Assembly (NCBI GenBank): GCA_964604995.1 | Contig: CAZSAD010000005.1 | Location: 3,221-67,220 of the forward strand | DNA from: an uncultured Methanosarcinales archaeon | GTDB taxonomy: Archaea > Nanobdellota > Nanobdellia > Woesearchaeales > JABMPP01 | Direction: 5' to 3' | DNA: 64,000 nt | Shown here: positions 1-64,000 of the stretch, piece after piece | How the letters are laid out: every line of letters starts with the position of its first letter | How positions within the stretch are numbered: the first letter of the stretch is position 1 | Notes under the pieces: generated by a model | The model's database searches: none | What the model was told of the DNA's origin: nothing | The model's input: only the letters and a program-made list of their open reading frames with translations | Position numbers and translations under genes: made by a program

Positions 1-639
1 AAAGGTCAAGCAGCTTTGGAGTTCTTAATGACTTATGGCTGGGCTATTCTCGTTGTTTTAATTGTTATTGGTGCACTCGCATATTTTGGAATATTAAATC
101 CAAGTATCTTGCTACCAGAAAAATGTACACTTCAAATGGGTCTTTATTGTAAAGACCACAGAATAGATGGTACTAAAGGTCAAATCACATTCAATTTTGA
201 AAATGGTATGGGCAAAGATATCATCCTTTATCATGTCAATGTAACTGGCGATGTAATTCCTGGCGGATGTTATGCGGGAGTATATGGAAATGTTACTTCT
301 GGTGATACTGCAATGGTGCCATACACTTCAATTACAGGTTATGCTCTATGTGGTGTATCAGATGATTGCAGTGGTTGTACAGCAGTTGGTGGAGAAGGAA
401 AATACAGTTGTAACCCAGATCAAACAAACAAATTCAATACAGCATTTAATTCAAATGTAGGGTATAGAGTTGCACAAGGAACACAAGCAACAGTTGTAAC
501 AAACTGCACAGTAGCTCCACTTTCATGGACTGGAAAAGCAAAAACCAATTTGAATATACAATGGTATTATGCTGATTCATCTGTAGCATATTTGCACACA
601 ATGGAAGGAGAACTACTCGCAAAAGTCGAGGGTAAGTAA
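1..639 (+). CDS. Archaeal type IV pilin-like protein with class III signal peptide, 5'-partial; frame is open to nt 1
   Basis: Translation from nt 1 gives KGQAALEFLMTYGWAILVVLIVIGALAYFG, an archaeal prepilin N-terminus (KRGQ.A.E motif plus a hydrophobic helix). Cys-rich variable core. C-terminal HTMEGELLAK is shared with the downstream paralog. Confidence 0.7.
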   Translation, partial: KGQAALEFLMTYGWAILVVLIVIGALAYFGILNPSILLPEKCTLQMGLYCKDHRIDGTKGQITFNFENGMGKDIILYHVNVTGDVIPGGCYAGVYGNVTSGDTAMVPYTSITGYALCGVSDDCSGCTAVGGEGKYSCNPDQTNKFNTAFNSNVGYRVAQGTQATVVTNCTVAPLSWTGKAKTNLNIQWYYADSSVAYLHTMEGELLAKVEGK

Positions 640-720
640 ACCCTTAATTATTTTATTTTAATTTTTTATTTTTACTTATTTTTTATATTGTTTATTTATT
701 ATCAACTTCAAATATTATCG
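640..720 (+). terminator. T-rich tract after the stop codon; possible archaeal oligo-T terminator
   Basis: Several runs of 5-7 T within 80 nt downstream of the stop. In a genome this AT-rich that is weak evidence. Confidence 0.25.
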
Positions 721-725
721 CAATG

Positions 726-750
726 TTTTTATACTAATTGTAATATATTA
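726..750 (+). promoter_or_regulatory. TATA-like elements (tttttatac, taatatatta) upstream of the second pilin gene
   Basis: Two TATA-like boxes 24-46 nt upstream of the ATGs at 765 and 774. AT-rich background makes specificity low. Confidence 0.2.
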
Positions 751-764
751 AATTTTAACCAACG

Positions 765-1451
765 ATGATTAAAATGAATAAAAAAAGAGGACAAGCAGCT
801 TTAGAATTTTTAATGACTTATGGCTGGGCGGTTCTTGTTGTTTTAGTTGTTATTGGAACTCTTGCTTATTTTGGAATTTTAAATCCATCATTCCTACTTC
901 CAGAAAAATGTACACTTCAAATGGGCCTTTACTGTAAAGATCACAGAATAGATTCAGACCAAGGTACAATCAGTTTAAAACTTGATAATGGGATGGGTAA
1001 AGGTATTATCATAACTAGAATAAAAATTGCAGATCAAGCCCAAACAATTCTTTGTGATGTTGGAATTGGACCATATACTAGCAAGACTGATAAAAATGCA
1101 ACTTGTCAAACATCTCCACTTGATTGTTCAGGTTGTGGTAATTTTACTTATGATATTATGGATCAATTTTATGGTTATAGTCAACTACCTTACGATACAC
1201 AATATGATGGTAGCGTGATTGCATGCAATCCTCACGAAAACTTTAGAACTTCATTTAATGACAATCCAGGCTGGCGCATTGAAAATACACAAGATGGTGT
1301 AATTAAAATATATTGTCAAAGAATGTCTCAACAAGAAGGCAAAGTAAAAGTTGGAATCAGTCTTTTGTATTTTTATGACGATAGTTCCCCTGAATTTATA
1401 CACACAATGGAAGGAGAATTATTAGCTAAAATAGAATCAGTAAATATTTAA
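765..1451 (+). CDS. Archaeal type IV pilin-like protein, tandem paralog of 1..639
   Basis: MIKMNKKRGQAALEFLMTYGWAVLVVLVVIGTLAYFGILNPSFLLPEKCTLQMGLYCKDHRID; the N-terminal 60 aa are nearly identical to the upstream gene. Core differs. C-terminus HTMEGELLAKIES is conserved. Start could be ATG 774 (MNKKRGQ). Confidence 0.75.
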   Translation: MIKMNKKRGQAALEFLMTYGWAVLVVLVVIGTLAYFGILNPSFLLPEKCTLQMGLYCKDHRIDSDQGTISLKLDNGMGKGIIITRIKIADQAQTILCDVGIGPYTSKTDKNATCQTSPLDCSGCGNFTYDIMDQFYGYSQLPYDTQYDGSVIACNPHENFRTSFNDNPGWRIENTQDGVIKIYCQRMSQQEGKVKVGISLLYFYDDSSPEFIHTMEGELLAKIESVNI

Positions 1452-1544
1452 TTCTTTTAAAATTAATAACACAGATAATTATTTATAGTATCAATTCTAA
1501 TCCTTCTTATCTAATAATAACCCATAATACAATAAATTATTTTA

Positions 1545-1552
1545 AAAGAGGT
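1545..1552 (+). promoter_or_regulatory. Shine-Dalgarno-like aaagaggt, 5 nt upstream of ATG 1557
   Basis: GAGG core with ~5 nt spacing to the start. The same motif recurs before other starts in the window. Confidence 0.4.
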
Positions 1553-1556
1553 TTAT

Positions 1557-2033
1557 ATGGCATCAAAAAAAATTAGATACAAAACCATTACAAATTTTTC
1601 TCCAAAAAATATTCAAGGTCAAGTATCAATGGAATACATAATGATGGTTGCAGTTGCACTTTTAACTATTGTTCCTGTTGTCTATATTTTTTATTCATAT
1701 TCTAAATCCTCAACTAATGATATTATGTTTAATAGAGTAACTAGCATTGGTCGAAATATTGTTTACCAATCAGAATCGATATATTACTTAGGTGAACCTT
1801 CTAGAGTAACATTAGAAGAGACAATGCCCGAAGGCGTAGAAACCCTGGATATTCTAACTAGCTCAGAAGATAATATCTACGAGCTAGTATTTACACTTGT
1901 AAACAATAATACAATTGTAATTAGTTCAAAAGTGCCAATAGATGGTAATTTTGACAACAGCTCATACTCAGCAGGAATTAAAAATATTTTAATTGAATCA
2001 AAAGGAAGCTATGTTAATATTTCAATAAACTAA
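1557..2033 (+). CDS. Putative pilin-like protein with a class III-like signal peptide
   Basis: N-terminus ...KNIQGQVSMEYIMMVAVALLTIVPVVYIFY resembles the prepilin G/Q cleavage site followed by a hydrophobic helix. The leader is longer than usual. Confidence 0.5.
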   Translation: MASKKIRYKTITNFSPKNIQGQVSMEYIMMVAVALLTIVPVVYIFYSYSKSSTNDIMFNRVTSIGRNIVYQSESIYYLGEPSRVTLEETMPEGVETLDILTSSEDNIYELVFTLVNNNTIVISSKVPIDGNFDNSSYSAGIKNILIESKGSYVNISIN

Positions 2034-2080
2034 TTAACCTAATTAACTAATCATTTTAATTAATCATTTTTCCAATTTTA

Positions 2081-2086
2081 AGGTAA
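2081..2086 (+). promoter_or_regulatory. Shine-Dalgarno-like aggtaa, 6 nt upstream of ATG 2092
   Basis: AGGT core and spacing. Confidence 0.35.
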
Positions 2087-2091
2087 TCTTA

Positions 2092-2544
2092 ATGCAAATA
2101 TTATCATTTAATAAAAAAAGAGGACAATCAGCATTTGAAGCTGTGATGATAACAGGAGTTATGCTTTTAATCTTCTCGGTATTTTTTATTGTAATAAGCA
2201 ACAAATCCATTGATTCTAAAAAACAGCAAGATTTAGCTTTGTTAGATGATACTGCAAAAATAATTGTTGGTGAGCTTGATTTGGCTGTTGCAGCTGAAGA
2301 TGGTTATCAAAGAACATTTGAAATACCTTTATCACTAGGGCAAATTTATTTTAATATAACTTTATTGTCTGATTCTTTGCAATCAGCACATAGTGAAGTA
2401 ATCTTACAATCAATAAATACCACTTATGATCTTATAGCAATAGGAACCGTATCAGGAATAGTTAATGGTACTTTACAAAAAGGGGATAATATAGTTCAAA
2501 AAAAACAAAATATAGTTTGCGTAAACAAAGTAACTTGTCCATAA
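2092..2544 (+). CDS. Archaeal type IV pilin-like protein
   Basis: MQILSFNKKRGQSAFEAVMITGVMLLIFSVFFIV: KRGQ.A.E motif followed by a TM helix. Confidence 0.65.
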   Translation: MQILSFNKKRGQSAFEAVMITGVMLLIFSVFFIVISNKSIDSKKQQDLALLDDTAKIIVGELDLAVAAEDGYQRTFEIPLSLGQIYFNITLLSDSLQSAHSEVILQSINTTYDLIAIGTVSGIVNGTLQKGDNIVQKKQNIVCVNKVTCP

Positions 2545-2667
2545 ATAAATACCTTATAACAAGCCATAACTTACCAAATATTTAATCTAATAATCAAAAT
2601 CACTTAAATAAACAATAAAAATATTAAGAGGTTATCCTTAAATTACATAAGTTACAATAAATAAGGT

Positions 2668-3189
2668 ATGCAAATGGTTAAGTTTTCAAAATCAAAAATG
2701 TCGAAAAAAAGAGCTCAAGGTTGGGCAACTGATGTTTTAATAGGTGCAGGTATATTCATTGTAGGGGTAATGCTATTTTTTTATATAGTGGATAAAAAAT
2801 CAAAAACTGATAATGCAGGTGAAATTTTAAGTGAAGCTAACAATCTTGCAATTACAGTTGCAACCTCTCAATCTGATCCAAACAATCCATGTGCATTTAT
2901 TGTTGGCAATAAAGTTGACAAAAATAAATTGCAGCAATGCGCACAAGATTATCCACAAAGCAAATCTTTACTTGGTATGAAAAAAGATTTTTGTATTTAT
3001 TTTGTTGACCCTCAAGGAAATTTACTAAATATTTCAAGTCTTACAAATAACGAAGGAATAGGCCTTGGAAGTTCAGACATTAATTACACTTTAATTGATG
3101 ACAATGGGGACCCAGTTCAAGTAATGCCATGTAGGACAATACCTGTTCAACCTCCAACTTCTCCTCCAGATTTACCACCAATAAATTAA
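2668..3189 (+). CDS. Pilin-like membrane-anchored protein with a conserved C-terminal domain, paralogous to 3242..3793
   Basis: ...MSKKRAQGWATDVLIGAGIFIVGVMLFFYIV. C-terminal LGMKKDFCIYFVDPQGNLLNISSLTNNEGIGLGSSDINYTLIDDNGDPVQVMPC. The more likely start is ATG 2674, which has aaggt 6 nt upstream. Confidence 0.6.
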   Translation: MQMVKFSKSKMSKKRAQGWATDVLIGAGIFIVGVMLFFYIVDKKSKTDNAGEILSEANNLAITVATSQSDPNNPCAFIVGNKVDKNKLQQCAQDYPQSKSLLGMKKDFCIYFVDPQGNLLNISSLTNNEGIGLGSSDINYTLIDDNGDPVQVMPCRTIPVQPPTSPPDLPPIN

Positions 3190-3230
3190 ATTCATAAAAT
3201 TCAATTTTTTCAATAAATAATAAATTTAAC

Positions 3231-3236
3231 AAAGAG
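3231..3236 (+). promoter_or_regulatory. Shine-Dalgarno-like aagagg upstream of ATG 3242
   Basis: GAGG core 5-6 nt from the start. Confidence 0.35.
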
Positions 3237-3241
3237 GCAAA

Positions 3242-3793
3242 ATGATAGTTAATAATCTCCAAAAGACACAGAAGAATGCTAAAAAAATAAAAATTGTAAA
3301 TTCTAATAAAAAAATTAATCAAAAAATTAATCCACTTTACAATCCAATAATAATTGGTTTAATATTACTTTATCTTTTAATTATTGGAATTTATCTATTC
3401 GATTCATCTAAGAATTTTAATTTTTACAGCAATTTTTTCAATAAAAACTTATCTAGTAATTTTACAGATAATTCCAAATTAAAAATAAAAACTATAGAAA
3501 CTACCCTAGAGAATGAAGGGCAATTAATTGCTAAAAAAACAGATGTGACTTTTGTAGTCGATGGTAATATTGATAAAGCTAAACTCGAAGATTTCGCTTC
3601 AGAAAATTATTTACAAATAAAAGAACAATTGGGCTTAAAAAATGATTTTTGCATTCATTTTGAAGATAAAGATGGTAATGTAATTGATATTTCCCAAATA
3701 ACTCAAAGAAAAGGTATTGGAATTGGTAGTCCAGAAATGGAATATAAATTGATTGACAAAACTGGAGCTGCAATAGGGGTAGTTAACTGTTAA
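3242..3793 (+). CDS. Membrane-anchored protein sharing its C-terminal domain with 2668..3189
   Basis: TM helix IIIGLILLYLLIIGIYLF. C-terminus LGLKNDFCIHFEDKDGNVIDISQITQRKGIGIGSPEMEYKLIDKTGAAIGVVNC aligns with the upstream gene (DFCI.F.D..GN...IS..T...GIG.GS....Y.LID..G...V..C). Confidence 0.55.
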   Translation: MIVNNLQKTQKNAKKIKIVNSNKKINQKINPLYNPIIIGLILLYLLIIGIYLFDSSKNFNFYSNFFNKNLSSNFTDNSKLKIKTIETTLENEGQLIAKKTDVTFVVDGNIDKAKLEDFASENYLQIKEQLGLKNDFCIHFEDKDGNVIDISQITQRKGIGIGSPEMEYKLIDKTGAAIGVVNC

Positions 3794-3943
3794 CCTATTT
3801 TTTGTTAAACAATTTTTTAATTATCTTTATTTTCTCAATTTCTTTTTTCCAATATTATTCCCACTATTATTCCCAATTTTTTTATTATCATTACCTACCA
3901 ATTAAAACAAAGCTATAAAAACAGGCACTCAATTAAAAAATAC

Positions 3944-4534
3944 ATGTTCAAAAAAATAATGGGAATGGCATCTATCGATGATAAACTATCTGAAATTCTA
4001 TCCACTTTAAAAGAGCAATCAAAACAAATATCAACAATAAAAAAAGAAGTATCTGATATAAAAATTAAAATATCCAAATCTGAAGAGAATCTTTCAAATA
4101 TTGGTGAGAATGTTGATACTCTTAAAAATTCTTTAGGCAAGAGCATGGATAAATTTGATAACATGAATGAAGAACTTAAAGATGAACTGCAAGATTTCAA
4201 AGTTGTAAAAAGTCAGCTATCAAATAAATTATCTGAAAAGCTAACCCAAGAAATGAATGATATTTTTGCTCCAAATTTAGAAAGGTTAAAAGTCGATGTT
4301 AAACAATATAATGAACTAAAACTCGAATTAACAAAAATTTCATCTTCTCTTAATACATTACAAATTGAAATGGATAAATTTAATAAAATTTCAAAAAATA
4401 TAAGAGAAGCAGACTTTGAACTTGTTAAGCATGCTCGTCAGCTTCAAAATCTTGACAGAGAAAAATTAGAGCTCATGAAAAAAATCGATACTTTAGAAAG
4501 ATTAATCTCGCATGAAAGGCGTTATAAAAAGTAA
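3944..4534 (+). CDS. Coiled-coil protein, hypothetical
   Basis: K/E/L-rich heptad-like sequence throughout with no recognisable catalytic motif. SD-less. Confidence 0.45.
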   Translation: MFKKIMGMASIDDKLSEILSTLKEQSKQISTIKKEVSDIKIKISKSEENLSNIGENVDTLKNSLGKSMDKFDNMNEELKDELQDFKVVKSQLSNKLSEKLTQEMNDIFAPNLERLKVDVKQYNELKLELTKISSSLNTLQIEMDKFNKISKNIREADFELVKHARQLQNLDREKLELMKKIDTLERLISHERRYKK

Positions 4535-4613
4535 TTAAAAGTGTTCAATTCAATCCAGAAGCGAAAAGTATTTTAACTAACTGATATCATAAATCAATAA
4601 AAAAGGTGAAAAA

Positions 4614-4868
4614 GTGCCATTTATTAGTAAATATGTAACCAATGATGCAAAAATAGCAATGCCTATCGACTATGCAGCTCTTGCAATTCTATATAACATC
4701 ATTGGACTTGCAGCATTATTTGCAAGAAAAAATGAACAATCTTCTCTTTTAGTTGTATATATGCTTATGCTTGGCAATTTGCTCATGTTTATTGGCTATT
4801 TTTATATATTAAGTAAAGCAAGACAGCTCGAAGATAGAAAAGGTAAGGATCACAATAAATTAATCTAA
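4614..4868 (+). CDS. Small membrane protein, GTG start
   Basis: Two predicted TM segments. aaaaggtga SD-like motif 5 nt upstream of GTG 4614. Confidence 0.4.
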   Translation: MPFISKYVTNDAKIAMPIDYAALAILYNIIGLAALFARKNEQSSLLVVYMLMLGNLLMFIGYFYILSKARQLEDRKGKDHNKLI

Positions 4869-5121
4869 TTAATCCAATCAATCAAATCTAAGTTTTATCA
4901 TTTATATTTTTATCATTTATTAGTTTTTCTTCAATTTTCCCTCCCCTCTATCTTTCTCGAAAAACTATAGAAAAATATATAAACTCATTAGGCAATACTC
5001 GACTTTAGTTGGGTATAAAATGGTATTTTGGCATTTATTGTTTAAAATAATGCTTTTATGATTTTTGTCGTTAGAAATATGGCACATTTCAAATAAAATA
5101 CCTATATAGCGTGGGTTTACT

Positions 5122-6195
5122 TTGAATACAACTTTTTACAGAAAAAAAGTAGGGGTTAGTGTAATCTTTTCTAAGCGCAAGCTTTCTAAAAATAATTTAA
5201 TTTCTTATATCCAAAATAGTTTAAAGTTAATTGGAAAAAAAGCACAAATCACACTTTTTATGATTTTAGGTTTTGTAATACTATTTTCTTTTGGGATTTT
5301 TTACATGATGAGAAATACTACTCCTGCAAATAATTTAGATGCGCAAAATAATAAGATTATTGCAAGCAAAGATGATTTATCCAATGTTAAATTATTTGTA
5401 CAAACATGCTTAAAAAAAGCTGCAGATAAAAATACAGATGCAGAACTTGGTTATTTATGGATATTTGGTGAAAATGGTGGCACAGTAAAATTTGAATATG
5501 ATACCACAATTTCAAAAAAATTTGACACAGTGACTTTATTTGATAATGCAATAAAAAATGTTTCAATATCCTATGATATTAATGCTATTACGCAGGTAGG
5601 TAATAAAATTATAAGGAACCAAACAGATATGGAAAAAGAATTGGGAGAATATATCTTGAATGATTTTTTAAATTGCTTTAATGAAGAATCAATAAAAAAT
5701 AGAACTGGCTATTTGGTTTTTTCTCCTAAAAATTCTGCAGCTGAAGCTAAAATAAATGTCACATTCAATTATAATAATGTAAATATCGCATTGCAATATC
5801 CAATGAATCTAACAAAGGGGGATAATTTTATCGAAATAAAAAACTTTGAAGTTGATATCCCATTAAGAATTAATCAAACTTTACAGATAAGGAATAATCT
5901 GTTAGATCAAATTTCTTCTTCTTCTTCTTCTTTTGACATTTCAAATACTGATAATTGCAATATCATTTGCGATAAAGCCTTTCCCAATTATGCAAAACAT
6001 GATTTTATAATAAAAGCAGAAAATTCAGTGTCTTCCATTACCTCTGCCTCAAACACTTATACTATAATACAAATAAATGATTATTTTTCAAATATAAATT
6101 ATTATAAAAAAACCTACAAATTTTCTTTTGCATTAAATGAAACAAGTTTATCATCATCTGATCATTTAGTAACTGGTATTTGCACATGCAATTAA
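5122..6195 (+). CDS. Hypothetical N-terminally anchored, pilin-like protein, Ser-rich; start uncertain
   Basis: IGKKAQITLFMILGFVILFSFGIFYMM resembles a class III signal peptide. The ORF track starts at TTG 5122; there is no in-frame ATG before the TM segment, so a non-ATG start is implied. Contains a (TCT)6 SSSSSS tract. Confidence 0.45.
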   Translation: MNTTFYRKKVGVSVIFSKRKLSKNNLISYIQNSLKLIGKKAQITLFMILGFVILFSFGIFYMMRNTTPANNLDAQNNKIIASKDDLSNVKLFVQTCLKKAADKNTDAELGYLWIFGENGGTVKFEYDTTISKKFDTVTLFDNAIKNVSISYDINAITQVGNKIIRNQTDMEKELGEYILNDFLNCFNEESIKNRTGYLVFSPKNSAAEAKINVTFNYNNVNIALQYPMNLTKGDNFIEIKNFEVDIPLRINQTLQIRNNLLDQISSSSSSFDISNTDNCNIICDKAFPNYAKHDFIIKAENSVSSITSASNTYTIIQINDYFSNINYYKKTYKFSFALNETSLSSSDHLVTGICTCN

Positions 6196-6218
6196 TTAAC
6201 AAACTCGAAAAAAAGAAA

Positions 6219-9200
6219 ATGAAACTTAAACAAATCTTAATAATTGTAATTCTAATACTATTTTCATCAATTATCCTTTTATCAAATACTAAAAATTCAT
6301 CTGCACGTATTTTAGATTCTGACTCTGATGGTGTTTTAGATGAAGATGATTTATGTCCAGATACTTCTTTTTTCGCACCAGTTGATTTTAACGGTTGCTC
6401 ATGTGATCAAAAAAGTGTAAATAATACTTGCGTACCTGACAATAATGAATGTACTGGTTATTGCGGTGGTCCTAAGGCACAGTGCAATTATCCTTTAACT
6501 GGAGATTTGCTAAACCAGGGATTAATTTCTTGCAATGCAACTTATTGTGAAAATAATATTGTTCATACTTTCCCACAAACAATGTCTTCAAAATATTGTG
6601 TAGATGGTAATTTATTTAATAGAACTTCTTGTCAAGAAACACTTTCTTATCTCAAAGATTGCGGTAAAATACCCCTACCCATAAATCAAACAATAAATTT
6701 AACAAATCAAACCAATCAAACTATTCAACTTGGTTATTTAATTATTGAATCAAATCCTAGTAGTGCAGATATTTATCTAAACAATATTTATCAAAATAAA
6801 ACTCCAAGAAATTTTGAACTTAAATCAGGAACTTATAGACTAAATTTAATCAAAGAAGATTATATCCCTTATTCTTCGAATATCAAAATAAATTCTGGTC
6901 AACTTACTGATTTATTTATCAATCTAAATCCAGAAATTATCAATCCTTCAACATTTACATGCAATGACACTGACGGTGGAATATATTTTGAAACATTTGG
7001 AAAAGTTGCTTTGTGTAAATATTCAAATTCAACAATTGATTACTGCTTAAATTATTCTGATACTTGTGGATTGGCAGAAAATGGAAAAACATTAACTGAA
7101 TTTTATTGTCAAAATTCACAAGTAAAAAATATGACAACTGTTTGTTCAGGCCCATGTAAATATGGTGCATGTTCGCAGCAAAGCAATTTGCTACCAGTTG
7201 CAGTAATTTCAAGACCAATGCTTGGAGATTTAACTTATGTTAATGAACCTATTTACTTTAGTGGTATAAAAAGCTATGATCCTGAAGGAATGCCTTTAAC
7301 TTATACTTGGTTAATAGAAAATACTAAATCGTTTAATGTAACTACAACGCATACATTTTTAACAACTGGTATTAAATTTGCAACTTTAATTGTTTCAGAT
7401 GGAACCTATGTTGTAAATACTTCTATTAGTTTAAACATTCAAGAAAAAATAAATGGAACTAATCAAACAAATGAAACTAATACTTCCCTTTGTACTCTTA
7501 AAACAGCATTATGGTCAACTTTAGCAGCATACGAAGGGGATAATATTTCTTTATTTGTTTATGGTCCAAATTGTCAAAATAAACAACTTAATATTACAAT
7601 TTGGAGAAGAGATTTTTGGTTAGATGAATACATAGATTCAATTCCTTACCAATCATCTAATTCATTAGGTTTATTTAATGCAAGTTGGAAAGTAATTTGG
7701 AAAAATAGTGGTTGGAATTTATTTGATAACACTAAATATTATTTTGTTGCTCAAATAAAAAATTCTGAAGAAAAAATAATTTCTCCTGAAAATTTAGATG
7801 TTAAAAAATCTTCTTCTAATAATATTTTAATAACTGAACCTGGAAATTACAAATTGCAAATGAATTGGTATGATACTTCTGGAAGAACTTGGTTATCAGT
7901 AGGAGATGGTGTTTTTGGTAAATTGTTGCAAGCAGCAAAAAATGGTGATCTTTACGTAGATGTTATAATAGAAAAAAATTTTGCTATTAATGATAAATTA
8001 CTTTTAACTGATGGAACAAATAACATTGAAGTTTTAAATTATTCTCGAATTAAACTTCTTAGACCTACAACAGCAAAAAATCCACTTCTTAATGATTCAC
8101 TTAACGATTCATTTCAAACTATTGTTCGAATATACCTAAACACTCCTATTCAAAACAACTATTTATTAAATGCAATAGTAAGGCAATATTCTTTAGATTA
8201 TTCTGGAAATCTTCAAAATCTTAATGATACCATTGATTTAGGATATTTACAATATGGTGCAACTCCCATAACAAGCCATTTAACACAATGGATAAGCATT
8301 TTCAATGGTTATAATAGAACAATATTCCCTGTTGTATATTCAAATGATTCTAATTATTATTATGTTAATCAATTAAATTCAAGTAAATGGGATTTAACTT
8401 TTGACGACGGAGTAAGATTTGATTTCCCTTATAATGATGGTAATTTTCAAATTGTAAAATCCAATACGATACCTTCTTCTCCAAGTTTTGATGTTGAATT
8501 ATATGGGGCATCCATCCATTATGTTGATTTTCTTAATCCTAGCAGAAATTTTACTTTTTGGCTCAAAAACAATATACAAGAAAATAATTCCCCTTATCTT
8601 GGATTTGTTTATGGTTTAACAAATACATCTGATGAATGGATAAGCGGTGAATTTGGTGTTATTTATTATAAAGGAATCCCATACAATATAACAATTAAGC
8701 GTAGTGATGATTATACTCTACCTGTAAACCTAACAATTTCAAAAGGAACAACAAGTGTAAGTTACTTACTTTATCAAAAACAATTAACTTTCCCCTTATT
8801 CGATGGTTTAGCATTTTATATTCAAAGTTGGCCAGTTGGTTACAATTTGACAATTCTTAGTGTTGGAAAACTAGTTTACAATTTGAATTTTACAGTGCCT
8901 GTAATACAATATGGTGAAACAAAAAAAATTAATGGAACACTGCCTGCAGTAGCACCAGGCTTCTACTTGGTTATGTTTGATGCTTCACATCAAAATGATA
9001 TTGCACCATGGAACAATTTCCAAAATCCAACATATTATGTGCAAAAACAATATATTGACCTTGCAGTAAATATTCCTCCATACGATTATCTTATTGAAAC
9101 CAATACAACAACAAAATTCAATTTTACAATATCTAATTTAGGAACTATTGATGCAAAGAATAGCACTATAACAATAAATAAAACTAGTAATAATTATAAT

Positions 9201-12200
9201 TTTGGAAACAACACTCAAATAATTAAAATACCTTTGCCAATTATTCACCCTCTTGAAACATTAAATTTTTCATTTAATTATACATCAGAAAATCCTGAAG
9301 AGTTCTATTTTAAAATAAAGGTTCAAACAGAAAATGATACAGATAATGGGAATAATTATGTATATAGTTATGTAAATTCAGTTTTAGCAGGATTTAATTT
9401 ATATGTCATGTCTGCAGAAAGAAAATATCCTACGCCTTCAGAAGAAGGTTTTGTAACACTTCATACAGAAAATCTTGGTAGTAGGCCTTCTTCACAGTTT
9501 ACAGCTTACCATACAAATATAAAAGCTCTTCAATCATTTACAACTTGGATAAATCAAAATTATTCAACAGAAATCGAAGGTGTGATTTATAATATTACAC
9601 TTCTTGAAGTAGTAAAAACACAAGAATATAGTACATTAGGAAAAGCAAAGTTCAAACTTAATTATAATAATGGAACAGAAATATTTGAACTTTTTGCAGG
9701 AGAAACTATTGAATTATCAACTGGCAAATTCTTTGGTTTGATATCTACTCCAAATACTTTTTATGCATATTCTCTTATTGGAAATCTTCGCTATGTGAAT
9801 TCATTTACAGTGCCACCAATACCAATAAAATCTAATTGGGTTAAAATTAATATTACTCTTAAAAATGATACTCTTGGAAACTATTATTCATTCATAAGTT
9901 TTTATCATGCAAACGATACTTCTTTAGAAGATAATTTTGCTGTTGTTTCTTATACAATAAATCCAGATGGTCCAAATATAAGAACATTTAGTGATTGGTA
10001 TTATTACACTACAACAATAAATGAAACAATTCCAATACCTTTTACTCTTGAAAATATTGGCAATAGATATTCAGGTGATGTAAATTTCAGAATAAATATA
10101 TCTGACAAATCGCAGTTTGATCCAAATTTTAACTCTACTTTGCTCTCAGAATTTACATTGCCAGGTCTTTACCCTGGAGAAACTTCTAGTTATTCCTATA
10201 ATTTTACCTGGCAAAAAAGTGGAAAATATTTCTTATTCATGCAAGCGAACATATCAAATGACACTAACCCTTACAATAATCTTCATTATGTTACAATAAT
10301 GGTTGTTAAAAACACAACTAATGTTTCAGCAGAATTAACACTTTCAACATTAAAAGATAATTATGAAATTGGGGAAATAATTAATTTAACTGATCCGCCT
10401 GCAATAATTAATTCAAAAGCAACGCTTTCTCCAATACAATTTTCAAATTCAATAACTGGCAATGCCATTAATTTACCAACTGAACAATTTACTAATTTTG
10501 ATGATACATCTATGTTTTATCAAACCAGAAAAAATTATCCAACTAATTATACAAATAAAACTTTAGAATACAATGGTTATATTGTAAAATTCAAAAAAGA
10601 GCCAATAACAAAACAAAAAGTAAATTTAGAAAATGAAATAATAAAGCAAAAACAAATCACTCAAACATTATCTTTAACAAATAACAATCAAATAGCTGCA
10701 AGTAAACCAAATCAACAAAATTCTTTATTATTAACTGCATCAGATAAATTACAAGTTAATACTAAATTAATAGCTTACCAAGCAGAAATACAATCAGAAC
10801 ACTCTTTAGCAAAAATAGATATTTCTCAAAAATTAAGCAAATCATTAACTAGTAAGATAACAGGGGAATTTACAAAAACATTCAATGGAATTGCACTAGA
10901 TATAACTGATGCAGAAGCCCAACAGTTAAAATCAAGTTTTTATGTTGAAGAAGTTTATCCTAATTACAAAGTCTATGCAACATTAATGGACTCTGTTCCA
11001 TTAATTGGTGCAGATAAAGTTTGGCAAATAAATTCTTATGGAACACCTTGCATCAAATATGGTGGAACTGAAGAATGCTTAACTGGCAAAGGTGTAACAA
11101 TTGCAGTAATTGATACTGGTGTTGATTATACTCATCCTGATTTAGGTGGCTGTTTTGGATCGGGCTGCAAAGTTGCAGGAGGATATGATTTTGTTAGCAA
11201 TGATAATAACCCAATGGATGATAATGGACATGGAACACATGTAGCTGCAACAGCAGCAGGCAATGGAACATTAAAAGGAGTTGCACCTGGTGCAACTATT
11301 TATGCTTACAAAGTTCTTAATAGTGGCGGCTCAGGTTCCACCAATAACATTATTGCAGCAATAGAACGTTCTGTTGATCCGAATAATGATAATGATTTTA
11401 CAGATCATTTAGATATTATTTCCATGAGTCTTGGAGGCTCTGGAACTCCTGATGATCCCTTAAGTCAGGCGGTAGACAATGCAGTTGACAATGGTGTTAT
11501 TGCAGTTATTGCAGCAGGAAATTCAGGTCAGTTCAATACACCATCTATTGGTAGCCCCGGTAATTCTCGAAAAGCAATTACAGTAGGTGCAACATATAAT
11601 AAACATTCTTATAATTATTATTCTGAAATAAAACTCAACGCCACAGTTGGCGGCAGTATGGGTGACACTGATTATTTTGAAAGTATACCTGTTCTTGGTT
11701 CAATGCCTACCAATGCAAATTATCAATTGCATGATTGGATATATGCCGGAACAGGAACCATATCTAATTTTACTTCTAAAAATTTCACAAATAAAATAGC
11801 TTTGATATATTTAGATGGTGTAGAATATCCAGAAATATTATTGGAAAGAGCAATAGCATCAAATGCATATGCTGTAATATTTTATTTCAATCCTTATCCA
11901 AATAAAATTACTGATTATTATTTTCCATTAGCATATGATATTGAAATTCCATCAGCAGTCATTGCTACTAATGATATTACTACTCTTTTTGAATATACTC
12001 AAATAAATCAACCAATAAGTCTTTATTTGAATATTTCATTGGTGACTAATATTACAGATGCAGATAAAGTGCCTTATTTTAGTTCACAAGGTCCATCATT
12101 CGATGAATTTTATGCAATTGGAATCAAACCAGAAATAGTTGCCCCAGGATATGATATTTGTGCTGCTTTGACTTACAATGGTGTTTTTCCAAAATATGAA

Positions 12201-15200
12201 AGAGCATGCGGCCAAGGACATACTCCTCTTTCAGGAACAAGCATGGCAACTCCTCATGTTTCAGGAGCATCAGCACTGCTAAAACAAGCACATCCTGATT
12301 GGGGAAACAAAGAAATAAAATCTGCTTTGATGGTATCTTCAACATCTCTTGGAGAAAATCCAAATATCTTTGGTACCGGAAGAATAAATGTTACATCAGC
12401 ATTACATCCAAGAATTTATTTAAGTGAACCCACTTTGAATTTTGGGCATATTAAATTTAACGACGAAAAAACAATAACATTTACTATAAAAAATTTATTC
12501 CCTGACCAAACTATAATAAATTTAAATTTTTCATCAGTTGATTCCAATGTTCAATTGATTGTCAGTCCAAATGTTGTCAATCTTAATCCTAACGAAGAAA
12601 AACAAGTTACAGTACACTTGAAATATTTGCACGATGAACCCTCTTACTTAACACCTCTTACAAATTATCTTACAATCCAAGGTGATACCAATGCAAAAAT
12701 ACCTTTATTATATTATAAAACTACAAACAGATCAATAGTTGGATTCACTCAAGACCCTGGAGAAATTTCTTCATCATTAATACCACGTTTCTATACATTA
12801 AAACTTAACGATATTAATAACGATGGATATGTTGAGATGTTAGGGGGCAGTAGTGCACTTTTTAGTTTTAACAATTTTGAAAATAATATTTCAGATTATA
12901 ATATTTTATATGCTCCCCCTTGTATTTATGATATGTATAGTGAAGGTTGTTATCCAGATACAGTTGAATCAATAGCTGTTGAAGATTTTAACCATGATGG
13001 AAATAAAGAAATTCTTGTTGGAGGGGTACAAGGATATCTTAGGCTTCTGGAAAAAAATTATAATCCTAAAAATTTGACAAAAACAATAGTTAGTTCAGAA
13101 AACTTTACTTTTGGAAATTATAATTTTACGACATCTATAAATCCATATGGTCAATTAATAGTATCTGCTAAAAATGTTGACAATCCCTTATTTATTACTT
13201 TTTTTAATCTTAGAATTAGTGAAAGTGAATATGATAGTGAATATGGATACATTGAGAATATTATTTTTCATTTGGTAAGTTTGCAAAATGGCATTGCAAT
13301 AGTTGAATTACAAGAAAATGAATATAAACCAACTATGCTAAATAAGTTTAGAGAACAATTATGGGCAATGGACTCAGCAGATTTTAACAATGATGGTTGG
13401 CAGGATGTTGTTTTCTCTTATTCTCCTTTGCCTTTTGTTTATAATGTTTCCATTCTTTTTAATGATGGGAACGGAAATCTAAACAACCTTTATACAATAT
13501 ATAACCTATATGGTAATCAAATTTCTGGTTTAACTGTCGGAGATGTTGATAATAATGGATTTAAAGATGTAATAATAGGATATTCTATTTCTCCTAATAG
13601 CATCTATAAAACCTATGGGGTAACAAAATTACTTAAAAATAATGGCAACAACAAGTTTTATGATAGTGGAGTTATATCTACATATGGCACAGGAATCTCA
13701 GGTCATCCAGAAAATGATATTAATCCAAGAGTTGTACTAGCTGACTTTGACAATGATGGCAATCTTGAACTTGTGATTGGAGATAACAGTGGAAAAATTA
13801 GGATATTAAAGAAAGACAATACTGGCAGATATAATGAAGATTTATTAATAAATAAAGGCCTGCTTTTTGACTTTGGTCAATTATCATGGGGAGTTGCAGC
13901 AAGCGATATTAATAATGATGGTAAAATTGATTTGGTGGTTGCTTCTGCTTCAAGAAATGATTTTTATAGATTTTCACTTTATACTAAATTGAATAATGGT
14001 AATTTTACTAATTTTGCACCAGTTCGTCCAAAATCACAAATAATAAACAATGGAACAATAAATATAACTGGATATTTGTTTATGGATGTTGAACAATTCT
14101 TAGGCAATTCTTGGCAAGGATACCAAATGGTTTATGAAGATACTTTACCAAGAACAATTCCTGCAAATAATGTCCAAGCATTAGATACTATTTGGAACAA
14201 TTATAATATTTCAATTAATAATCCTGGAAAATACAGAGTTCATGCAGAGTTTAGAGATGCATATAGTGGAGAGCCAATTCAAACAACAACTGGCTATCTA
14301 AATAATTATTGGGAGTTTAATGTTAGTGGAACAATTCCAACTTTGCCTTCAGCACAACTAACTTTATCAACATTAAAAGATAATTATGAAACTGGAGAAA
14401 TAATTAATTTAACTGATCCACCAACTGGAGAAATAAACACTGCAAATGTGAATAGACTCGTAAAAAACAATGAAGATTCAATTGCTTTGCTAAATATTTT
14501 AGAAGATGCTGCTGCAAAAAGCAAACAGGAAAATAAATTTTCAGAAGGAATTATTGAACAAACCCCTACCTTTTCAAATCTTCCAAAATATGTTAAAGGA
14601 GAGTTAATAGTAAAACTAAAAAATGATATTTCAAATAAGATTAGTGCCAATGTTGTCAAAACAGATATCAGTACCTTAGACAGTTTAAACAGCAAATATG
14701 GCGTTAAGAATATTGAGAATGTTTTCCCTGCTAAACATGAAAGCTTTTTTGAAAGTTTGGCAAATAATGTAAAACAAACATTCAACATAGAAGTTCCTTC
14801 AAGAGAGTTAAATAAAGTATACAAAATTAAAATTAATCAAAATACAGATGTTGAAAAAGTTGTAAAGGAATACAGTGCAGTTTCTGAAGTTGAATATGCT
14901 GAGCCTAATTATATTTATTATACTAATTTTGTTCCAAATGACAAGCTTTATTCACAGCAATGGTCTCATCAAATAACAAGTGCTGAGATTGCATGGGATA
15001 CTGAAAAAGGAAGCTCTTCTACAATCATTGCAATTATAGATACGGGAGTAGATTATAATCATGAAGATCTTAAAACTAATATATGGCACAACCCCAAAGA
15101 AATTCCAAATAATGGAATCGATGATGATAATAATGGATATGTAGACGATACAATTGGATATGATTTTGTTGATTATCAAGAACTAGTTGATTATTGCAAT

Positions 15201-18200
15201 GCAAATCCCAATATCTGCAGGATATCTCCAAGAGAAGATTATCTCAAATTAGACAATGATCCAATGGATGTTGTTGGGCATGGAACACATTGTTCAGGGA
15301 TTGCTGCTGGAGTTGGCAACAATAATTTGGGGATAATAGGAATATGTCCTTCATGTAGCATAATGCCAGTTAGGGCAGGAATGTTAATTGAAATAAATTC
15401 AAATGGCCAATATTATCAAAGTGGTGGCCTTAGTGATGATGCAATTGTAAATGGGATTAAATATGCTACAGATAACGGAGCTAGAGTAATAAGTATGAGC
15501 TTTGGAGGAAGGGAATATTCACAACTTCAGAAAGATATGATTGATTACGCATACAGCAAAGGTGTTGTTCTTATTGCTGCTGCAGGAAATGAGAATACCG
15601 CTGAAAAACCATACCCTGCAGGTTATGATAATGTGCTTTCAGTTGGTGCAACAGATGAATTAGATAATAAAGCATCTTACTCAAATTATGGGGATTGGGT
15701 TGATGTAGCAGCGCCTGGAAGCAACATACTTAGTACAGTACCAACAAAAATAAGTTACAGTTCAGAGCTTAAACTTGGATATAGTTTATTTGATTCCTAT
15801 CCTTTTGAATATTCTGCAATAGTGGAAGATGAAAGTGTTCATGGCATGTTGGCTAATGCAGGTAATGGAACAATAGAAGAACTAAATAATGTTAACCTTA
15901 CTGGAAAAATAGTTCTTATTAAAAGAGGAGATATTTCATTTCATGATAAAGTTGAAAATGTTTATAATAAAGGTGCAATTGGTGTTATAATCTATAATAA
16001 TGCACCTGGTAGTTTTATAGGCACGTTAGTTAATCAATCAAAAATACCTGCAGTAAGTGTAAGTGAGGTAGTTGGAAATTCTTTGCTTTATTATGTTAAT
16101 AGCTCTTTGATAAATATTTCAATAAAAGTAAATAAGATAACAGAAAATTATGAACTTGAAAGCGGAACTTCTATGGCAACACCTTATGTTGCAGGAATTG
16201 CAGGATTGTTGCTATCGAAAGAACCTAGCCTAAAAAATAGTGAAGTTTATGCTAAAATTATTACCGGAATAGATTTGATTCCTGATAAAACTATAGGTCA
16301 AGGTAGGGTCAATGTTACAAAAGCATTACAAGAAAATCCTAATTCTATTATAACTCTGGAAAATGTGAATATTAATGCTAACACTGAATATAATGAGATA
16401 AATCCCGGAGCAGCAGTTGATATTTATTTTACATTAAAAAATATCGGCGCAAATGCGGGAGATGTTCAAGGAAGTATTATAATTGATAATTCTTATGCAA
16501 CTGTATCTGAAGGGAATATTGATTTTGGAACAATGGATACACTTGCAATAAGAAAAAACACTGCTCCATTTATAATAAAAATAAATAATAATACTCCTAA
16601 AGGAACTAAAATAAATGTTAAGTTAAAATTGACTTCTGCTAATTCTAACTATTCACCTGAATTTGATGTACCAATATATACTTCAAAAACAATAGTTGTT
16701 GGCAAGGATAATCAAAGTGATTATAAAAACATAGGTGATGCTGTAAAAAATGCAAATAGTGGCGATATAATTTTTATCAAAAATGGAATTTATAATGAAA
16801 CTATTACAATAGACAAAAATAATCTAAAGATTATTGGAGAGTCAAGAGATAATACTATCCTTAGTACTAATAATTCATTTGGTGTAGCATTATATATTGC
16901 AGCTGCAAAAAATGTTATTATTGAAAGTATTACATTTGAGCCAAACTCACAATTAAATATTTATAGGGGATTCTCACAAGAGGGGATATTAATATCTGGA
17001 CAAAGCAGTATTTTACCTTCAAGCAACATAAAAATCAGAAATTCTTCATTTAAAAATCTGGACTATGCAATAGATTTGAATGGTCCAGGTTACATAGAAA
17101 ATGTTACTATTTCAAATTCTACATTTATTGATAATTATGAACCTTTGATAAGAAGTATTAGTATGGGTAATAAGATTATAGATGTTTCTTTTGAGAATAA
17201 TTATGTAATAATCAACAATCTTTCAAAATGGATACCTGATGATAGCGGAGGAAATGCTTATGCTTTTTTCAATGATGGTTTGTCCAGCATAGATAATTTT
17301 AGAATAATGGGGAATCATATAATTGATAATGTTAGCAGGGAGCCTAAAAATGCAGTTTCTTTTTTGCATGTATTTATGTTAAACTTTGATGTGGATACTA
17401 AAGATTTAAATAAAAATATTTCAAATAATATATTTGAAAAAACTTATCCTGGAAATTCAAGTACTGCTTTCATACTTGGCGGAAAAAATAATTATTACAT
17501 GTCAAACAACAAATTTGTCGGAAATTATCAACATCTAATTTATAGTCTCGGTTCAAATGTAATAATTGATGGAACAAAACTACAGGACAATATTGGCTCT
17601 GAAGGGGATTATACATATTCTTGTTATTATTTTGGACCAGGCAGTCTTTTAGTTTCGCATAGTGAAATAATAAACGGTACCTTGGAAATTGATTCATGTT
17701 CTGTAAATGATAAAATAAATTATTCAGTTAATTCAAATAGGTATTCTGAGTATACTGGTGAAGATATTAATGGGGATGGAATAGGTGATACTCCTCAGAA
17801 GATTTATGACCAAAATGGAAATTTTATAACACAGGACAATACACCATTAATTTTATTTTCAGGTATAAAATTAACTCGTCCAAAATCACAAATAATAAAC
17901 AATGGAACAATAAATATAACTGGATATTTGTTTATGGATGTTGAACAATTCTTAGGCAATTCTTGGCAAGGATACCAAATGGTTTATGAAGATACTTTAC
18001 CAAGAACAATTCCTGCAAATAATGTCCAAGCATTAGATACAATTTGGAACAATTATAATATTTCAATTAATGATCCTGGAAAATACAGAGTGCATGCGGA
18101 ATTTAGAGATGCATATGGTGGAGAGCCAATTCAAACAACAACTGGCCTTCTAAATAATTATTGGGAGTTTAATGTTAGTGGAACAATTCCAATAATTCCA

Positions 18201-21200
18201 TCAGGAGAATTAAATTTATTCACATCAAAAAATAATTATCTACAACAAGAGTCAATAATACTAACTAGTAATTCAAAAATAGAAAATACTGGTTTAATCC
18301 CAATTACCGGCTATTTATCTGCTAATATCGAGCAATTTAACATTTATTATCAAATAAACGAAGAAACTGATAAAAAGAAAATTGGGAATGAATACAATTT
18401 CTTAGAACTTGGAGAGGCAATTAATGCAACTGGTCAGACAATATTCTCATCAAATGATTTAAATGCACTTTCAAATGAAACTTTCCAAAATTCTCTTGGA
18501 ACATTTACATATACTCAAAAATTAGAATTACCTTCTGCAAAAGTTGTTTTTGAAGAAGATACTGATCAATCAAATGATCCAAGCTTATACTTAAAATTCG
18601 ATGCAAATAAACCAGCATACACCTACACTTTGCAATTTACTCCTCCAATTGAAAGCGGAATCATAAATCAAACTCTTAAAGATCTACAAGGACATAATTT
18701 GCAATTATTTGACAAAACTTTTCAAATAATTTCTGCAAAAAATGAAAGTAACAAATTATCCTTAAATTTATTACAAACAGAATTAGTTGATATCTTACAA
18801 GAAGGCTCAACAAAAACTTATACTCACAATGGAAAAGACTACCAAGTAACAGCAAGTTACATCTCAAGTAGCGAAGCAAGGTTTACAATAAATGGTGAGA
18901 CAACTGATAAATTATCGGAAGGAGAAACTTACACTTTAGTCGATGGAACAAGAATTGGTGTTTTTGATATAATAACTAATTTTATTGGGGAAAATTTATC
19001 AAATAATTTTGTTCAATTTGGTTTAGGAGTAAATAACTTAAAAATAACTGATTACAATCCTTCAACAGCTAATTGGGATGCAAAAGTAGCTGATGGCAAT
19101 GAAGATTTAATGAATTTAAAAGCAGATATTATAGTTACAAGTTTTTCAAATGGTATTACTAAAATAAAAGAATTAAAATTTAAATATCTTCCTTCAACAG
19201 ATCTGCATGTACCAATTAGTGGAAAATTAAGCACAATAGCAGAGTATGAAGAAAGTGAACTAGGAAATGTTCTTGTCAATGGTTTTGATGTTCAATTAAA
19301 AGGATTTAATGAAACTCAATTAAATTGGGAAGCAATAAAAATCTTTAGCAGTTCAAGTCTTAGTTATAATTTAATATTTAGAAATAGAAATGGACAAACA
19401 TATAACATTCCTGTTTGGGGATACGATAATTCATCTAGAAAAATTAAACTAGGTTATAGGGATGATTATTCATTTAAAAATTTAATAATAAATGAAGCAA
19501 TACCTATCTTAACTAATGAATATTTTATATTAAGCCCATCCTCAACACAAAAAACACACATCTTCCAATTCAATAGTGTAAACACAAATGATAACACTTT
19601 CAAAATAAAAGATTTAATGGAAGGTGGTTCAACAATAGAAGTAACTAATGCAACATCTTTTGTTGTTGATGGAACAGCATATTATGCTTATTATAATGGT
19701 TCAGGAAGTGATGCAAAGATTTATGTTGATTTAAATGGCGATGGAATAATTCAACAAGGTCAAAAAGTAGACAAAATATATACCTTTTATTCTGGAAGCG
19801 ATGGATATTTGCAGCTTATTCAAAATAATATTTCAACAAATGCCTCAGGAATTTTTGTAACACAAAAAACTCAAAACCTGCCTCAAAATAATTTCCAAGA
19901 AAAAATAAAATGGAAATTTTATTTTAATTACACTTCAAATAAAATAATGCTTGATAGTCCCATCAATGATTTTGGATCTTATGATTCAATGAAAAAATTA
20001 GATTCACTAGACAAATATGTTGGTCTAACTTACTATGGCGCTTATGGCGACTATGATTATGGAAATGCACAAAGTCCATTATTAGAATTCCAATATCCCA
20101 ATCAACAATTAGAAATACTTGTTTATGTTATGGGTAATAATTATCCTACACCTCAAGCAATTTCAAGTTGGCAACATTATAGCACTATTATAGATGAAAA
20201 CTTTTCAAGAACAGTTCCTGCAAATAATGTCCAAGCATTAGATACTATTTGGAACAATTATAATGTTTCAATTAATGATCCTGGAAAATACAGAGTTCAT
20301 GCAGAGTTTAGATATGAATATGGTGGAGAGCCAATTCAAACAACAACTGGCCTTCTAGAAAATGTTTGGGAGTTTAATGTTAGTGGAACATCATCACAAT
20401 ATCAAATGCAAATAACCTATCCACAAAATAATTCCATAATACTTAGTAGTTCTACTCAAGTATTAGTAACTACAAATACTCCTTCTTCTTGCGATTATTC
20501 ATACATGGTAGTTTCTTCAAATGGTGTAGGTGTGGGCTCACCAACTATATTTATGTCAACAACAGATGCATATCATTTTTCTGCAACAATTAATAATTTA
20601 CTCTATGGTGATAATGTTACAGTTCATGCATATTGCTATTCTAATGAGGGTAATGTTTATGCAACCTCTTCAGTATTTTTTAGAGTTCAAATTTCTTCGC
20701 AATGTGGAAATAATTTATGTGAAGGCAATGAAACAGTGCAAAGCTGTCCAATTGATTGTAGGGAAGTAAACTATCCAGAATACTGCCCACAATATAACAA
20801 AGCAAATAATGATAATAGTAACCATGGACCAGGGGGAAACTTGGGAAATTCTTTATCACTTTCTACAAAAACAAATTTTGATACATTAAGTGAAGAAACT
20901 TTAAAGAAAATTATTATTCAAGGTGATATTCAAAAATTTAAATCATTAAAACTTTCAGTGCAAATGATAAGTCCTGGAATTTTTAGTGTAACTTCTAAAA
21001 ATCAAAGAATCGATGTAATGCAGCAAAAACTGCCTGAAATAGCAACACTAATGGATAGCAATGGAAATAAATTTGTTGTAAATCTTGCTGTAGTTTTTAA
21101 TGAGCAATATGCAAATGGTTACATTGTTGAGTTTGAAGGATTGTCATTAGTTGAATACAAAAAACAACTTGAATTAAATATCAAAGATATGCAAACCAAA

Positions 21201-23366
21201 GCAAATTCTCTAAAACAAAAAATTGATTCTAGAACTGGAATATCTAAAATACTAAATTTAGTAGATAGCCCAAGATTATCAATAGCTAAAAATTCAATAA
21301 ACACTGCAGAATTACAATTACCAAAAGAAATTTCTAAACATAAAGGGGAATTAAATACTAATGTCAATTCATTTAGAAAATCAGTTAGTAAAATAGATAA
21401 TTCTCTTGATGAAACAACAAAAATAAAAAAACAATATCAAACAGTATTTAATGGGGCATTCTTAGAAACTGATGCTAAAACTGCAATGAAAATTGCAGAA
21501 TTAAAAGGTGTTAAATCAATCAAAGCAAATAAAAAAGTTAATGTTGTATTAAATGAAAGTTCAAAAGTTATCAATGCAGATGATGTATGGCAAACAATTG
21601 ATGACAATGGTTATAACATAACAGGATTTGGTGTTAAAGTTGCAGTTATTGATACAGGTGTTGATTACACTCATCCTGATTTAGGCGGATGCTTTGGACA
21701 AGGTTGCAAAGTTGAAGTAGGATATGATTTTATCAATAATGACAATGACCCAATGGATGATCAGGGTCATGGCACACACGTTGCAGCAACAATAGCTGGA
21801 ATTAACACAATTCTAAAAGGCATTGCTCCTGATGCAAAAATATATGCTTACAAAGTTCTTGATAGCAGTGGTTCAGGCGGATCAGACGGTATAATTTCTG
21901 CAATGGAATACTGCGCTGATCCAAATCAAGATGGTAATTTTTCTGATCATGTTGATATTGCATCTTTAAGTTTAGGAGGCAATGGAGATCCTGATGACCC
22001 CATGTCTCAAGCAGTAGACGGTGCAACAGATGCAGGTGTATTATTGGTAATTGCAGCTGGAAATTCAGGACCAGATGTAGGAAGTGTTGAAAGTCCAGGA
22101 ACTGCAAGAAAGGCTTTAACAGTTGCTGCATCAAATAAATGCGATGAACTTGCAGGATTTAGTTCAAGAGGTCCAGTTGTTTGGAATAATGGCACGCTTC
22201 TAAAACCAGATATAATGGCACCAGGTGTTTCAATTTGCGCAGCGCAGTATGATTCTTGGTTTAGTGATAGAAGATGTTTAGATAATGAACATATTGCAAT
22301 CTCGGGCACAAGTATGGCAACTCCGCATGTTTCAGGTGTTGCAGCATTATTAAAACAAAAATATCCTAATTTATCTCCTACAGAATTAAAATCTTTATTG
22401 AAGCAAACTAGCTATAATCTTGGTTACACACTATTCGAGCAAGGAAATGGAAGGTTAGATGCAAAAAGAGCAATAGAAGCAAAATTAATTGTTACACCCA
22501 ATTCATTCTCTGATGATTTTACTGAAAAAACACAAGCAACCTGGACTTTAAATATTAAAAATATTTTTAATAATTCTGTATTAGTAACTATAAAATATCC
22601 AAATCCAAAAATCCTAAATTTAGCTGATGTTACTCCAACAACTTCAATCAATATTACAATTATTGGTCCAACATCTTTAAATTTAGATGCTAATTCAATA
22701 CAAAGCTTTGATGTAAATATTACCTCCTTGCCAAGTGATTTTGAAGGATATCTTTTAGGTGAAATCCAAATTTCAGATGGCAGCAATATTTATTCAGTGC
22801 CTTATCTAATCTCTAGTTTTTCTAAATTGGTAGTGTATGTTAATAAAAATGAGATAATGAAACAGTATTCAATTTTTGCTTATCGTGATGATTTTGGCTG
22901 GGCTAGCAGTATTTCTAGTAGTGATGAAATAGCGAATGGTGTTCACAAATTCAATAGGATGCTTTCTGGAAATTATTCAGTTGCAATTGCAGGCGATTTA
23001 GAAGATTGGAATAATGAATATCTTTTGTTTGGAAGAGCACATGTTCCAATGAAAGGAACTGGTGAGACCTTAATTAGTTTTGATGATGCAAGACCCTTTA
23101 CAATCAAAGCAAGATCTCTAAATAATACTCCTTTATTTTTAGTGCAGTCTGAAAAAAGATTTGAGTATAGGCTTGCAGACGGACAAGGCGTTACTTACAC
23201 AATGTCTGATCCAATTATTGGTGATAGAAAAGTTTACATCACTAATAAACCTGAATCCGGGCCAGATTTAAACATTATATTGGATTATATTGGTGTACCT
23301 TATTTGGAATCAGAAATTTCCAATAACTATCAAAAATTATTGAATGAAAATTCATTAGCAAAATAA
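6219..23366 (+). CDS. Giant (about 5716 aa) secreted multi-domain protein with three complete subtilisin-like (S8) serine protease modules
   Basis: Signal peptide MKLKQILIIVILILFSSIILLS at ATG 6219 (the track's 6180 start is TTG). TSP3-like DSDSDGVLDEDDLCPD; PEGA-like domain (~6720-6930); PKD-like domain (YDPEGMPLTYTWLIE..., ~7190-7440). S8 #1 ~10830-12420: I9-like propeptide FNGIALDITDAEAQQLK; VIDTGVDYTHPDLGG; HGTHVAAT; GTSMATPHVSGASALL; PA-like insert. FG-GAP-like repeats (DFNHDGNKEILVGG, DFDNDGNLELVIGD, DINNDGKIDLVVAS) ~12780-13960. S8 #2 ~14590-16330: IIDTGVDYNHEDL; GHGTHCSGIAAG; GTSMATPYVAGIAGLL; PA insert GKIVLIKRGDISFHDKVENVYNKGAIGVIIYNN. Parallel beta-helix region ~16700-17600. S8 #3 ~21430-22470: VAVIDTGVDYTHPDLGGCFGQGC; GHGTHVAAT; GTSMATPHVSGVAALL. 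Confidence 0.85.
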   Translation: MKLKQILIIVILILFSSIILLSNTKNSSARILDSDSDGVLDEDDLCPDTSFFAPVDFNGCSCDQKSVNNTCVPDNNECTGYCGGPKAQCNYPLTGDLLNQGLISCNATYCENNIVHTFPQTMSSKYCVDGNLFNRTSCQETLSYLKDCGKIPLPINQTINLTNQTNQTIQLGYLIIESNPSSADIYLNNIYQNKTPRNFELKSGTYRLNLIKEDYIPYSSNIKINSGQLTDLFINLNPEIINPSTFTCNDTDGGIYFETFGKVALCKYSNSTIDYCLNYSDTCGLAENGKTLTEFYCQNSQVKNMTTVCSGPCKYGACSQQSNLLPVAVISRPMLGDLTYVNEPIYFSGIKSYDPEGMPLTYTWLIENTKSFNVTTTHTFLTTGIKFATLIVSDGTYVVNTSISLNIQEKINGTNQTNETNTSLCTLKTALWSTLAAYEGDNISLFVYGPNCQNKQLNITIWRRDFWLDEYIDSIPYQSSNSLGLFNASWKVIWKNSGWNLFDNTKYYFVAQIKNSEEKIISPENLDVKKSSSNNILITEPGNYKLQMNWYDTSGRTWLSVGDGVFGKLLQAAKNGDLYVDVIIEKNFAINDKLLLTDGTNNIEVLNYSRIKLLRPTTAKNPLLNDSLNDSFQTIVRIYLNTPIQNNYLLNAIVRQYSLDYSGNLQNLNDTIDLGYLQYGATPITSHLTQWISIFNGYNRTIFPVVYSNDSNYYYVNQLNSSKWDLTFDDGVRFDFPYNDGNFQIVKSNTIPSSPSFDVELYGASIHYVDFLNPSRNFTFWLKNNIQENNSPYLGFVYGLTNTSDEWISGEFGVIYYKGIPYNITIKRSDDYTLPVNLTISKGTTSVSYLLYQKQLTFPLFDGLAFYIQSWPVGYNLTILSVGKLVYNLNFTVPVIQYGETKKINGTLPAVAPGFYLVMFDASHQNDIAPWNNFQNPTYYVQKQYIDLAVNIPPYDYLIETNTTTKFNFTISNLGTIDAKNSTITINKTSNNYNFGNNTQIIKIPLPIIHPLETLNFSFNYTSENPEEFYFKIKVQTENDTDNGNNYVYSYVNSVLAGFNLYVMSAERKYPTPSEEGFVTLHTENLGSRPSSQFTAYHTNIKALQSFTTWINQNYSTEIEGVIYNITLLEVVKTQEYSTLGKAKFKLNYNNGTEIFELFAGETIELSTGKFFGLISTPNTFYAYSLIGNLRYVNSFTVPPIPIKSNWVKINITLKNDTLGNYYSFISFYHANDTSLEDNFAVVSYTINPDGPNIRTFSDWYYYTTTINETIPIPFTLENIGNRYSGDVNFRINISDKSQFDPNFNSTLLSEFTLPGLYPGETSSYSYNFTWQKSGKYFLFMQANISNDTNPYNNLHYVTIMVVKNTTNVSAELTLSTLKDNYEIGEIINLTDPPAIINSKATLSPIQFSNSITGNAINLPTEQFTNFDDTSMFYQTRKNYPTNYTNKTLEYNGYIVKFKKEPITKQKVNLENEIIKQKQITQTLSLTNNNQIAASKPNQQNSLLLTASDKLQVNTKLIAYQAEIQSEHSLAKIDISQKLSKSLTSKITGEFTKTFNGIALDITDAEAQQLKSSFYVEEVYPNYKVYATLMDSVPLIGADKVWQINSYGTPCIKYGGTEECLTGKGVTIAVIDTGVDYTHPDLGGCFGSGCKVAGGYDFVSNDNNPMDDNGHGTHVAATAAGNGTLKGVAPGATIYAYKVLNSGGSGSTNNIIAAIERSVDPNNDNDFTDHLDIISMSLGGSGTPDDPLSQAVDNAVDNGVIAVIAAGNSGQFNTPSIGSPGNSRKAITVGATYNKHSYNYYSEIKLNATVGGSMGDTDYFESIPVLGSMPTNANYQLHDWIYAGTGTISNFTSKNFTNKIALIYLDGVEYPEILLERAIASNAYAVIFYFNPYPNKITDYYFPLAYDIEIPSAVIATNDITTLFEYTQINQPISLYLNISLVTNITDADKVPYFSSQGPSFDEFYAIGIKPEIVAPGYDICAALTYNGVFPKYERACGQGHTPLSGTSMATPHVSGASALLKQAHPDWGNKEIKSALMVSSTSLGENPNIFGTGRINVTSALHPRIYLSEPTLNFGHIKFNDEKTITFTIKNLFPDQTIINLNFSSVDSNVQLIVSPNVVNLNPNEEKQVTVHLKYLHDEPSYLTPLTNYLTIQGDTNAKIPLLYYKTTNRSIVGFTQDPGEISSSLIPRFYTLKLNDINNDGYVEMLGGSSALFSFNNFENNISDYNILYAPPCIYDMYSEGCYPDTVESIAVEDFNHDGNKEILVGGVQGYLRLLEKNYNPKNLTKTIVSSENFTFGNYNFTTSINPYGQLIVSAKNVDNPLFITFFNLRISESEYDSEYGYIENIIFHLVSLQNGIAIVELQENEYKPTMLNKFREQLWAMDSADFNNDGWQDVVFSYSPLPFVYNVSILFNDGNGNLNNLYTIYNLYGNQISGLTVGDVDNNGFKDVIIGYSISPNSIYKTYGVTKLLKNNGNNKFYDSGVISTYGTGISGHPENDINPRVVLADFDNDGNLELVIGDNSGKIRILKKDNTGRYNEDLLINKGLLFDFGQLSWGVAASDINNDGKIDLVVASASRNDFYRFSLYTKLNNGNFTNFAPVRPKSQIINNGTINITGYLFMDVEQFLGNSWQGYQMVYEDTLPRTIPANNVQALDTIWNNYNISINNPGKYRVHAEFRDAYSGEPIQTTTGYLNNYWEFNVSGTIPTLPSAQLTLSTLKDNYETGEIINLTDPPTGEINTANVNRLVKNNEDSIALLNILEDAAAKSKQENKFSEGIIEQTPTFSNLPKYVKGELIVKLKNDISNKISANVVKTDISTLDSLNSKYGVKNIENVFPAKHESFFESLANNVKQTFNIEVPSRELNKVYKIKINQNTDVEKVVKEYSAVSEVEYAEPNYIYYTNFVPNDKLYSQQWSHQITSAEIAWDTEKGSSSTIIAIIDTGVDYNHEDLKTNIWHNPKEIPNNGIDDDNNGYVDDTIGYDFVDYQELVDYCNANPNICRISPREDYLKLDNDPMDVVGHGTHCSGIAAGVGNNNLGIIGICPSCSIMPVRAGMLIEINSNGQYYQSGGLSDDAIVNGIKYATDNGARVISMSFGGREYSQLQKDMIDYAYSKGVVLIAAAGNENTAEKPYPAGYDNVLSVGATDELDNKASYSNYGDWVDVAAPGSNILSTVPTKISYSSELKLGYSLFDSYPFEYSAIVEDESVHGMLANAGNGTIEELNNVNLTGKIVLIKRGDISFHDKVENVYNKGAIGVIIYNNAPGSFIGTLVNQSKIPAVSVSEVVGNSLLYYVNSSLINISIKVNKITENYELESGTSMATPYVAGIAGLLLSKEPSLKNSEVYAKIITGIDLIPDKTIGQGRVNVTKALQENPNSIITLENVNINANTEYNEINPGAAVDIYFTLKNIGANAGDVQGSIIIDNSYATVSEGNIDFGTMDTLAIRKNTAPFIIKINNNTPKGTKINVKLKLTSANSNYSPEFDVPIYTSKTIVVGKDNQSDYKNIGDAVKNANSGDIIFIKNGIYNETITIDKNNLKIIGESRDNTILSTNNSFGVALYIAAAKNVIIESITFEPNSQLNIYRGFSQEGILISGQSSILPSSNIKIRNSSFKNLDYAIDLNGPGYIENVTISNSTFIDNYEPLIRSISMGNKIIDVSFENNYVIINNLSKWIPDDSGGNAYAFFNDGLSSIDNFRIMGNHIIDNVSREPKNAVSFLHVFMLNFDVDTKDLNKNISNNIFEKTYPGNSSTAFILGGKNNYYMSNNKFVGNYQHLIYSLGSNVIIDGTKLQDNIGSEGDYTYSCYYFGPGSLLVSHSEIINGTLEIDSCSVNDKINYSVNSNRYSEYTGEDINGDGIGDTPQKIYDQNGNFITQDNTPLILFSGIKLTRPKSQIINNGTINITGYLFMDVEQFLGNSWQGYQMVYEDTLPRTIPANNVQALDTIWNNYNISINDPGKYRVHAEFRDAYGGEPIQTTTGLLNNYWEFNVSGTIPIIPSGELNLFTSKNNYLQQESIILTSNSKIENTGLIPITGYLSANIEQFNIYYQINEETDKKKIGNEYNFLELGEAINATGQTIFSSNDLNALSNETFQNSLGTFTYTQKLELPSAKVVFEEDTDQSNDPSLYLKFDANKPAYTYTLQFTPPIESGIINQTLKDLQGHNLQLFDKTFQIISAKNESNKLSLNLLQTELVDILQEGSTKTYTHNGKDYQVTASYISSSEARFTINGETTDKLSEGETYTLVDGTRIGVFDIITNFIGENLSNNFVQFGLGVNNLKITDYNPSTANWDAKVADGNEDLMNLKADIIVTSFSNGITKIKELKFKYLPSTDLHVPISGKLSTIAEYEESELGNVLVNGFDVQLKGFNETQLNWEAIKIFSSSSLSYNLIFRNRNGQTYNIPVWGYDNSSRKIKLGYRDDYSFKNLIINEAIPILTNEYFILSPSSTQKTHIFQFNSVNTNDNTFKIKDLMEGGSTIEVTNATSFVVDGTAYYAYYNGSGSDAKIYVDLNGDGIIQQGQKVDKIYTFYSGSDGYLQLIQNNISTNASGIFVTQKTQNLPQNNFQEKIKWKFYFNYTSNKIMLDSPINDFGSYDSMKKLDSLDKYVGLTYYGAYGDYDYGNAQSPLLEFQYPNQQLEILVYVMGNNYPTPQAISSWQHYSTIIDENFSRTVPANNVQALDTIWNNYNVSINDPGKYRVHAEFRYEYGGEPIQTTTGLLENVWEFNVSGTSSQYQMQITYPQNNSIILSSSTQVLVTTNTPSSCDYSYMVVSSNGVGVGSPTIFMSTTDAYHFSATINNLLYGDNVTVHAYCYSNEGNVYATSSVFFRVQISSQCGNNLCEGNETVQSCPIDCREVNYPEYCPQYNKANNDNSNHGPGGNLGNSLSLSTKTNFDTLSEETLKKIIIQGDIQKFKSLKLSVQMISPGIFSVTSKNQRIDVMQQKLPEIATLMDSNGNKFVVNLAVVFNEQYANGYIVEFEGLSLVEYKKQLELNIKDMQTKANSLKQKIDSRTGISKILNLVDSPRLSIAKNSINTAELQLPKEISKHKGELNTNVNSFRKSVSKIDNSLDETTKIKKQYQTVFNGAFLETDAKTAMKIAELKGVKSIKANKKVNVVLNESSKVINADDVWQTIDDNGYNITGFGVKVAVIDTGVDYTHPDLGGCFGQGCKVEVGYDFINNDNDPMDDQGHGTHVAATIAGINTILKGIAPDAKIYAYKVLDSSGSGGSDGIISAMEYCADPNQDGNFSDHVDIASLSLGGNGDPDDPMSQAVDGATDAGVLLVIAAGNSGPDVGSVESPGTARKALTVAASNKCDELAGFSSRGPVVWNNGTLLKPDIMAPGVSICAAQYDSWFSDRRCLDNEHIAISGTSMATPHVSGVAALLKQKYPNLSPTELKSLLKQTSYNLGYTLFEQGNGRLDAKRAIEAKLIVTPNSFSDDFTEKTQATWTLNIKNIFNNSVLVTIKYPNPKILNLADVTPTTSINITIIGPTSLNLDANSIQSFDVNITSLPSDFEGYLLGEIQISDGSNIYSVPYLISSFSKLVVYVNKNEIMKQYSIFAYRDDFGWASSISSSDEIANGVHKFNRMLSGNYSVAIAGDLEDWNNEYLLFGRAHVPMKGTGETLISFDDARPFTIKARSLNNTPLFLVQSEKRFEYRLADGQGVTYTMSDPIIGDRKVYITNKPESGPDLNIILDYIGVPYLESEISNNYQKLLNENSLAK
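14025..14340 (+). repeat. Intragenic repeat R1 (~315 nt, ~95% identical to R2)
   Basis: cgtccaaaatcacaaataataaacaatggaacaataaatataactgg... through ...gttagtggaacaattcca; encodes RPKSQIINNGTINITGYLFMDVEQFLGNSWQGYQMVYEDTLPRTIPANNVQALDTIWNNYNISIN.PGKYRVHAEFRDAY.GEPIQTTTG.LNNYWEFNVSGTIP. Confidence 0.85.
17878..18193 (+). repeat. Intragenic repeat R2, copy of R1 with about 8 substitutions
   Basis: Direct read-by-eye alignment with 14025-14340. Identity is lost on both sides (ttaact|cgtcca upstream, ccaataattcca downstream). Confidence 0.85.
20204..20390 (+). repeat. Intragenic repeat R3, partial third copy (~190 nt) mosaic between R1 and R2
   Basis: agaacagttcctgcaaataatgtccaagcattagatac...gttagtggaaca. 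At the variable positions it carries R1-type and R2-type bases alternately. Confidence 0.8.
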
Positions 23367-23396
23367 ATAATAAAAAATTGTAAACTAAATAATAAA

Positions 23397-26300
23397 ATGA
23401 AACAAAGCAAAACAAAAATCAGTAGCAAAAATAACAAACTGAAAATAATTAATAATCAAATTTTCATTTTATTATTCATATCTTTATCACTTATTTTCTT
23501 AACTGGTTGCCCATCAGGCGAGGGGATTTATGAAACATCAACAGAAGAATATAATGCAGGCTGGGTTTTGCATAATATTAATGATTCAACATCAACAACT
23601 CTTGAATATAATTCTTCAGAATTAATGATTTATAATGCTTCATTTAATTTTCCAGCAGATAGCCCATTAGATTATGCACATTCTTCATTTTGGATGTACC
23701 CTTATAACGCTAAAGATGATCCAATATTTCTTACTTCAATAGTTTCATTTCCAGTACCCTCAAAAAGAACATATTATTATTACGGTTCAACAGGTGGAGT
23801 CAATTATGATTCTACTTGGGGTACTTTAGAAGATACTTACATAACTTATGAGTATTCTTTTGAACAAGATGAAACACCTTGGGAATTTAAACAAACAGAA
23901 CAAATATTTGGTTATAATTATTATTATACTGCAAGAAAAGTTGTAGAAAAGCAATATGGTATTGCACCATATAAAATTGCAAATTTTGCAGGAAATAGCT
24001 ATAGTTTTTGGGTAGAAGGAAAACTTATTAAAAATCAATTATTGGAAAATCCAGCATATTTAAACAAAGCTTCGCAAGTAGGATTTCCTATTCCTACTCT
24101 AAAAATATCACACAACGGTAATATTACATTAGAGCGAAATTTAGCACAGTATTATCCTCCACCTGACAATGTTTATTCGTGGAATTATTACAATGGCTAT
24201 TTTTATTTTTGGGGGATAAATAATTCGGGTATATATCAAGCAGATATGATTATCCCTACATATTATCCAATTTGGAGCAATGTTGAGCAAACTGTTCAAT
24301 TTTTACTCGAGCAAGATTCAAATAATAATGACCAACTGGCACTTATGTCAAAAATTCCAAAACTTGAATTTTTTTATGTTTCTCCTTATTTTACTTCAGG
24401 TGAAACAATTTTTGTAGTAATCAATTTTTCAAATGAAGTAAATATATCCGCTGTGCAACTTCAATTTTCAACAGATGATATAAATTATGAAACTGTTGTT
24501 TTATCTGGAAACAATAATTATTATTACGCAAATTATACAGCTCCATTTTATGCAGAAAAACTTGATTCATATATTTTCGCAACAACCTATCAAGGATATA
24601 ATTATACTTTAAAAATTGAAAATGTGGCACTTAAAAAAGTGCAGCCAATTATAACAATAACTGGTCCAGATTCTGTTAGCTTATTAGATGAAACAAATTA
24701 TTATGTAGACTGCGAATACACTTTTAAAAATGAACAAAAAAAATGTAATTATGCATTGTTAAATTTAAATCTAAATAATGTGCCAATAAAAAAATATTTC
24801 CCATCTTACAATAATCTAACTACTTTTTCTTTGAAAATTCCAATTAACGCTACTAATAATTTTACACTTTCTTCTTGGTTCGAAGGTAGTGGGAATTTAC
24901 TTGGTGCACAAAGTCAAAATTACCCTGTATCTATTCAAAGGTATGATCATGATTTAAAAATGATTAATTATAAAGTACATTCAAAAATTGTAAACCAAAA
25001 CAATACAATTACTGCAACTATTGCAAATATTGGTATAAATCCAGAATATAATGTTCCAGTAATTTTAGCACCTGAATCAAAATACGGACCAAATGGATTT
25101 TATAGTATATCACATATCCCAGTTATTAATCCTAGAGAAATTGTTGAAGTAAACCTTACATTCATTCCAACTTATAGTGATACTATTTATTTAAATTTAA
25201 CTGTTAATGCATTACTTGATACTAATATTTTCAACAATAACATTTCACTCGAAATCAACCCCAAATTCAATGGGAGCAATATCTATCCGAGAATTAACTA
25301 TCTTGTAAATCCTTTAATTATAAATGTCCCTAATCAAATAAGATTAGATATCCCAAATTCAGGATTGAAAACAGCAACAAATGTTTCATACAAATTTTAC
25401 ATATTTGATTTTATTTCTCCTGATGTTATGTTTGAAGGAACTACTAATTGGAATTATAATAATGTAAATTACTTAATTAATTTATCTTCACCTACACTTA
25501 ATACACATCATGTCACTATAAAATACAATAATCTTATTATTTCAAAACAATTATTTGATAAGGAAGTTCTTGAACTAGACAATAATATTTGCTTTGTAAT
25601 ATATGAAATGTTCAATGATTCAACTATTAACTTTTACCATATTCAATTTAAAGAGTGTATAGTAACTAATTCAAATTTACAGGATATTATTCCAACCTTG
25701 GACAGACAGCCTGTTTATTCTACACTAGTTAATTATACCCCTACTAAAGTTGGATTTTACACATCTTATGTCTCTTTAATTAATAATGAAGAATATTTAT
25801 TGGATAATTTCGATGCTACCTCTTTCCAAGTTACAAAGTCAGGTTATGATTTAAATATTCATTCTTACTTTCAAATACCTCCAACTATCCAATCTAACAG
25901 TAATTTAACTGTTAGGGTTCGGAATGATGGAAATTTAAAATCTCCCCCTAATACTACTACAAAAATCAGGGACGTAATAAATATTAATTCTTGGGATATA
26001 ATAACAAGTACTACTAAAACTATTTTTTATGAGGGGATTACTTATCAAATTACAATCATCCCCCATGTAGAAATTCCATATTTCTTTTCAATCAACATCT
26101 CTTATCTTAATATCACTGAAAATTTTGATTTATACATATCACAAAGTTATAAACTTAACAATTCAGTTATTTTCGCAATTAGTTACTCTTTTAATAGTTC
26201 TTGGTTTGAAATTATATTTGGTAAAGAACATTTCTCTAAAGAGTTTTTAGTTCCTGAAATAAAACCTGGGGGTTATATTGAAACGCAAATTGAAATTCCA

Positions 26301-29300
26301 AACAATACTTATTTTGAACATAGGTTGTTTTCTGAAGTTTTTTCTGATGGAGATAGGGATTTATATAACAACTTTAAATCAAATTGGTATCTAATGGATC
26401 TTCACAATCCTGATATTGCAATTGAGTTAAATTCAAATTTCCCAAATAATTTGCTTGTCAATGAAATAGCATATCTTAATTTTTCTATTAAAAATTATAA
26501 ACAATACAATGCAACAGATATATGGATTACTGTAAATCTAACAAATTCTAATAATATGGGAGAAAAAACAACAACTCTATTTCAAACACATTTAAATTCT
26601 TTAGAAGGATATAGTTCTATTCATTATTTATTTAATTTTACACCAACAGATGTTGGGTATTATCAACTTGATATATTTGCTGAATTAGAAAATGATGATC
26701 ATTTTTATAACAATTATATAAACCTTAATTTCGAAAGCAAAAGAAATGAATCTTACTTACGGTCATATCTTAATATTGAACCATTCTATGATTTATTCCT
26801 TTTAGATACTAATAATTCTATTGATGTGAAACTGAATAATTATGGATTTTTAGAAGTTAAAAATGTTTCAATGGTTCTTTACTTAGATAATAATTTAATA
26901 ATTAATGAGTCAAACATTTACATTGCATCATTTGGTTCCTATTTTTATAATTCTAATTTTATACCAACGCAAAAAAAAGAATATCACTTAAGCTTGCAAA
27001 TTTTTGACAATACTAATAACAGTAATTTGATATATGATTATTGGCAATTTGTTCCAGCAGTTAGACAAATTTCGACTCAAATGCAAATAACTGATATGCA
27101 AGAAAATCCTCAAACAAGATATATTGCAACAAGGCAAGGGGAACTCGGATTTTTCAATGGAACTGCAAATATAAACGTATTAGATGAAATGGAGCATTTT
27201 TCATCTTATTTTGTTGATGAAGAAAGTGAAGAATATTTTGGATTTATGACTCGTTATTCCTATTTTAATGAAACTGAAGAATTAAAAACTCAACTACTTT
27301 GGAATATTGAATCTAATAATTTACATGCTGATTTAATATATTTAAATTACCCAAGCTGGCAATATAGTCAATCTGAAATTAAGTTGATTATCAATCTAAT
27401 TAAACATCCAATAAATACTAATTACTTAAGACTTTTTGGATGCACATTATACAATTTTGAAAATAATTCTTGTTTATCAAATTGGGAAGAAATCAATGGT
27501 GACAATATCAATTTAGATAATAATAACCTTTATGTTAATTCTTGGTTTAACAATTATAAAGCAATAGCTCTTGGTAAAAAGATAACTGGTTCTAGTTATG
27601 ACTTAAATATCAATTCTCATTTTTCAATAATCCCAACTATTCAATCTAATAGTAATTTAACTATTGGAATTTGGAATAATGGTGGTCTAAACTCTCCAGA
27701 TACTACTGCAAAAATTAGAGACGTAATGGATATTAATTCTTGGAGTATAATGGTAAATATCACCCAAGAGTTTTTTTATGATGGAATTACTTATCAATTT
27801 ACAATTACTCCTAACGCAGAAAATTCGAATTTATTTTCAATTAACATTTCTTATCTTAATATCACTGAAACTTTTAGTTTATATCCGCTACAAAATTATA
27901 AACTTAACAATTCAGTTATTTTTGCAATTAAATATTATTTTGGTTACTCTTGGCTTGAAATTATGTTAGGTAAAGAACATTTTTACAAAGAATTTTTATT
28001 ACCTGAAATAAATCCGCAAAGCTACTTTGAAACACAAATTGAAGTTCCAAGTAGCAATAAAATTGAACACATGTTATTTTCTGATGTCTTTTTGGAAGGA
28101 GATGTATATGCTCCTGATAATTTTAATATAAATACTTATCAAGTAGAAACCTTTTATCCAGATGTTGCAATTGAACCAGATCAAAGTTTCCCAAATAATT
28201 TGCTTGTCAATGAAACTGCATATCTTAATTTTTCTGTTAAAAATTATAGAAGTTACAATGCATTTGATATTAAAATTATTGTAAACTTAACAAATTTTGG
28301 GAAGATGGAACAAGAAACAACAACTATATTTAGTGCATACTTAAATTCTTTAGAGGGGTATGGTACTATTCCTTACTTAATCAATTTTACTCCACAAAAT
28401 CTAGGATATTATCAACTTGACATATTTGCTGAATTAGAAAATGATACCTATTTTTACAATAACCACGCAAACCTTTATTTTAGAAGCATGGAAAATGAAT
28501 CTAATTTAAATGTAAATTTTAACATTGAACCTTACTATGATTTATTCATTTTAGATAATAACAACCGTATCAATATAATTCTAGATAATTACGCATTTTT
28601 AGAATTAAAAAATGTTTCAATGATTCTTTATTTAGATAATAATCCAATACTTAATGAGTCAAATATTTACATTACATCATTTGGTTCTTTATTTTATAAT
28701 TACAATTTCACCCCAACGCAAAAAAAAGAATATAATTTAAGTTTACAAATTTTTGACAACACTAATCAGAGTAATTTAATATATAATTATAATCAACTTG
28801 TTCCTGCAGCTAAACAAATTTCAACACAAATACAAATAAGTGATATGCAAGAAAATCCACAAAAAAGATATATTGTAACAAGGCAAGGGGAATTAGGATT
28901 TTTCAATGGAACTGCAAATATAAATATATTAGATGAATACGAGCATTTTTCATCTTATCTTGTTAATGAAGAAGATGAAGAATACTTTGGATTCATGACT
29001 CGTTATTCTTATTTTAATGAAACTGAAAAGTTAACAACACAACTTCTTTGGAATGTTGATTCTGACAATTTACATGCTGATTTAATATACTTAAATTCTC
29101 CAAGTTGGCAATATGAACAATCTGAAATTAAATTTGTTATCAATCTAAATCAACATTCTATTAACACGAATAACGTAACTGTTTTTGGATGTAATAATTA
29201 TATTTATCAAAACAATTCTTGTCTATCAAATTGGGAAGAGATTAATAATGGAGGTGTTATTTTAGATAATAATAACCTTTATGTTAATGCTTGGTTTAAC

Positions 29301-32300
29301 AATTATAAAGCAATAGCTCTTGGTAAAATCATATCTATTGTCCCTACTTCTTCAAATACAAAATTACAAAGCAAATATTCACCAAAAGAAGCATTTTTAA
29401 TCTCAGATAAGAATTGGCAAGATGTTTTAAGTTTAGTTCCACTAACAACCTGGACTGGAAATGAACAAGATACAAATTGGTGCCAAAAAGGAACAGGAAC
29501 ACCAGAAAGCGTTTGTGTTTATCCAACACTTATTTATCATGAAGAAGAATCAAAACCAATCCCACTTATCCCTTATCAGCATTTCAGCTTTGATGTTCAA
29601 GGAGAAGGGAACATGACGCAGTACCTTGCTAATGATTCAGGTATTTTGGTACCTGTAAACACTTCTATACCTGATTGGGTATTTAACCTTGTATTTCCAA
29701 GAACTATCCTTAGTCAAAATATCAACATAACACCAAATGCAACTTATACTATTAATTTTTCATTATCTTCTCCTTCAATGGTTTATGCAAATATACATAA
29801 TTTTACAATATATTATCCTTCATTCCTTATTCCAGAAAACGATACTTTTTTTGTTGTTAATCAAACTTTTTATCCTGGGCAAAAACTTATTTACCAAGTT
29901 ACTTTCAAATCAAATGTTGGGATACCTTTTGATGCAGATTCTTTAATTCATTTTTTGCAGGATTATCAGCCATCCGAAATCAAGTTGATAGGGGATTCTC
30001 CTCCATCTCTGGATGATCTTTTAATCACTCCAGCACCAATCGGTGCAGGACTAAGCTCTTCACAGATTACAAGAATAAATATTTCAGATATTTTTTCTGC
30101 ATGGCAGAATTTTAAAGAATTGGTTTATGTTGAAGACAATTATGGGACAGCAATGGTTGCTTCAACTTATGCTTCACTTATCAATGCACCTCTAGTTGTA
30201 AAAAATTCACAGTTGGATTTTCCAAATATTTTTGTAAACAAAGATGTAATTTGTATTGGTAATGTTACCCCTCTAATTGGGATATGTACTGAATTATATA
30301 ATTCAACACAACTTAATTTTAAGATAGCTCAAATAACACAATCAGATAAATTGATGGTTACTAATCCAAATGATATCAATAAAAAAGTTAATAATTTTTT
30401 CACCCCCGATAAGTCATCGACACCAATAAATGAATTATATTCAAAAAATTCTTTGGCTGCACCAATACTTGCTAGTGCAAAGCACGAAATCTTGGTTCCT
30501 GTGACTTCAGAAAAAGTGAACGAAATAAAAAATATCGTCAAAAATAGTGTTGTGCAGTTCATGCCCGAAATAATCAATAACCCCTCTGGAATTTTAGACA
30601 ACAATTTTGACAATCCAATTTGGCAGATAATAAAAGAAAATATTGGTGATGGAAACAAAGAGATTATTAATAAAAATACTATGGCTTATACCCCCGATTT
30701 TATACCTTCTGACGACAAAATTGCTTGGAGGAGAGATAGTAACCACCTTTTTGTTTATGATCTTTCTAATACAAATCTGAAAACAGTTAGTTTTGCGTCT
30801 TTTCCAGGATATTTAAGCAGCTTCAATATTAAAGGAGATAAACTGGTTTCAAGTATAATTGATTTTGGGAATAATCTTGTTTATTGTAGATTAATATTAA
30901 CAGATTTGGGTAATCCAGGTTCATCAACACTTGTTTTTTCAGGAAATAAAGATTCATGCACTTATTATGATAATTCATTTGATATCACTGAAGATTATAT
31001 TTATTTTACTAAGATGACAACAGTTGATTATTCCAAAGACAGTGTAATTATGAGATATTCTATAAACACCTATTCCACACAAGAAGTATTCAAAGCATCA
31101 TCCCACAATATTTACAGCATCAGGACATTATTTGCAGATGATAATCTCTTGTTTATTTTGGCTTATACTAATTCAGGCAGTGAAATTTTTATGTTTAATA
31201 TGACAGATAACACTACGAGAACTATTACAACGACTTTTTATGATATCCTGGATATGTTTTATGTATCAGGAAAGATTGTGTGGTCTCAAGGTTATGATTA
31301 TAATACTCCTTTATATTCCTTGCGTGTTTATAATATCTTAACAAACCAAACAACTTTGATTACGGATTCATTGAGGATGAATGGTGGCAATGGTGTTGTA
31401 TCATCCCCAAAAAGCTTGAATAATATTGTAACTTATGTAGTTGATAATGAAACTGCAAATAAGCAATGTGAAATGACTAAATTATCCTGCTCAACTTTAT
31501 CTCCTTGTAATAATTATTGCACTAATGATCATTCTTATTGCAGTAGCAATTTGGATTGTGATGGTAATGATTGCATGACTGACCAGTGCATACCAACAGA
31601 TTATTACGCTTATAACATTTCAAGTGCACAATCTAAATTAATATCTTCAGGAAAAATCATGGCTTCTCCATTGTTTGACGGGGATTACCTTTATTATGGC
31701 AATAAGTTAATGGGCACATACACTATTGACGGCTACTTTACAGTAATAGGTTCAAATATATCGATCCCTTACAAAGAAGATATGGATCCTGGTGCAATGT
31801 ATGATAATTTTAAATATCTTGATGCATCTGATTATGCAGATATTTATAATGAAGATATGCATCCGGACATGGCAGTTGGCAGAATACAAGGTATAACTTC
31901 AACTGATGTTGCTTCATACATTGCAAGGGATATTTTCTTATCTCACAGTTTAAGACTCGCCTCTGCTAAAATGCTTGCATCTTCTTTTGATTATGAAATA
32001 CATACTGCAGAAAACTGGACTCAAACATTTAATTATTCCAGATACAATGCAACATGCAATATTTTACCAACAGCAACTTCAGGAACAGATTTCAACTGTA
32101 AGATTGAAGAAAATACTACCCTTTGGCCAAATGAATACAAAAATAAAGGTTTGGTGCAATATTTGGATCATGGTGCACCAAATTGGGCAGGAATTAATTC
32201 CAATCAAATCCCTTATTTATCAAACACATTACTATTCAATGATGCATGTTCAACATGTTCAACTTATGATGACCAATCATTTTGTAGTAATGCAATTCGC

Positions 32301-32528
32301 AGAGGAGCATTATTACATGCTGGTGCAGCTTCTATTGCATGGACAGGGAATAATGTTTATATGAACATGGTAAATGGTATTTATTACGACAATCTTACTT
32401 TAGGCCAGGCATTTTCAAAAAGCTTTGAATATAATTATTATAGGTATATGACTATGATTTTAGGAGACCCGACATTAAATATAAACGCACAGCCTGAAAT
32501 AATCAGCCCGCTAGAGCAACAATGGTAA
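23397..32528 (+). CDS. Giant (3043 aa) secreted protein with a tandem ~584-aa module duplication and a C-terminal gingipain-like (C25, clan CD) cysteine-peptidase domain
   Basis: Signal peptide with a lipobox-like LTGC. Modules at 25838-27590 and 27591-29343 (SGYDLNIHSYFQIPPTIQSNSNL... vs SSYDLNINSHFSIIPTIQSNSNL...). C-terminal YLDHGAPNWAGINSNQIPYLSNTLLFNDACSTCS resembles the gingipain His/Cys dyad region GHGSETAWG...NSNQLPFIFDVACVNG. Putative His codon at 32169-32171, Cys codon at 32247-32249. Confidence 0.8.
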   Translation: MKQSKTKISSKNNKLKIINNQIFILLFISLSLIFLTGCPSGEGIYETSTEEYNAGWVLHNINDSTSTTLEYNSSELMIYNASFNFPADSPLDYAHSSFWMYPYNAKDDPIFLTSIVSFPVPSKRTYYYYGSTGGVNYDSTWGTLEDTYITYEYSFEQDETPWEFKQTEQIFGYNYYYTARKVVEKQYGIAPYKIANFAGNSYSFWVEGKLIKNQLLENPAYLNKASQVGFPIPTLKISHNGNITLERNLAQYYPPPDNVYSWNYYNGYFYFWGINNSGIYQADMIIPTYYPIWSNVEQTVQFLLEQDSNNNDQLALMSKIPKLEFFYVSPYFTSGETIFVVINFSNEVNISAVQLQFSTDDINYETVVLSGNNNYYYANYTAPFYAEKLDSYIFATTYQGYNYTLKIENVALKKVQPIITITGPDSVSLLDETNYYVDCEYTFKNEQKKCNYALLNLNLNNVPIKKYFPSYNNLTTFSLKIPINATNNFTLSSWFEGSGNLLGAQSQNYPVSIQRYDHDLKMINYKVHSKIVNQNNTITATIANIGINPEYNVPVILAPESKYGPNGFYSISHIPVINPREIVEVNLTFIPTYSDTIYLNLTVNALLDTNIFNNNISLEINPKFNGSNIYPRINYLVNPLIINVPNQIRLDIPNSGLKTATNVSYKFYIFDFISPDVMFEGTTNWNYNNVNYLINLSSPTLNTHHVTIKYNNLIISKQLFDKEVLELDNNICFVIYEMFNDSTINFYHIQFKECIVTNSNLQDIIPTLDRQPVYSTLVNYTPTKVGFYTSYVSLINNEEYLLDNFDATSFQVTKSGYDLNIHSYFQIPPTIQSNSNLTVRVRNDGNLKSPPNTTTKIRDVININSWDIITSTTKTIFYEGITYQITIIPHVEIPYFFSINISYLNITENFDLYISQSYKLNNSVIFAISYSFNSSWFEIIFGKEHFSKEFLVPEIKPGGYIETQIEIPNNTYFEHRLFSEVFSDGDRDLYNNFKSNWYLMDLHNPDIAIELNSNFPNNLLVNEIAYLNFSIKNYKQYNATDIWITVNLTNSNNMGEKTTTLFQTHLNSLEGYSSIHYLFNFTPTDVGYYQLDIFAELENDDHFYNNYINLNFESKRNESYLRSYLNIEPFYDLFLLDTNNSIDVKLNNYGFLEVKNVSMVLYLDNNLIINESNIYIASFGSYFYNSNFIPTQKKEYHLSLQIFDNTNNSNLIYDYWQFVPAVRQISTQMQITDMQENPQTRYIATRQGELGFFNGTANINVLDEMEHFSSYFVDEESEEYFGFMTRYSYFNETEELKTQLLWNIESNNLHADLIYLNYPSWQYSQSEIKLIINLIKHPINTNYLRLFGCTLYNFENNSCLSNWEEINGDNINLDNNNLYVNSWFNNYKAIALGKKITGSSYDLNINSHFSIIPTIQSNSNLTIGIWNNGGLNSPDTTAKIRDVMDINSWSIMVNITQEFFYDGITYQFTITPNAENSNLFSINISYLNITETFSLYPLQNYKLNNSVIFAIKYYFGYSWLEIMLGKEHFYKEFLLPEINPQSYFETQIEVPSSNKIEHMLFSDVFLEGDVYAPDNFNINTYQVETFYPDVAIEPDQSFPNNLLVNETAYLNFSVKNYRSYNAFDIKIIVNLTNFGKMEQETTTIFSAYLNSLEGYGTIPYLINFTPQNLGYYQLDIFAELENDTYFYNNHANLYFRSMENESNLNVNFNIEPYYDLFILDNNNRINIILDNYAFLELKNVSMILYLDNNPILNESNIYITSFGSLFYNYNFTPTQKKEYNLSLQIFDNTNQSNLIYNYNQLVPAAKQISTQIQISDMQENPQKRYIVTRQGELGFFNGTANINILDEYEHFSSYLVNEEDEEYFGFMTRYSYFNETEKLTTQLLWNVDSDNLHADLIYLNSPSWQYEQSEIKFVINLNQHSINTNNVTVFGCNNYIYQNNSCLSNWEEINNGGVILDNNNLYVNAWFNNYKAIALGKIISIVPTSSNTKLQSKYSPKEAFLISDKNWQDVLSLVPLTTWTGNEQDTNWCQKGTGTPESVCVYPTLIYHEEESKPIPLIPYQHFSFDVQGEGNMTQYLANDSGILVPVNTSIPDWVFNLVFPRTILSQNINITPNATYTINFSLSSPSMVYANIHNFTIYYPSFLIPENDTFFVVNQTFYPGQKLIYQVTFKSNVGIPFDADSLIHFLQDYQPSEIKLIGDSPPSLDDLLITPAPIGAGLSSSQITRINISDIFSAWQNFKELVYVEDNYGTAMVASTYASLINAPLVVKNSQLDFPNIFVNKDVICIGNVTPLIGICTELYNSTQLNFKIAQITQSDKLMVTNPNDINKKVNNFFTPDKSSTPINELYSKNSLAAPILASAKHEILVPVTSEKVNEIKNIVKNSVVQFMPEIINNPSGILDNNFDNPIWQIIKENIGDGNKEIINKNTMAYTPDFIPSDDKIAWRRDSNHLFVYDLSNTNLKTVSFASFPGYLSSFNIKGDKLVSSIIDFGNNLVYCRLILTDLGNPGSSTLVFSGNKDSCTYYDNSFDITEDYIYFTKMTTVDYSKDSVIMRYSINTYSTQEVFKASSHNIYSIRTLFADDNLLFILAYTNSGSEIFMFNMTDNTTRTITTTFYDILDMFYVSGKIVWSQGYDYNTPLYSLRVYNILTNQTTLITDSLRMNGGNGVVSSPKSLNNIVTYVVDNETANKQCEMTKLSCSTLSPCNNYCTNDHSYCSSNLDCDGNDCMTDQCIPTDYYAYNISSAQSKLISSGKIMASPLFDGDYLYYGNKLMGTYTIDGYFTVIGSNISIPYKEDMDPGAMYDNFKYLDASDYADIYNEDMHPDMAVGRIQGITSTDVASYIARDIFLSHSLRLASAKMLASSFDYEIHTAENWTQTFNYSRYNATCNILPTATSGTDFNCKIEENTTLWPNEYKNKGLVQYLDHGAPNWAGINSNQIPYLSNTLLFNDACSTCSTYDDQSFCSNAIRRGALLHAGAASIAWTGNNVYMNMVNGIYYDNLTLGQAFSKSFEYNYYRYMTMILGDPTLNINAQPEIISPLEQQW
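25838..29343 (+). repeat. Tandem duplication of a ~1750-nt (~584 aa) coding module in two diverged copies
   Basis: Protein-level collinearity across the whole module. Identical DNA islands include ttggtttaacaattataaagcaatagctcttggtaaaa at 27543-27580 and 29291-29328, aaacttaacaattcagttatttt, and ccaacgcaaaaaaaagaatat. Confidence 0.8.
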
Positions 32529-32564
32529 ACTTCAATTAATAAAAAACAAAATAAAAACAAAAAT

Positions 32565-33803
32565 ATGCCAGCGAAAACAAAAATCCGGAAAGTGAAAAAT
32601 CTGAATTATTTAAAAATTTCAATATTTTTAGTGCTATTTCTTTTCTCATTACTTGAAACAAAAAGCATTGAAATTCCAAAGATTGCATTAAATATTCAGG
32701 ACTCTTTTGTAAAAAATGACATTATAAATTTTAATTACACAATTTCTTTAGTTGGTAATAACAAGGAACCTTTACAGATTGCATATTTTACTTCGGTGAA
32801 GTGTCCAAATGCACCCCAAGGGCTTATAGAATTGAAAAATGCAATATTAACAAACAACAATAGTGTTACAGGAACTCATTTGGATTTCAAAGTCAGTAGT
32901 AGTATTACACAGCAAGCATGTAACGCATCAGTTACAATAATGCAGCCATTTTCCTTTAGCCAATATAAATCGTTTGATATAATTACAGACCCATTGATTT
33001 TTTTATACATTTCAACTGATAAAAAAGTATATTTTATGACCGAAGAAATAATTATAAAATCAACGATAAATGTGTTTCCAGATGATGTTCGTTCTTCAAT
33101 TATATTTCCCGATGGTACAAAAAAAGATATAACTTTACCATATAAATTTAAGCCAGATCAAGCAGGAACTTATACAGTTTTTGTTTCTGCATCCAAATCT
33201 AGTTATGAATCTTCAGAGGCCCATTATTCATTTGCAGTAATTGCCAAGCAAGCACAGTTCAAATCAGCATCACAATGTAATTCAAACAACATTTGCGACC
33301 AAGGTGAAACAACTCAAAATTGTCCGCAAGATTGCGCATCAAAATCAATTGTAACAAAATCAACTACTACAATTTCAACTACAACAAATACTAAAGATGC
33401 AACTGAAAAACCATCACCCTTACTTATTACACCTAAAGAAAACAAACCAAGTGAAATTAAATCAATTAATCCTCAATCAAATGGAATAATTTATGCATTA
33501 TTTATTGGAATTGCTGTTTTCATTTTACTTTTCTTAATTGTTGAAACTAAAAGAAAATCACTTTCTTTTGATAGATTGCATGAACTCGCAAAAGAAAATA
33601 AAGTTCATACAGTTCATATTGAATTAGATAAATTAGTTAATTATATTTTTGCAGCAAGAAAATATGGTTTTCCAGATACGGAAATACAAAAAAAATTAAC
33701 TGATTTAGGTTGGATTGGAAAAGATATTGATAATGCTTTTATTGAAGCAGACAGTCAAAAAGAAGAAGCAGAAGAAATTGATGCTAATAAACAAATGCCT
33801 TAA
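32565..33803 (+). CDS. Type-I membrane protein (412 aa) carrying a 4-Cys mini-module shared with the upstream giant
   Basis: Signal peptide, then an ectodomain with QCNSNNICDQGETTQNCPQDC, a Thr/Ser-rich stalk, TM helix IIYALFIGIAVFILLFLIV and a short cytoplasmic tail. 37 nt downstream of giant 2 on the same strand. Confidence 0.6.
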   Translation: MPAKTKIRKVKNLNYLKISIFLVLFLFSLLETKSIEIPKIALNIQDSFVKNDIINFNYTISLVGNNKEPLQIAYFTSVKCPNAPQGLIELKNAILTNNNSVTGTHLDFKVSSSITQQACNASVTIMQPFSFSQYKSFDIITDPLIFLYISTDKKVYFMTEEIIIKSTINVFPDDVRSSIIFPDGTKKDITLPYKFKPDQAGTYTVFVSASKSSYESSEAHYSFAVIAKQAQFKSASQCNSNNICDQGETTQNCPQDCASKSIVTKSTTTISTTTNTKDATEKPSPLLITPKENKPSEIKSINPQSNGIIYALFIGIAVFILLFLIVETKRKSLSFDRLHELAKENKVHTVHIELDKLVNYIFAARKYGFPDTEIQKKLTDLGWIGKDIDNAFIEADSQKEEAEEIDANKQMP

Positions 33804-33812
33804 AAATAAAAT

Positions 33813-34841
33813 TTATTTAAGTAATTCTTTCAAAACTTTTTCTTTCAATTCATCTGGACTTGTTATTGCACCTTTATGCTTTTGTAAAAATTCATCAACT
33901 TTTTCTTTTGGCAAAATATCGCATTTAGAAAGATAAATAAATATCTTTTTTTCAAATCCATGCACAACTTTGTATAATTTATCCTGATCTTTTAATGGGT
34001 ATGGCTCAGTTAAATCAAAAACATAAACAAAAATATCAGCGCAGTATTTCATTGCTAAATATGCTTGCTGCTCAATGTTATTCATTTTATTGAATCTATT
34101 TAATGTGCCAGGTGTATCAATCACTTGTATTTTCTCCTCTTTTTTAACCCCTTCTTCGCCTTCTTCAGTACTTTCAATCATTCTTTTTGTTTTAAAATAA
34201 GATACATTAATTCCTCTTGTTGTAAATGCATAATCTGAAATTTCAGGCATTGAGCCTGTTAATTTGTAAAGAAGAGTTGTTTTTCCAACATTTGGAAAAC
34301 CCGCAATTACAATTGTTTTTGTTTCAGTTTTTACTGAAGGGAATTCTTTCATAGTTTTTCTTGCATATTCCAAGAATTTTAGTGCCTTATCTGCTTGGTA
34401 TACAAATGAACTTAATCTTCCAAAAAATTCTCTTCTGTGTTTATTTAAATCATCAAAATCTCTGCTTCCTTTAATTTTAGGAACATAAAAATTATGGATT
34501 CTATCAAATCTTTCAGATGCCCATCCAATTGTACCTAATGATTTTTTTAGCTGATAATAATCTATTGTTGTTCTAACAAGCTCATTGTAAAATGGTGGCA
34601 GCTCAGAAATACTTGGAAAACCCTTAACTATATTAAAAAAAGAAGTTACTAAGGAGCTTTTCACTGTTTGCATTCTAGCTAGTTCAACATATTTTAATTT
34701 ATCAAATCTGCTTATATGTTTGCTGCCAAGTTTTCTTTTTCCTGCATTTTTGGCAACTAATGCCATTTTTTGCCCATTTCTAAATGCTTGATCTAAATAT
34801 TCCTTAGCAGTTTCGACATTTGTTAGGTTCTGAAAGTTCAT
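33813..34841 (-). CDS. NOG1-family GTP-binding protein (archaeal Nog1/GTPBP4 homolog)
   Basis: N-terminal NOG1-type domain; G1 motif FPNVGKTTLLYKLTGS; G3 motif DTPG. Confidence 0.75.
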   Translation of the reverse strand: MNFQNLTNVETAKEYLDQAFRNGQKMALVAKNAGKRKLGSKHISRFDKLKYVELARMQTVKSSLVTSFFNIVKGFPSISELPPFYNELVRTTIDYYQLKKSLGTIGWASERFDRIHNFYVPKIKGSRDFDDLNKHRREFFGRLSSFVYQADKALKFLEYARKTMKEFPSVKTETKTIVIAGFPNVGKTTLLYKLTGSMPEISDYAFTTRGINVSYFKTKRMIESTEEGEEGVKKEEKIQVIDTPGTLNRFNKMNNIEQQAYLAMKYCADIFVYVFDLTEPYPLKDQDKLYKVVHGFEKKIFIYLSKCDILPKEKVDEFLQKHKGAITSPDELKEKVLKELLK

Positions 34842-34931
34842 TTGTACCAGTATATAGAAAAAGAGTTACCTTTTTAAATGCCCCTCTTTTCTATAAGTTT
34901 GCTGAGGCTACTCTATTTGAGGTAAGTTCTC

Positions 34932-34937
34932 GGGAGG
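34932..34937 (+). promoter_or_regulatory. Shine-Dalgarno gggagg, 9 nt upstream of the rps6e ATG
   Basis: Canonical GGAGG. Confidence 0.45.
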
Positions 34938-34946
34938 ATTGAGAAT

Positions 34947-35354
34947 ATGGTAGATTTTAAATTGGTTATAGCAGACCCTAAGTCTGGTAAATGTTATCAA
35001 AAAGAACTCAAAGATCCTGATTCTAAAAAGCTCTTTGGTCACAAAATTGGAGATACCATTAAAGGAGAACTCGTTAATCTAGCTGGATATGAATTTGAAA
35101 TAACTGGCGGTAGTGATTATTGCGGATTTCCAATGAGAAGAGATGTTTTAGGAGTTGCAAGAAAAAGAATACTTTCAACCAGGGGAATTGGTGTTAAAAA
35201 TGTCGAAGGCGGCGATAGAAAAAGAAAAACAGTTGCTGGAAATGCAATTTATGACCAAACTTCACAGGTTAATCTTAAAACATTAAAAGTTGGTAAAGAG
35301 CCTTTAGCTCCAGTAGAAGAAGCTGTAAAAACTGATGCAGCAAAAAAGGAGTAG
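34947..35354 (+). CDS. rps6e: 30S ribosomal protein S6e
   Basis: ITGGSDYCGFPMRRDVLG and GDRKRKTVAGNAI match the eS6 family; length 135 aa. Confidence 0.85.
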   Translation: MVDFKLVIADPKSGKCYQKELKDPDSKKLFGHKIGDTIKGELVNLAGYEFEITGGSDYCGFPMRRDVLGVARKRILSTRGIGVKNVEGGDRKRKTVAGNAIYDQTSQVNLKTLKVGKEPLAPVEEAVKTDAAKKE

Positions 35355-35454
35355 TTTTAATTAATTAAATTAACCAAATAAATAATATTTTATTTTAATT
35401 ATTTTTATTATATTGTTTTAAACAATTAAACCACAAGGGGTGGTTTTTTAACTC

Positions 35455-37035
35455 ATGGCAAAAAAGAAAAAAATCGATTCAAAAACTGACTCAAAAACTG
35501 ATTTAAAATCACAAGCAGTACCTGTTTCTGATGAATTAGTAGAAGATGCATTGCATTCTAACACAACAATTACTTCTGATGAAGAATTCTCTGATGAAAC
35601 AGTATCTCAAGAATCAAAAGAGCACACTTCAAAAGAACATGTTTCAAAAGAGCACAAGAAAAAAGAAAGCAAAAAATCAAAATCAACACATACCGATTCA
35701 AATTCTGAAAACTCTGAATTGGATGATTCAAAAGATTCTACTAAAGAACCTACTAAAGAATCAAAACCTCACAAAAATAAAGTTCACACTTCCAATAAAG
35801 ATGTAGAAAAATCTCAGCCAGAAGTTAATATTGGCCTAGTTGGTCATGTTGATCATGGTAAAACAACAATTACTGAAAGACTTTCTGGTAAATGGACAGA
35901 TACTCATTCAGAAGAAGTTAAAAGAGGCATTACAATTAGATTAGGTTATGCAGATTCTATTTTTAGAGAGTGTCCAAATTGTGAAGATGCAAATGCTTAC
36001 ACAATAAATCCAAAATGCGAAAAATGTGGCAGTGAAACAATCACATTAAGAAAAGTTAGTTTTGTCGATGCTCCAGGTCACGAAAGCTTAATGGCAACAA
36101 TGCTTGCAGGAACAACAATCATGGACGGTGCACTTTTGGTTATTGCAGCAAATGAAGAATGCCCTCAACCTCAAACACAAGAACATTTAATGGCACTTGA
36201 TATAATTGGCGTTGAAAATGTAGTAATCATTCAAAATAAAATTGATTTAGTAGGTAAAGAAGATGCAATGAGAAATTATAAGCAAGTTAAAACTTTCTTA
36301 AAAGGCACAAGATATGAAAATTCTCCAATTGTTCCAATAGCAGCTCAGCATAATGTTAATATTGGTTATTTAATACAAGCAATTGAAGAAACAATCAAAA
36401 CACCTAAGCGTGATATGGATAAAGAACCAATAATGCTAATTGCAAGAAGTTTTGATATTAATAGGCCAGGAGCAACTCCTGAAAGTATGACTGGTGGAGT
36501 TCTTGGTGGTACATTAAAACAAGGAAAATTTCATGTAGGCGATGAAATTGAAATAAAACCTGGTAGAATGGTCGAAGAGAAAAACCAAAAAGTTTGGTAT
36601 CCTTTAACAACAAAAATAACAGGCATCATTACAGGTGGAAATCATGTTGATGAAGTAATTCCTGGTGGATCAATTGGTGTTCAAACTAATCTTGACCCAT
36701 CAATAGTTAAATCAGACAAATTAACTGGAAATGTAGTTGGTCACCCTGGAAAATTACCTGAAGTGTGGTATGAATTTACATTGTCTGTAAAATTACTTGA
36801 AAGAGTAGTTGGTTCAGACAAAGAGCTTCAAGTTGAACCTATAAAATTGGGTGAAGTTTTAATGTTAAATGTAAATTCAGCAGCAACAGTTGGTATTGTT
36901 GATAAACTTGGAAAAAATCAGTTTCACTGCAAACTAAAATTGCCAGTTTGCTCTGAAAGAACTAGTAGAATTACAATTTCAAGAAAAATTGGTACGAGAT
37001 TTAGATTAATTGGCTTTGGTATGATTCTAAATTAA
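35455..37035 (+). CDS. eif2g: Translation initiation factor 2 gamma subunit (aIF2-gamma) with an ~113-aa low-complexity N-terminal extension
   Basis: QPEVNIGLVGHVDHGKTT (G1); zinc ribbon CPNCEDANAYTINPKCEKCGSE; DAPGHE; NKIDLV. K/S/E/D-rich extension before the G domain; aggggtgg SD-like motif upstream of ATG 35455. Confidence 0.9.
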   Translation: MAKKKKIDSKTDSKTDLKSQAVPVSDELVEDALHSNTTITSDEEFSDETVSQESKEHTSKEHVSKEHKKKESKKSKSTHTDSNSENSELDDSKDSTKEPTKESKPHKNKVHTSNKDVEKSQPEVNIGLVGHVDHGKTTITERLSGKWTDTHSEEVKRGITIRLGYADSIFRECPNCEDANAYTINPKCEKCGSETITLRKVSFVDAPGHESLMATMLAGTTIMDGALLVIAANEECPQPQTQEHLMALDIIGVENVVIIQNKIDLVGKEDAMRNYKQVKTFLKGTRYENSPIVPIAAQHNVNIGYLIQAIEETIKTPKRDMDKEPIMLIARSFDINRPGATPESMTGGVLGGTLKQGKFHVGDEIEIKPGRMVEEKNQKVWYPLTTKITGIITGGNHVDEVIPGGSIGVQTNLDPSIVKSDKLTGNVVGHPGKLPEVWYEFTLSVKLLERVVGSDKELQVEPIKLGEVLMLNVNSAATVGIVDKLGKNQFHCKLKLPVCSERTSRITISRKIGTRFRLIGFGMILN

Positions 37036-37079
37036 TTTTTAATCAATTCTTAATTTTTATTTTAAACTCTGTTTAACAT

Positions 37080-37871
37080 TTACAAATCAACTATTTTTTT
37101 ATGTAAAATCATCTTCTCCACCATTTTTTCAATTAATAGTTCATGCTTTTCAATAACTCCAAAAAACCCATCTTTAATTGCATAATTAAATTCCTTTATA
37201 TGGTAATTATCCTCCATTTGAACTTTTAAATCATTAGCAATAAAAATTTCTCTCTCACAATAATTCTCATACTCCTTTCTTATTTCTTTAAAATATTCTG
37301 AGTCTTCATCTTCAATTATTCTTTTTATTTTTTCATTAACATTATTTTCAAATTCATCCCAGTAAGGTTTTTTTGTTGGAAACTTTGGGCCAGATGGTTT
37401 TGGTGATTGATATTCAATTTGTCCATTTAACAATTGTTTTTTCAAATTTTCTTCATCATGCAAAAAAAGATATTTTGGTACAATTTCAAAATTATAAAAA
37501 TTATCTAATGCTTGCTTTTCTTGTTCTAAATATTTATCAAATGCCTCTTCTCTTAGTTCAAAACAAATTTTTTTATTTCTAAAATGGTCTACTCCTTGCA
37601 TCAATAAATAATGAACAAATCTTTCATACTCTTCCATTTCTCCAGCTGAATGGGGAGTAGTGAATTTATCTATTAATTCTGATTGCATAAATACCATATC
37701 ATATTTAGTGGTATCAGAAAATGATTTTTTAAACCTATTAATAAGATTATTTCCATTTGTTTCAATATCAACTTCTAATTTAGTTGTTTCAAAACAAAAT
37801 AATATTGTTTCAAGCTCAGATACTATTTTATTTCCAAATTCTTTATCTGCTGTACCTATTAATATTTTCAT
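37080..37871 (-). CDS. Hypothetical cytoplasmic protein (263 aa)
   Basis: Protein-like composition and size; no recognised motif. Antisense ORFs 37373..37582 and 37660..37911 judged spurious. Confidence 0.45.
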   Translation of the reverse strand: MKILIGTADKEFGNKIVSELETILFCFETTKLEVDIETNGNNLINRFKKSFSDTTKYDMVFMQSELIDKFTTPHSAGEMEEYERFVHYLLMQGVDHFRNKKICFELREEAFDKYLEQEKQALDNFYNFEIVPKYLFLHDEENLKKQLLNGQIEYQSPKPSGPKFPTKKPYWDEFENNVNEKIKRIIEDEDSEYFKEIRKEYENYCEREIFIANDLKVQMEDNYHIKEFNYAIKDGFFGVIEKHELLIEKMVEKMILHKKIVDL

Positions 37872-38032
37872 TTGGATTTATCCTTCCTTTGTATTTTTAT
37901 TCCTTCTTTGATGTTTTTATTTAATTAATTGAATTACTTCTAAAATATAGTACTACTTACAAGTAGCTATTTATAAATCTACCCAATCTTATTAAAAATC
38001 TTCTCCAAAAGAGGTCACACTTTAATCAATCT

Positions 38033-38293
38033 TTGCAGAAAATTATTTATACCATTAAATCATTTTTATTTATTATGACAATAAAAAAGCAAGTTGCAAA
38101 TTATTTTGTTGAGGTAATAGGACTTGCAATATTTATTCTTGCAATTTACAGAATTGTGATAATCCTCTTTTCAGAGCCACTAACTGAACTTTGGTATTAT
38201 ATTTTCATTGCAATTTTTTCATTATTTCTTATGAATTACATGAATCTACCGCATCACATAGGTCAAAAATGGAAAAATGCACTTTCTAGATAA
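38033..38293 (+). CDS. Small 2-TM membrane protein, hypothetical
   Basis: Two hydrophobic helices; weak. Confidence 0.3.
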   Translation: MQKIIYTIKSFLFIMTIKKQVANYFVEVIGLAIFILAIYRIVIILFSEPLTELWYYIFIAIFSLFLMNYMNLPHHIGQKWKNALSR

Positions 38294-38330
38294 TTCAAAA
38301 GCATTATAAAAAATTAATAATATAATATCT

Positions 38331-39428
38331 TTACTTCTTTTTAGTTTTCTTTCTATTTTTATTATCCTCAGAAATTGCTTTTTTCATGAAAAGTGTTCTA
38401 GTTGGGAAGGGTATTCCAATTTTAGCTTTTTTAAGGGCATACCATACAGCCATTGTTGCTTTATCTTCCATCTCAAATTTTTGCATGTAATCATCTACCC
38501 AAAAATAAATTTTAAATTCCAAATAATAATCCCCCATTTTATTGAATCTAACAATTGGCGATGGATTTTCCATTTTTCCTGGAAGATTATCTATAGTTTC
38601 TTTTAAAACACTTTTTACTTGATTAGGATCGCTCTTATAATCAACACCAATACTTAAAACAAGCCTAGCAGTTGGGTCTGGCTTTGCTAAATTTATAATT
38701 TTTATATTGGATAACAAAGTGTTTGGTACAATCAAAACTTCATTATCAAAAGATTTTATTTTTGTGCTTCTAATTCCTATGTTAACTACTTGGCCAGCTT
38801 CTCCAGTCTCAAGTCTTATAACATCTCCAACATTAAAATTTTTATCGAGGATAAGTGATATGCCACCAAAAATATTTGATAAACTATCTTTCAAAGCAAA
38901 GCTTAGAGCAAGACCTAAAATTCCAAGACTTGCAAGAAATGGTCCGACTTCAACGCCCCATTCAATCATCAAAAATAAGAATCCTAATATTCCAACAAAA
39001 ATATTAATGAATCTTTGCATTAATGGGAACACTGTTTTCATTTGCAGTGTTTGCAAATGTTTCATTTTTTTCCCAGCTTCATTAACTAGAATCATGGATA
39101 ATCGCATGATTATGTAAGTTGCAACAATGATAATTAGGCTATTTACAAAATGATTCATAACTGCATTTATTTCCACTCCAAAATCAAGTGGCATAAGTGC
39201 AAATTTTAATCCTAAAACAGCAATAAAAAATGTGGTTGGAGCTTCCAATCTTTCAATCATAGCATCGTCGATAGTTGTCTTTGTTTTTTTTGCCCATGCT
39301 GATAAAATTGTTTTTACTAAACTTAAAAACACATATGCAATTACTACAAAAAAGAAGAATATTATAGTGGATGTAACATAATCATTTTTAATCATATTTA
39401 CAAGTGTATCTGTAAAATTCCCAACCAT
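38331..39428 (-). CDS. Small-conductance mechanosensitive channel (MscS family)
   Basis: Three N-terminal TM helices; conserved pore helix LGLALSFALKDSLSNIFGGISLIL; MscS beta-domain NVGDVIRLETGEAGQVVNIGIRSTKIKSFDNEVLIVPN. Confidence 0.8.
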   Translation of the reverse strand: MVGNFTDTLVNMIKNDYVTSTIIFFFFVVIAYVFLSLVKTILSAWAKKTKTTIDDAMIERLEAPTTFFIAVLGLKFALMPLDFGVEINAVMNHFVNSLIIIVATYIIMRLSMILVNEAGKKMKHLQTLQMKTVFPLMQRFINIFVGILGFLFLMIEWGVEVGPFLASLGILGLALSFALKDSLSNIFGGISLILDKNFNVGDVIRLETGEAGQVVNIGIRSTKIKSFDNEVLIVPNTLLSNIKIINLAKPDPTARLVLSIGVDYKSDPNQVKSVLKETIDNLPGKMENPSPIVRFNKMGDYYLEFKIYFWVDDYMQKFEMEDKATMAVWYALKKAKIGIPFPTRTLFMKKAISEDNKNRKKTKKK

Positions 39429-39575
39429 TAGCTATTTTATCTAACCGACCTATATATACTTTTTTACCTATGGGACAATAGTGAATAAATAAAATGGGAT
39501 TATTATTAACATTCAGTAAATTTTTTAATAAATGTTAAAAATGTAAAAACATAGAATAATATTAAAAATAAAAAA

Positions 39576-40115
39576 TTAAATTTTGTTTTGTACAATATTT
39601 TGCACAATAATTACTCTTGTTTGGCATCCAATTTTTTGGTTGAATCTAGCTAGTGCTAATTTTGCAGTATCTAAATGCTGTTTATCAACACTAAGTGATA
39701 AAATTGTTTTGCCTTCTTTAACTTGCGCTGCAAAACCCATTGGTTTTCCAAATGATTTCTGCATTCCTGTGCTCATTCTGTCTGCACCAGCGCCTGAAGC
39801 AAGTGGATTTTCTCTTAGAACGTGATGTGGGTACATTCTGATTTTCATGAAATATCCTGTTTTACCAAGAACTTTTTCAAGTAATCTATTGCTGCTTTGT
39901 CTTGCTGATTCAATTGAATTGTGCCTGATTTGAATGCTTGATTTTGGGATTAAGTTTAAAGTATATTCAAACTTTTTATTAGCATCTCCCATATCAAATC
40001 TTACAACTCTGATATTTCTTGCAGTCCTGATATAAGACTTCTCTCTGTACTTGGAAATTCTAGTATAAGGTCTTTCAATTTTCCTATACGCTACACCTTT
40101 TCTAAGTTTTGCCAT
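39576..40115 (-). CDS. rpl10e: 50S ribosomal protein L10e (uL16)
   Basis: FDMG, IRHNSIESARQSSNR, KIRMYPHHVLRENPLASGAGADRMSTGMQKSFGKP; matches the archaeal L10e consensus. Confidence 0.85.
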   Translation of the reverse strand: MAKLRKGVAYRKIERPYTRISKYREKSYIRTARNIRVVRFDMGDANKKFEYTLNLIPKSSIQIRHNSIESARQSSNRLLEKVLGKTGYFMKIRMYPHHVLRENPLASGAGADRMSTGMQKSFGKPMGFAAQVKEGKTILSLSVDKQHLDTAKLALARFNQKIGCQTRVIIVQNIVQNKI

Positions 40116-40174
40116 GTATACTAGGGAAAAAGTGGGTCTTTAAAAATCTATCGCTTCAAAACTTTTCTGTTGCA

Positions 40175-40753
40175 TTATTTGCCCGTCTCTAAAAATCCTT
40201 TAAGAACCATACCATTTGCAATATTTATGAATACTTCATTATTAGTATTTTTCAAAGAGAAAGTATAAACATTAACTGCAATATTCTCTCTTAAACCAAA
40301 TTTTGGAATTATCCCCATATTTTCAATTTTTAAATTTGAGTTTCCAGGGATTTTAACAGCAATATCAATACTGCTATTTTCATTATCTTCTCCTTTAAGA
40401 TAACTTCCAAATAATACTATTGCTTGGTAATTATGAATAAACCTTGGAATTAAATCCAAAATATCAGAACTAAGTACCATATCTAAATTAAAAACAATCT
40501 TTTTATTTTTATAATTATTATTTTCTTTGTTAACTGTTATAACCCAAGTTCTACCATATACTTTTTTATTTATTATCCCTTCTTGCAATAATTTATTTAC
40601 AACTCTATTTGCAGTAATTTTAGATATTGAAATTTTGTTTGCTATAACAGATAGTGACCACTCACCATTTGGAAAAGAAAATAAAAATGCCATTAATTTA
40701 TTGTAAGCTTCATTTGTTTGCGGTAATTTAACATTCTCAATATTTCTTACCAT
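40175..40753 (-). CDS. Winged-helix plus minimal nucleotidyltransferase (Pol-beta superfamily) protein
   Basis: N-terminal wHTH-like region (ISKITANRVVNKLLQEGII) then LFGSYLKGEDNENSSIDIAV (GS...DxD NTase motif). Confidence 0.5.
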   Translation of the reverse strand: MVRNIENVKLPQTNEAYNKLMAFLFSFPNGEWSLSVIANKISISKITANRVVNKLLQEGIINKKVYGRTWVITVNKENNNYKNKKIVFNLDMVLSSDILDLIPRFIHNYQAIVLFGSYLKGEDNENSSIDIAVKIPGNSNLKIENMGIIPKFGLRENIAVNVYTFSLKNTNNEVFINIANGMVLKGFLETGK

Positions 40754-40921
40754 AATTTTATTAATACTATATTTAGAATATAAATTTTTCTATTGGTTAC
40801 ATAAAGATGCATTTAGTTACATATGTTACCATTAAATATAACCACTTAATTCCTCTGAATTAATAGAAAGTTATATATAGTAAATACCTATAAAATCATA
40901 TAAATTAACTTAAATTAATCA

Positions 40922-40929
40922 AGAGGTGA
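40922..40929 (+). promoter_or_regulatory. Shine-Dalgarno agaggtga, 5 nt upstream of ATG 40935
   Basis: GGTGA core complementary to the 16S 3' end. Confidence 0.4.
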
Positions 40930-40934
40930 ATTGA

Positions 40935-41447
40935 ATGAAAAAGAAGGGCGACCTTAGTTTATCTGTAAACGCAATAGTTGTTCTTATTTTAGCCATTACT
41001 ATGTTAGGACTTGGCTTAGGTTTTATGAAAGGAATGTTTGGTAAAGTATCCGGTAATATTGACAAAGCAATATCTTCCGGTGAATTGGAAACTCCAGCAA
41101 CAGCAAATACTCCTTTCACAGTCTCTACAAAAGATTTTGAATTAAAAAGAGGAACCTCCACAAGACTTGATTTTGGATATTTCAATGATCAAAATGCAAA
41201 AGCAACAATAGCTTACACTGACATCACTTGTAAATCAGGCGCAGACGATACCGAAACAGATTTCGATTTTACTTATCCGAGTGAAAAAGATGTTGAAGTT
41301 AATCAAGCAATTGCATTTTCAATTTTAATGGCTGCAAAGACAACGGCTACTTCACGAACAAGTGTATGTACCATTGAACTTACAACTACACTAAGTACAG
41401 GTGTAGGTAAGAGTTATACCAAAGACATATTTGTCAAAGTTCCATAA
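40935..41447 (+). CDS. Archaeal pilin-like protein with a class III signal peptide
   Basis: MKKKGDLSLSVNAIVVLILAITMLGLGLGF. Confidence 0.6.
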   Translation: MKKKGDLSLSVNAIVVLILAITMLGLGLGFMKGMFGKVSGNIDKAISSGELETPATANTPFTVSTKDFELKRGTSTRLDFGYFNDQNAKATIAYTDITCKSGADDTETDFDFTYPSEKDVEVNQAIAFSILMAAKTTATSRTSVCTIELTTTLSTGVGKSYTKDIFVKVP

Positions 41448-41465
41448 ACTTAAAGGTGAATCACA

Positions 41466-41687
41466 ATGAAAAAAAGACTAACACAATCCGAAGAATTTGA
41501 AATAATGAAACTTGTTTTGGACAAATTTTTATGGCTTGGTTTTATCATCATGGGTTATGGAATGTATGTAATGGTAGCACTTCAAGGCGATACTATTGCA
41601 AGAGGCTTAAGTATTATGATTGCAGGAGCAATCTTACTTGTGCTATTCTTAATGATGATAATTAAAGAATACGAAGTCATTAAGTAA
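41466..41687 (+). CDS. Small 2-TM membrane protein
   Basis: aaggtga SD 6 nt upstream; two hydrophobic helices. Confidence 0.4.
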   Translation: MKKRLTQSEEFEIMKLVLDKFLWLGFIIMGYGMYVMVALQGDTIARGLSIMIAGAILLVLFLMMIIKEYEVIK

Positions 41688-41759
41688 TTTTATTTTTTTA
41701 TCTTATTTTTTCTTTATACAATCAAAATTTATTTATACTTGTTCATATAACTTTAAACT

Positions 41760-42335
41760 ATGAAAAGCAAAAAAGGAATTGAATTGTCAGTTAATTTCTT
41801 AGTAATAATAATTCTTTCAATTGCAATGTTTGGCTTTGGCATTTATTTCACAAAGCAAATCTTCACAAAAAGCAATGAAATGTCTCTTAAAATTGACCAA
41901 GACACTAACCAGAAGATGGAAGAGCTACTAAATGACGGCAGCAGGGTTGTTATTGCATTTCAAACAAAAACAATAAGGCGGGGCAGTTTAGGTGTGTTTG
42001 GTATTGGTGTTTTGAATATGAATACAACAGATGTTTATTTTAAAATTGGAAATCCTTCATCATCATACACAAATACTCTAACTATCCAAGGATTTAGCAA
42101 AGAGGGAACTCCTATTGCAGATCCAGAAAATTTTTTAGATGTCAATTTCAACAATGAAGCAATTTTATTAACACCTTTACAAACAACTAAGTTTGCAATA
42201 GGTGTAGCAGTTAAAAATGGTGCACCGTCTGGCACTTATGTTTTAGATGTTGGAGTAGGTTATGGTATATCAGTAGGGGACACATTCACCAATTACCAAG
42301 ATGAAGTATACAAACTTTATGTAGTTGTTCCATAA
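41760..42335 (+). CDS. Archaeal pilin-like protein with a class III signal peptide
   Basis: MKSKKGIELSVNFLVIIILSIAMFGFGIYF parallels the N-terminus of 40935..41447. Confidence 0.6.
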   Translation: MKSKKGIELSVNFLVIIILSIAMFGFGIYFTKQIFTKSNEMSLKIDQDTNQKMEELLNDGSRVVIAFQTKTIRRGSLGVFGIGVLNMNTTDVYFKIGNPSSSYTNTLTIQGFSKEGTPIADPENFLDVNFNNEAILLTPLQTTKFAIGVAVKNGAPSGTYVLDVGVGYGISVGDTFTNYQDEVYKLYVVVP

Positions 42336-42337
42336 AT

Positions 42338-42943
42338 TTATTTTTTCTTTAGAAATAGCTCAATCATTCTATTCCCACTCGAAGTTACGATATTATCAGA
42401 ACTTAAAAGTATAAATCCTCTTTCTTCAAACAATTGTTCAATTTCATGTTGTTCATAATAAGCATAGAATCTTTTAAGGCCAGGAAGGCTTTTACTTTCA
42501 TCAAATTTTTCCCCTCTTCCTTCTTTTACGCTAATATACAAAGCTCCATTTTTTTTAAGTATTCTATAAAATTCTAAAATCACTTTGGAAATCTCATTTT
42601 TTGGAATATGCAAAAGTGCAGCGCAGCTCCAAATCCCATCAAAACTTTCATTTTTAAATCCAATTTTGCAAATATCCATTTGACAATATGTTCCTTTGCC
42701 TCGCATTTTAGCTTCTTCTAAAAGTCCTATTGAAAGATCAATCCCTACTGCTTTTAATTTTTCGTCTAGAAAATATCTTACATCTCTACCTGATCCGCAG
42801 CCAGCATCCAAAACTTTTTTGCCATCAAGTAATGTTATGAATTTATTTAATTCATATTGTGGCAATCTTATTTCAGTATATTCTGCAAACTGAAAGGGAT
42901 TCTTGTTATAAACTTCTATTGTTTTTTTTGTTTCTTTTCTCAA
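42338..42943 (-). CDS. Class I SAM-dependent methyltransferase
   Basis: Motif I VLDAGCGSGRD; Methyltransf_11-like spacing; 201 aa. Confidence 0.75.
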   Translation of the reverse strand: MRKETKKTIEVYNKNPFQFAEYTEIRLPQYELNKFITLLDGKKVLDAGCGSGRDVRYFLDEKLKAVGIDLSIGLLEEAKMRGKGTYCQMDICKIGFKNESFDGIWSCAALLHIPKNEISKVILEFYRILKKNGALYISVKEGRGEKFDESKSLPGLKRFYAYYEQHEIEQLFEERGFILLSSDNIVTSSGNRMIELFLKKK

Positions 42944-42973
42944 TTTAAACGCACCTAATTTTATAAGAACAAC

Positions 42974-43741
42974 TTATCCAATTCTTATTATCTGTGCAAA
43001 ATGATTTGGATCTAAACTTGCTCCACCAACAAGATAACCATTTATATTTGGCATTTTAGATAATGATTCAACATTATCTTTATTTACACTTCCGCCATAT
43101 AAAATAAACATTTTTCTTGCAGCTTGTCCAGAATATAATTTAATTATTGCATTTCTAATAAATTTATGCATCTCTTCTGCTTGCTTAGGCGTTGCACTAA
43201 TACTCTTTCCATCGCCTTTACTAATGGCCCAGATAGGTTCATATGCAATTAGTACTTTAGTTACTTTATCTTCTCCAATTCCATCAAAGCACTCTTTAAG
43301 CTGCAATCCTACAACCTTTTCAGATAAACCTTGTTCTCTTTGCTCTAATGTTTCTCCAACGCATAAAATTGGAAACATTTTATTATCGAGCATTGCCTTA
43401 ACTTTCTTGTTTATTAATTGATTATTCTCGCCAAAAATCTCTCTTCTTTCAGAATGACCAATTATTGAAAACTGCACATTAAACTCTTGAAGCATTTCAA
43501 TTGATACTTCGCCTGTAAATGTGCCTTTTGGCAAAAAATGTACATTCTGCGTTCCAACTATTATTCTACTGCCAGATATTGCTCTAGCAGCCGCAGGTAT
43601 TGATAAAAATGAAGGGCAAACTATCACTCTTTTATCTGAAGAAATATCTACCAAAAGTGGCTTTAATTTTCTGAAAAATTCAAAAGTCTCTTTAGAAGTT
43701 TTATTCATTTTCCAATTGGCAATTATTATTTTTTCAGTCAT
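42974..43741 (-). CDS. tpiA: Triosephosphate isomerase, bacterial/eukaryotic-type (255 aa)
   Basis: IANWKMN (catalytic Lys), IGHSERR (His), IAYEPIWAI (Glu), YGGSV, LVGGASL. These are all bacterial-type signatures, in contrast to the archaeal NFK../NHSE/EPPELIG type. Confidence 0.9.
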   Translation of the reverse strand: MTEKIIIANWKMNKTSKETFEFFRKLKPLLVDISSDKRVIVCPSFLSIPAAARAISGSRIIVGTQNVHFLPKGTFTGEVSIEMLQEFNVQFSIIGHSERREIFGENNQLINKKVKAMLDNKMFPILCVGETLEQREQGLSEKVVGLQLKECFDGIGEDKVTKVLIAYEPIWAISKGDGKSISATPKQAEEMHKFIRNAIIKLYSGQAARKMFILYGGSVNKDNVESLSKMPNINGYLVGGASLDPNHFAQIIRIG

Positions 43742-43792
43742 ATCTAAACCACATCACTAATCAAAAATTGAATTATTCTAAATATTTTGAAT

Positions 43793-45097
43793 TTAATATT
43801 TTTCTTTTCTACTTTTTCTAATTATTGGAAAAATAATTGCAAATACTATTAAAAGAAGTGTAACTAAAATAATCACTTGATTTTCAATATTATTATTGCT
43901 TAGAACTTTTGGTGGGAACACAACACTTGTTGTAAAAGATTCAACTTTAAGCGGTTTTTGTCCATCACTAATTTCAACACTAAATGTTTTTGAACTATTT
44001 TCCAATCCTTTAATGGGATAAATATTTACATAAGCAATTTGTATTTGTCCAGATTCCAAAAAAAGAACAGGATTTGGTGTTATTTCATATTCGGCCCAAG
44101 AATCCACATCTTTAACATCTATAAAATATCTATTGGCAACACTTCCACTATTTCTAACAGTTACTTTAATTCTATTATTTGTTCCTTCAATATTATCAAA
44201 TAATTTTTCAATTGTAAATGACTCTGTTTGGGCTAAATTTGCATTTATAAGGTTAAATTTTCCTTGCAAAATTTTAGTTTCATCTCCTTTTACAACAATT
44301 TCAAAATCATATTTAGCTTCTTTTGCATCTTTATCAGTTAGTAAACTTATATAAATAGTTTCATTGCTTTTTGGTTTTATTGTAAATTTACCTGGGTTAT
44401 TTACACCCATTCCTTCAACTTGGTATGCCATAAGTGTTCCAACAGGTGACATACTAACTTCAAATTGCCTACTCTCAGTTCCAAGATTGCTTATTTTAAT
44501 AGGTATTAACAATGTTTTTCCAGCAATTACACTTTCTTTGTAAGATCCTAGTGAAACAACATCAAATTGTTTTCCTGCTATCTCAAAAAGATAAAATCCA
44601 TCAGTTTGTGCACTATAATAAGTATAATTATTGTCCTCAGAAGTTTGCAATGTTCTAATCATTTGCCAATTATCATCAAATTTAGCAAGATAAATTGAAC
44701 TTCTTTTAAGATTATGTTCAACAATATAATCATTCAATACCCTAAATGTTATTTTGGTCACATTTATTTCACTATTTGGTATTGTGCATCCAACTTCAAA
44801 GAAAGCTATTGGATTGTCAGCAACACCGCTAACATCTTCTTTATCTGTCACATTCAATAATATATTTGTAAAATAACTATAAGGGTATGCTTTAATTGAA
44901 GTAATGGCTATTTCAGGATTATTTATTTCCATAAAAATAGGATTGTCTTTGCTTGCACTTGTATAAATTTGAGTTCTTTCAAAAGCAAACGCAGTTTTTA
45001 TGCAAGTTAAACTTAATAAAAATATAAAAAAGAAACAAAATGCTAAAAAAAACATGTTTATTCTATTTATTTTGCTGTTTTTTATCTTCATCACCAA
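43793..45097 (-). CDS. Surface protein with signal peptide and C-terminal TM anchor; possibly S-layer or CARDB-like
   Basis: N-terminal signal FLAFCFFFIFLLSLTCIKTAFA; C-terminal IILVTLLLIVFAIIFPIIRKSRKEKY. Confidence 0.5.
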   Translation of the reverse strand: MVMKIKNSKINRINMFFLAFCFFFIFLLSLTCIKTAFAFERTQIYTSASKDNPIFMEINNPEIAITSIKAYPYSYFTNILLNVTDKEDVSGVADNPIAFFEVGCTIPNSEINVTKITFRVLNDYIVEHNLKRSSIYLAKFDDNWQMIRTLQTSEDNNYTYYSAQTDGFYLFEIAGKQFDVVSLGSYKESVIAGKTLLIPIKISNLGTESRQFEVSMSPVGTLMAYQVEGMGVNNPGKFTIKPKSNETIYISLLTDKDAKEAKYDFEIVVKGDETKILQGKFNLINANLAQTESFTIEKLFDNIEGTNNRIKVTVRNSGSVANRYFIDVKDVDSWAEYEITPNPVLFLESGQIQIAYVNIYPIKGLENSSKTFSVEISDGQKPLKVESFTTSVVFPPKVLSNNNIENQVIILVTLLLIVFAIIFPIIRKSRKEKY

Positions 45098-45182
45098 TTC
45101 TAATCAAACCAACCTTTTAAATTACCTCTATTTGAGGTTATATCTAAACTGCTCTAAGTTATATTTAAGTTATTATTTTAGC

Positions 45183-45908
45183 CTATTTATGTTTTTCTTT
45201 TTTAAACCCTATTTGCCATCCTAAATAAGTAAATACACTGCCTAAAAATGCAATTGTAAGAAATACTCTAAAAGCCATTTTTGCAAAGAATTCTTGCGGA
45301 TACATCTTAATAAGCAAAGTTTCGCTTCCAAGCAGCCATGTATCTGACTTAAATATTAATTCATGAAAATTTGTCCAAAAAATTTCAAATTTTAAAGCAA
45401 ATAATGCTAAAATAATAACAATTCCTATAACAAAAATCCCACTAAAAAATAAGATTCTTGCAATTGCTTCTCTAAAACTAAACTCTAATTTTCTTTGAGT
45501 CAATAAATACAATAATCCAACTACTATTAAAATTGCAAATAACATTATTTTTAAAATAAAAAATCCATAAGAAACAACTTCTTTTACTTCAACCATGTGA
45601 TTAATTTCTCTTGCAGATAACCCCTCTAAAACCAAAAATTCATTTTTTTCATTTTTTAGATAATCAAGAATAACTAAAGTATTATTATAATATTTATTTG
45701 ATAAATCTTTTGTTAGCAATCTTTCATTTGTTCTTTGCTCAAAATCTACTCTGTAAAAATTATTGTTATACATATTTATAAAAATTGAACCTAAAAAAAC
45801 AGTTGTCACACATAAGAAAAAGCATATAACCACTAAAACCAATACAATTGGTCTTCTAAAATCTTTTCTAAAATGTTTAGTATTTTTAGCTAATGTTTGC
45901 TTTGCCAT
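45183..45908 (-). CDS. Polytopic membrane protein, hypothetical
   Basis: At least four hydrophobic helices. Confidence 0.5.
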   Translation of the reverse strand: MAKQTLAKNTKHFRKDFRRPIVLVLVVICFFLCVTTVFLGSIFINMYNNNFYRVDFEQRTNERLLTKDLSNKYYNNTLVILDYLKNEKNEFLVLEGLSAREINHMVEVKEVVSYGFFILKIMLFAILIVVGLLYLLTQRKLEFSFREAIARILFFSGIFVIGIVIILALFALKFEIFWTNFHELIFKSDTWLLGSETLLIKMYPQEFFAKMAFRVFLTIAFLGSVFTYLGWQIGFKKEKHK

Positions 45909-46534
45909 GGCAAATCTCCAATTATATCTTCAACAGTCTTGTTTTCAGGCTTATTTTTCTTTTTACTGTGCCTTTTTTCAACTTCTTTAGCAACATTTGT
46001 TTCTTGGTCTTCTTCAATTGAATCTTCATTTGAACTTTCTTCTTCATTTATCTTTTCATCTTCTTCTGCTTCATCATCTTCATTAGCTTCTTTATTTTCT
46101 GCATGTTTCTTCGTTTTATTTTTCTTTTTTTTGACATTCAATTCATTATCAGAAAATAAATTATCACTTATATCTTCACCAAAAGATTGCATATTTGTTT
46201 TACTAAAAAGTACCTGAGCAATTTCATCATTTGAATTAGGTTTGTATTTTTCAGGAGAATTATCCATTATTTTTTCTTCAAAACCGCTAGGTTTTATGTC
46301 TTTTTTTCTGCCAAATTCATCTTGTTCGTCTTTTTTATGGTAATCTTTGCTAAACGGGTTATCTTCATCCTCTTTTGTGCCATAAAGTTTTTCTTGCCTG
46401 TAAACCATATCCTGGTCTTCATGTCCTTCTTCACTTTGGTGCCCAGAATATTTGAACAATTCTTTTACAGCTCCAACTACAGCATATTTTTTAGGAGAAA
46501 ACTCATCTTCTTGTGCAGGATGGTAATTTGCCAT
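45890..46534 (-). CDS. Highly acidic, low-complexity protein; overlaps the downstream gene start by 19 nt
   Basis: E/D/K-rich (DEAEEDEKINEEESSNEDSIEEDQE). Could be disordered. Confidence 0.4.
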   Translation of the reverse strand: MANYHPAQEDEFSPKKYAVVGAVKELFKYSGHQSEEGHEDQDMVYRQEKLYGTKEDEDNPFSKDYHKKDEQDEFGRKKDIKPSGFEEKIMDNSPEKYKPNSNDEIAQVLFSKTNMQSFGEDISDNLFSDNELNVKKKKNKTKKHAENKEANEDDEAEEDEKINEEESSNEDSIEEDQETNVAKEVEKRHSKKKNKPENKTVEDIIGDLPWQSKH

Positions 46535-46599
46535 ATCAATTAGCTTAATTAGCTTGTTTTTTAACTTTTCTATACTATTCCTAAAATACTTTTCTAAAT

Positions 46600-47979
46600 C
46601 TAAGGTTCATTTTTTAATTTGTACCCAAGTTTATGTAATAAATTGGTCACTTCGTTATAGTATGGGTTATCTGGTCCAAAATTTTTATTATACATTAATA
46701 AAGTATTTATATCTTTCACTGCATCTTCTTTCCTGCCTTCTTGGTATGCAATTTGTGCTAATTTAAGCTCATTTTTTGCAATAACATATCCTGGTTCAAA
46801 GTAATCGGGGTTATTGAGTGCATAATACCCTATATATCCCATAATCCCAATACCTGCAACTATTATTCCAATACCTTGTATTTTTTCTTTTATGCTTTTA
46901 CTAACTTCTTTTTTTATCTTATTAATAGTATAATCAATGTTGGATGTAATATAATTATCAGTAACTTTTTCACTCAACACCTCTTTAAACTTTTTTATAT
47001 ACTCTACTAATTTTTTACACATCTTATATTCTTTTTTTATATAATTTAAATTTAATACATTATCTCCCTTTCTGTATAATATCATCTCTTCTTTTAGATA
47101 ATTATAACCCTCAACAATAGAATCCAATTTCCTTTGTTCTTTTTCCTTCTCTTTTTGCTCAAATTTAATCTCTTCTTCTGCCCAATAATTTTTACAGTTT
47201 AAATCCATATTTTCAATTTTCTTTTTATATAATATTGAAAGCAGTGGACTATTAACATGGTAACTTTTCTTGTCATCACTATTTTTCACATCATCATAAT
47301 CATTTAAAATAGATTTAATTTTATATTCGATATTTCTATAAGTGACATTCTTATCCAAATCTTTTTTCTTGATTATTGTAACAAACTCTTTGCCTTTCCC
47401 TACATCAACTGCATATATTTTTGCATTTCCAGGATTAATTACTTCATCAATATATTCCGCTACAATATATCCTAATTTTGGCGAGTTTATTTGCGAAATA
47501 TTTTCGCAATAGCATAGCAGATTATTTGCACCCTCAAATGCGCCTTTGCTATTTACACTCTTTCCAATTACAATTGAATTATTTGAATCTTTAAGCAGAT
47601 AATTTCCAGAAACATCACAATCAACTACTAATGCATAATTAGTATTATACATCGCATAACTTGAATCAAATGTGCACTCAACAGCTTTTATTTTATTTGC
47701 AAGTGCAAATGCATAATCTCCGTGAAACTTTGCACCTTTTGCAATAACATTTTCTGCTCTCCAACCAAAATCTTTTCCAGAATATTCCCCCCATTCAATA
47801 ATTAAATCTTTGGCTTCTCGAAGTGAAGAGTCCCCTTTAAGAGTTGAATTTATAACATGCCATGCTTCAACTTTTTTCAAATAATCTTTTTCTATTTGAA
47901 AATCATTGTAAATGCTTTGCACTTTATATCCCTCTTTTATATATTTTTTAAAATTAAAAATTAAGAATAAAAAAATCAA
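46600..47979 (-). CDS. Membrane protein with a C-terminal TM helix and a TPR-like tail; N-terminal domain of unknown function
   Basis: IQGIGIIVAGIGIMGYIGYYAL TM helix; C-terminal LKLAQIAYQEGRKEDAVKDINTLL. Confidence 0.45.
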   Translation of the reverse strand: MIFLFLIFNFKKYIKEGYKVQSIYNDFQIEKDYLKKVEAWHVINSTLKGDSSLREAKDLIIEWGEYSGKDFGWRAENVIAKGAKFHGDYAFALANKIKAVECTFDSSYAMYNTNYALVVDCDVSGNYLLKDSNNSIVIGKSVNSKGAFEGANNLLCYCENISQINSPKLGYIVAEYIDEVINPGNAKIYAVDVGKGKEFVTIIKKKDLDKNVTYRNIEYKIKSILNDYDDVKNSDDKKSYHVNSPLLSILYKKKIENMDLNCKNYWAEEEIKFEQKEKEKEQRKLDSIVEGYNYLKEEMILYRKGDNVLNLNYIKKEYKMCKKLVEYIKKFKEVLSEKVTDNYITSNIDYTINKIKKEVSKSIKEKIQGIGIIVAGIGIMGYIGYYALNNPDYFEPGYVIAKNELKLAQIAYQEGRKEDAVKDINTLLMYNKNFGPDNPYYNEVTNLLHKLGYKLKNEP

Positions 47980-48018
47980 AAAATAATTTGTATAAAATTA
48001 TTAGTACCTATTTTTGAA

Positions 48019-49140
48019 TTATTTTTGTGCACTACCATACATAATATTTATTACTTGTTCGCGTCTTTTATCTAAAGTTTTATTGAGCAAATTTGCAGCA
48101 TCTGCTAAATTTGTTGCTGCTGTTTGTACAATTTCTCCATCAAAAAAGCTACTAGTCACGCTTTCAACCATAAGTGCATCAAGTTTAGCAAATTCACTTT
48201 TTGCTAAAAGTGCTTCATTTGCAGCAAGAGATAATGTATCATAACTGCTATTTACATTAGCAATATCTTCAAGACCTTTTTTTGTTTCAGTTATATTCAA
48301 ATTCATGTCTTTTAAATTTGAAACATTAAAACTTTGGTTGTTATAAAGTGACGAGTTGCTTCTGATAAGATTACTAATTGCTTTTACATCTGTCATATAA
48401 GCAGCAATCATATCACTTGAATTTTTTATCACACTCTCAACTTTTATAACATCAGTTGAAAGATCTTGCATCTTTTGATGGTAATTTAATAATCTTGTTT
48501 CAAGTTCAATACCATCTTTACTCAATCTTTCTCTAGGTGTCAATTTTACATATTGTTCTTGTAGGGATATTACTTCATTGGTGTATTCATCTTCTTTATT
48601 TCTGTATTTTTCCCATTCTTCTGCTGCACTTTTTTTCATCTCGGTTAATTTTCCTATTTTCTTTTTGGATGCTTCATAATCTTGGTTTAATTTATACAAA
48701 AAATTTTCAACTCTTTTGAGTTTTTGTTCAGTTGACAAAGTTAATCTTTGCACAACATTTCCACTTTTTTCATTTCTTTTGTTTTTGAAATAATTACCAA
48801 TTATTGGGACTTTTGATAGATTTTTGTATAAGTTATCAGAACTCGAATCATCGTATCTTTGTAGGTTATTAGTATGTTCTAAAAATAATTTTTTTATTTC
48901 GTATGCATCTGATTCTCTATCTTTTTGTTTTATTTCCAAATTTCCCTTCATACTTTTTAAAGTTTCAAGGCTTTTTTCAGTCGATAAAACTATTTCAAGC
49001 CCACTACTCTGCGAGCTTATTGAGCCTAGTTTTATTTTACCATTCATAAAAATTTCTGATGTACCTTCCCTCTTATCTCCTTTATTTTTCCCATCATATT
49101 CCATTTTATTCACCTCTCCACAACTTTTGCAATTTATCAT
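48019..49140 (-). CDS. Coiled-coil protein, hypothetical
   Basis: Long heptad-like regions. Start may be the internal Met (MEYDGKNK), which would avoid overlap with the upstream gene. Confidence 0.45.
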   Translation of the reverse strand: MINCKSCGEVNKMEYDGKNKGDKREGTSEIFMNGKIKLGSISSQSSGLEIVLSTEKSLETLKSMKGNLEIKQKDRESDAYEIKKLFLEHTNNLQRYDDSSSDNLYKNLSKVPIIGNYFKNKRNEKSGNVVQRLTLSTEQKLKRVENFLYKLNQDYEASKKKIGKLTEMKKSAAEEWEKYRNKEDEYTNEVISLQEQYVKLTPRERLSKDGIELETRLLNYHQKMQDLSTDVIKVESVIKNSSDMIAAYMTDVKAISNLIRSNSSLYNNQSFNVSNLKDMNLNITETKKGLEDIANVNSSYDTLSLAANEALLAKSEFAKLDALMVESVTSSFFDGEIVQTAATNLADAANLLNKTLDKRREQVINIMYGSAQK

Positions 49141-49942
49141 AACCTAATTTTGCTCCATCCTCTATTTGCTGTAAAATTCCTTTTTGATTTTGGATGGCAT
49201 GTTTTTTAGAAGAAAAAGAATTGTTGTCAGAAAATTGCCATTTATCATCTTTAAATTTATATTCTAAAGTTATTTCATTTGTTCTTTCATCTTTTTTATT
49301 TCCAAATTTATCTACAATATAATATTCAATTTCAACTAATGCATCATTTCTATTAACATCAATTGATTTTTTGTCGTAAACAAATTTTTCGCTTTGGTTA
49401 TTTTTCTCATGCTTTACTTTTTTAGAATCCCAATCTCTTATAATTTCATCATAAAGATGGATTATTTTAATGCCATCTTCCATTGAATATCCTTTTCCTT
49501 TGATATCTATCCAAGAATTTCCTTTGCTTGTTATTTTATCTATTGAATTATTATTTTTATTTAAGGAGAATTCATAGTTTTGCGCAAAAGCAATATCATC
49601 TAAATCATATCTAAAGTACACTTTTGCAGCAACTTTATCTTTTGATTTATTTGTAATGTAAGCAGTTTTTCCTTGTTTTAATCCAAGATAACTAACAAGA
49701 TTTGCAGCTTTATTATCTGGAATAGTGTATGATATTTTTTGTTCAATTTCATTTTCCAAAGTTGCATTTTTAATTTTATCATCAGCATAGTCAAATCCTT
49801 GCTTTACAACTTCTTCTAGAACTCTTACTGTTTTTTTACCTAAATTTTCAAGATAACTTTCGCTTTGCTTTGATAAATTTTCTTGAGCATTTACTGATGT
49901 ATAAATCAATAATGCAATTCCTAATGCAGTTGTTGTTTTCAT
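49106..49942 (-). CDS. Secreted protein, hypothetical
   Basis: Signal peptide MKTTTALGIALLIYTSVNAQ. Confidence 0.5.
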   Translation of the reverse strand: MKTTTALGIALLIYTSVNAQENLSKQSESYLENLGKKTVRVLEEVVKQGFDYADDKIKNATLENEIEQKISYTIPDNKAANLVSYLGLKQGKTAYITNKSKDKVAAKVYFRYDLDDIAFAQNYEFSLNKNNNSIDKITSKGNSWIDIKGKGYSMEDGIKIIHLYDEIIRDWDSKKVKHEKNNQSEKFVYDKKSIDVNRNDALVEIEYYIVDKFGNKKDERTNEITLEYKFKDDKWQFSDNNSFSSKKHAIQNQKGILQQIEDGAKLGYDKLQKLWRGE

Positions 49943-50130
49943 AAAGAATAAGCAGTGTTTGTTTTTAAAGTGCGTTTTTATAAAAAAACCGGAATAAATT
50001 ATCGAAAACCAACTAAATTGGGAGCATAGTCGAAGAAATCACGGTTTACTTAGAATGTATTGGAAAAATTCCGCTTTTTGTTAATAATTTACGGCTAAAA
50101 TTATATTATTGGACAATATCAAACAAAAAT

Positions 50131-51213
50131 TTAAAAAAATGTGGAGTGATATGGTGCATGAGAAATTCCTTTTTTACCTATATAACTTAAGATTTTTAGG
50201 TCATCAATGGTGTTTGTTGCACAGTGTATACTTCCACCCCTCATTTGCAATGCTTCAATTTCCATTGTTTTATGGACAATTACCTTTTTTTCATCTAGAA
50301 AATTGGCAGTTTCAGAGGCAAAAACATGACTTTTGCCATCTTTTTTAACTTCTAAAAAATTATTTGGATAATAATGTAATTTTAATAATTCTTCAGTATT
50401 GCTAAAATCCAAGTTAAAGTTATGTTCTTTTGCAGCTTTATCAATAACCTCTTTGTTCGAATTGTAAAAATTTTCATCCATACATAAAGTGTTTGTTGCA
50501 GAAACATAATTCATAAACAAATCAACATGGCTTGGCAAAAAAAAGATACCATCTCTATTAGGAATATAAATTTCAGATGGATTAACATAATAAATATCTC
50601 CTGCAAATAATTCTTTGACTTTATCTTTTTCAAGAAGTTCATCAATATTTTTCTTTAATGTACTATTAGCAAAAATTGCATTTGGAGTAAATACGTAATT
50701 GCCTCCTTCACCAACTGCTCTAAAACTTTCCTTTGGAATAATTATATTATTTCTTTCAATATAAGCATCTCTTGGCCAAAGAAGATCAGTCATATATGTT
50801 TCAAATCCAGCACCTTTGATTGTATTTGCAATATCTTTTCTTTCAGTTAAAGAGCTTCCTATATTTTTATTTTGCATAATATCAATAATATCTATTTTAT
50901 ATTCCTTCATTTTAGGATGCACATTTAACCATTCAACAAACTCAACATAATCTTTTACATATTTTTCAGTTCCTGTGGCGTCATCTTTTTTAGTATCAAT
51001 CATTGCAGAATATATGGAATTTTCAAAAATGCCATTATCTTTAATATTTTCAAAAATGCAATTTGCTAAAATGTCCCATTTTTCTTTGATTAAAGGTTTT
51101 TTTGGAACAAAACTAAAACCTACAAGAACTTTAGGAGTATGGGGTTTATCATAACCTATCTCTAATTCTTTTACTCTTTCATTTACCAAGTTCAATACTG
51201 TTTTAATAGGCAT
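50131..51213 (-). CDS. Guanidino-group modifying enzyme superfamily; agmatine deiminase / PAD-like family
   Basis: C-terminal RGGSIHCATN matches the GGNIHCIT catalytic-Cys motif of agmatine deiminases; 360 aa. Confidence 0.55.
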   Translation of the reverse strand: MPIKTVLNLVNERVKELEIGYDKPHTPKVLVGFSFVPKKPLIKEKWDILANCIFENIKDNGIFENSIYSAMIDTKKDDATGTEKYVKDYVEFVEWLNVHPKMKEYKIDIIDIMQNKNIGSSLTERKDIANTIKGAGFETYMTDLLWPRDAYIERNNIIIPKESFRAVGEGGNYVFTPNAIFANSTLKKNIDELLEKDKVKELFAGDIYYVNPSEIYIPNRDGIFFLPSHVDLFMNYVSATNTLCMDENFYNSNKEVIDKAAKEHNFNLDFSNTEELLKLHYYPNNFLEVKKDGKSHVFASETANFLDEKKVIVHKTMEIEALQMRGGSIHCATNTIDDLKILSYIGKKGISHAPYHSTFF

Positions 51214-51358
51214 GGTATACTAAATTAAGAAGGGATATATAAACTTTTGTATTGTAATCACTATTAAGTAGCTAAAACAGTAAATTAAGAATTTAAATGT
51301 TTTATTTTATTCATAACCTTTCGAAAATAATATATACCTGCTTAAAGTATTTAATCAC

Positions 51359-51829
51359 ATGGCAAAGCAATTAGTAAGCAAAGATACTCCACTAGCTGAA
51401 TTAACTCTAAGAAGATATGAAAAGCCATATGATCTAAGTAAAAGAGAACTTGTGAAAAAACTTTGCTTAAGTTTGGGCCTTTTGAATCCTGGAGATTCAA
51501 GAGATGTAATTGTTGATGTCTTCTTTGTATTATTAGACGCAAAAAAACAATCAAAACAATTATCTTCAGTTGAAATAACACAAAAAGTAATTGACAAAAG
51601 AAAACAAGAAAAATTAAAGCTTCATGGCATTGCACATTCAAATATAAGGCGACAAGTTGCAAGATTAAGGCAATTATTCTTAGTTGAAAAAATAAAAAAT
51701 AAATATCGCATTTCTGAAAATGGTTTATTGCAAGAAGCTTTTGCACAAAAAATTCAAAATTTTGTTTTGCCAACTATAATTGGCAGAATAAATGACTATC
51801 TAAAAAGAATAGATGATGAATTCTCTTAA
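51359..51829 (+). CDS. Hypothetical protein; possible winged-helix DNA-binding protein
   Basis: Balanced composition. The antisense ORFs 51351..51773 and 51355..51597 are L/F-rich, as expected for shadow ORFs, so the + strand was chosen. Confidence 0.45.
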   Translation: MAKQLVSKDTPLAELTLRRYEKPYDLSKRELVKKLCLSLGLLNPGDSRDVIVDVFFVLLDAKKQSKQLSSVEITQKVIDKRKQEKLKLHGIAHSNIRRQVARLRQLFLVEKIKNKYRISENGLLQEAFAQKIQNFVLPTIIGRINDYLKRIDDEFS

Positions 51830-51840
51830 ACTTTCAATTG

Positions 51841-52644
51841 TTATTTTTGTGCAATGATTTTAGAGCAAACTAAGAACATATAATATCTTGCCCAATTGAA
51901 GAAAAGAAATGATACAATTAGTGAAGATATAATAAACATGTAAGGATTTATTGAATTTAAAGGATTTACTATCAATACTAAGGGAATAGCAAATACTATA
52001 TAAGCGTAAAATATTGATAATGCTAATTTATGTGGATTTTTCAGCAATTTAAAAACTGCTAAAAATCCTTTCCCTATTTTAGAATTTGAAGATAAACCAT
52101 AAATAAATGCATTATAAAAATACAAAAAGCAAAGTACTATAATTGGTCCAATAAATTTTAATGCTGTAGCATTTATGTTTTTAATTGAAAACAGTATAAA
52201 AGCATATAGCATCATTACAATCATTATTTTAAAAACACAAGTAATTATAGCATTCAATAAAAATTGCCACCATCTTTCTTTTCTTTCAAAATAATTTTTT
52301 AATATAAATCCTCTCCAAAACATATTATTAGCAATTAAAAGTATAATAGTGCTAAAAAAATACAATCTGAAATTTTTAACAGCACTTGCAACTACTGTTA
52401 ATTTATTAAAAGAAAATAACTGTGCCATGTTCATGGAATTAAGTAGTGGCCAGGCATCTTTTGTTAAAAGTACAAATCCTCCCAAGATAAACAAAAATAT
52501 TGAATAATGTGCTACATCAAAATAAAACATTTTTAAAAATGGCTTTTCAAACTTAAAACTTTTAGCAAAAGAACTATTAAGAAAATAATCTAATAACTTA
52601 TTTTTTCTTTTTTTAGAATTTTTTATATTATTTTGTTTTTTCAT
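51841..52644 (-). CDS. Polytopic membrane protein
   Basis: At least six hydrophobic helices. Confidence 0.5.
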   Translation of the reverse strand: MKKQNNIKNSKKRKNKLLDYFLNSSFAKSFKFEKPFLKMFYFDVAHYSIFLFILGGFVLLTKDAWPLLNSMNMAQLFSFNKLTVVASAVKNFRLYFFSTIILLIANNMFWRGFILKNYFERKERWWQFLLNAIITCVFKIMIVMMLYAFILFSIKNINATALKFIGPIIVLCFLYFYNAFIYGLSSNSKIGKGFLAVFKLLKNPHKLALSIFYAYIVFAIPLVLIVNPLNSINPYMFIISSLIVSFLFFNWARYYMFLVCSKIIAQK

Positions 52645-52657
52645 GGTGTTATTATTT

Positions 52658-54826
52658 TTAACTTATTCTTGGTTGAAGTAATGTTCCTGGGCAGATTTGC
52701 AAATGTTTCAATGGTGCATTTAAATCCATTATTCCTTTAGGTTCCCCTTCATTTGTTGATTGGAACATAATCTTACTTTTTTGCATATAATCCTCTTTAA
52801 CTGTAAAATTTACAAGAGCTCCACCAACAAAAGTTGATCTTATTTCCATATCTTTATTTGGTAAGGTAATTCCACCAATACTCTCTGAAAATGCAGGTAT
52901 TACTCTTGGAGCATTCTCGGGATAATTATAACTTAACATTATTTGCGCTGTATAATTTCCAGGTCCCAATGCAACTTGTGTCTTATCGTTGCCATTAAAT
53001 GTGGGAACATAAGCTAATATAAAATTTCCATCTTTTGCAATTCTTGATATTTGTATTGAAACTTTATGACTTTCATTTAAAGACGCAATTTCAGATGTTA
53101 TTTCACAATATTCTGTATTGTCCGGGTAGGTTGTTATTTTAGTTACATAACTAATTAATCCAACTTCAAGTGTTTTAAGAGGTACAATATCAAAAGTTGG
53201 AACATATCCTGGTATAAATCCTTCATCTGTACTAAATCCCCTATAAGCATCCATATATTTTGGATTTGTTATTCTAAGCATACCTCCATGACAAATTGGA
53301 AAATTAGAGGTAAGCAAAACATTACCGCTCTCATTTTTTTTTGCAATACCAACGCTACAAAATAATCCTATTGGGGTACATTGGTAATCTACAATTGCAC
53401 CATCTAATAAATTACTATTTGCTTCAATTTTCGCATCTTTAAATTCAATTGTTATTGGATCACTTTGTGCTTGATTAGAATCGCAATCTAAATCATTTAG
53501 ATGTGCAGTAATATTATTATCAGAATAATTATTTATTGCAGGTGGGTTCATTAATGAATATCTTGGTGCATTGTCCCTTACAACAATTAGCATTGGAAAT
53601 TGAAAATTATATTCATGTCCTAATTTTTTATCTTCTATATTAATTAACACAGGATATTCAAAACTATATTTGTAATTGTAACCATTTTTGCATTGATTAG
53701 GCGTGAACATGCTGCTAATATCAATACTTGAAGTTGGCATTAATATTCCGCCTGGTCCAATTTGACCATTTATTAAAAATATATTTGTTGGATAAGGTGT
53801 TACAGTAACCACAAAATCACTATAATTTTCCCTTGTCGCATCAATAATTAACCCATCAAAGAAATTTCGAAGTGAAAGTGCTTCAATTGGGTCAGGATAC
53901 TCTGTTTTTGAAACTTTAATTTTTGTAAATCTAGTGTTGTTGTATCTGACTAATGGGATATTATCATTTAACATCTGATTAAACAAAGTTTCAGCATCTC
54001 CAACATTCCACATCTGTTTATCAGAACAACTTTCATCTTTGTCTCCTCCTTCTCTAGGTGGCAAATAATCATCTCTTATTGCTTCATAAGAAGGCATTAT
54101 ATTATTCAAAGTAAGTGTTTCAAAACTATTAAGTGCAATTTCATGTATCATTATATCTGACGCAAGTCCATATATTTTTGCAAGCCTAATTGGGGAACTT
54201 GCAGAAAAAGAACTAATTTCCAAATCTTTTCCACTTTTGCTTATTTTTAATGGATATTCAATTTCTGCTGTAATATCTTCATCATTAAAACTTAAATAAA
54301 CTCCTAAATCTCCTTGCTCTTCAAAAGAATAGCCCATACCTACAAAATTTTGAAAATCATTAAAGCAATCAGATATATTTGTTGCAATATAATCTGCAAG
54401 TTGTCTTTGCATAGAATAATCATCAGGTATGTAATTTTGTATCAGTAAACTTGGTGCATTATCTATATAATTAATCCCATTTTTTTGGTTATACCAATAA
54501 GGAATATAAAAATTTGGAACAACTTCGAGCAAATCTCCACTTCTAAAACCTTGAATTGGTTTTTCAAATCTTGAGTCTATATCAACCCATCCAGCTTGCA
54601 TTCCTATTTTTGTTAATCCATCTTCCAATGTGGTTTCAACACAGTTATCAATAAATGTTTTGATTGGTTTTATTTCATCGGGAACAACAATAACTTGACT
54701 TACTTCAGTATTCATCTTTTGCTCTGTTTGATTATTTCTAAAATAAAAAAATAATGCAGAAGCGAAAAGTAAAACTATCGCTATGATAATAAACAAAGTA
54801 ATTTGACCTCTTTTTTTCATTCTCAT
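52658..54826 (-). CDS. Large (722 aa) pilin-like or surface protein with a class III signal peptide
   Basis: MRMKKRGQITLFIIIAIVLLFASALFFYF. Confidence 0.6.
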   Translation of the reverse strand: MRMKKRGQITLFIIIAIVLLFASALFFYFRNNQTEQKMNTEVSQVIVVPDEIKPIKTFIDNCVETTLEDGLTKIGMQAGWVDIDSRFEKPIQGFRSGDLLEVVPNFYIPYWYNQKNGINYIDNAPSLLIQNYIPDDYSMQRQLADYIATNISDCFNDFQNFVGMGYSFEEQGDLGVYLSFNDEDITAEIEYPLKISKSGKDLEISSFSASSPIRLAKIYGLASDIMIHEIALNSFETLTLNNIMPSYEAIRDDYLPPREGGDKDESCSDKQMWNVGDAETLFNQMLNDNIPLVRYNNTRFTKIKVSKTEYPDPIEALSLRNFFDGLIIDATRENYSDFVVTVTPYPTNIFLINGQIGPGGILMPTSSIDISSMFTPNQCKNGYNYKYSFEYPVLINIEDKKLGHEYNFQFPMLIVVRDNAPRYSLMNPPAINNYSDNNITAHLNDLDCDSNQAQSDPITIEFKDAKIEANSNLLDGAIVDYQCTPIGLFCSVGIAKKNESGNVLLTSNFPICHGGMLRITNPKYMDAYRGFSTDEGFIPGYVPTFDIVPLKTLEVGLISYVTKITTYPDNTEYCEITSEIASLNESHKVSIQISRIAKDGNFILAYVPTFNGNDKTQVALGPGNYTAQIMLSYNYPENAPRVIPAFSESIGGITLPNKDMEIRSTFVGGALVNFTVKEDYMQKSKIMFQSTNEGEPKGIMDLNAPLKHLQICPGTLLQPRIS

Positions 54827-54845
54827 GTTAATACCTTATTATATT

Positions 54846-56612
54846 TTAACAAGTTTTATCGCTAGATGATAATGCTGAATAATAGCTGGTAGTTGTAGTT
54901 ATTGGATAGCAATATTCTTCTTTATTGTTAAAATCGCTTCCAGTTAAAGCTTGCACACAAACTTGATTAAATCTACAACTGTTTTGTCCACCAGGGCAAT
55001 CTACTCCATCTTTTAGTGGTCCAGTTTTTCCACCACTATAAAAATGCCTATTAATCACAAAAGATTGAATTGCAAGATTATCTGCAATAACATAATCCGG
55101 AATGTTTATTCCATTTTCACCACTGCAAGTATTTTTCAACCATATTTTCCATGTCGAATCAACTGTTGGAAATATTTTTACAGTTACAAGATATAAATAA
55201 TTATCATCGCTTATTTGGCTAGCTTCACCATTCAAACTTACAGAATTCGCATTCATATTCGCATAAATTGTTTGAAGATCAGTATCTGGCATTCTAGTCC
55301 ACATAGTATTTGAATAAAAACCTTGATTATATGGTGAATTGTATATCTGACTTGTCGTTATAGCTTTACATGCATCTTTTGCACCAATTATTGCAGGATC
55401 AATCCATCCAGTTACTGCACTCCACAAATAATCAAACACTAACATTTCAAGTGCTTGTCCAACACTTGTTGTTATTTTTCCAAGTCTTCTATCTTTATTG
55501 TCAGCTTTAAATTTATCATATTGTTTAATTGCATCATCATTTTTAAGTTTACCATCAGCATCAAAGCAGGCTTTAGGGCAATACCAATAAGCAAAATCTG
55601 CTCTTGCATTTTCACCCATCTCTACCCATCCAAGACCTTTTAACATTAGTGGAATAAATGTTCTACCAGATTTACTCAAATCTTTTGCAGTTTCTTTAGT
55701 CATTGTAAATGGAGTTTTACTATATTTGAATATAAGGTTTCCATTAGTTAGGGTGGTTGTAACATAATAAGGTGTTTTACTAAACGTAACTTCTCCCTTA
55801 TCATTTGCACCAACATAAATTTTTTCCTCATTTGAATTAGTATAATATTTTAATCCAGTTCCACTTTCTTCGTATGGTGTAAGGCTACTAGTATAATCAG
55901 TAGGTAAACCAAAATCAGCTGGATTAGTATCTTTTGAAGCAGGTGGTGGGAATGGGTCATTGCTAAATATTTGTTGATTATTGGAATTAGTACCTAAATA
56001 AACTTTGCCACCATTTTTATCTAAAGTGTATGTTCCTTTACCATCATTGTCATTTTTTATTACCCATTTATTTCTATCTGGATCTAAATTCCATTGTGTT
56101 GGATCCAATTCTTTACTTGGTGGAGTAAACGCTGCATTGCTAAATATTTGTTGATTATTGGAATTAGTACCTAAATAAACTTTGCCACCATTTTTATCTA
56201 AAGTGTATGTTCCTTTACCATCATTGTCATTTTTTATTACCCATTTATTTCTATCTGGATCTAAATTCCATTGTGTTGGATCCAATTCTTTACTTGGTGG
56301 AGTAATAGAGGGGGGGGTAATAGGTGACACAACAACTTTAGGTTTAGTAATTGTTTTTTTTACTGTTGTAATTGTTTTCTTAACATTATCTTTTGGTTTA
56401 TCTTTATTTATATTTTTACCAATATTATTAATTGGAAAATATTGCGCTTCAACAAATGCAGATAATATAACACTACCTAACAAAATTATTGCAACCATAA
56501 TTGCAAAAGTCCATTTAATTTTTTTAGCAGTTATTCCCATAATCATCACAAGTATCATAACATTCATCTGGATTTGTCGTGCAATCCACATTTTGATTAT
56601 TGTTATTTCCAC
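54846..56612 (-). CDS. Secreted/anchored repeat protein with a perfect 59-aa tandem duplication
   Basis: TM/signal WTFAIMVAIILLGSVILSAFVEAQ; 2x FTPPSKELDPTQWNLDPDRNKWVIKNDNDGKGTYTLDKNGGKVYLGTNSNNQQIFSN. Start uncertain; overlaps the end of the upstream gene by up to 89 nt. Confidence 0.55.
   Translation of the reverse strand: MEITIIKMWIARQIQMNVMILVMIMGITAKKIKWTFAIMVAIILLGSVILSAFVEAQYFPINNIGKNINKDKPKDNVKKTITTVKKTITKPKVVVSPITPPSITPPSKELDPTQWNLDPDRNKWVIKNDNDGKGTYTLDKNGGKVYLGTNSNNQQIFSNAAFTPPSKELDPTQWNLDPDRNKWVIKNDNDGKGTYTLDKNGGKVYLGTNSNNQQIFSNDPFPPPASKDTNPADFGLPTDYTSSLTPYEESGTGLKYYTNSNEEKIYVGANDKGEVTFSKTPYYVTTTLTNGNLIFKYSKTPFTMTKETAKDLSKSGRTFIPLMLKGLGWVEMGENARADFAYWYCPKACFDADGKLKNDDAIKQYDKFKADNKDRRLGKITTSVGQALEMLVFDYLWSAVTGWIDPAIIGAKDACKAITTSQIYNSPYNQGFYSNTMWTRMPDTDLQTIYANMNANSVSLNGEASQISDDNYLYLVTVKIFPTVDSTWKIWLKNTCSGENGINIPDYVIADNLAIQSFVINRHFYSGGKTGPLKDGVDCPGGQNSCRFNQVCVQALTGSDFNNKEEYCYPITTTTSYYSALSSSDKTC
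55961..56314 (-). repeat. Perfect tandem duplication, 2 x 177 nt, in coding sequence
   Basis: 55961-56137 and 56138-56314 are identical by direct reading. Confidence 0.85.
56310..56317. repeat. G8 (C8 on the coding strand) homopolymeric tract inside a surface-protein gene
   Basis: agagggggggggtaa; encodes TPP. Rare in a ~30% GC genome. Confidence 0.7.
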
Positions 56613-59600
56613 CCAAATCCGGACTTGTACTATCCATTGCTTTATGTTGTTCTACTAATTTTTTAGTTTCTTGGATTTTTCCAATATATAAACCAGTTGT
56701 TGCAGCAGCATATGCATAACATTGTGGTTCCCATGCAAGTCCGCCTGTTGGGCAAATTTGCCAAGTCATACCTAAATCTCCAATCAATTCCAATGCCCAT
56801 TTCATAGCATAACTTTTTACATAGTTTAATACTATATTTACCATATATCTTGCAATAACATTTCCCCCACCAGAATACACACATTCAAATTGTTGTTCAT
56901 ATTGATTGCACATTATTGAATTACTATTACCCATAATCGTTTTTTCTTTATTGCATGCTTCAGTAGTTGTTTTAACTACTTTTTTCATTTGGTAATAATT
57001 ATATAATCCAGTAACGCAAGGTGGCAATTGGAACCACGCAAGCCATATATTTGTCCTTGGATCCATATTACTATCCATATAAGATGACCATTTTATTCCA
57101 TCACTAGTTTCATCTTGAGCAGTAGCAGCTTTGGTTAAATCATCCATTGTTCCATCTGCCAGGGCACTAAATCCACTAGCCCATGTACCTCCAGAATCAC
57201 AAGTAAAAGCTGAACACCAATATTTTACAGATGTAACATCCCATGGACTTTTTATTTGCCAATATCCCCACATTGTAGCAAATGCTGAGGTAACAGTTGA
57301 TCCAAATCCAGGAACCCATCCTAATCCTGCTGCAGCAATGGATACTATTTCTAAACTATAAGCGTAATATTTACATCCATCCAATCCAAAATTAACTATC
57401 GGATATAATTCATCAGACCATTTTTTAGCATTTTCAATTTCTTTTTTAATATCTTCAGACATGGGCGAAGTCCTATCTTCTCTAAATCTATTGAACTTAG
57501 AAGTAAGGTCAAAATTAATTGTCGCACTTACATATTCATAATCATTGTAAACATAATTCTTATCTGTGTTTTTTATTGCAACTGTACAAGTTACTTTTAT
57601 TTCATCATTTGTACTTTTTTTCAAGAAATCATCTTTTAATGTTGGCAATTGCACAACAAAATATTTTTGTGTTCTATCTCCATTAATATAAAAATTAGAA
57701 TTATCTACTCCTAATTCTAGTACATCAGGATACTGGGGAGATGTACAATTGATTATATCGGCTAAAGCAATTTTTAAATCAGAAGAAACTCCACTTTTTT
57801 TAGTTAGTGTTAGGGTGTTTCTAATATATAACCCCCCAGTTGCAGAACTTATTGAACTAGACTTAAGAAAATTTCTATTTATAGATGATATTTGAGGGGT
57901 CACTGTAGCAGTCCAATGAGTGCCACTTTGACTAGTTCCACTATCTTTATATTTTAATACACCACAACCCTCAGGTACATTAGCTACATTATTATGAACT
58001 GTGCTTTTTATCATATTTCCTGCTTTATCAGTAACATTAATGGAAAATGTTCCGTACATAGATGAGCCATTTTCACACTCTGTAATCTGTGTTGTCCAAG
58101 GGTTGTATGCTCCAAATTCCCATTGACAAACCCATTTGTTATTTTCTGTTGATTTGCAACCACAATCTGAACACATTGAAATAGAAGGAGATGAAATTTC
58201 ATTCAATCCTCTTGAATTCATAATTGCTTTAAGTGGTAAAAATGTATTTGTTTCATCAATTCCAAATCCTGTTGCACTAGATTCATCAATATATATAATT
58301 ACATCTACTGCTTGAAATCTAATTGGATCAATAAGTGAAGGGTCTTTATTAACAACTTCAATTTTAGTTACTTTTGGATAAGTAATATCTACAGAAAATG
58401 TTTTTGGTAGGGTTATGGGAGTTACTGCAAAATCATCTTGTACACTTAATTCTATATTAACATTCTCTCCAGTTGAATCGCTAATTCCCAATTCTGATGC
58501 ACTAAATCCAACTGGTTTAGAAACAGTTCCTTCTCTATAAAACATTAAATTATATTTTCCATTTGATGTGCTAGGGAATACATAAATTAATGCATTTGCG
58601 GGAATAGATGTGATCCCTACTTTCAATTTAATTTTATCACCATTATAATTTCCAATAGGTGTTAATTTAACAGCACTAATTGTTGCGAAAAATACATTGT
58701 CTTTATCTTTTATCCAATTGCCATTTTTTGTTTTAATTTCATCTATTGTTGAAGTTTTTGTTGTTTCTACTTTCAATTCTTTACTTTGATTATTTCCTGC
58801 ATTATCAACAAAATTAACATAAACATCTTTTCCAAAACAATTTGATGATGTAGCTCCAGCATTTGTCCAAGTGCATTTAACTTTGGTATTTGTTTCATCT
58901 ACATAAGCGCATTCAGTAGCTTGTACTCCACTTGCAGAAAGTTCACATTCACTTGGTCCATTCAAATAAACATTCCACCCATATCCTCCGCTTGTTTTAT
59001 TGTATAAAATACCTGAACCAGCAGTAGAATCCTGTGCTATTGCTTCAACATCCATTCCGGAGCCAATTCCTAATGAATCTTTATTTGTTAAAAGAACCGA
59101 ATCTTGTTCAATTGTAGGAACATTAATGTCAATTTTTATTTTGCAGTTATTATTGGTATCATCGCATCCTAAATGAGATGTTTTTGAAAATGTATTTCCT
59201 GCATCATCTTTACTATCAGATGTAACATCAAAAGAAAAGAGTTGTCCATCACTCCCTCCAGAAATATTAACTCCATTAAATGTACATTTGTAAAGACCAG
59301 CACTATTATCAATACAATTTCCACTAATATCCCCATTAGCACTACTAATTCTTACATTATTGTTATTAAATCCACTGCTCCCTTCTTTTGTTAAATCATT
59401 TGGAGTATCATTAATATAAAAATCAAGTTTGTTATTATCTTGTTTAACCCACCCAACAACTGAACTATTTACTCTAACAAGTGTTGGTGCAGTATTATCT
59501 GGCAATGCCTTAGGTAATTCATTTATTGCAAATAATGTTGTATCTAAAACATTTCCTGCAATATCACTTATTTTAACAGTAACTGGATTTGTTTTTATTC

Positions 59601-60747
59601 CAGTATTACTTGTAGTAATATTCCATGTAGCTGTCCACTTATTTTGTACATCTGATACTACAGTTACTACACCATTAACACTCTGTTGAGTTTTACTAAA
59701 ATATGATGCATTCAAAATTGCACTTGGTGGATTGCTTTGTTCTTTAGTAAAATTTGCAATTATTGCTAATACTTCTCCATCTTTAATATAATCTGTAGAA
59801 GTAATAATTGTTCCAGTTGAATCTGTAATTATTTTTTCTGCAGGCTCCATTAATTCTGGAGCTTTAAGATCTAATGTATAAACAGTTTCATCACAAGCAT
59901 CCGAAGTTGTTGCCAAGTCTAATTTATCTTTTGCATTGCCACATATTTTTACATTCCCTTTAAACTCTGTTCCAAAAATATTAACAATGTCTGATTTTGG
60001 AAAAGTAACTGAACTGTTGTTTGGAGGTATACTTGTTATTAAATTACATCCAGAATTTATACTGCTAAGATCTTTTTGCACTTGGATTAATCTAGGAGTT
60101 GTAAGAGAAGTAACACCTTGTTCTATAATATAAATATTAACTTCTTTTATTCCTGCACATTGCATTCCATTAGCACCAGAAAAAGCTTGATCATTTGCAT
60201 TAAAAGGAATCGATAATTTACCATTACTAAACATCAAATAATTATTTGGTGCGACAATTGTTCCAATGCTAAACATAGGAGGCATATCATCAACATAAAA
60301 AGTAAATGGTCTTTGTTTTACAAACCAATTATTTGGAGGAGTTGTATTTGTTAATGGATAGCGATACAATGCGACAAGTTCATTAACATATTGTCCTGCT
60401 GTAAAATAAGGGGATAAAGTATATTCTTTAGAACATGTAAAATAACCTGAATTAATGTTTGACTGAACGCATGGTCCACTTCCAAATAACATCCATTGAC
60501 TTGGCAAATAAAACATTAAATTGTCTTTTGTTACTGTCGTAGCAGATAATTGTGCATCAGCTTTGATAATAAGAGTATCTTGTTTTCCAAGTACATTTCC
60601 TTCTCTTTCAACACCATTTCTTTTGCTGCTTATTGCAATATTATCATATAAATCATCAGCCATAACTTTAGAAATATAAATTGGCATACTAATAACTAAT
60701 AAACTTATAAATATAGCAATTCCTTTTAACCCACGCATTCTACTCAC
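56524..60747 (-). CDS. Large (1407 aa) secreted protein, Cys-rich C-terminus, probable Ig-like/beta-rich domains
   Basis: Signal peptide MSRMRGLKGIAIFISLLVISMPIYISKVMA. Confidence 0.6.
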   Translation of the reverse strand: MSRMRGLKGIAIFISLLVISMPIYISKVMADDLYDNIAISSKRNGVEREGNVLGKQDTLIIKADAQLSATTVTKDNLMFYLPSQWMLFGSGPCVQSNINSGYFTCSKEYTLSPYFTAGQYVNELVALYRYPLTNTTPPNNWFVKQRPFTFYVDDMPPMFSIGTIVAPNNYLMFSNGKLSIPFNANDQAFSGANGMQCAGIKEVNIYIIEQGVTSLTTPRLIQVQKDLSSINSGCNLITSIPPNNSSVTFPKSDIVNIFGTEFKGNVKICGNAKDKLDLATTSDACDETVYTLDLKAPELMEPAEKIITDSTGTIITSTDYIKDGEVLAIIANFTKEQSNPPSAILNASYFSKTQQSVNGVVTVVSDVQNKWTATWNITTSNTGIKTNPVTVKISDIAGNVLDTTLFAINELPKALPDNTAPTLVRVNSSVVGWVKQDNNKLDFYINDTPNDLTKEGSSGFNNNNVRISSANGDISGNCIDNSAGLYKCTFNGVNISGGSDGQLFSFDVTSDSKDDAGNTFSKTSHLGCDDTNNNCKIKIDINVPTIEQDSVLLTNKDSLGIGSGMDVEAIAQDSTAGSGILYNKTSGGYGWNVYLNGPSECELSASGVQATECAYVDETNTKVKCTWTNAGATSSNCFGKDVYVNFVDNAGNNQSKELKVETTKTSTIDEIKTKNGNWIKDKDNVFFATISAVKLTPIGNYNGDKIKLKVGITSIPANALIYVFPSTSNGKYNLMFYREGTVSKPVGFSASELGISDSTGENVNIELSVQDDFAVTPITLPKTFSVDITYPKVTKIEVVNKDPSLIDPIRFQAVDVIIYIDESSATGFGIDETNTFLPLKAIMNSRGLNEISSPSISMCSDCGCKSTENNKWVCQWEFGAYNPWTTQITECENGSSMYGTFSINVTDKAGNMIKSTVHNNVANVPEGCGVLKYKDSGTSQSGTHWTATVTPQISSINRNFLKSSSISSATGGLYIRNTLTLTKKSGVSSDLKIALADIINCTSPQYPDVLELGVDNSNFYINGDRTQKYFVVQLPTLKDDFLKKSTNDEIKVTCTVAIKNTDKNYVYNDYEYVSATINFDLTSKFNRFREDRTSPMSEDIKKEIENAKKWSDELYPIVNFGLDGCKYYAYSLEIVSIAAAGLGWVPGFGSTVTSAFATMWGYWQIKSPWDVTSVKYWCSAFTCDSGGTWASGFSALADGTMDDLTKAATAQDETSDGIKWSSYMDSNMDPRTNIWLAWFQLPPCVTGLYNYYQMKKVVKTTTEACNKEKTIMGNSNSIMCNQYEQQFECVYSGGGNVIARYMVNIVLNYVKSYAMKWALELIGDLGMTWQICPTGGLAWEPQCYAYAAATTGLYIGKIQETKKLVEQHKAMDSTSPDLGGNNNNQNVDCTTNPDECYDTCDDYGNNC

Positions 60748-60847
60748 ATCTGTTCTCTACAACTATATATATTTTTTCATATATGGTCATAGTAACTAAA
60801 TATTTCCGTTATCCCTTTTTTAATTGGTGAACTTGAAATAAAACTAA

Positions 60848-63800
60848 TTATGTAGATACAATTACACAGTCATTAGTCACACCATTCAATGTACAAAACA
60901 CATTTGTTTGTAAATTTTCATAAACTTGCACATCTTGTTTAGTTGCCACGTTTATATTGCATTGAACTTTAACTGTGTATTGTTCAGTATTAAGTAGATA
61001 ATTATGTGCAGTAAAAGCACTTGGTGTTTCTTCATTATTAATATAAATCGCACAATTTTGCGGTGTCGAATCAATATACAAATATCCTTGGGAAATTGGT
61101 GTTAATTGCACTTCAATTGATGTTGTTTGACCATTCGAAATAGTAAAAATTTCAAGTGGAGCAATATATCCTGTCTTATTAACAGTTACATTATGTTCTC
61201 CAATATCTAAAACAAAAGAATGAGGCGTAGGTGTATTCTGGTTTATATCATCTAAAATAATATTAGCATCAGTTGGGGTTGTTCCTACTATTGCAGTTAC
61301 TTCTAGTGTCCCAGTGTTGGTTGGAAGCAAATTAGTCTCAAAAGTAGTTGTCTCTCCTTTTGTGATTGATGCAATTCCGCTATAAGGTATATAACCCTCT
61401 TTAGTAACTTTTATTTCATAATTTCCGGGAGGCATATTATTTAAAATAAAAGAATCTCCTATTGATGCATCTCCCCTATAAACATTACCAACATAAACTT
61501 TAGAATCATCTACATTAGATGTTATTTCTAAAACAGTTGAAACATCAGGATTCATAACAAGTCTTAATCTAGATGTTATTTGTGGATAAATTGCATTCAT
61601 TTTATCAAAACTAAGACTTGATAATGTATAATTCCCAACTGTTCCTGTGCAGTTTAATGTTTGATTATTATATCTATAAATAGAATCGCATATGTAAGTT
61701 GTTAAATTATCATAACTAACAATTACATATTTATCTCCAGTAGCACTTGCATCTTTAAATCTAACTGCGCCAGTAATTGTTTTATTCATTACATGCACTG
61801 TGTAATATCTATCATATTCAAATATTTCAGTTGGAACATCTCTTCTTTGTGTAAAAAGTGATTGAATAAATCCCATTATACTTTTAACAGGATTTGATAA
61901 GAATTGTACAAATGCTCCCCATCTTGAAGCTTTTAATAATTCCATTCCATCTTTATTGTAAACTACAATTTTTGTGTAATTGTCATACCATAATTTATTT
62001 TCAGATGTGCAAGCTTCAAATCCATCTGTTCCTTTTCCCTCGCAAATATGCTCATAACTTGGTCCCAATGTCATTTTTAGATATTCATTAATATTGGTAT
62101 TGTTATTAAGTGAAGTGCCAACAGCAACTCTTCTTTCATAATTATTATTTGGAGAATAATATTGCAGTACACAGAATTTATTTACTGGAATGCCTGGTTT
62201 GTCACTCACACCTTCTTTAAAATATTGTGCAATTGTTTGTTCACCACTTGGATTATTATCTAAATAATTTAAAGTTAAATTATAATTATCACAATGCAAG
62301 CTAAAGTTTTTGATGCTTCCACCTTCAGCACTGTATGAAAAATTCATTAATTCGCTTGCAAGAAGTGCAGTTCTTGTTGTCCAGTTTCCATTCAAGCAAT
62401 ATTTATCTTGGACAAATCTAAAATTATTTGTTGTACAATTTCTTGGATCAAGATACATTTGTTTAAAAACACCCCAACTCTCAACATTTACTGGGGGAGT
62501 TGATCCAAAATAAGATTTATATGATTCTTCTGAAACATAGCATTGCCAATCATAAGAGCAATAAGCATATGATTTATCAGTCCAATCATATCTTCTTGAT
62601 GCATTTGTCCAGTTTCCAGCAGTGCAGATAAACAAATAACTATCTGGATTTGTATTAACATTATTGTTGTAAGGCGGGAATGAATAATTTAACATTGTAT
62701 AATTGCCTTGGCAAGATTGTCCATTCCAACACGAATTAGTGTCATAACAACAGCTGCTAATTGATGGCTGGTTATATAATGCATACTCATTTTGTCTGAA
62801 GAATGGCTGCAATGTGCTAGGCACATAAGAATCAGTATAATCACTAAATACGCAACTAGAATAATTTACAAATCTATAAGTTAAATCTTTCCATAAGAAC
62901 TCATCAACTTTATGGTTATTGTATAAAAGTGATTGATAATGTGTTACAAATATACCATAACCTTTACCAGATAATGATGTTAAATTTGTACAATTTAAAA
63001 CTCTTCCAATTTCACTATTTGGAATTCCTAAATTATTAACACTAACATTACCATATACTGCACTGCAAACTTCTTGTGTGGGGAGTATATCATATAAAAT
63101 TGAAGTATAATTTGTTGTTGCATTAATTCTTTCCCTTATTCCTTCAACTTTGGTTTTAAAGTTTTTGCTTAATCTATTATCTTGTCTATAAAATATTGTC
63201 TCAAAATTCTTTGTTTTATTTATCATATATTTTAAGCCAGTTTTATTGTCAAATGTTTGCGGGAGTAAACTATTATTATTTCTAAATCCTAAAAGTCTTA
63301 AGAACCAATCCCATAATCTTTGGATAAAGTTCAACCCAGTTGGAACTTGCATAGTTTCATCATTTGTAACAATCATGATTTGATAATTTTCATTCCAAAA
63401 TACTTTTTTAATTGTTCCAGTGTAATTAAATACTAATGGTTCATTTGGTGGTAAAATACACTCTTCTATTGGGGTGGGTGGAATATTGTTATCATCATAA
63501 CAATTTGCCCAAAGTCCAAGTGCAATAAAAGTAAATCTTCCAGGTAAATTATTATAATAATTTAATTCAGGATTTGGTGTACTTGTAAAATTATTTGGTG
63601 TCAAACCAATAAGATATTTTTTAGTGTCTAAATTATAAAGCGTACAAATTGGACCAACTGTTAATTTAGAAAGTTCAGATGAATTTTCACATTCAATTGT
63701 ATAATTGGAGTTTGCAGTATATTTATTATCATTAAATTGTAAAAGTGTAAGTGCAATCAAATGTGTTTTTGTTGTCCAGTTTCCTTCAAGACAATAATAA

Positions 63801-63964
63801 TTTCCAGTTACGAAATTATTATCTTGGCAAACATTTCCATCCCAGCAAGATGTTTGATTAATGCAATAGCCATAATTTGTAAAATCATATTTTTCTTTTT
63901 TGTAAACTCTATCCCAATCTGAATAATTCATAACAAAATCATTTGCACCTGTGCCATACTTCAT
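60848..63964 (-). CDS. Large surface protein (at least 1038 aa) with repeated C..GNWT modules and a PEGA-like domain; probably continues upstream beyond the window
   Basis: YYCLEGNWTTKTHL, KYCLNGNWTTRTALL and FICTAGNWTNASRRY recur. PEGA-like NVYRGDASIGDSFILNNMPPGNYEIKVTKEGYIPYS. Frame is open from 63965 to 64000 and there is no signal peptide at MKYGTG. Confidence 0.55.
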   Translation of the reverse strand: MKYGTGANDFVMNYSDWDRVYKKEKYDFTNYGYCINQTSCWDGNVCQDNNFVTGNYYCLEGNWTTKTHLIALTLLQFNDNKYTANSNYTIECENSSELSKLTVGPICTLYNLDTKKYLIGLTPNNFTSTPNPELNYYNNLPGRFTFIALGLWANCYDDNNIPPTPIEECILPPNEPLVFNYTGTIKKVFWNENYQIMIVTNDETMQVPTGLNFIQRLWDWFLRLLGFRNNNSLLPQTFDNKTGLKYMINKTKNFETIFYRQDNRLSKNFKTKVEGIRERINATTNYTSILYDILPTQEVCSAVYGNVSVNNLGIPNSEIGRVLNCTNLTSLSGKGYGIFVTHYQSLLYNNHKVDEFLWKDLTYRFVNYSSCVFSDYTDSYVPSTLQPFFRQNEYALYNQPSISSCCYDTNSCWNGQSCQGNYTMLNYSFPPYNNNVNTNPDSYLFICTAGNWTNASRRYDWTDKSYAYCSYDWQCYVSEESYKSYFGSTPPVNVESWGVFKQMYLDPRNCTTNNFRFVQDKYCLNGNWTTRTALLASELMNFSYSAEGGSIKNFSLHCDNYNLTLNYLDNNPSGEQTIAQYFKEGVSDKPGIPVNKFCVLQYYSPNNNYERRVAVGTSLNNNTNINEYLKMTLGPSYEHICEGKGTDGFEACTSENKLWYDNYTKIVVYNKDGMELLKASRWGAFVQFLSNPVKSIMGFIQSLFTQRRDVPTEIFEYDRYYTVHVMNKTITGAVRFKDASATGDKYVIVSYDNLTTYICDSIYRYNNQTLNCTGTVGNYTLSSLSFDKMNAIYPQITSRLRLVMNPDVSTVLEITSNVDDSKVYVGNVYRGDASIGDSFILNNMPPGNYEIKVTKEGYIPYSGIASITKGETTTFETNLLPTNTGTLEVTAIVGTTPTDANIILDDINQNTPTPHSFVLDIGEHNVTVNKTGYIAPLEIFTISNGQTTSIEVQLTPISQGYLYIDSTPQNCAIYINNEETPSAFTAHNYLLNTEQYTVKVQCNINVATKQDVQVYENLQTNVFCTLNGVTNDCVIVST

Positions 63965-64000
63965 TTTTTTGCTTTGTCTACAAATATAACTTTGTTCCGG

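What the first reader, a model, noticed from the sequence alone, without database searches (positions are those of the whole stretch)
51841..64000. Second surface-protein island on the minus strand: giant secreted proteins followed by a 722-aa class-III-signal protein
Four consecutive minus-strand genes (60848..63964 and beyond, 56524..60747, 54846..56612, 52658..54826) encode over 3700 aa of secreted or anchored protein, followed by a polytopic membrane protein (51841..52644). The most upstream gene has a repeated C..GNWT module three times and a PEGA-like domain, echoing the PEGA domain in the + strand giant. The last has a prepilin-like leader (MRMKKRGQITLF...). So the giant-protein-plus-pilin-like arrangement occurs twice in 64 kb, which suggests a recurrent architectural theme rather than coincidence.
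Basis: partly seen in the sequence, partly recalled or inferred. Interest (0 to 1): 0.5.

Follow-up and report, generated by a model that had tools for sequence, protein, structure and literature searches.

The report
Conserved DPANN surface-protein gene cassette
The five minus-strand genes are one copy of an undescribed gene cassette found in hundreds of Woesearchaeota/Nanoarchaeota genomes, in which a 700-residue protein with a pilin-type leader is paired with large exported proteins and a small membrane protein, probably building a structure on the cell surface.

Summary
The window comes from a low-GC DPANN archaeon (Woesearchaeota). Positions 51841-64000 carry five co-directional, tightly packed genes:
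- F5: at least 1050 aa, cut by the window edge, three PEGA domains.
- F2: 1407 aa, Sec signal, Ig-like repeats, Cys-rich helical C-domain.
- F3: about 564 aa, Sec signal.
- F1: 722 aa, leader MRMKKRG|QITLFIIIAIVLL.
- F4: 267 aa, about six transmembrane segments.

A related genome keeps the same order at only 30-35% identity. F1 belongs to a large DPANN-only family: 426 confirmed hits in species-representative genomes, with a near-invariant K-[RK]-[GA]-Q-I-T-x-F-I-I-x-G leader. F2 lies next to F1 in 33 of 38 evaluable cases, with a median gap of -4 nt. F4 is present in 47 of 77 loci. The usual layout is F1-F2-X-F4, often as an ancient tandem pair.

Island 1 has an F1 N-domain paralogue (5122-6195) directly upstream of the 5728-aa giant, so the theme does recur. 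However, F1 is not a pilin, and the large proteins of the two islands are not homologous.

None of the four families matches Pfam, NCBIfam or PDB sequences. My best reading is a membrane-anchored surface complex, with F1 and F4 as anchors and F2, F3 and F5 as anchorless cargo. Its function is inferred, not shown.

The parts
60848..64000 (-). F5: large exported protein, C-terminal 1050 aa only (the ORF is open to the window edge). Three Cys-rich C..GNWT modules, three PEGA domains at the C-terminus, rich in N-glycosylation sequons.
   Evidence: 34 sequons against 19.3 expected. 35% identical to a 2043-aa orthologue in GCA_018303405.1.
56524..60747 (-). F2: 1407-aa exported protein. Sec signal peptide, repeated Ig-like modules (D..P.I / C..C.W / A.D..GN), then a roughly 400-aa Cys-rich, mostly helical C-terminal domain that ends in Cys. 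No membrane anchor.
   Evidence: Matches the F2 family profile end to end (E 1e-69 and 1e-59). Nine invariant Cys in the 41-member alignment. Relatives hit Big_3_3 and Big_13. C-domain alignment.
54846..56567 (-). F3: exported protein of about 564-573 aa (start 56540 or 56567). Sec signal peptide, conserved Cys-containing C-terminal domain ending in Cys, no N-glycosylation sequons at all.
55958..56305 (.). Perfect 177-bp x 2.0 tandem duplication (59 aa) inside F3. Other assemblies of the same strain carry one copy.
   Evidence: Gene lengths are 505/514 aa in L001, L002 and L089.
52658..54826 (-). F1: 722-aa protein with a class-III-like leader, one N-terminal transmembrane helix, an alpha/beta N-domain with no fold match, and three C-terminal beta-sandwich domains.
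   Evidence: Q8, T10, C62, G79 and C154 invariant. AlphaFold2 model (pLDDT 70.7). Fold searches. Leader statistics.
54740..54826 (-). F1 leader and transmembrane helix: MRMKKRG|QITLFIIIAIVLLFASALFFYF.
51841..52644 (-). F4: 267-aa polytopic membrane protein (about six transmembrane segments) of an orphan family. It closes the cassette.
   Evidence: Family found in 47 of 77 loci. No catalytic motif. No Pfam or PDB relative.
51359..51829 (+). F6: 156-aa cytoplasmic protein, wHTH-like by eye only, convergent with F4. It lies next to F1-type genes in three genomes.
   Evidence: 73% identical to the orthologue beside the L006 cassette and 59% to one beside an F1 gene in L074. No family or PDB match.
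5122..6195 (+). Island-1 paralogue of the F1 leader plus N-domain (357 aa, KKAQITLFMILGFVIL). It overlaps the start of the 5728-aa giant. Its start codon is uncertain.
6180..23366 (+). The 5728-aa giant paired with the F1 paralogue. It has at least four subtilase (S8) domains plus PEGA, PKD, CARDB, FG-GAP, PA and a pectinesterase-like domain. It is not an F2 member.

Best explanation
Positions 51841-64000 are one operon-like copy of a gene cassette specific to the Woesearchaeota/Nanoarchaeota lineage. It most likely builds a multi-subunit complex on the outer face of the cytoplasmic membrane.

Shown here:
- F5, F2 and F3 carry Sec-type signal peptides (for F5, only in a relative) and have no membrane anchor.
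- F1 has a single N-terminal helix behind a near-invariant K-[RK]-[GA]-Q-I-T-x-F-I-I-x-G junction.
- F4 is polytopic.
- The genes overlap or are 13-100 nt apart, and the families co-occur across hundreds of genomes.

Inferred mechanism:
- F1 is inserted into the membrane and its short basic leader is removed after G/A by the cell's class III (prepilin) peptidase. The same KKRG|Q junction occurs on the small pilins in this window.
- The processed helix stays in the membrane, or in a short pseudopilus-like stalk. This is the logic of the class-III-signal sugar-binding proteins of the Sulfolobus bindosome and of the SlaB stalk of the Sulfolobus S-layer.
- The F1 ectodomain, together with F4, holds the anchorless F2, F3/X and F5 on the cell.
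- The displayed Ig-like, PEGA and Cys-rich domains then serve as envelope structure and/or contact with a host cell. All cultivated DPANN archaea so far need such contact (PMC11291902).
- F3/X, which avoid N-glycosylation sites, are probably buried subunits or subunits that must stay unglycosylated in order to assemble.
For: 1. Archaeal DPANN origin: eIF2-gamma, S6e, L10e and NOG1 are in the window, and the closest proteins are labelled Woesearchaeota/Pacearchaeota.
2. All six genes have orthologues in the same order in GCA_018303405.1. The exported proteins are 30-35% identical, against 73% for the cytoplasmic neighbour F6.
3. The leader pattern gave 546 matches in species-representative genomes, and 426 of them encode F1 relatives. 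Nearly all listed loci carry DPANN labels or labels I take to be mislabelled.
4. In 77 loci, F2 was found in 65 and F4 in 47. Of 38 evaluable F1 genes, 25 have F2 immediately downstream and 33 have it adjacent. The median F1-F2 gap is -4 nt over 65 pairs.
5. 30 loci show F1-F2-(0-3 genes)-F4, and 18 of these run straight into a second F1. The two paralogue sets are orthologous across loci (33/36, 30/31, 21/21).
6. Methionyl-tRNA synthetase flanks the cassette in 13 loci. This points to vertical inheritance at a fixed chromosomal site.
7. Leader conservation includes positions that were not used for retrieval: G at +9 in 90% and Y at +21 in 70%. Q8 and T10 are invariant in the set retrieved by overall similarity.
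8. The F1 model has a 36-residue N-terminal helix, a linker, an alpha/beta domain and three beta-sandwich domains. The best PDB matches are SlaB, CnaB-type pilins and transthyretin-like domains.
9. In the window, only F1 and F4 have membrane segments beyond a signal peptide.
10. The same pairing occurs in island 1 (F1 paralogue then giant). In a Pacearchaeota genome, F1 precedes a 2219-aa protein that carries the F2 Cys-rich segment plus an Amidase_3 domain.
Against: - There is no experimental or expression evidence of any kind.
- Class III processing is inferred from a motif only. F1 does not match Pfam Class_IIIsignal or pilin models, and no A24-type peptidase was seen in the window.
- No type IV filament ATPase or platform gene lies near the cassette. 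Only one of 77 loci has a VirB11-like Walker A protein within 10 kb.
- No physical F1-F2-F4 contact was tested.
- The model of the F2 C-domain is unusable (pLDDT 52.8).
- The SlaB and pilin fold matches are generic beta-sandwich arrays with TM-scores of 0.1-0.2.
- Retrieval of loci by the leader pattern inflates the apparent conservation of the pattern positions.
- Equivalence of F3 and X rests on position and sequon avoidance, not on significant homology (hhalign probability 9.6%).
Confidence: 0.5

Rival explanations
1. The cassette encodes the S-layer or main envelope scaffold of these archaea. F2, the large Ig-repeat protein, would form the canopy. F1 would be the membrane-anchored stalk, as in SlaA/SlaB of Sulfolobales. 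The two ancient paralogue sets would give a heteromeric or alternative lattice.
For: - A gene for a large protein overlaps a gene for an anchor protein.
- The cassette is old, vertically inherited and sits at a conserved site next to MetRS.
- Conserved cysteines are typical of archaeal envelope proteins found in type IV pilus loci (PMC4858521).
Against: - F2 is depleted in N-glycosylation sequons (568 against 681 +/- 22.5), and F3/X strongly so. Archaeal S-layer proteins are normally glycoproteins (my own knowledge).
- There are several divergent copies per genome.
- SlaB is anchored at its C-terminus, F1 at its N-terminus.
- The fold match is generic, with TM-scores of 0.12-0.17.
- There is no abundance or lattice evidence.
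Confidence: 0.2
2. F1 is a modular minor pilin, and F2 is a PilY1-like tip adhesin, of a true type IV filament. The shaft would be made of the small pilins (for example 765-3189) and assembled by an ATPase and platform encoded elsewhere. The cassette would then be the priming or tip complex of a pilus used for attachment.
For: - F1 and the small pilins in the same window share the KKRG|Q junction.
- Q at +1 and S/T at +3 match the QxSxE pilin motif. One small pilin hits PF04021 weakly (E 9e-4).
- Archaeal type IV filament loci often contain large class-III-signal or adhesin-like proteins (PMC4858521; bioRxiv 10.64898/2026.04.22.720090).
- Island 1 places pilins, the F1 paralogue and a giant side by side.
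Against: - No filament ATPase or platform gene lies within 10 kb in 76 of 77 loci, and no small pilins recur in the cassette.
- +5 is Phe (95%) rather than Glu.
- In the model, the N-terminal helix is separated from the globular part by a low-confidence linker rather than packed into a pilin head.
- F4 has no counterpart in known tip complexes and is not T2SSF-like.
Confidence: 0.2
3. The cassette is an effector or attack module. F2-type proteins, with variable C-terminal or inserted enzymatic domains, and the sequon-free F3/X proteins would be released onto or into the host cell to breach its envelope. F1 and F4 would act as the launching or holding platform.
For: - A Pacearchaeota F2-like neighbour of F1 carries a peptidoglycan amidase domain (Amidase_3).
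- The island-1 partner of the F1 paralogue is a giant with at least four subtilase domains.
- F3/X strongly avoid glycosylation sites, while neighbouring surface proteins are enriched in them.
- The exported proteins evolve fast, whereas the neighbour F6 is conserved.
Against: - Most F2 proteins contain only Ig-like repeats and the Cys-rich helical domain, with no recognisable enzyme or pore-forming domain.
- There are no strongly hydrophobic helices in the window's F2 C-domain.
- No toxin-immunity pairing was seen.
Confidence: 0.1
4. There is no functional unit. The genes would be unrelated surface-protein genes that happen to be neighbours, and the F1 N-terminus would be an ordinary uncleaved signal anchor.
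For: - None of the proteins has a family annotation.
- AT-rich DPANN genomes encode many hypothetical membrane proteins.
Against: - The same families co-occur with overlapping stop and start codons across dozens of divergent genomes.
- Order is conserved at 30% identity.
- A plain anchor would not keep K-[RK]-[GA]-Q-x-T-x-F-I-I-x-G in proteins that are otherwise 20-35% identical.
Confidence: 0.03

Closest known systems
Class-III-signal non-pilin surface proteins of the Sulfolobus bindosome (sugar-binding proteins processed by PibD)
   Same: A large globular extracellular protein carries a short basic leader, a G/A cleavage junction and a hydrophobic N-terminal helix that would keep it at the membrane. 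It need not form a long filament.
   Different: - There is no sequence or fold relation.
- F1 is not a solute-binding protein.
- No Bas-type ATPase, platform or small pilin genes lie in the cassette.
- The pairing with F2, X and F4 has no bindosome counterpart.
- Processing of F1 is untested.
SlaA/SlaB two-component S-layer of Sulfolobales
   Same: Adjacent genes encode a large anchorless Ig-rich protein and a membrane-anchored protein with tandem beta-sandwich domains. SlaB is the best PDB match of the F1 model.
   Different: - The anchor is at the opposite end (C-terminal in SlaB, N-terminal in F1).
- The structural match is generic.
- F2 and F3/X avoid glycosylation sites.
- The cassette adds a polytopic protein and is multi-copy.
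Type IV pilus tip complexes (PilY1 plus minor pilins; archaeal DUF2341/PilY-like adhesins in Epd-type loci)
   Same: A protein with a pilin-type N-terminus is genetically coupled to a Sec-exported protein of more than 1000 aa thought to mediate adhesion.
   Different: - There is no homology to PilY1, DUF2341 or any pilin model.
- No assembly genes are nearby.
- F1 is three to five times larger than minor pilins.
SPEARE giant proteins of Nanohaloarchaeota (PMC6642349)
   Same: This applies to the island-1 giant only: a DPANN surface protein of more than 5000 aa that combines serine protease and adhesion domains.
   Different: - No restriction-endonuclease domain was detected.
- The minus-strand island proteins F2, F3 and F5 have no protease domains.
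- An F1-type partner has not, to my knowledge, been described for SPEARE proteins.

Membership tests
Archaeal class III signal peptide / type IV pilin-like proteins | Short positively charged leader ending in [KR]-[GA], followed by a hydrophobic helix of about 20 residues | tested here: met
   The F1 N-terminus is MRMKKRG|QITLFIIIAIVLLFASALFFYF. In 93 F1 members, K is at -3 in 97%, R/K at -2 in 99%, G/A at -1 in 96%, and Q lies 4-8 residues from the start in most. The cleavage rule itself is recalled from FlaFind, not run.
Archaeal class III signal peptide / type IV pilin-like proteins | Match to curated pilin or class III models (Pfam PF04021 Class_IIIsignal, archaeal pilin N-terminal models, NCBIfam pilins) | tested here: not met
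   No such hit for F1 or its first 70 residues, even at E up to 1. A small pilin in the same window (1557-2033) does hit PF04021 at E 9e-4.
Archaeal class III signal peptide / type IV pilin-like proteins | Cleavage by a PibD/FlaK/EppA-type peptidase | not testable with these tools
   No A24-type peptidase domain among the window proteins scanned. The rest of the genome is not available.
Archaeal class III signal peptide / type IV pilin-like proteins | Encoded with, or dependent on, a filament ATPase and a TadC/FlaJ platform | tested here: not met
   Only one of 77 F1 loci has a VirB11-like Walker A protein within 10 kb. F4 shows no T2SSF or other family relation. The machinery could still be encoded elsewhere.
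Two-component S-layer (SlaA/SlaB type) | Structural similarity of the anchor subunit to SlaB beyond a generic beta-sandwich array, with C-terminal coiled coil and transmembrane segment | tested here: not met
Two-component S-layer (SlaA/SlaB type) | Abundant, glycosylated lattice-forming protein | tested here: inconclusive
   Only sequon content could be tested. The F2 family is depleted (568 against 681 +/- 22.5) and the window's F2 has 14 against 20.7. Abundance and lattice formation are not testable here.
PEGA domain proteins (PF08308) | Score above the Pfam gathering threshold | tested here: met
   F5 scores 67.9 bits against a cut-off of 20.8, with three stretches. The 5728-aa giant scores 42.3 bits.
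Bacterial Ig-like repeat proteins (Big_3_3 / Big_13) | Pfam match of the repeated module | tested here: inconclusive
   The window's F2 has no Pfam hit. Seven of 41 F2 members hit Big_3_3 and two hit Big_13. The F2 profile pulls in Big_13 and Big_3 repeat proteins.
SPEARE proteins (island-1 giant only) | Serine protease, adhesion and restriction-endonuclease domains in one giant protein | tested here: inconclusive
   At least four S8 domains and several adhesion-type domains were found. No endonuclease domain was found at E up to 1e-3.
Prepilin peptidase, CPBP protease or T2SSF platform (candidate identities for F4) | Conserved catalytic Asp pair/GxGD, EExxxR/HxxxN motifs, or a T2SSF domain | tested here: not met
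   The 55-member F4 alignment has only one position conserved above 80% (D43) and no such motifs. There is no recurrent Pfam hit among 53 members and no meaningful PDB profile hit.

The most novel reading that the evidence does not exclude
The F1-F2-X-F4 cassette, usually present as an ancient tandem pair, would be a previously unrecognised envelope machine specific to Woesearchaeales/Nanoarchaeota. It would use a pilin-type processed helix without a dedicated filament motor. Its sequon-free subunits (F3/X, partly F2) would be inserted into or handed to the host cell to make the contact or bridge on which these symbionts depend.
Probability: 0.15. Interest if true: 0.8.

Novelty: new variant of a known kind. 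Interest (0 to 1): 0.55.

Why it matters
How DPANN archaea attach to and exploit their hosts is an open question, and most of their surface proteins are unannotated. This cassette gives four co-inherited, sequence-definable families: one with a diagnostic leader motif, one with nine invariant cysteines, and one that avoids glycosylation sites. They are found in hundreds of Woesearchaeota/Nanoarchaeota genomes, at a conserved chromosomal site in many. That makes them concrete, searchable candidates for the envelope or host-contact apparatus. They could be targets for metaproteomics, cryo-electron tomography labelling and complex prediction. If F1 is processed by the prepilin peptidase, the cassette would also widen the known use of class III signals for anchoring large non-pilin complexes.

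Tried and rejected
- Word-indexed homologue searches for F2 returned only the query itself or bacterial Ig-repeat proteins. No usable deep alignment for F2 could therefore be handed to structure prediction.
- An exhaustive search with the window's F2 C-domain found only six proteins. The resulting model had pLDDT 52.8 and was not used for fold search.
- The afdb50 library was unavailable.
- Sequence and profile searches against the PDB with F1, F2, F5, F6 and the F1, F2 C-domain and F4 alignments gave nothing significant.
- NCBIfam gave nothing for any cassette protein.
- F4 as a prepilin peptidase, CPBP protease or split TadC platform was rejected.
- Homology between F3 and the X family could not be established (hhalign probability 9.6%).
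- The 5728-aa and 3043-aa proteins were tested as F2 members and the 412-aa protein as an F4 member. All were rejected.
- The F5 N-terminus was sought through contig look-ups and two metagenome scans without success.
- Literature searches found no description of this cassette.
- Rfam and tRNA scans of the window were empty.
- A mobile-element or provirus reading was considered and dropped, because the cassette sits among housekeeping genes at a syntenic site.

Full report
**Origin of the window.** The window has about 29% G+C. It encodes archaeal translation proteins: eIF2-gamma, S6e, L10e and NOG1. The closest relatives of its proteins are labelled Candidatus Woesearchaeota or Pacearchaeota. 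It is therefore a DPANN archaeon, and identical gene copies occur in groundwater metagenome contigs.

**The observation.** All five ORFs are present on the minus strand. I name them as follows:
- F5: 60848 to beyond 64000.
- F2: 56524-60747.
- F3: 54846 to 56540 or 56567.
- F1: 52658-54826.
- F4: 51841-52644.

The F5 frame is open to the window edge. It aligns to about residues 1118-1986 of a 2043-aa orthologue, so roughly 1100 residues are missing. F5 has three PEGA stretches (E 7.5e-19) and three C..GNWT modules.

F2 and F3 begin with Sec-type signal peptides and have no other hydrophobic segment. F1 has one N-terminal transmembrane helix, and F4 has five or six. F2 overlaps F3 by 17 nt once the F3 start is corrected to the ATG that independent gene calls use. 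The other gaps are 100, 19 and 13 nt.

**Link between the two islands.**
- An all-against-all BLAST of the window's proteins shows that F1 residues 5-226 are homologous to the 357-aa protein at 5122-6195 (E about 5e-16). That protein has the leader KKAQITLFMILGFVIL and overlaps the start of the 5728-aa giant.
- The giant carries at least four subtilase domains plus PEGA, PKD, CARDB, FG-GAP and PA domains. It is SPEARE-like (PMC6642349) and is not related to F2.
- PEGA is shared by F5 and the giant.
- The small pilins at 1-3189 and 40935-42335 share only the KKRG|Q junction with F1.

**Comparative genomics.**
- F1 has 12 detectable relatives in the large protein collection, with Q8, T10, C62, G79 and C154 invariant.
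- The orthologous locus in GCA_018303405.1 has F5-F2-F3-F1-F4 and the convergent 156-aa gene F6 in the same order. The exported proteins are 30-35% identical, F4 31% and F6 73%.
- More distant F1 relatives also sit beside proteins of 1040-2219 aa.
- A scan of one genome per species with the leader pattern K[RK][GA]QITx[FY][IV]I gave 546 matches, of which 426 encode F1 relatives. Almost all of the 77 loci kept are labelled Woesearchaeota, Nanoarchaeota or Nanoarchaeia. The rest are labelled 'uncultured Methanosarcinales' or, on two short contigs, bacterial. I take these last labels to be mislabelling or mis-binning.
- I called ORFs in these loci and iterated profile searches locally. F2 is present in 65 loci and F4 in 47.
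- Of 38 F1 genes with at least 3 kb on both sides, 25 have F2 immediately downstream and 33 have it adjacent. Over 65 F1-F2 pairs the median gap is -4 nt.
- The commonest layout is F1-F2-X-F4. X is a Sec-signal protein of 400-900 aa, and the X cluster has 30 members in 30 loci.
- 30 loci show F1-F2-(0-3 genes)-F4, and 18 of these continue straight into a second F1. Where the contig reaches far enough, F2 and F4 follow it. The first and second sets are separate orthologous groups (33/36, 30/31, 21/21 best hits), so the duplication is old.
- The window's F2 and F4 are nearer the first set. The window's order, with F5 first and F1 fourth, recurs in L082.
- Methionyl-tRNA synthetase flanks the cassette in 13 loci. 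No type IV filament ATPase recurs near it.

**Anatomy of the families.**
- F1: the leader logo is K(97%)-[RK]-[GA]-Q-I-T-x-F(95%)-I-I-x-G(90%), with Y at +21 in 70%. The positions used for retrieval are biased. G at +9 and Y at +21 are not, and second-copy F1 genes keep variants such as KRGQISIFIIIG.
- F2: it matches its family profile end to end. It has repeated Ig-like modules related to Big_3_3 and Big_13 and a roughly 400-aa helical C-domain with nine invariant cysteines and the motif C.PGI..NL.K.RQI.C.Y..CL. The model of this domain was too poor to use.
- F4: it has no conserved catalytic residues and no relative in Pfam or the PDB.
- None of F1-F5 matches PDB sequences or NCBIfam.

**An unexpected property.** I counted N-glycosylation sequons against local 30-residue shuffles:
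- X family: 44 observed, 158.5 +/- 11.9 expected. The reverse-motif control was normal.
- F3 family: 5 observed, 22.7 +/- 4.4 expected. The window's F3 has 0 against 7.4.
- F2 family: mildly depleted, 568 against 681 +/- 22.5.
- F1 family: neutral.
- Window F5: enriched, 34 against 19.3.
- Island-1 5728-aa giant: enriched, 134 against 92.
- Island-1 3043-aa protein: enriched, 83 against 53.

F3 and X occupy the same position in the cassette and both have Sec signals, but homology between them is not established. In the window's subtype, F2 and F3 end in a C-terminal cysteine in both orthologous genomes.

**Interpretation.** The data show an operon-like, vertically inherited, lineage-specific cassette. 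Three products are exported without anchors, and two are membrane-embedded.
- Best reading (confidence about 0.5): a surface complex in which F1 and F4 hold F2, F3/X and F5. F1 would probably be processed at G|Q by the class III peptidase, which also serves the pilins of this genome. This is the logic of bindosome-type class III proteins and of the SlaB stalk. The complex would serve the envelope and/or host contact.
- Rivals: an S-layer proper (0.2), a pilus tip complex (0.2), an effector or attack module (0.1), and chance adjacency (0.03).
- Status of the steps: processing, assembly and function are all inferred. Synteny, topology and family structure are shown.

**Novelty.** Searches of the literature found reviews of archaeal type IV filament loci that mention large class-III-signal or adhesin-like proteins (PMC4858521; bioRxiv 10.64898/2026.04.22.720090). 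None describes this cassette. I rate it a new variant of a known kind, namely archaeal surface modules that use class III signals. There is a modest chance that it is a new kind of envelope or host-contact machine.

Noticed in passing
window 54846-56567; X family in loci L015-L088: F3 and the positionally equivalent X family strongly avoid N-x-S/T sequons (0 against 7.4 in the window's F3; 44 against 158.5 +/- 11.9 in X). F5 and the island-1 giants are enriched. X proteins mostly end in ...D/G-W or ...D-I / G-A-x-I.
   Followed up: partly
window 55958-56305: A perfect 177-bp tandem duplication (59 aa) lies inside F3. Three other assemblies of the same strain (L001, L002, L089) have a single copy. 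This is either real copy-number variation or repeat collapse during assembly.
   Followed up: partly
window 56524-56535 and 54846-54857; L006 orthologues: F2 and F3 both end in a C-terminal cysteine (..GNNC, ..DKTC), as do their orthologues (..LTDC, ..LGDC). This may mark an intermolecular disulfide or an attachment site.
   Followed up: no
window 1-3189 (+): There is a row of five small class-III-signal pilin genes (KGQAALEFLMTYGW, KKRGQAALEF, QGQVSMEY, KKRGQSAFEA, KKRAQGWATD), the first cut by the window start. Only 1557-2033 touches Pfam Class_IIIsignal (E 9e-4). No assembly ATPase or platform gene is in the window.
   Followed up: partly
window 40935-41447 and 41760-42335 (+): Two further paralogous pilin-like genes (MKKKGDLSLS.., MKSKKGIELS..) are present. 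One has a weak UpsA-like NCBIfam hit (E 0.05).
   Followed up: no
window 6180-23366 (+): The 5728-aa protein has at least four subtilase (S8) domains, an I9 propeptide, and PA, PEGA, PKD, CARDB, FG-GAP and pectinesterase-like domains. It resembles the SPEARE giants of Nanohaloarchaeota, but no endonuclease domain was detected.
   Followed up: partly
window 23397-32528 (+): The N-terminus of the 3043-aa protein ends in a lipobox-like L-T-G-C (..LSLIFLTGCPS), which suggests a lipoprotein-type signal in an archaeon.
   Followed up: no
window 45183-45908 (-): This gene is a clear homologue of the bacterial lipoprotein intramolecular transacylase Lit (PF07314, E 2e-23). That is unusual for an archaeon and may be linked to the lipobox protein above.
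   Followed up: no
window 51359-51829 (+); L006 13013-13483; L074 9051-9518: A 156-aa protein with no family match is 73% and 59% identical to genes beside F1-type genes in two other genomes. It is far more conserved than the cassette proteins and could be a linked regulator.
   Followed up: partly
L009 11894-18553, L010: In a Pacearchaeota genome, the F1 gene is followed by a 2219-aa protein that carries the F2 Cys-rich segment and a C-terminal Amidase_3 (peptidoglycan amidase) domain. This hints at a bacterial cell wall as the target.
   Followed up: no
13 loci, e.g. L022 3-1844, L011 965-2632: Methionyl-tRNA synthetase sits upstream of the cassette in 13 loci. A membrane protein of about 350 aa on the opposite strand recurs in 15 loci. 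Nucleotidyltransferase/HEPN-type genes are often inserted between cassette genes.
   Followed up: partly
window 35455-37035 (+): eIF2-gamma carries an N-terminal extension of about 120 aa, low in complexity and rich in Ser, Lys and Glu (..SKEHTSKEHVSKEHKKK..).
   Followed up: no
window 5122-5240: The only canonical start codon upstream of the KKAQITLF junction of the island-1 F1 paralogue is the TTG at 5122. That gives a 39-residue leader, far longer than the 4-8 residues typical of the family. A non-canonical start or a degenerate copy is possible.
   Followed up: partly

Follow-up and report, generated by a model that had tools for sequence, protein, structure and literature searches.

The stretch of DNA analysed here (64,000 nucleotides, called the window throughout) carries on its minus strand, at 51841–63964, a cluster of five genes for exported or large proteins of 267, 722, 564, 1407 and 1038 amino acids, delineated from Pfam matches, N-termini and synteny. 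The 1038-aa protein contains a Pfam PEGA domain, and the cluster is syntenic with contigs of a Woesearchaeota metagenome-assembled genome (L009–L012). The best explanation for the host is an AT-rich groundwater archaeon of the DPANN/Woesearchaeota type. As a separate observation, PRJNA292723 is one of several groundwater datasets.

The third protein of the cluster is encoded by the gene that carries the tandem repeat considered here (54846–56540, minus strand; 564 aa by open reading frame (ORF) and translation), and its sequence is identical to the NCBI protein P0003. From its N-terminus it consists of a signal or anchor segment, a linker rich in Lys, Thr and Pro, three modules of 59 aa, a middle region and a conserved C-terminal beta-sandwich domain, with both the repeat and a C8 homopolymer lying in the 5′ third of the gene. 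The first 33 residues (56442–56540, minus strand), which start with MGITAKKIKW and run through a hydrophobic stretch up to VEA/Q, form a putative signal peptide or signal anchor, in which the KKIK motif precedes a hydrophobic segment of 20 residues. In a full-length single-sequence AF2 model, which was unusable overall (pLDDT 38.7, repeats below 50), the predicted helix at residues 5–32 was the only part to reach a pLDDT of 58–80. No known anchor motif was identified in the 564-aa protein, which is plausibly exported and either N-terminally anchored or secreted. The first-pass annotation had called this a surface-protein gene, and the KKIK-plus-hydrophobic N-terminus and the large exported-type neighbours make that assignment plausible. 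A plus-strand ORF (56182–56658) that overlaps this region lies antisense to the conserved gene and was for that reason dismissed as spurious.

No part of the protein other than the C-terminal domain (aa ~409–553; 54882–55316, minus strand), delimited by a representative search and alignment A2, has relatives elsewhere (P0004–P0007, E-values 8e-22 to 5e-4), and a profile built from the C-terminal alignment recovered only 4 small clusters. Its AF2 model, built on a five-sequence alignment, had a pLDDT of 68 and gave only generic beta-sandwich matches of the Ig-like, FnIII, ApaG or CARDB type in a Foldseek search against the PDB (E ≥ 3.5e-3, TM 0.3–0.4), too unspecific to point to a function. No significant Pfam match was obtained for the whole gene, the repeat region or the C-terminal half, a sequence search of the PDB with the gene product gave no match, and no homologues of the repeat modules for alignment building were found in the protein collections searched. 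Protein-guided scans of the metagenome_contigs and genome_contigs collections returned no relatives and an exact 28-mer of the repeat end had 0 matches in metagenome_contigs, collections that evidently lack the relevant samples; the exact 564-aa product had no record in the contig index. Whereas the neighbouring genes align with the Woesearchaeota cluster over their full length (30–36% identity), the orthologue of the repeat-bearing gene retains only the C-terminal ~130 aa (41% identity) and has an unrelated low-complexity region in place of the N-terminal part. On this comparison the stalk region is evolutionarily labile.

Repeat units and copy number

Tandem Repeats Finder reported a single array at 55958–56305 (period 177, 2.0 copies, 100% matches, score 696), which is by far the top-scoring tandem repeat of the 64-kb window. 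The period corresponds to 59 codons and is in frame with the minus-strand ORF. Base-by-base comparison showed that the copies are exactly identical across 171 nt, not 177: copy A, the upstream one in the protein, occupies 56135–56305 and copy B 55958–56128 (both minus strand), and between them lies a unique joint of 6 nt (56129–56134, minus strand; ACGCTG on the plus strand, CAGCGT on the coding strand). The earlier description of a perfect 2 × 177-nt duplication was therefore right about two exact copies at a period of 177 and slightly overstated the identity, which is 171 nt plus the 6-nt joint; relative to its implied limits of 55961–56314 the array starts 3 nt earlier and ends 9 nt earlier. 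Its suggestion that the duplication is recent or homogenised is upheld.

At the protein level, copy A matches module 1 (aa 80–138; 56127–56303) and copy B matches module 2 (aa 139–197; 55950–56126). These are followed by an old, diverged 59-aa copy, module 3 (aa 198–256; 55773–55949; all on the minus strand), which was recognised by Smith–Waterman alignment and register, its score of 70 comparing with a shuffle mean of 30.2 (SD 4.7) and being reached by 0 of 2000 shuffles. The three units are in register, with start residues 80, 139 and 198.

Two units are present in the window and in P0003. In contrast, four public contigs (L001–L004; JGI 3300009296, JGI 3300009031, ENA ERZ5996431 and ENA ERZ909578) that are 99.98–100% identical to the window over 4.7–8.2 kb have exactly one unit each, and no allele with three or more units occurs among the five assemblies; identical copies number just two. 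Removing one unit and the joint from the two-copy sequence gives the one-copy sequence exactly. On the plus strand the joint with its flanks reads GGTGGAGTAA-ACGCTG-CATTGCTAAA, i.e., ...GGAGTAA-ACGCTG-CATTGC..., and the unique sequence bounding the array ends with TAGAGGGGGGGG upstream and begins with GGGAATGGGT downstream. The window contains the hexamer CAGCGT a single time, and the one-copy alleles lack it; a nearby template for it was sought in the window and flanks and none was found. The joint mismatches both flanks at no fewer than 4 of its 6 positions at every possible breakpoint, and simple duplication of the one-copy allele therefore does not account for the two-copy allele. The one-copy form can be derived from the two-copy form by a deletion. 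The joint lies within the linker A-A-F, keeps the frame and recreates an x-x-Phe linker (AAF here versus DPF ahead of module 3).

The 2-versus-1 difference is either real copy-number variation or a short-read collapse. It is quite possible, if short of probable, that the two-copy duplication or conversion is fixed in a fast-evolving gene and that the one-copy contigs are all collapses. All four are products of short-read assembly, with contig names of the SPAdes NODE and MEGAHIT k127 types and one of them at 2.2x coverage, and tandem repeats are known to cause assembly errors (PMC6868369, PMC9704523). Up to k = 172 the one-copy allele has no k-mer that the two-copy sequence lacks, so a two-copy genome can yield a collapsed one-copy De Bruijn contig. 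At the repeat the two-copy assembly graph branches; a unitig assembler would be expected to break there rather than span it, yet contigs of 4.7–8.2 kb pass through in four assemblies. One of these, a MEGAHIT k127 contig, runs straight across the repeat despite the branch, which suggests that the sample contained few junction k-mers. When contigs broken at the repeat were sought through the upstream 1387-aa product, only L001 was returned. The one- and two-copy contigs look as though they come from one nearly clonal population, possibly with shared libraries, and for that reason the independence of the assemblies is weak. Repeat-number variation, as proposed at first, thus has a counterpart in the two units versus one among otherwise identical public contigs, a difference that short-read collapse could also explain.

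The C8 homopolymer

Four nucleotides from the repeat array lies a C8 run on the coding strand (56310–56317, minus strand; G8 on the plus strand), which covers codons 75–77 in ACC CCC CCC TCT (T-P-P-S) and lies at 13% of the ORF of 564 codons; its position and its coding for TPP had been given correctly in the first-pass annotation. It is the sole G/C run of 7 nt or more in the window, the next longest being two C6 runs at 47787 and 57832. When synonymous codons in every one of the 35 ORFs were resampled according to codon usage in the window, G/C runs of at least 8 nt arose window-wide in 25 of 1000 trials and in the repeat-bearing gene in 5 of 1000, and runs of at least 7 nt, of which the window has one, in a fraction of 0.16. 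The tract is spelled by rare codons (CCC, 6.7% of Pro codons; ACC, 6.4% of Thr codons), and codon usage predicts roughly 0.4 such runs for a genome of ~1 Mb. For this reason the C8 is not remarkable alone: the claim that such a homopolymer is unusual holds for 64 kb and lapses at the ~1-Mb scale. A/T runs of 8–9 nt are common, with 15 in the window, every one inside an ORF; the homopolymer census includes an A8 on the coding strand (T8 on the plus strand) in the Lys-rich linker at 56354–56361 (minus strand).

As had been anticipated for slippage at this tract, a change of one nucleotide frameshifts the gene in silico, and the altered tracts truncate the protein at 82–93 residues (C7 after 92, C9 after 83, C6 after 82 and C10 after 93 residues). 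The G8 and the open frame were found in 5 of the 5 assemblies (the window and L001–L004), which are consensus sequences of one population and as such blind to minority G7 or G9 sub-populations, and 5.8 billion clustered proteins contained no truncated or frameshifted product of the gene. On/off phase variation at the C8 is accordingly unsupported, and the agreement of the five assemblies makes the sequencing artefact that had been considered for the homopolymer unlikely. Programmed frameshifting was rejected as well, both alternative frames stopping within 8–18 codons. The C8 is a rare-codon spelling of the T-P-P-S linker, at which a frameshift is possible and for which a role as a switch is unsupported.

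We therefore regard as unlikely that the gene is a true contingency locus in which the C8 slips often and switches expression ON and OFF while the repeat number adds variation in length. The likeness to the simple-sequence repeat (SSR) contingency loci of Campylobacter, Neisseria, Haemophilus and Helicobacter (PMC6321876, PMC11868660) comprises an 8-nt G/C homopolymer within the 5′ part of the ORF, a probable surface protein, a genome of ~30% GC and a frameshift leading to early termination with no long alternative frame, and a recombinogenic repeat adjoins the tract. At 8 nt this intragenic mononucleotide tract exceeds the mutability threshold set for Campylobacter (G/C ≥ 7), and switching has been demonstrated for tracts of at least 8 nt in C. 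jejuni, whose genome is similarly AT-rich (PMC6321876). The differences are that tract length did not vary among the five assemblies, a comparison of low power, that the poly-C is on the coding strand and that no second tract of this kind occurs in the 64 kb, so that no genome-wide tract set is apparent. The host, moreover, is an archaeon; SSR phase variation is not established in archaea, and its distribution across them is still to be mapped, according to a review (PMC11868660). We find it more doubtful still that a single gene in a DPANN archaeon combines poly-C ON/OFF switching of a host-contact surface protein with module-based changes in length.

A candidate length-variable surface protein

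Two further readings concern the repeat pair itself. We consider it very unlikely that the two-copy form is an artefact of assembly or scaffolding, in which two contig ends sharing a 171-nt overlap were merged, a small gap was filled and the true gene has one unit. The single copy in the four other assemblies and the joint without a source in the flanks or the rest of the window would fit such an error; against it, the period is exactly 59 codons, the joint preserves both the frame and the x-x-Phe linker, and 171 is an unusual k-mer overlap length. Because the modules at 80 and 139 are in register with the ancient third unit at 198, we take the duplication to be biological.

Diversity-generating retroelements (DGRs) are common in DPANN archaea. 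The idea that the pair represents the template and variable repeats of such an element has next to no credibility and was rejected on the ground of 100% identity between the copies, which show zero adenine-specific differences; they are also directly tandem inside one ORF, and no reverse transcriptase was found in the 28 of 35 ORFs scanned against Pfam, the two giant ones not among them, although surface proteins diversified by DGRs are a known trait of the lineage (PMC5758913).

We lean towards a small length-variable, periscope-like surface protein, whose one-copy allele is a deletion product and whose C8 is no switch. A length-variable protein of this kind is plausible, and for it we infer export, the recombination mechanism and the reality of the one-copy contigs as molecules. 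Residues 80–256 would make up a stalk-like array in which three 59-residue modules, all in register, alternate with Pro-rich linkers. The DNA identity of modules 1 and 2 may stem from a recent recombination event, whether gene conversion among older adjacent modules or a duplication closed by a non-templated joint of 6 nt. Homologous recombination or replication slippage could then act on the perfect 171-nt direct repeats, so that exactly one module is gained or lost in frame, and the one-module allele in the other assemblies of the same population would be the expected deletion product.

Periscope proteins such as SasG, Rib/Alpha C and SGO_0707 are bacterial cell-surface proteins with near-identical tandem domains, the number of which varies by homologous recombination (PMC9704523). 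Like them, the protein described here is a single chain with predicted export, its tandem units are domain-sized and identical in DNA (100% over 171 of 177 nt), the putatively membrane-proximal module of 59 aa falls inside the ~50–165 residues of the class, and a conserved globular domain is found at the far end of the 564-aa protein. Also shared are a repeat that short reads do not resolve and an apparent 2-versus-1 difference in repeat number between near-identical genomes, with which collapse is graph-consistent. It differs from them in its archaeal, DPANN-type host, in having two identical copies and one diverged copy rather than a long array, in an orphan module without a Pfam family or homologues, and in its putative anchoring at the N-terminus, with no LPXTG or similar anchor. 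For this protein, a rod-like shape and genuine variation at the population level are hypothetical. The relation between the two- and one-copy forms also fits the exact in-frame deletion of units known from the streptococcal M protein and alpha C protein (PMC9704523, refs 12–13); the present gene has no kinship with them in sequence, fold or taxonomy and no context of immune selection.

The current evidence amounts only to a recent in-frame duplication or conversion of modules beside an invariant homopolymer, both of which are ordinary in fast-evolving surface proteins. Since public assemblies differ here by exactly one unit, differences in database protein length at such loci are unreliable. 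If the contingency reading were true, one gene would combine SSR bet-hedging with a periscope-type stalk, neither of which has been demonstrated in archaea. With one tract and one amplicon, the locus offers a concrete test case for simple-sequence phase variation in this domain. If the 2-versus-1 difference is real, the gene would be an archaeal case of the periscope principle, so far bacterial, carried by an organism of DPANN type that probably relies on cell–cell contact for its lifestyle.

Structure of the repeat array and its modules

Both the repeat and the adjoining homopolymer lie inside a minus-strand ORF (54846-56540) for which the likeliest start codon, an ATG at 56540, gives a protein of 564 aa. 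Tandem Repeats Finder singled out one strong array, at 55958-56305 (period 177, 2.0 copies, 100% matches, score 696), and gave no other tandem repeat scoring above 82 in the 64-kb window. The first-pass annotation had described a perfect 2 x 177-nt duplication; the tandem pair and its period of 177 stand, but base-by-base comparison resolved the real structure as 171 + 6 + 171, with two copies sharing exactly 171 identical nucleotides (55958-56128 and 56135-56305) on either side of the hexamer ACGCTG (56129-56134; CAGCGT on the coding strand).

Translation of the coding strand across this region reads ...S-P-I-T-P-P-S-I, TPPSKELD...QQIFSN, A-A-F, TPPSKELD...QQIFSN, D-P-F, PPPASKDTNP..., and a third, diverged copy of the same module directly follows the second (Smith-Waterman score 70; shuffled sequences averaged 30.2 ± 4.7, and 0 of 2000 reached 70). 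The modules, which are orphans, start at residues 80, 139, and 198, a spacing of exactly 59. Mis-joined contig ends are not expected to match both period and register, hold the reading frame, and recreate an x-x-Phe linker. We regard the array of two copies as biological, because its period and register fit this ancient protein repeat, the frame is kept, and the x-x-Phe linker is recreated.

The two-copy array did not arise by simply duplicating a one-copy sequence. However the joint CAGCGT is divided between the end of one unit and the start of the next, it differs from the matching flanks at 4 or 5 of its 6 positions, while the 342 nt of repeat core contain no mismatch. Conversely, removal of one core plus the joint yields exactly the one-copy sequence found in other contigs, pointing to a form with two or more copies as the ancestor of the one-copy form. 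One possible origin is that two older neighboring modules with their own linker were homogenized by gene conversion, another that a duplication was sealed with six non-templated bases; the hexamer has no further occurrence in the window, and a search for a nearby template found none. The earlier proposal that the duplication is very recent or homogenized agrees with this picture, in which a recent recombination event would have made the two modules identical.

Repeat number in other assemblies

A search of 5.8 billion proteins returned one cluster with three members, comprising a 564-aa NCBI protein from a 67.5-kb contig (P0003) that is identical to the window protein and two shorter versions of 514 aa (P0001, JGI) and 505 aa (P0002, ENA), which are identical to it but for the start-codon call and exactly one missing 59-residue unit. 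The contigs of these two shorter versions come from four other assemblies, namely L001 (JGI 3300009296), L002 (JGI 3300009031), L003 (ENA ERZ5996431, a SPAdes node with 2.2x coverage), and L004 (ERZ909578 = SRR2177954, groundwater project PRJNA292723, MEGAHIT k127). All are 99.98-100% identical to the window at the DNA level over the parts that match, evidently representing the same near-clonal population, and each of the four carries a single repeat core. L003 (NODE_7386) matches the window over 52351-57618 only; its flanks (1-1266 and 6358-8167) do not match the window, one of them carrying a PIN-domain gene and the other a Fapy-DNA glycosylase gene, so that L003 is either chimeric or derived from a rearranged strain.

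The repeat-number alleles first proposed are thus matched by a difference of two versus one unit among assemblies, but collapse of a two-copy repeat by short-read assemblers can give the same pattern. All one-copy k-mers up to k = 172 also occur in the two-copy sequence, leaving only about k + 5 joint k-mers to tell the alleles apart, so that assembly from short reads can yield a collapsed contig. Collapse in every case is harder to reconcile with the branch that the two-copy graph has at the repeat, where assemblers built on unitigs, MEGAHIT among them, would be expected to break except when the joint path is rare, and with the continuation of the four assemblies for 2-6 kb through the repeat on both sides. 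The balance tilts slightly toward real copy-number variation (two versus one).

The C8 tract

Four nucleotides from the repeat lies the G8 run at 56310-56317 (C8 on the coding strand), which is real, as first annotated; no other G or C run in the window is 7 nt or longer. CCC accounts for 6.7% of Pro codons and ACC for 6.4% of Thr codons in the window, and 1 of its 33 Pro-Pro dipeptides, that at the C8 tract, is spelled CCCCCC. Synonymous-codon resampling produced a G/C run of at least 8 in 2.5% of trials for 35 ORFs and in 0.5% for the 564-aa gene; scaled, this is about 0.4 such runs per Mb. The tract is unusual for a single window, yet a small genome with one such run would be no surprise.

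The tract encodes part of an I-T-P-P-S pentapeptide that occurs twice in tandem (coding strand, 56296-56324), spelled ATT ACC CCC CCC TCT and then ATT ACT CCA CCA AGT. Five of the 15 positions differ between the two spellings, all five synonymous and including a Ser codon-family switch (TCT vs AGT). The peptide appears to be conserved, with the C-rich spelling as one of its two versions; the synonymous-only differences suggest that the linker peptide itself is under selection, perhaps because it serves as a motif for glycosylation or as a protease-resistant linker.

Gain or loss of one or two bases in silico ended the protein at residue 82-93 with no long alternative frame; slippage would thus frameshift the gene, as originally claimed, and the tract has the form of an ON/OFF switch. 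However, the phase variation proposed on this basis was not borne out, as G8 and the open frame were present in five of five assemblies (a test of low power, all being consensus sequences from one population) and the protein collections searched held no truncated or split versions. We found no evidence for ON/OFF switching by C8, and because the five assemblies agree on G8, the suspected base-calling artefact is also unlikely.

In the similarly AT-rich Campylobacter jejuni, G/C tracts of at least 7 are candidate switches and those of at least 8 have been shown to switch, the tracts being mostly 9-10 long with G on the coding strand (PMC6321876). The A/T cut-off in that study was 10, so that the 15 A/T homopolymers of 8-9 nt in the window are not comparable candidates (PMC6321876). 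All 15 lie inside ORFs (e.g., T9 at 53334-53342 and T8 at 56354-56361), several within the first 3-16% of the gene (1565, 42922, 45045, 39284, and 56354). Their placement may follow the 5' bias of poly-A/T tracts described in prokaryotes (PMC2831843), or AT-richness alone may account for it.

A probable cell-surface gene cluster, and the repeat gene compared with known systems

The window (GC content about 29%) is archaeal, encoding eIF2-gamma, NOG1, L10e, and proteins with class III (pilin-type) signal peptides; it gave no tRNA or Rfam matches. Five co-directional genes at 51841-63964 encode products of 267, 722, 564, 1407, and 1038 aa, with PEGA domains in the 1038-aa product and a pilin-like KRGQ motif at the start of the 722-aa product; all five are annotated as hypothetical. 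The same gene order occurs in the Candidatus Woesearchaeota MAG GCA_018303405.1 (contig JAGVYD010000013.1) and in related metagenome contigs (L009-L012), and the cluster looks like a conserved DPANN cell-surface module without assigned function. The 564-aa gene begins within the upstream 1407-aa gene and shares the last 17 nt of it (56524-56540), or 44 nt if translation starts at the alternative upstream ATG of the JGI gene call; this overlap suggests co-translation within an operon.

The 564-aa protein begins with MGITAKKIKW and about 20 hydrophobic residues (...VEA-Q), a basic-plus-hydrophobic N-terminus interpreted as a signal peptide or anchor, followed by a Lys/Thr/Pro linker containing T-P-P-S (ACC CCC CCC TCT), the repeat region, and a C-terminal part that contains Cys. 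It has no Pfam, PDB-sequence, or named relatives, and 1.84 billion representative proteins included relatives only for residues ~409-553. Its four neighbors align with the Woesearchaeota cluster over their full length (30-36% identity), whereas the 564-aa protein aligns over its last ~130 residues only (41% identity); the orthologue there (P0005, 407 aa) lacks 59-aa modules, and its N-terminal half is unrelated and rich in Ala/Ser/Pro. The N-terminal two-thirds of the 564-aa protein evolve far more rapidly than the remainder of the cluster. The C-terminal domain was predicted with a pLDDT of 68 (5-sequence alignment) and resembled only generic Ig-like beta-sandwiches.

Elsewhere in the window, two giant ORFs (6180-23366, 5728 aa; 23397-32528, 3043 aa) contain internal repeats, including a 1.75-kb tandem pair (25843-27579 / 27595-29328, 80% identity) and dispersed copies (14024-14387 / 17876-18239, 94%; 20194-20390, 92%), so that domain duplication is also under way in further large proteins of the genome. 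A row of small genes at 16-4534 encodes archaeal class III (type IV pilin-like) signal peptides, e.g., KRGQAALEFLMTYGWA; the first two are paralogues (81-86% identity over ~225 nt).

We propose that the 564-aa gene most likely encodes an exported protein in which a short, membrane-proximal array of small, beta-rich modules joined by Pro-rich linkers would bear the conserved beta-sandwich domain at its far end. Module identity would leave the array prone to in-frame module loss or gain through homologous recombination or replication slippage, with the one-module allele as the expected product, and C8 is a potential frameshift site that behaves as stable in the available data. Overall, length variation is plausible and ON/OFF switching unsupported.

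A diversity-generating origin of the DGR type is excluded because the repeat copies are identical. Tract variability, the one defining feature of contingency loci testable here, was not seen (G8 in five of five assemblies), and we do not place the locus in that class. The closest described class is the bacterial periscope proteins, single-chain surface proteins with DNA-identical tandem domains of ~50-165 residues (PMC9704523), whose repeat number varies between related strains via homologous recombination and whose repeats short reads cannot resolve (PMC9704523). The likeness lies in the DNA-identical, domain-sized repeats and overall topology, and possibly in repeat-number variation; in contrast, this locus is archaeal, has only two identical units, uses an orphan module, and has at most a putative rod structure and surface attachment. 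It may represent a minimal, as yet unproven periscope-type case of a known kind. A positive read-level result for phase variation at C8 seems to us quite improbable; since the distribution of phase variation in archaea is still to be explored (reviewed in PMC11868660), such proof would, if true, be of real interest.
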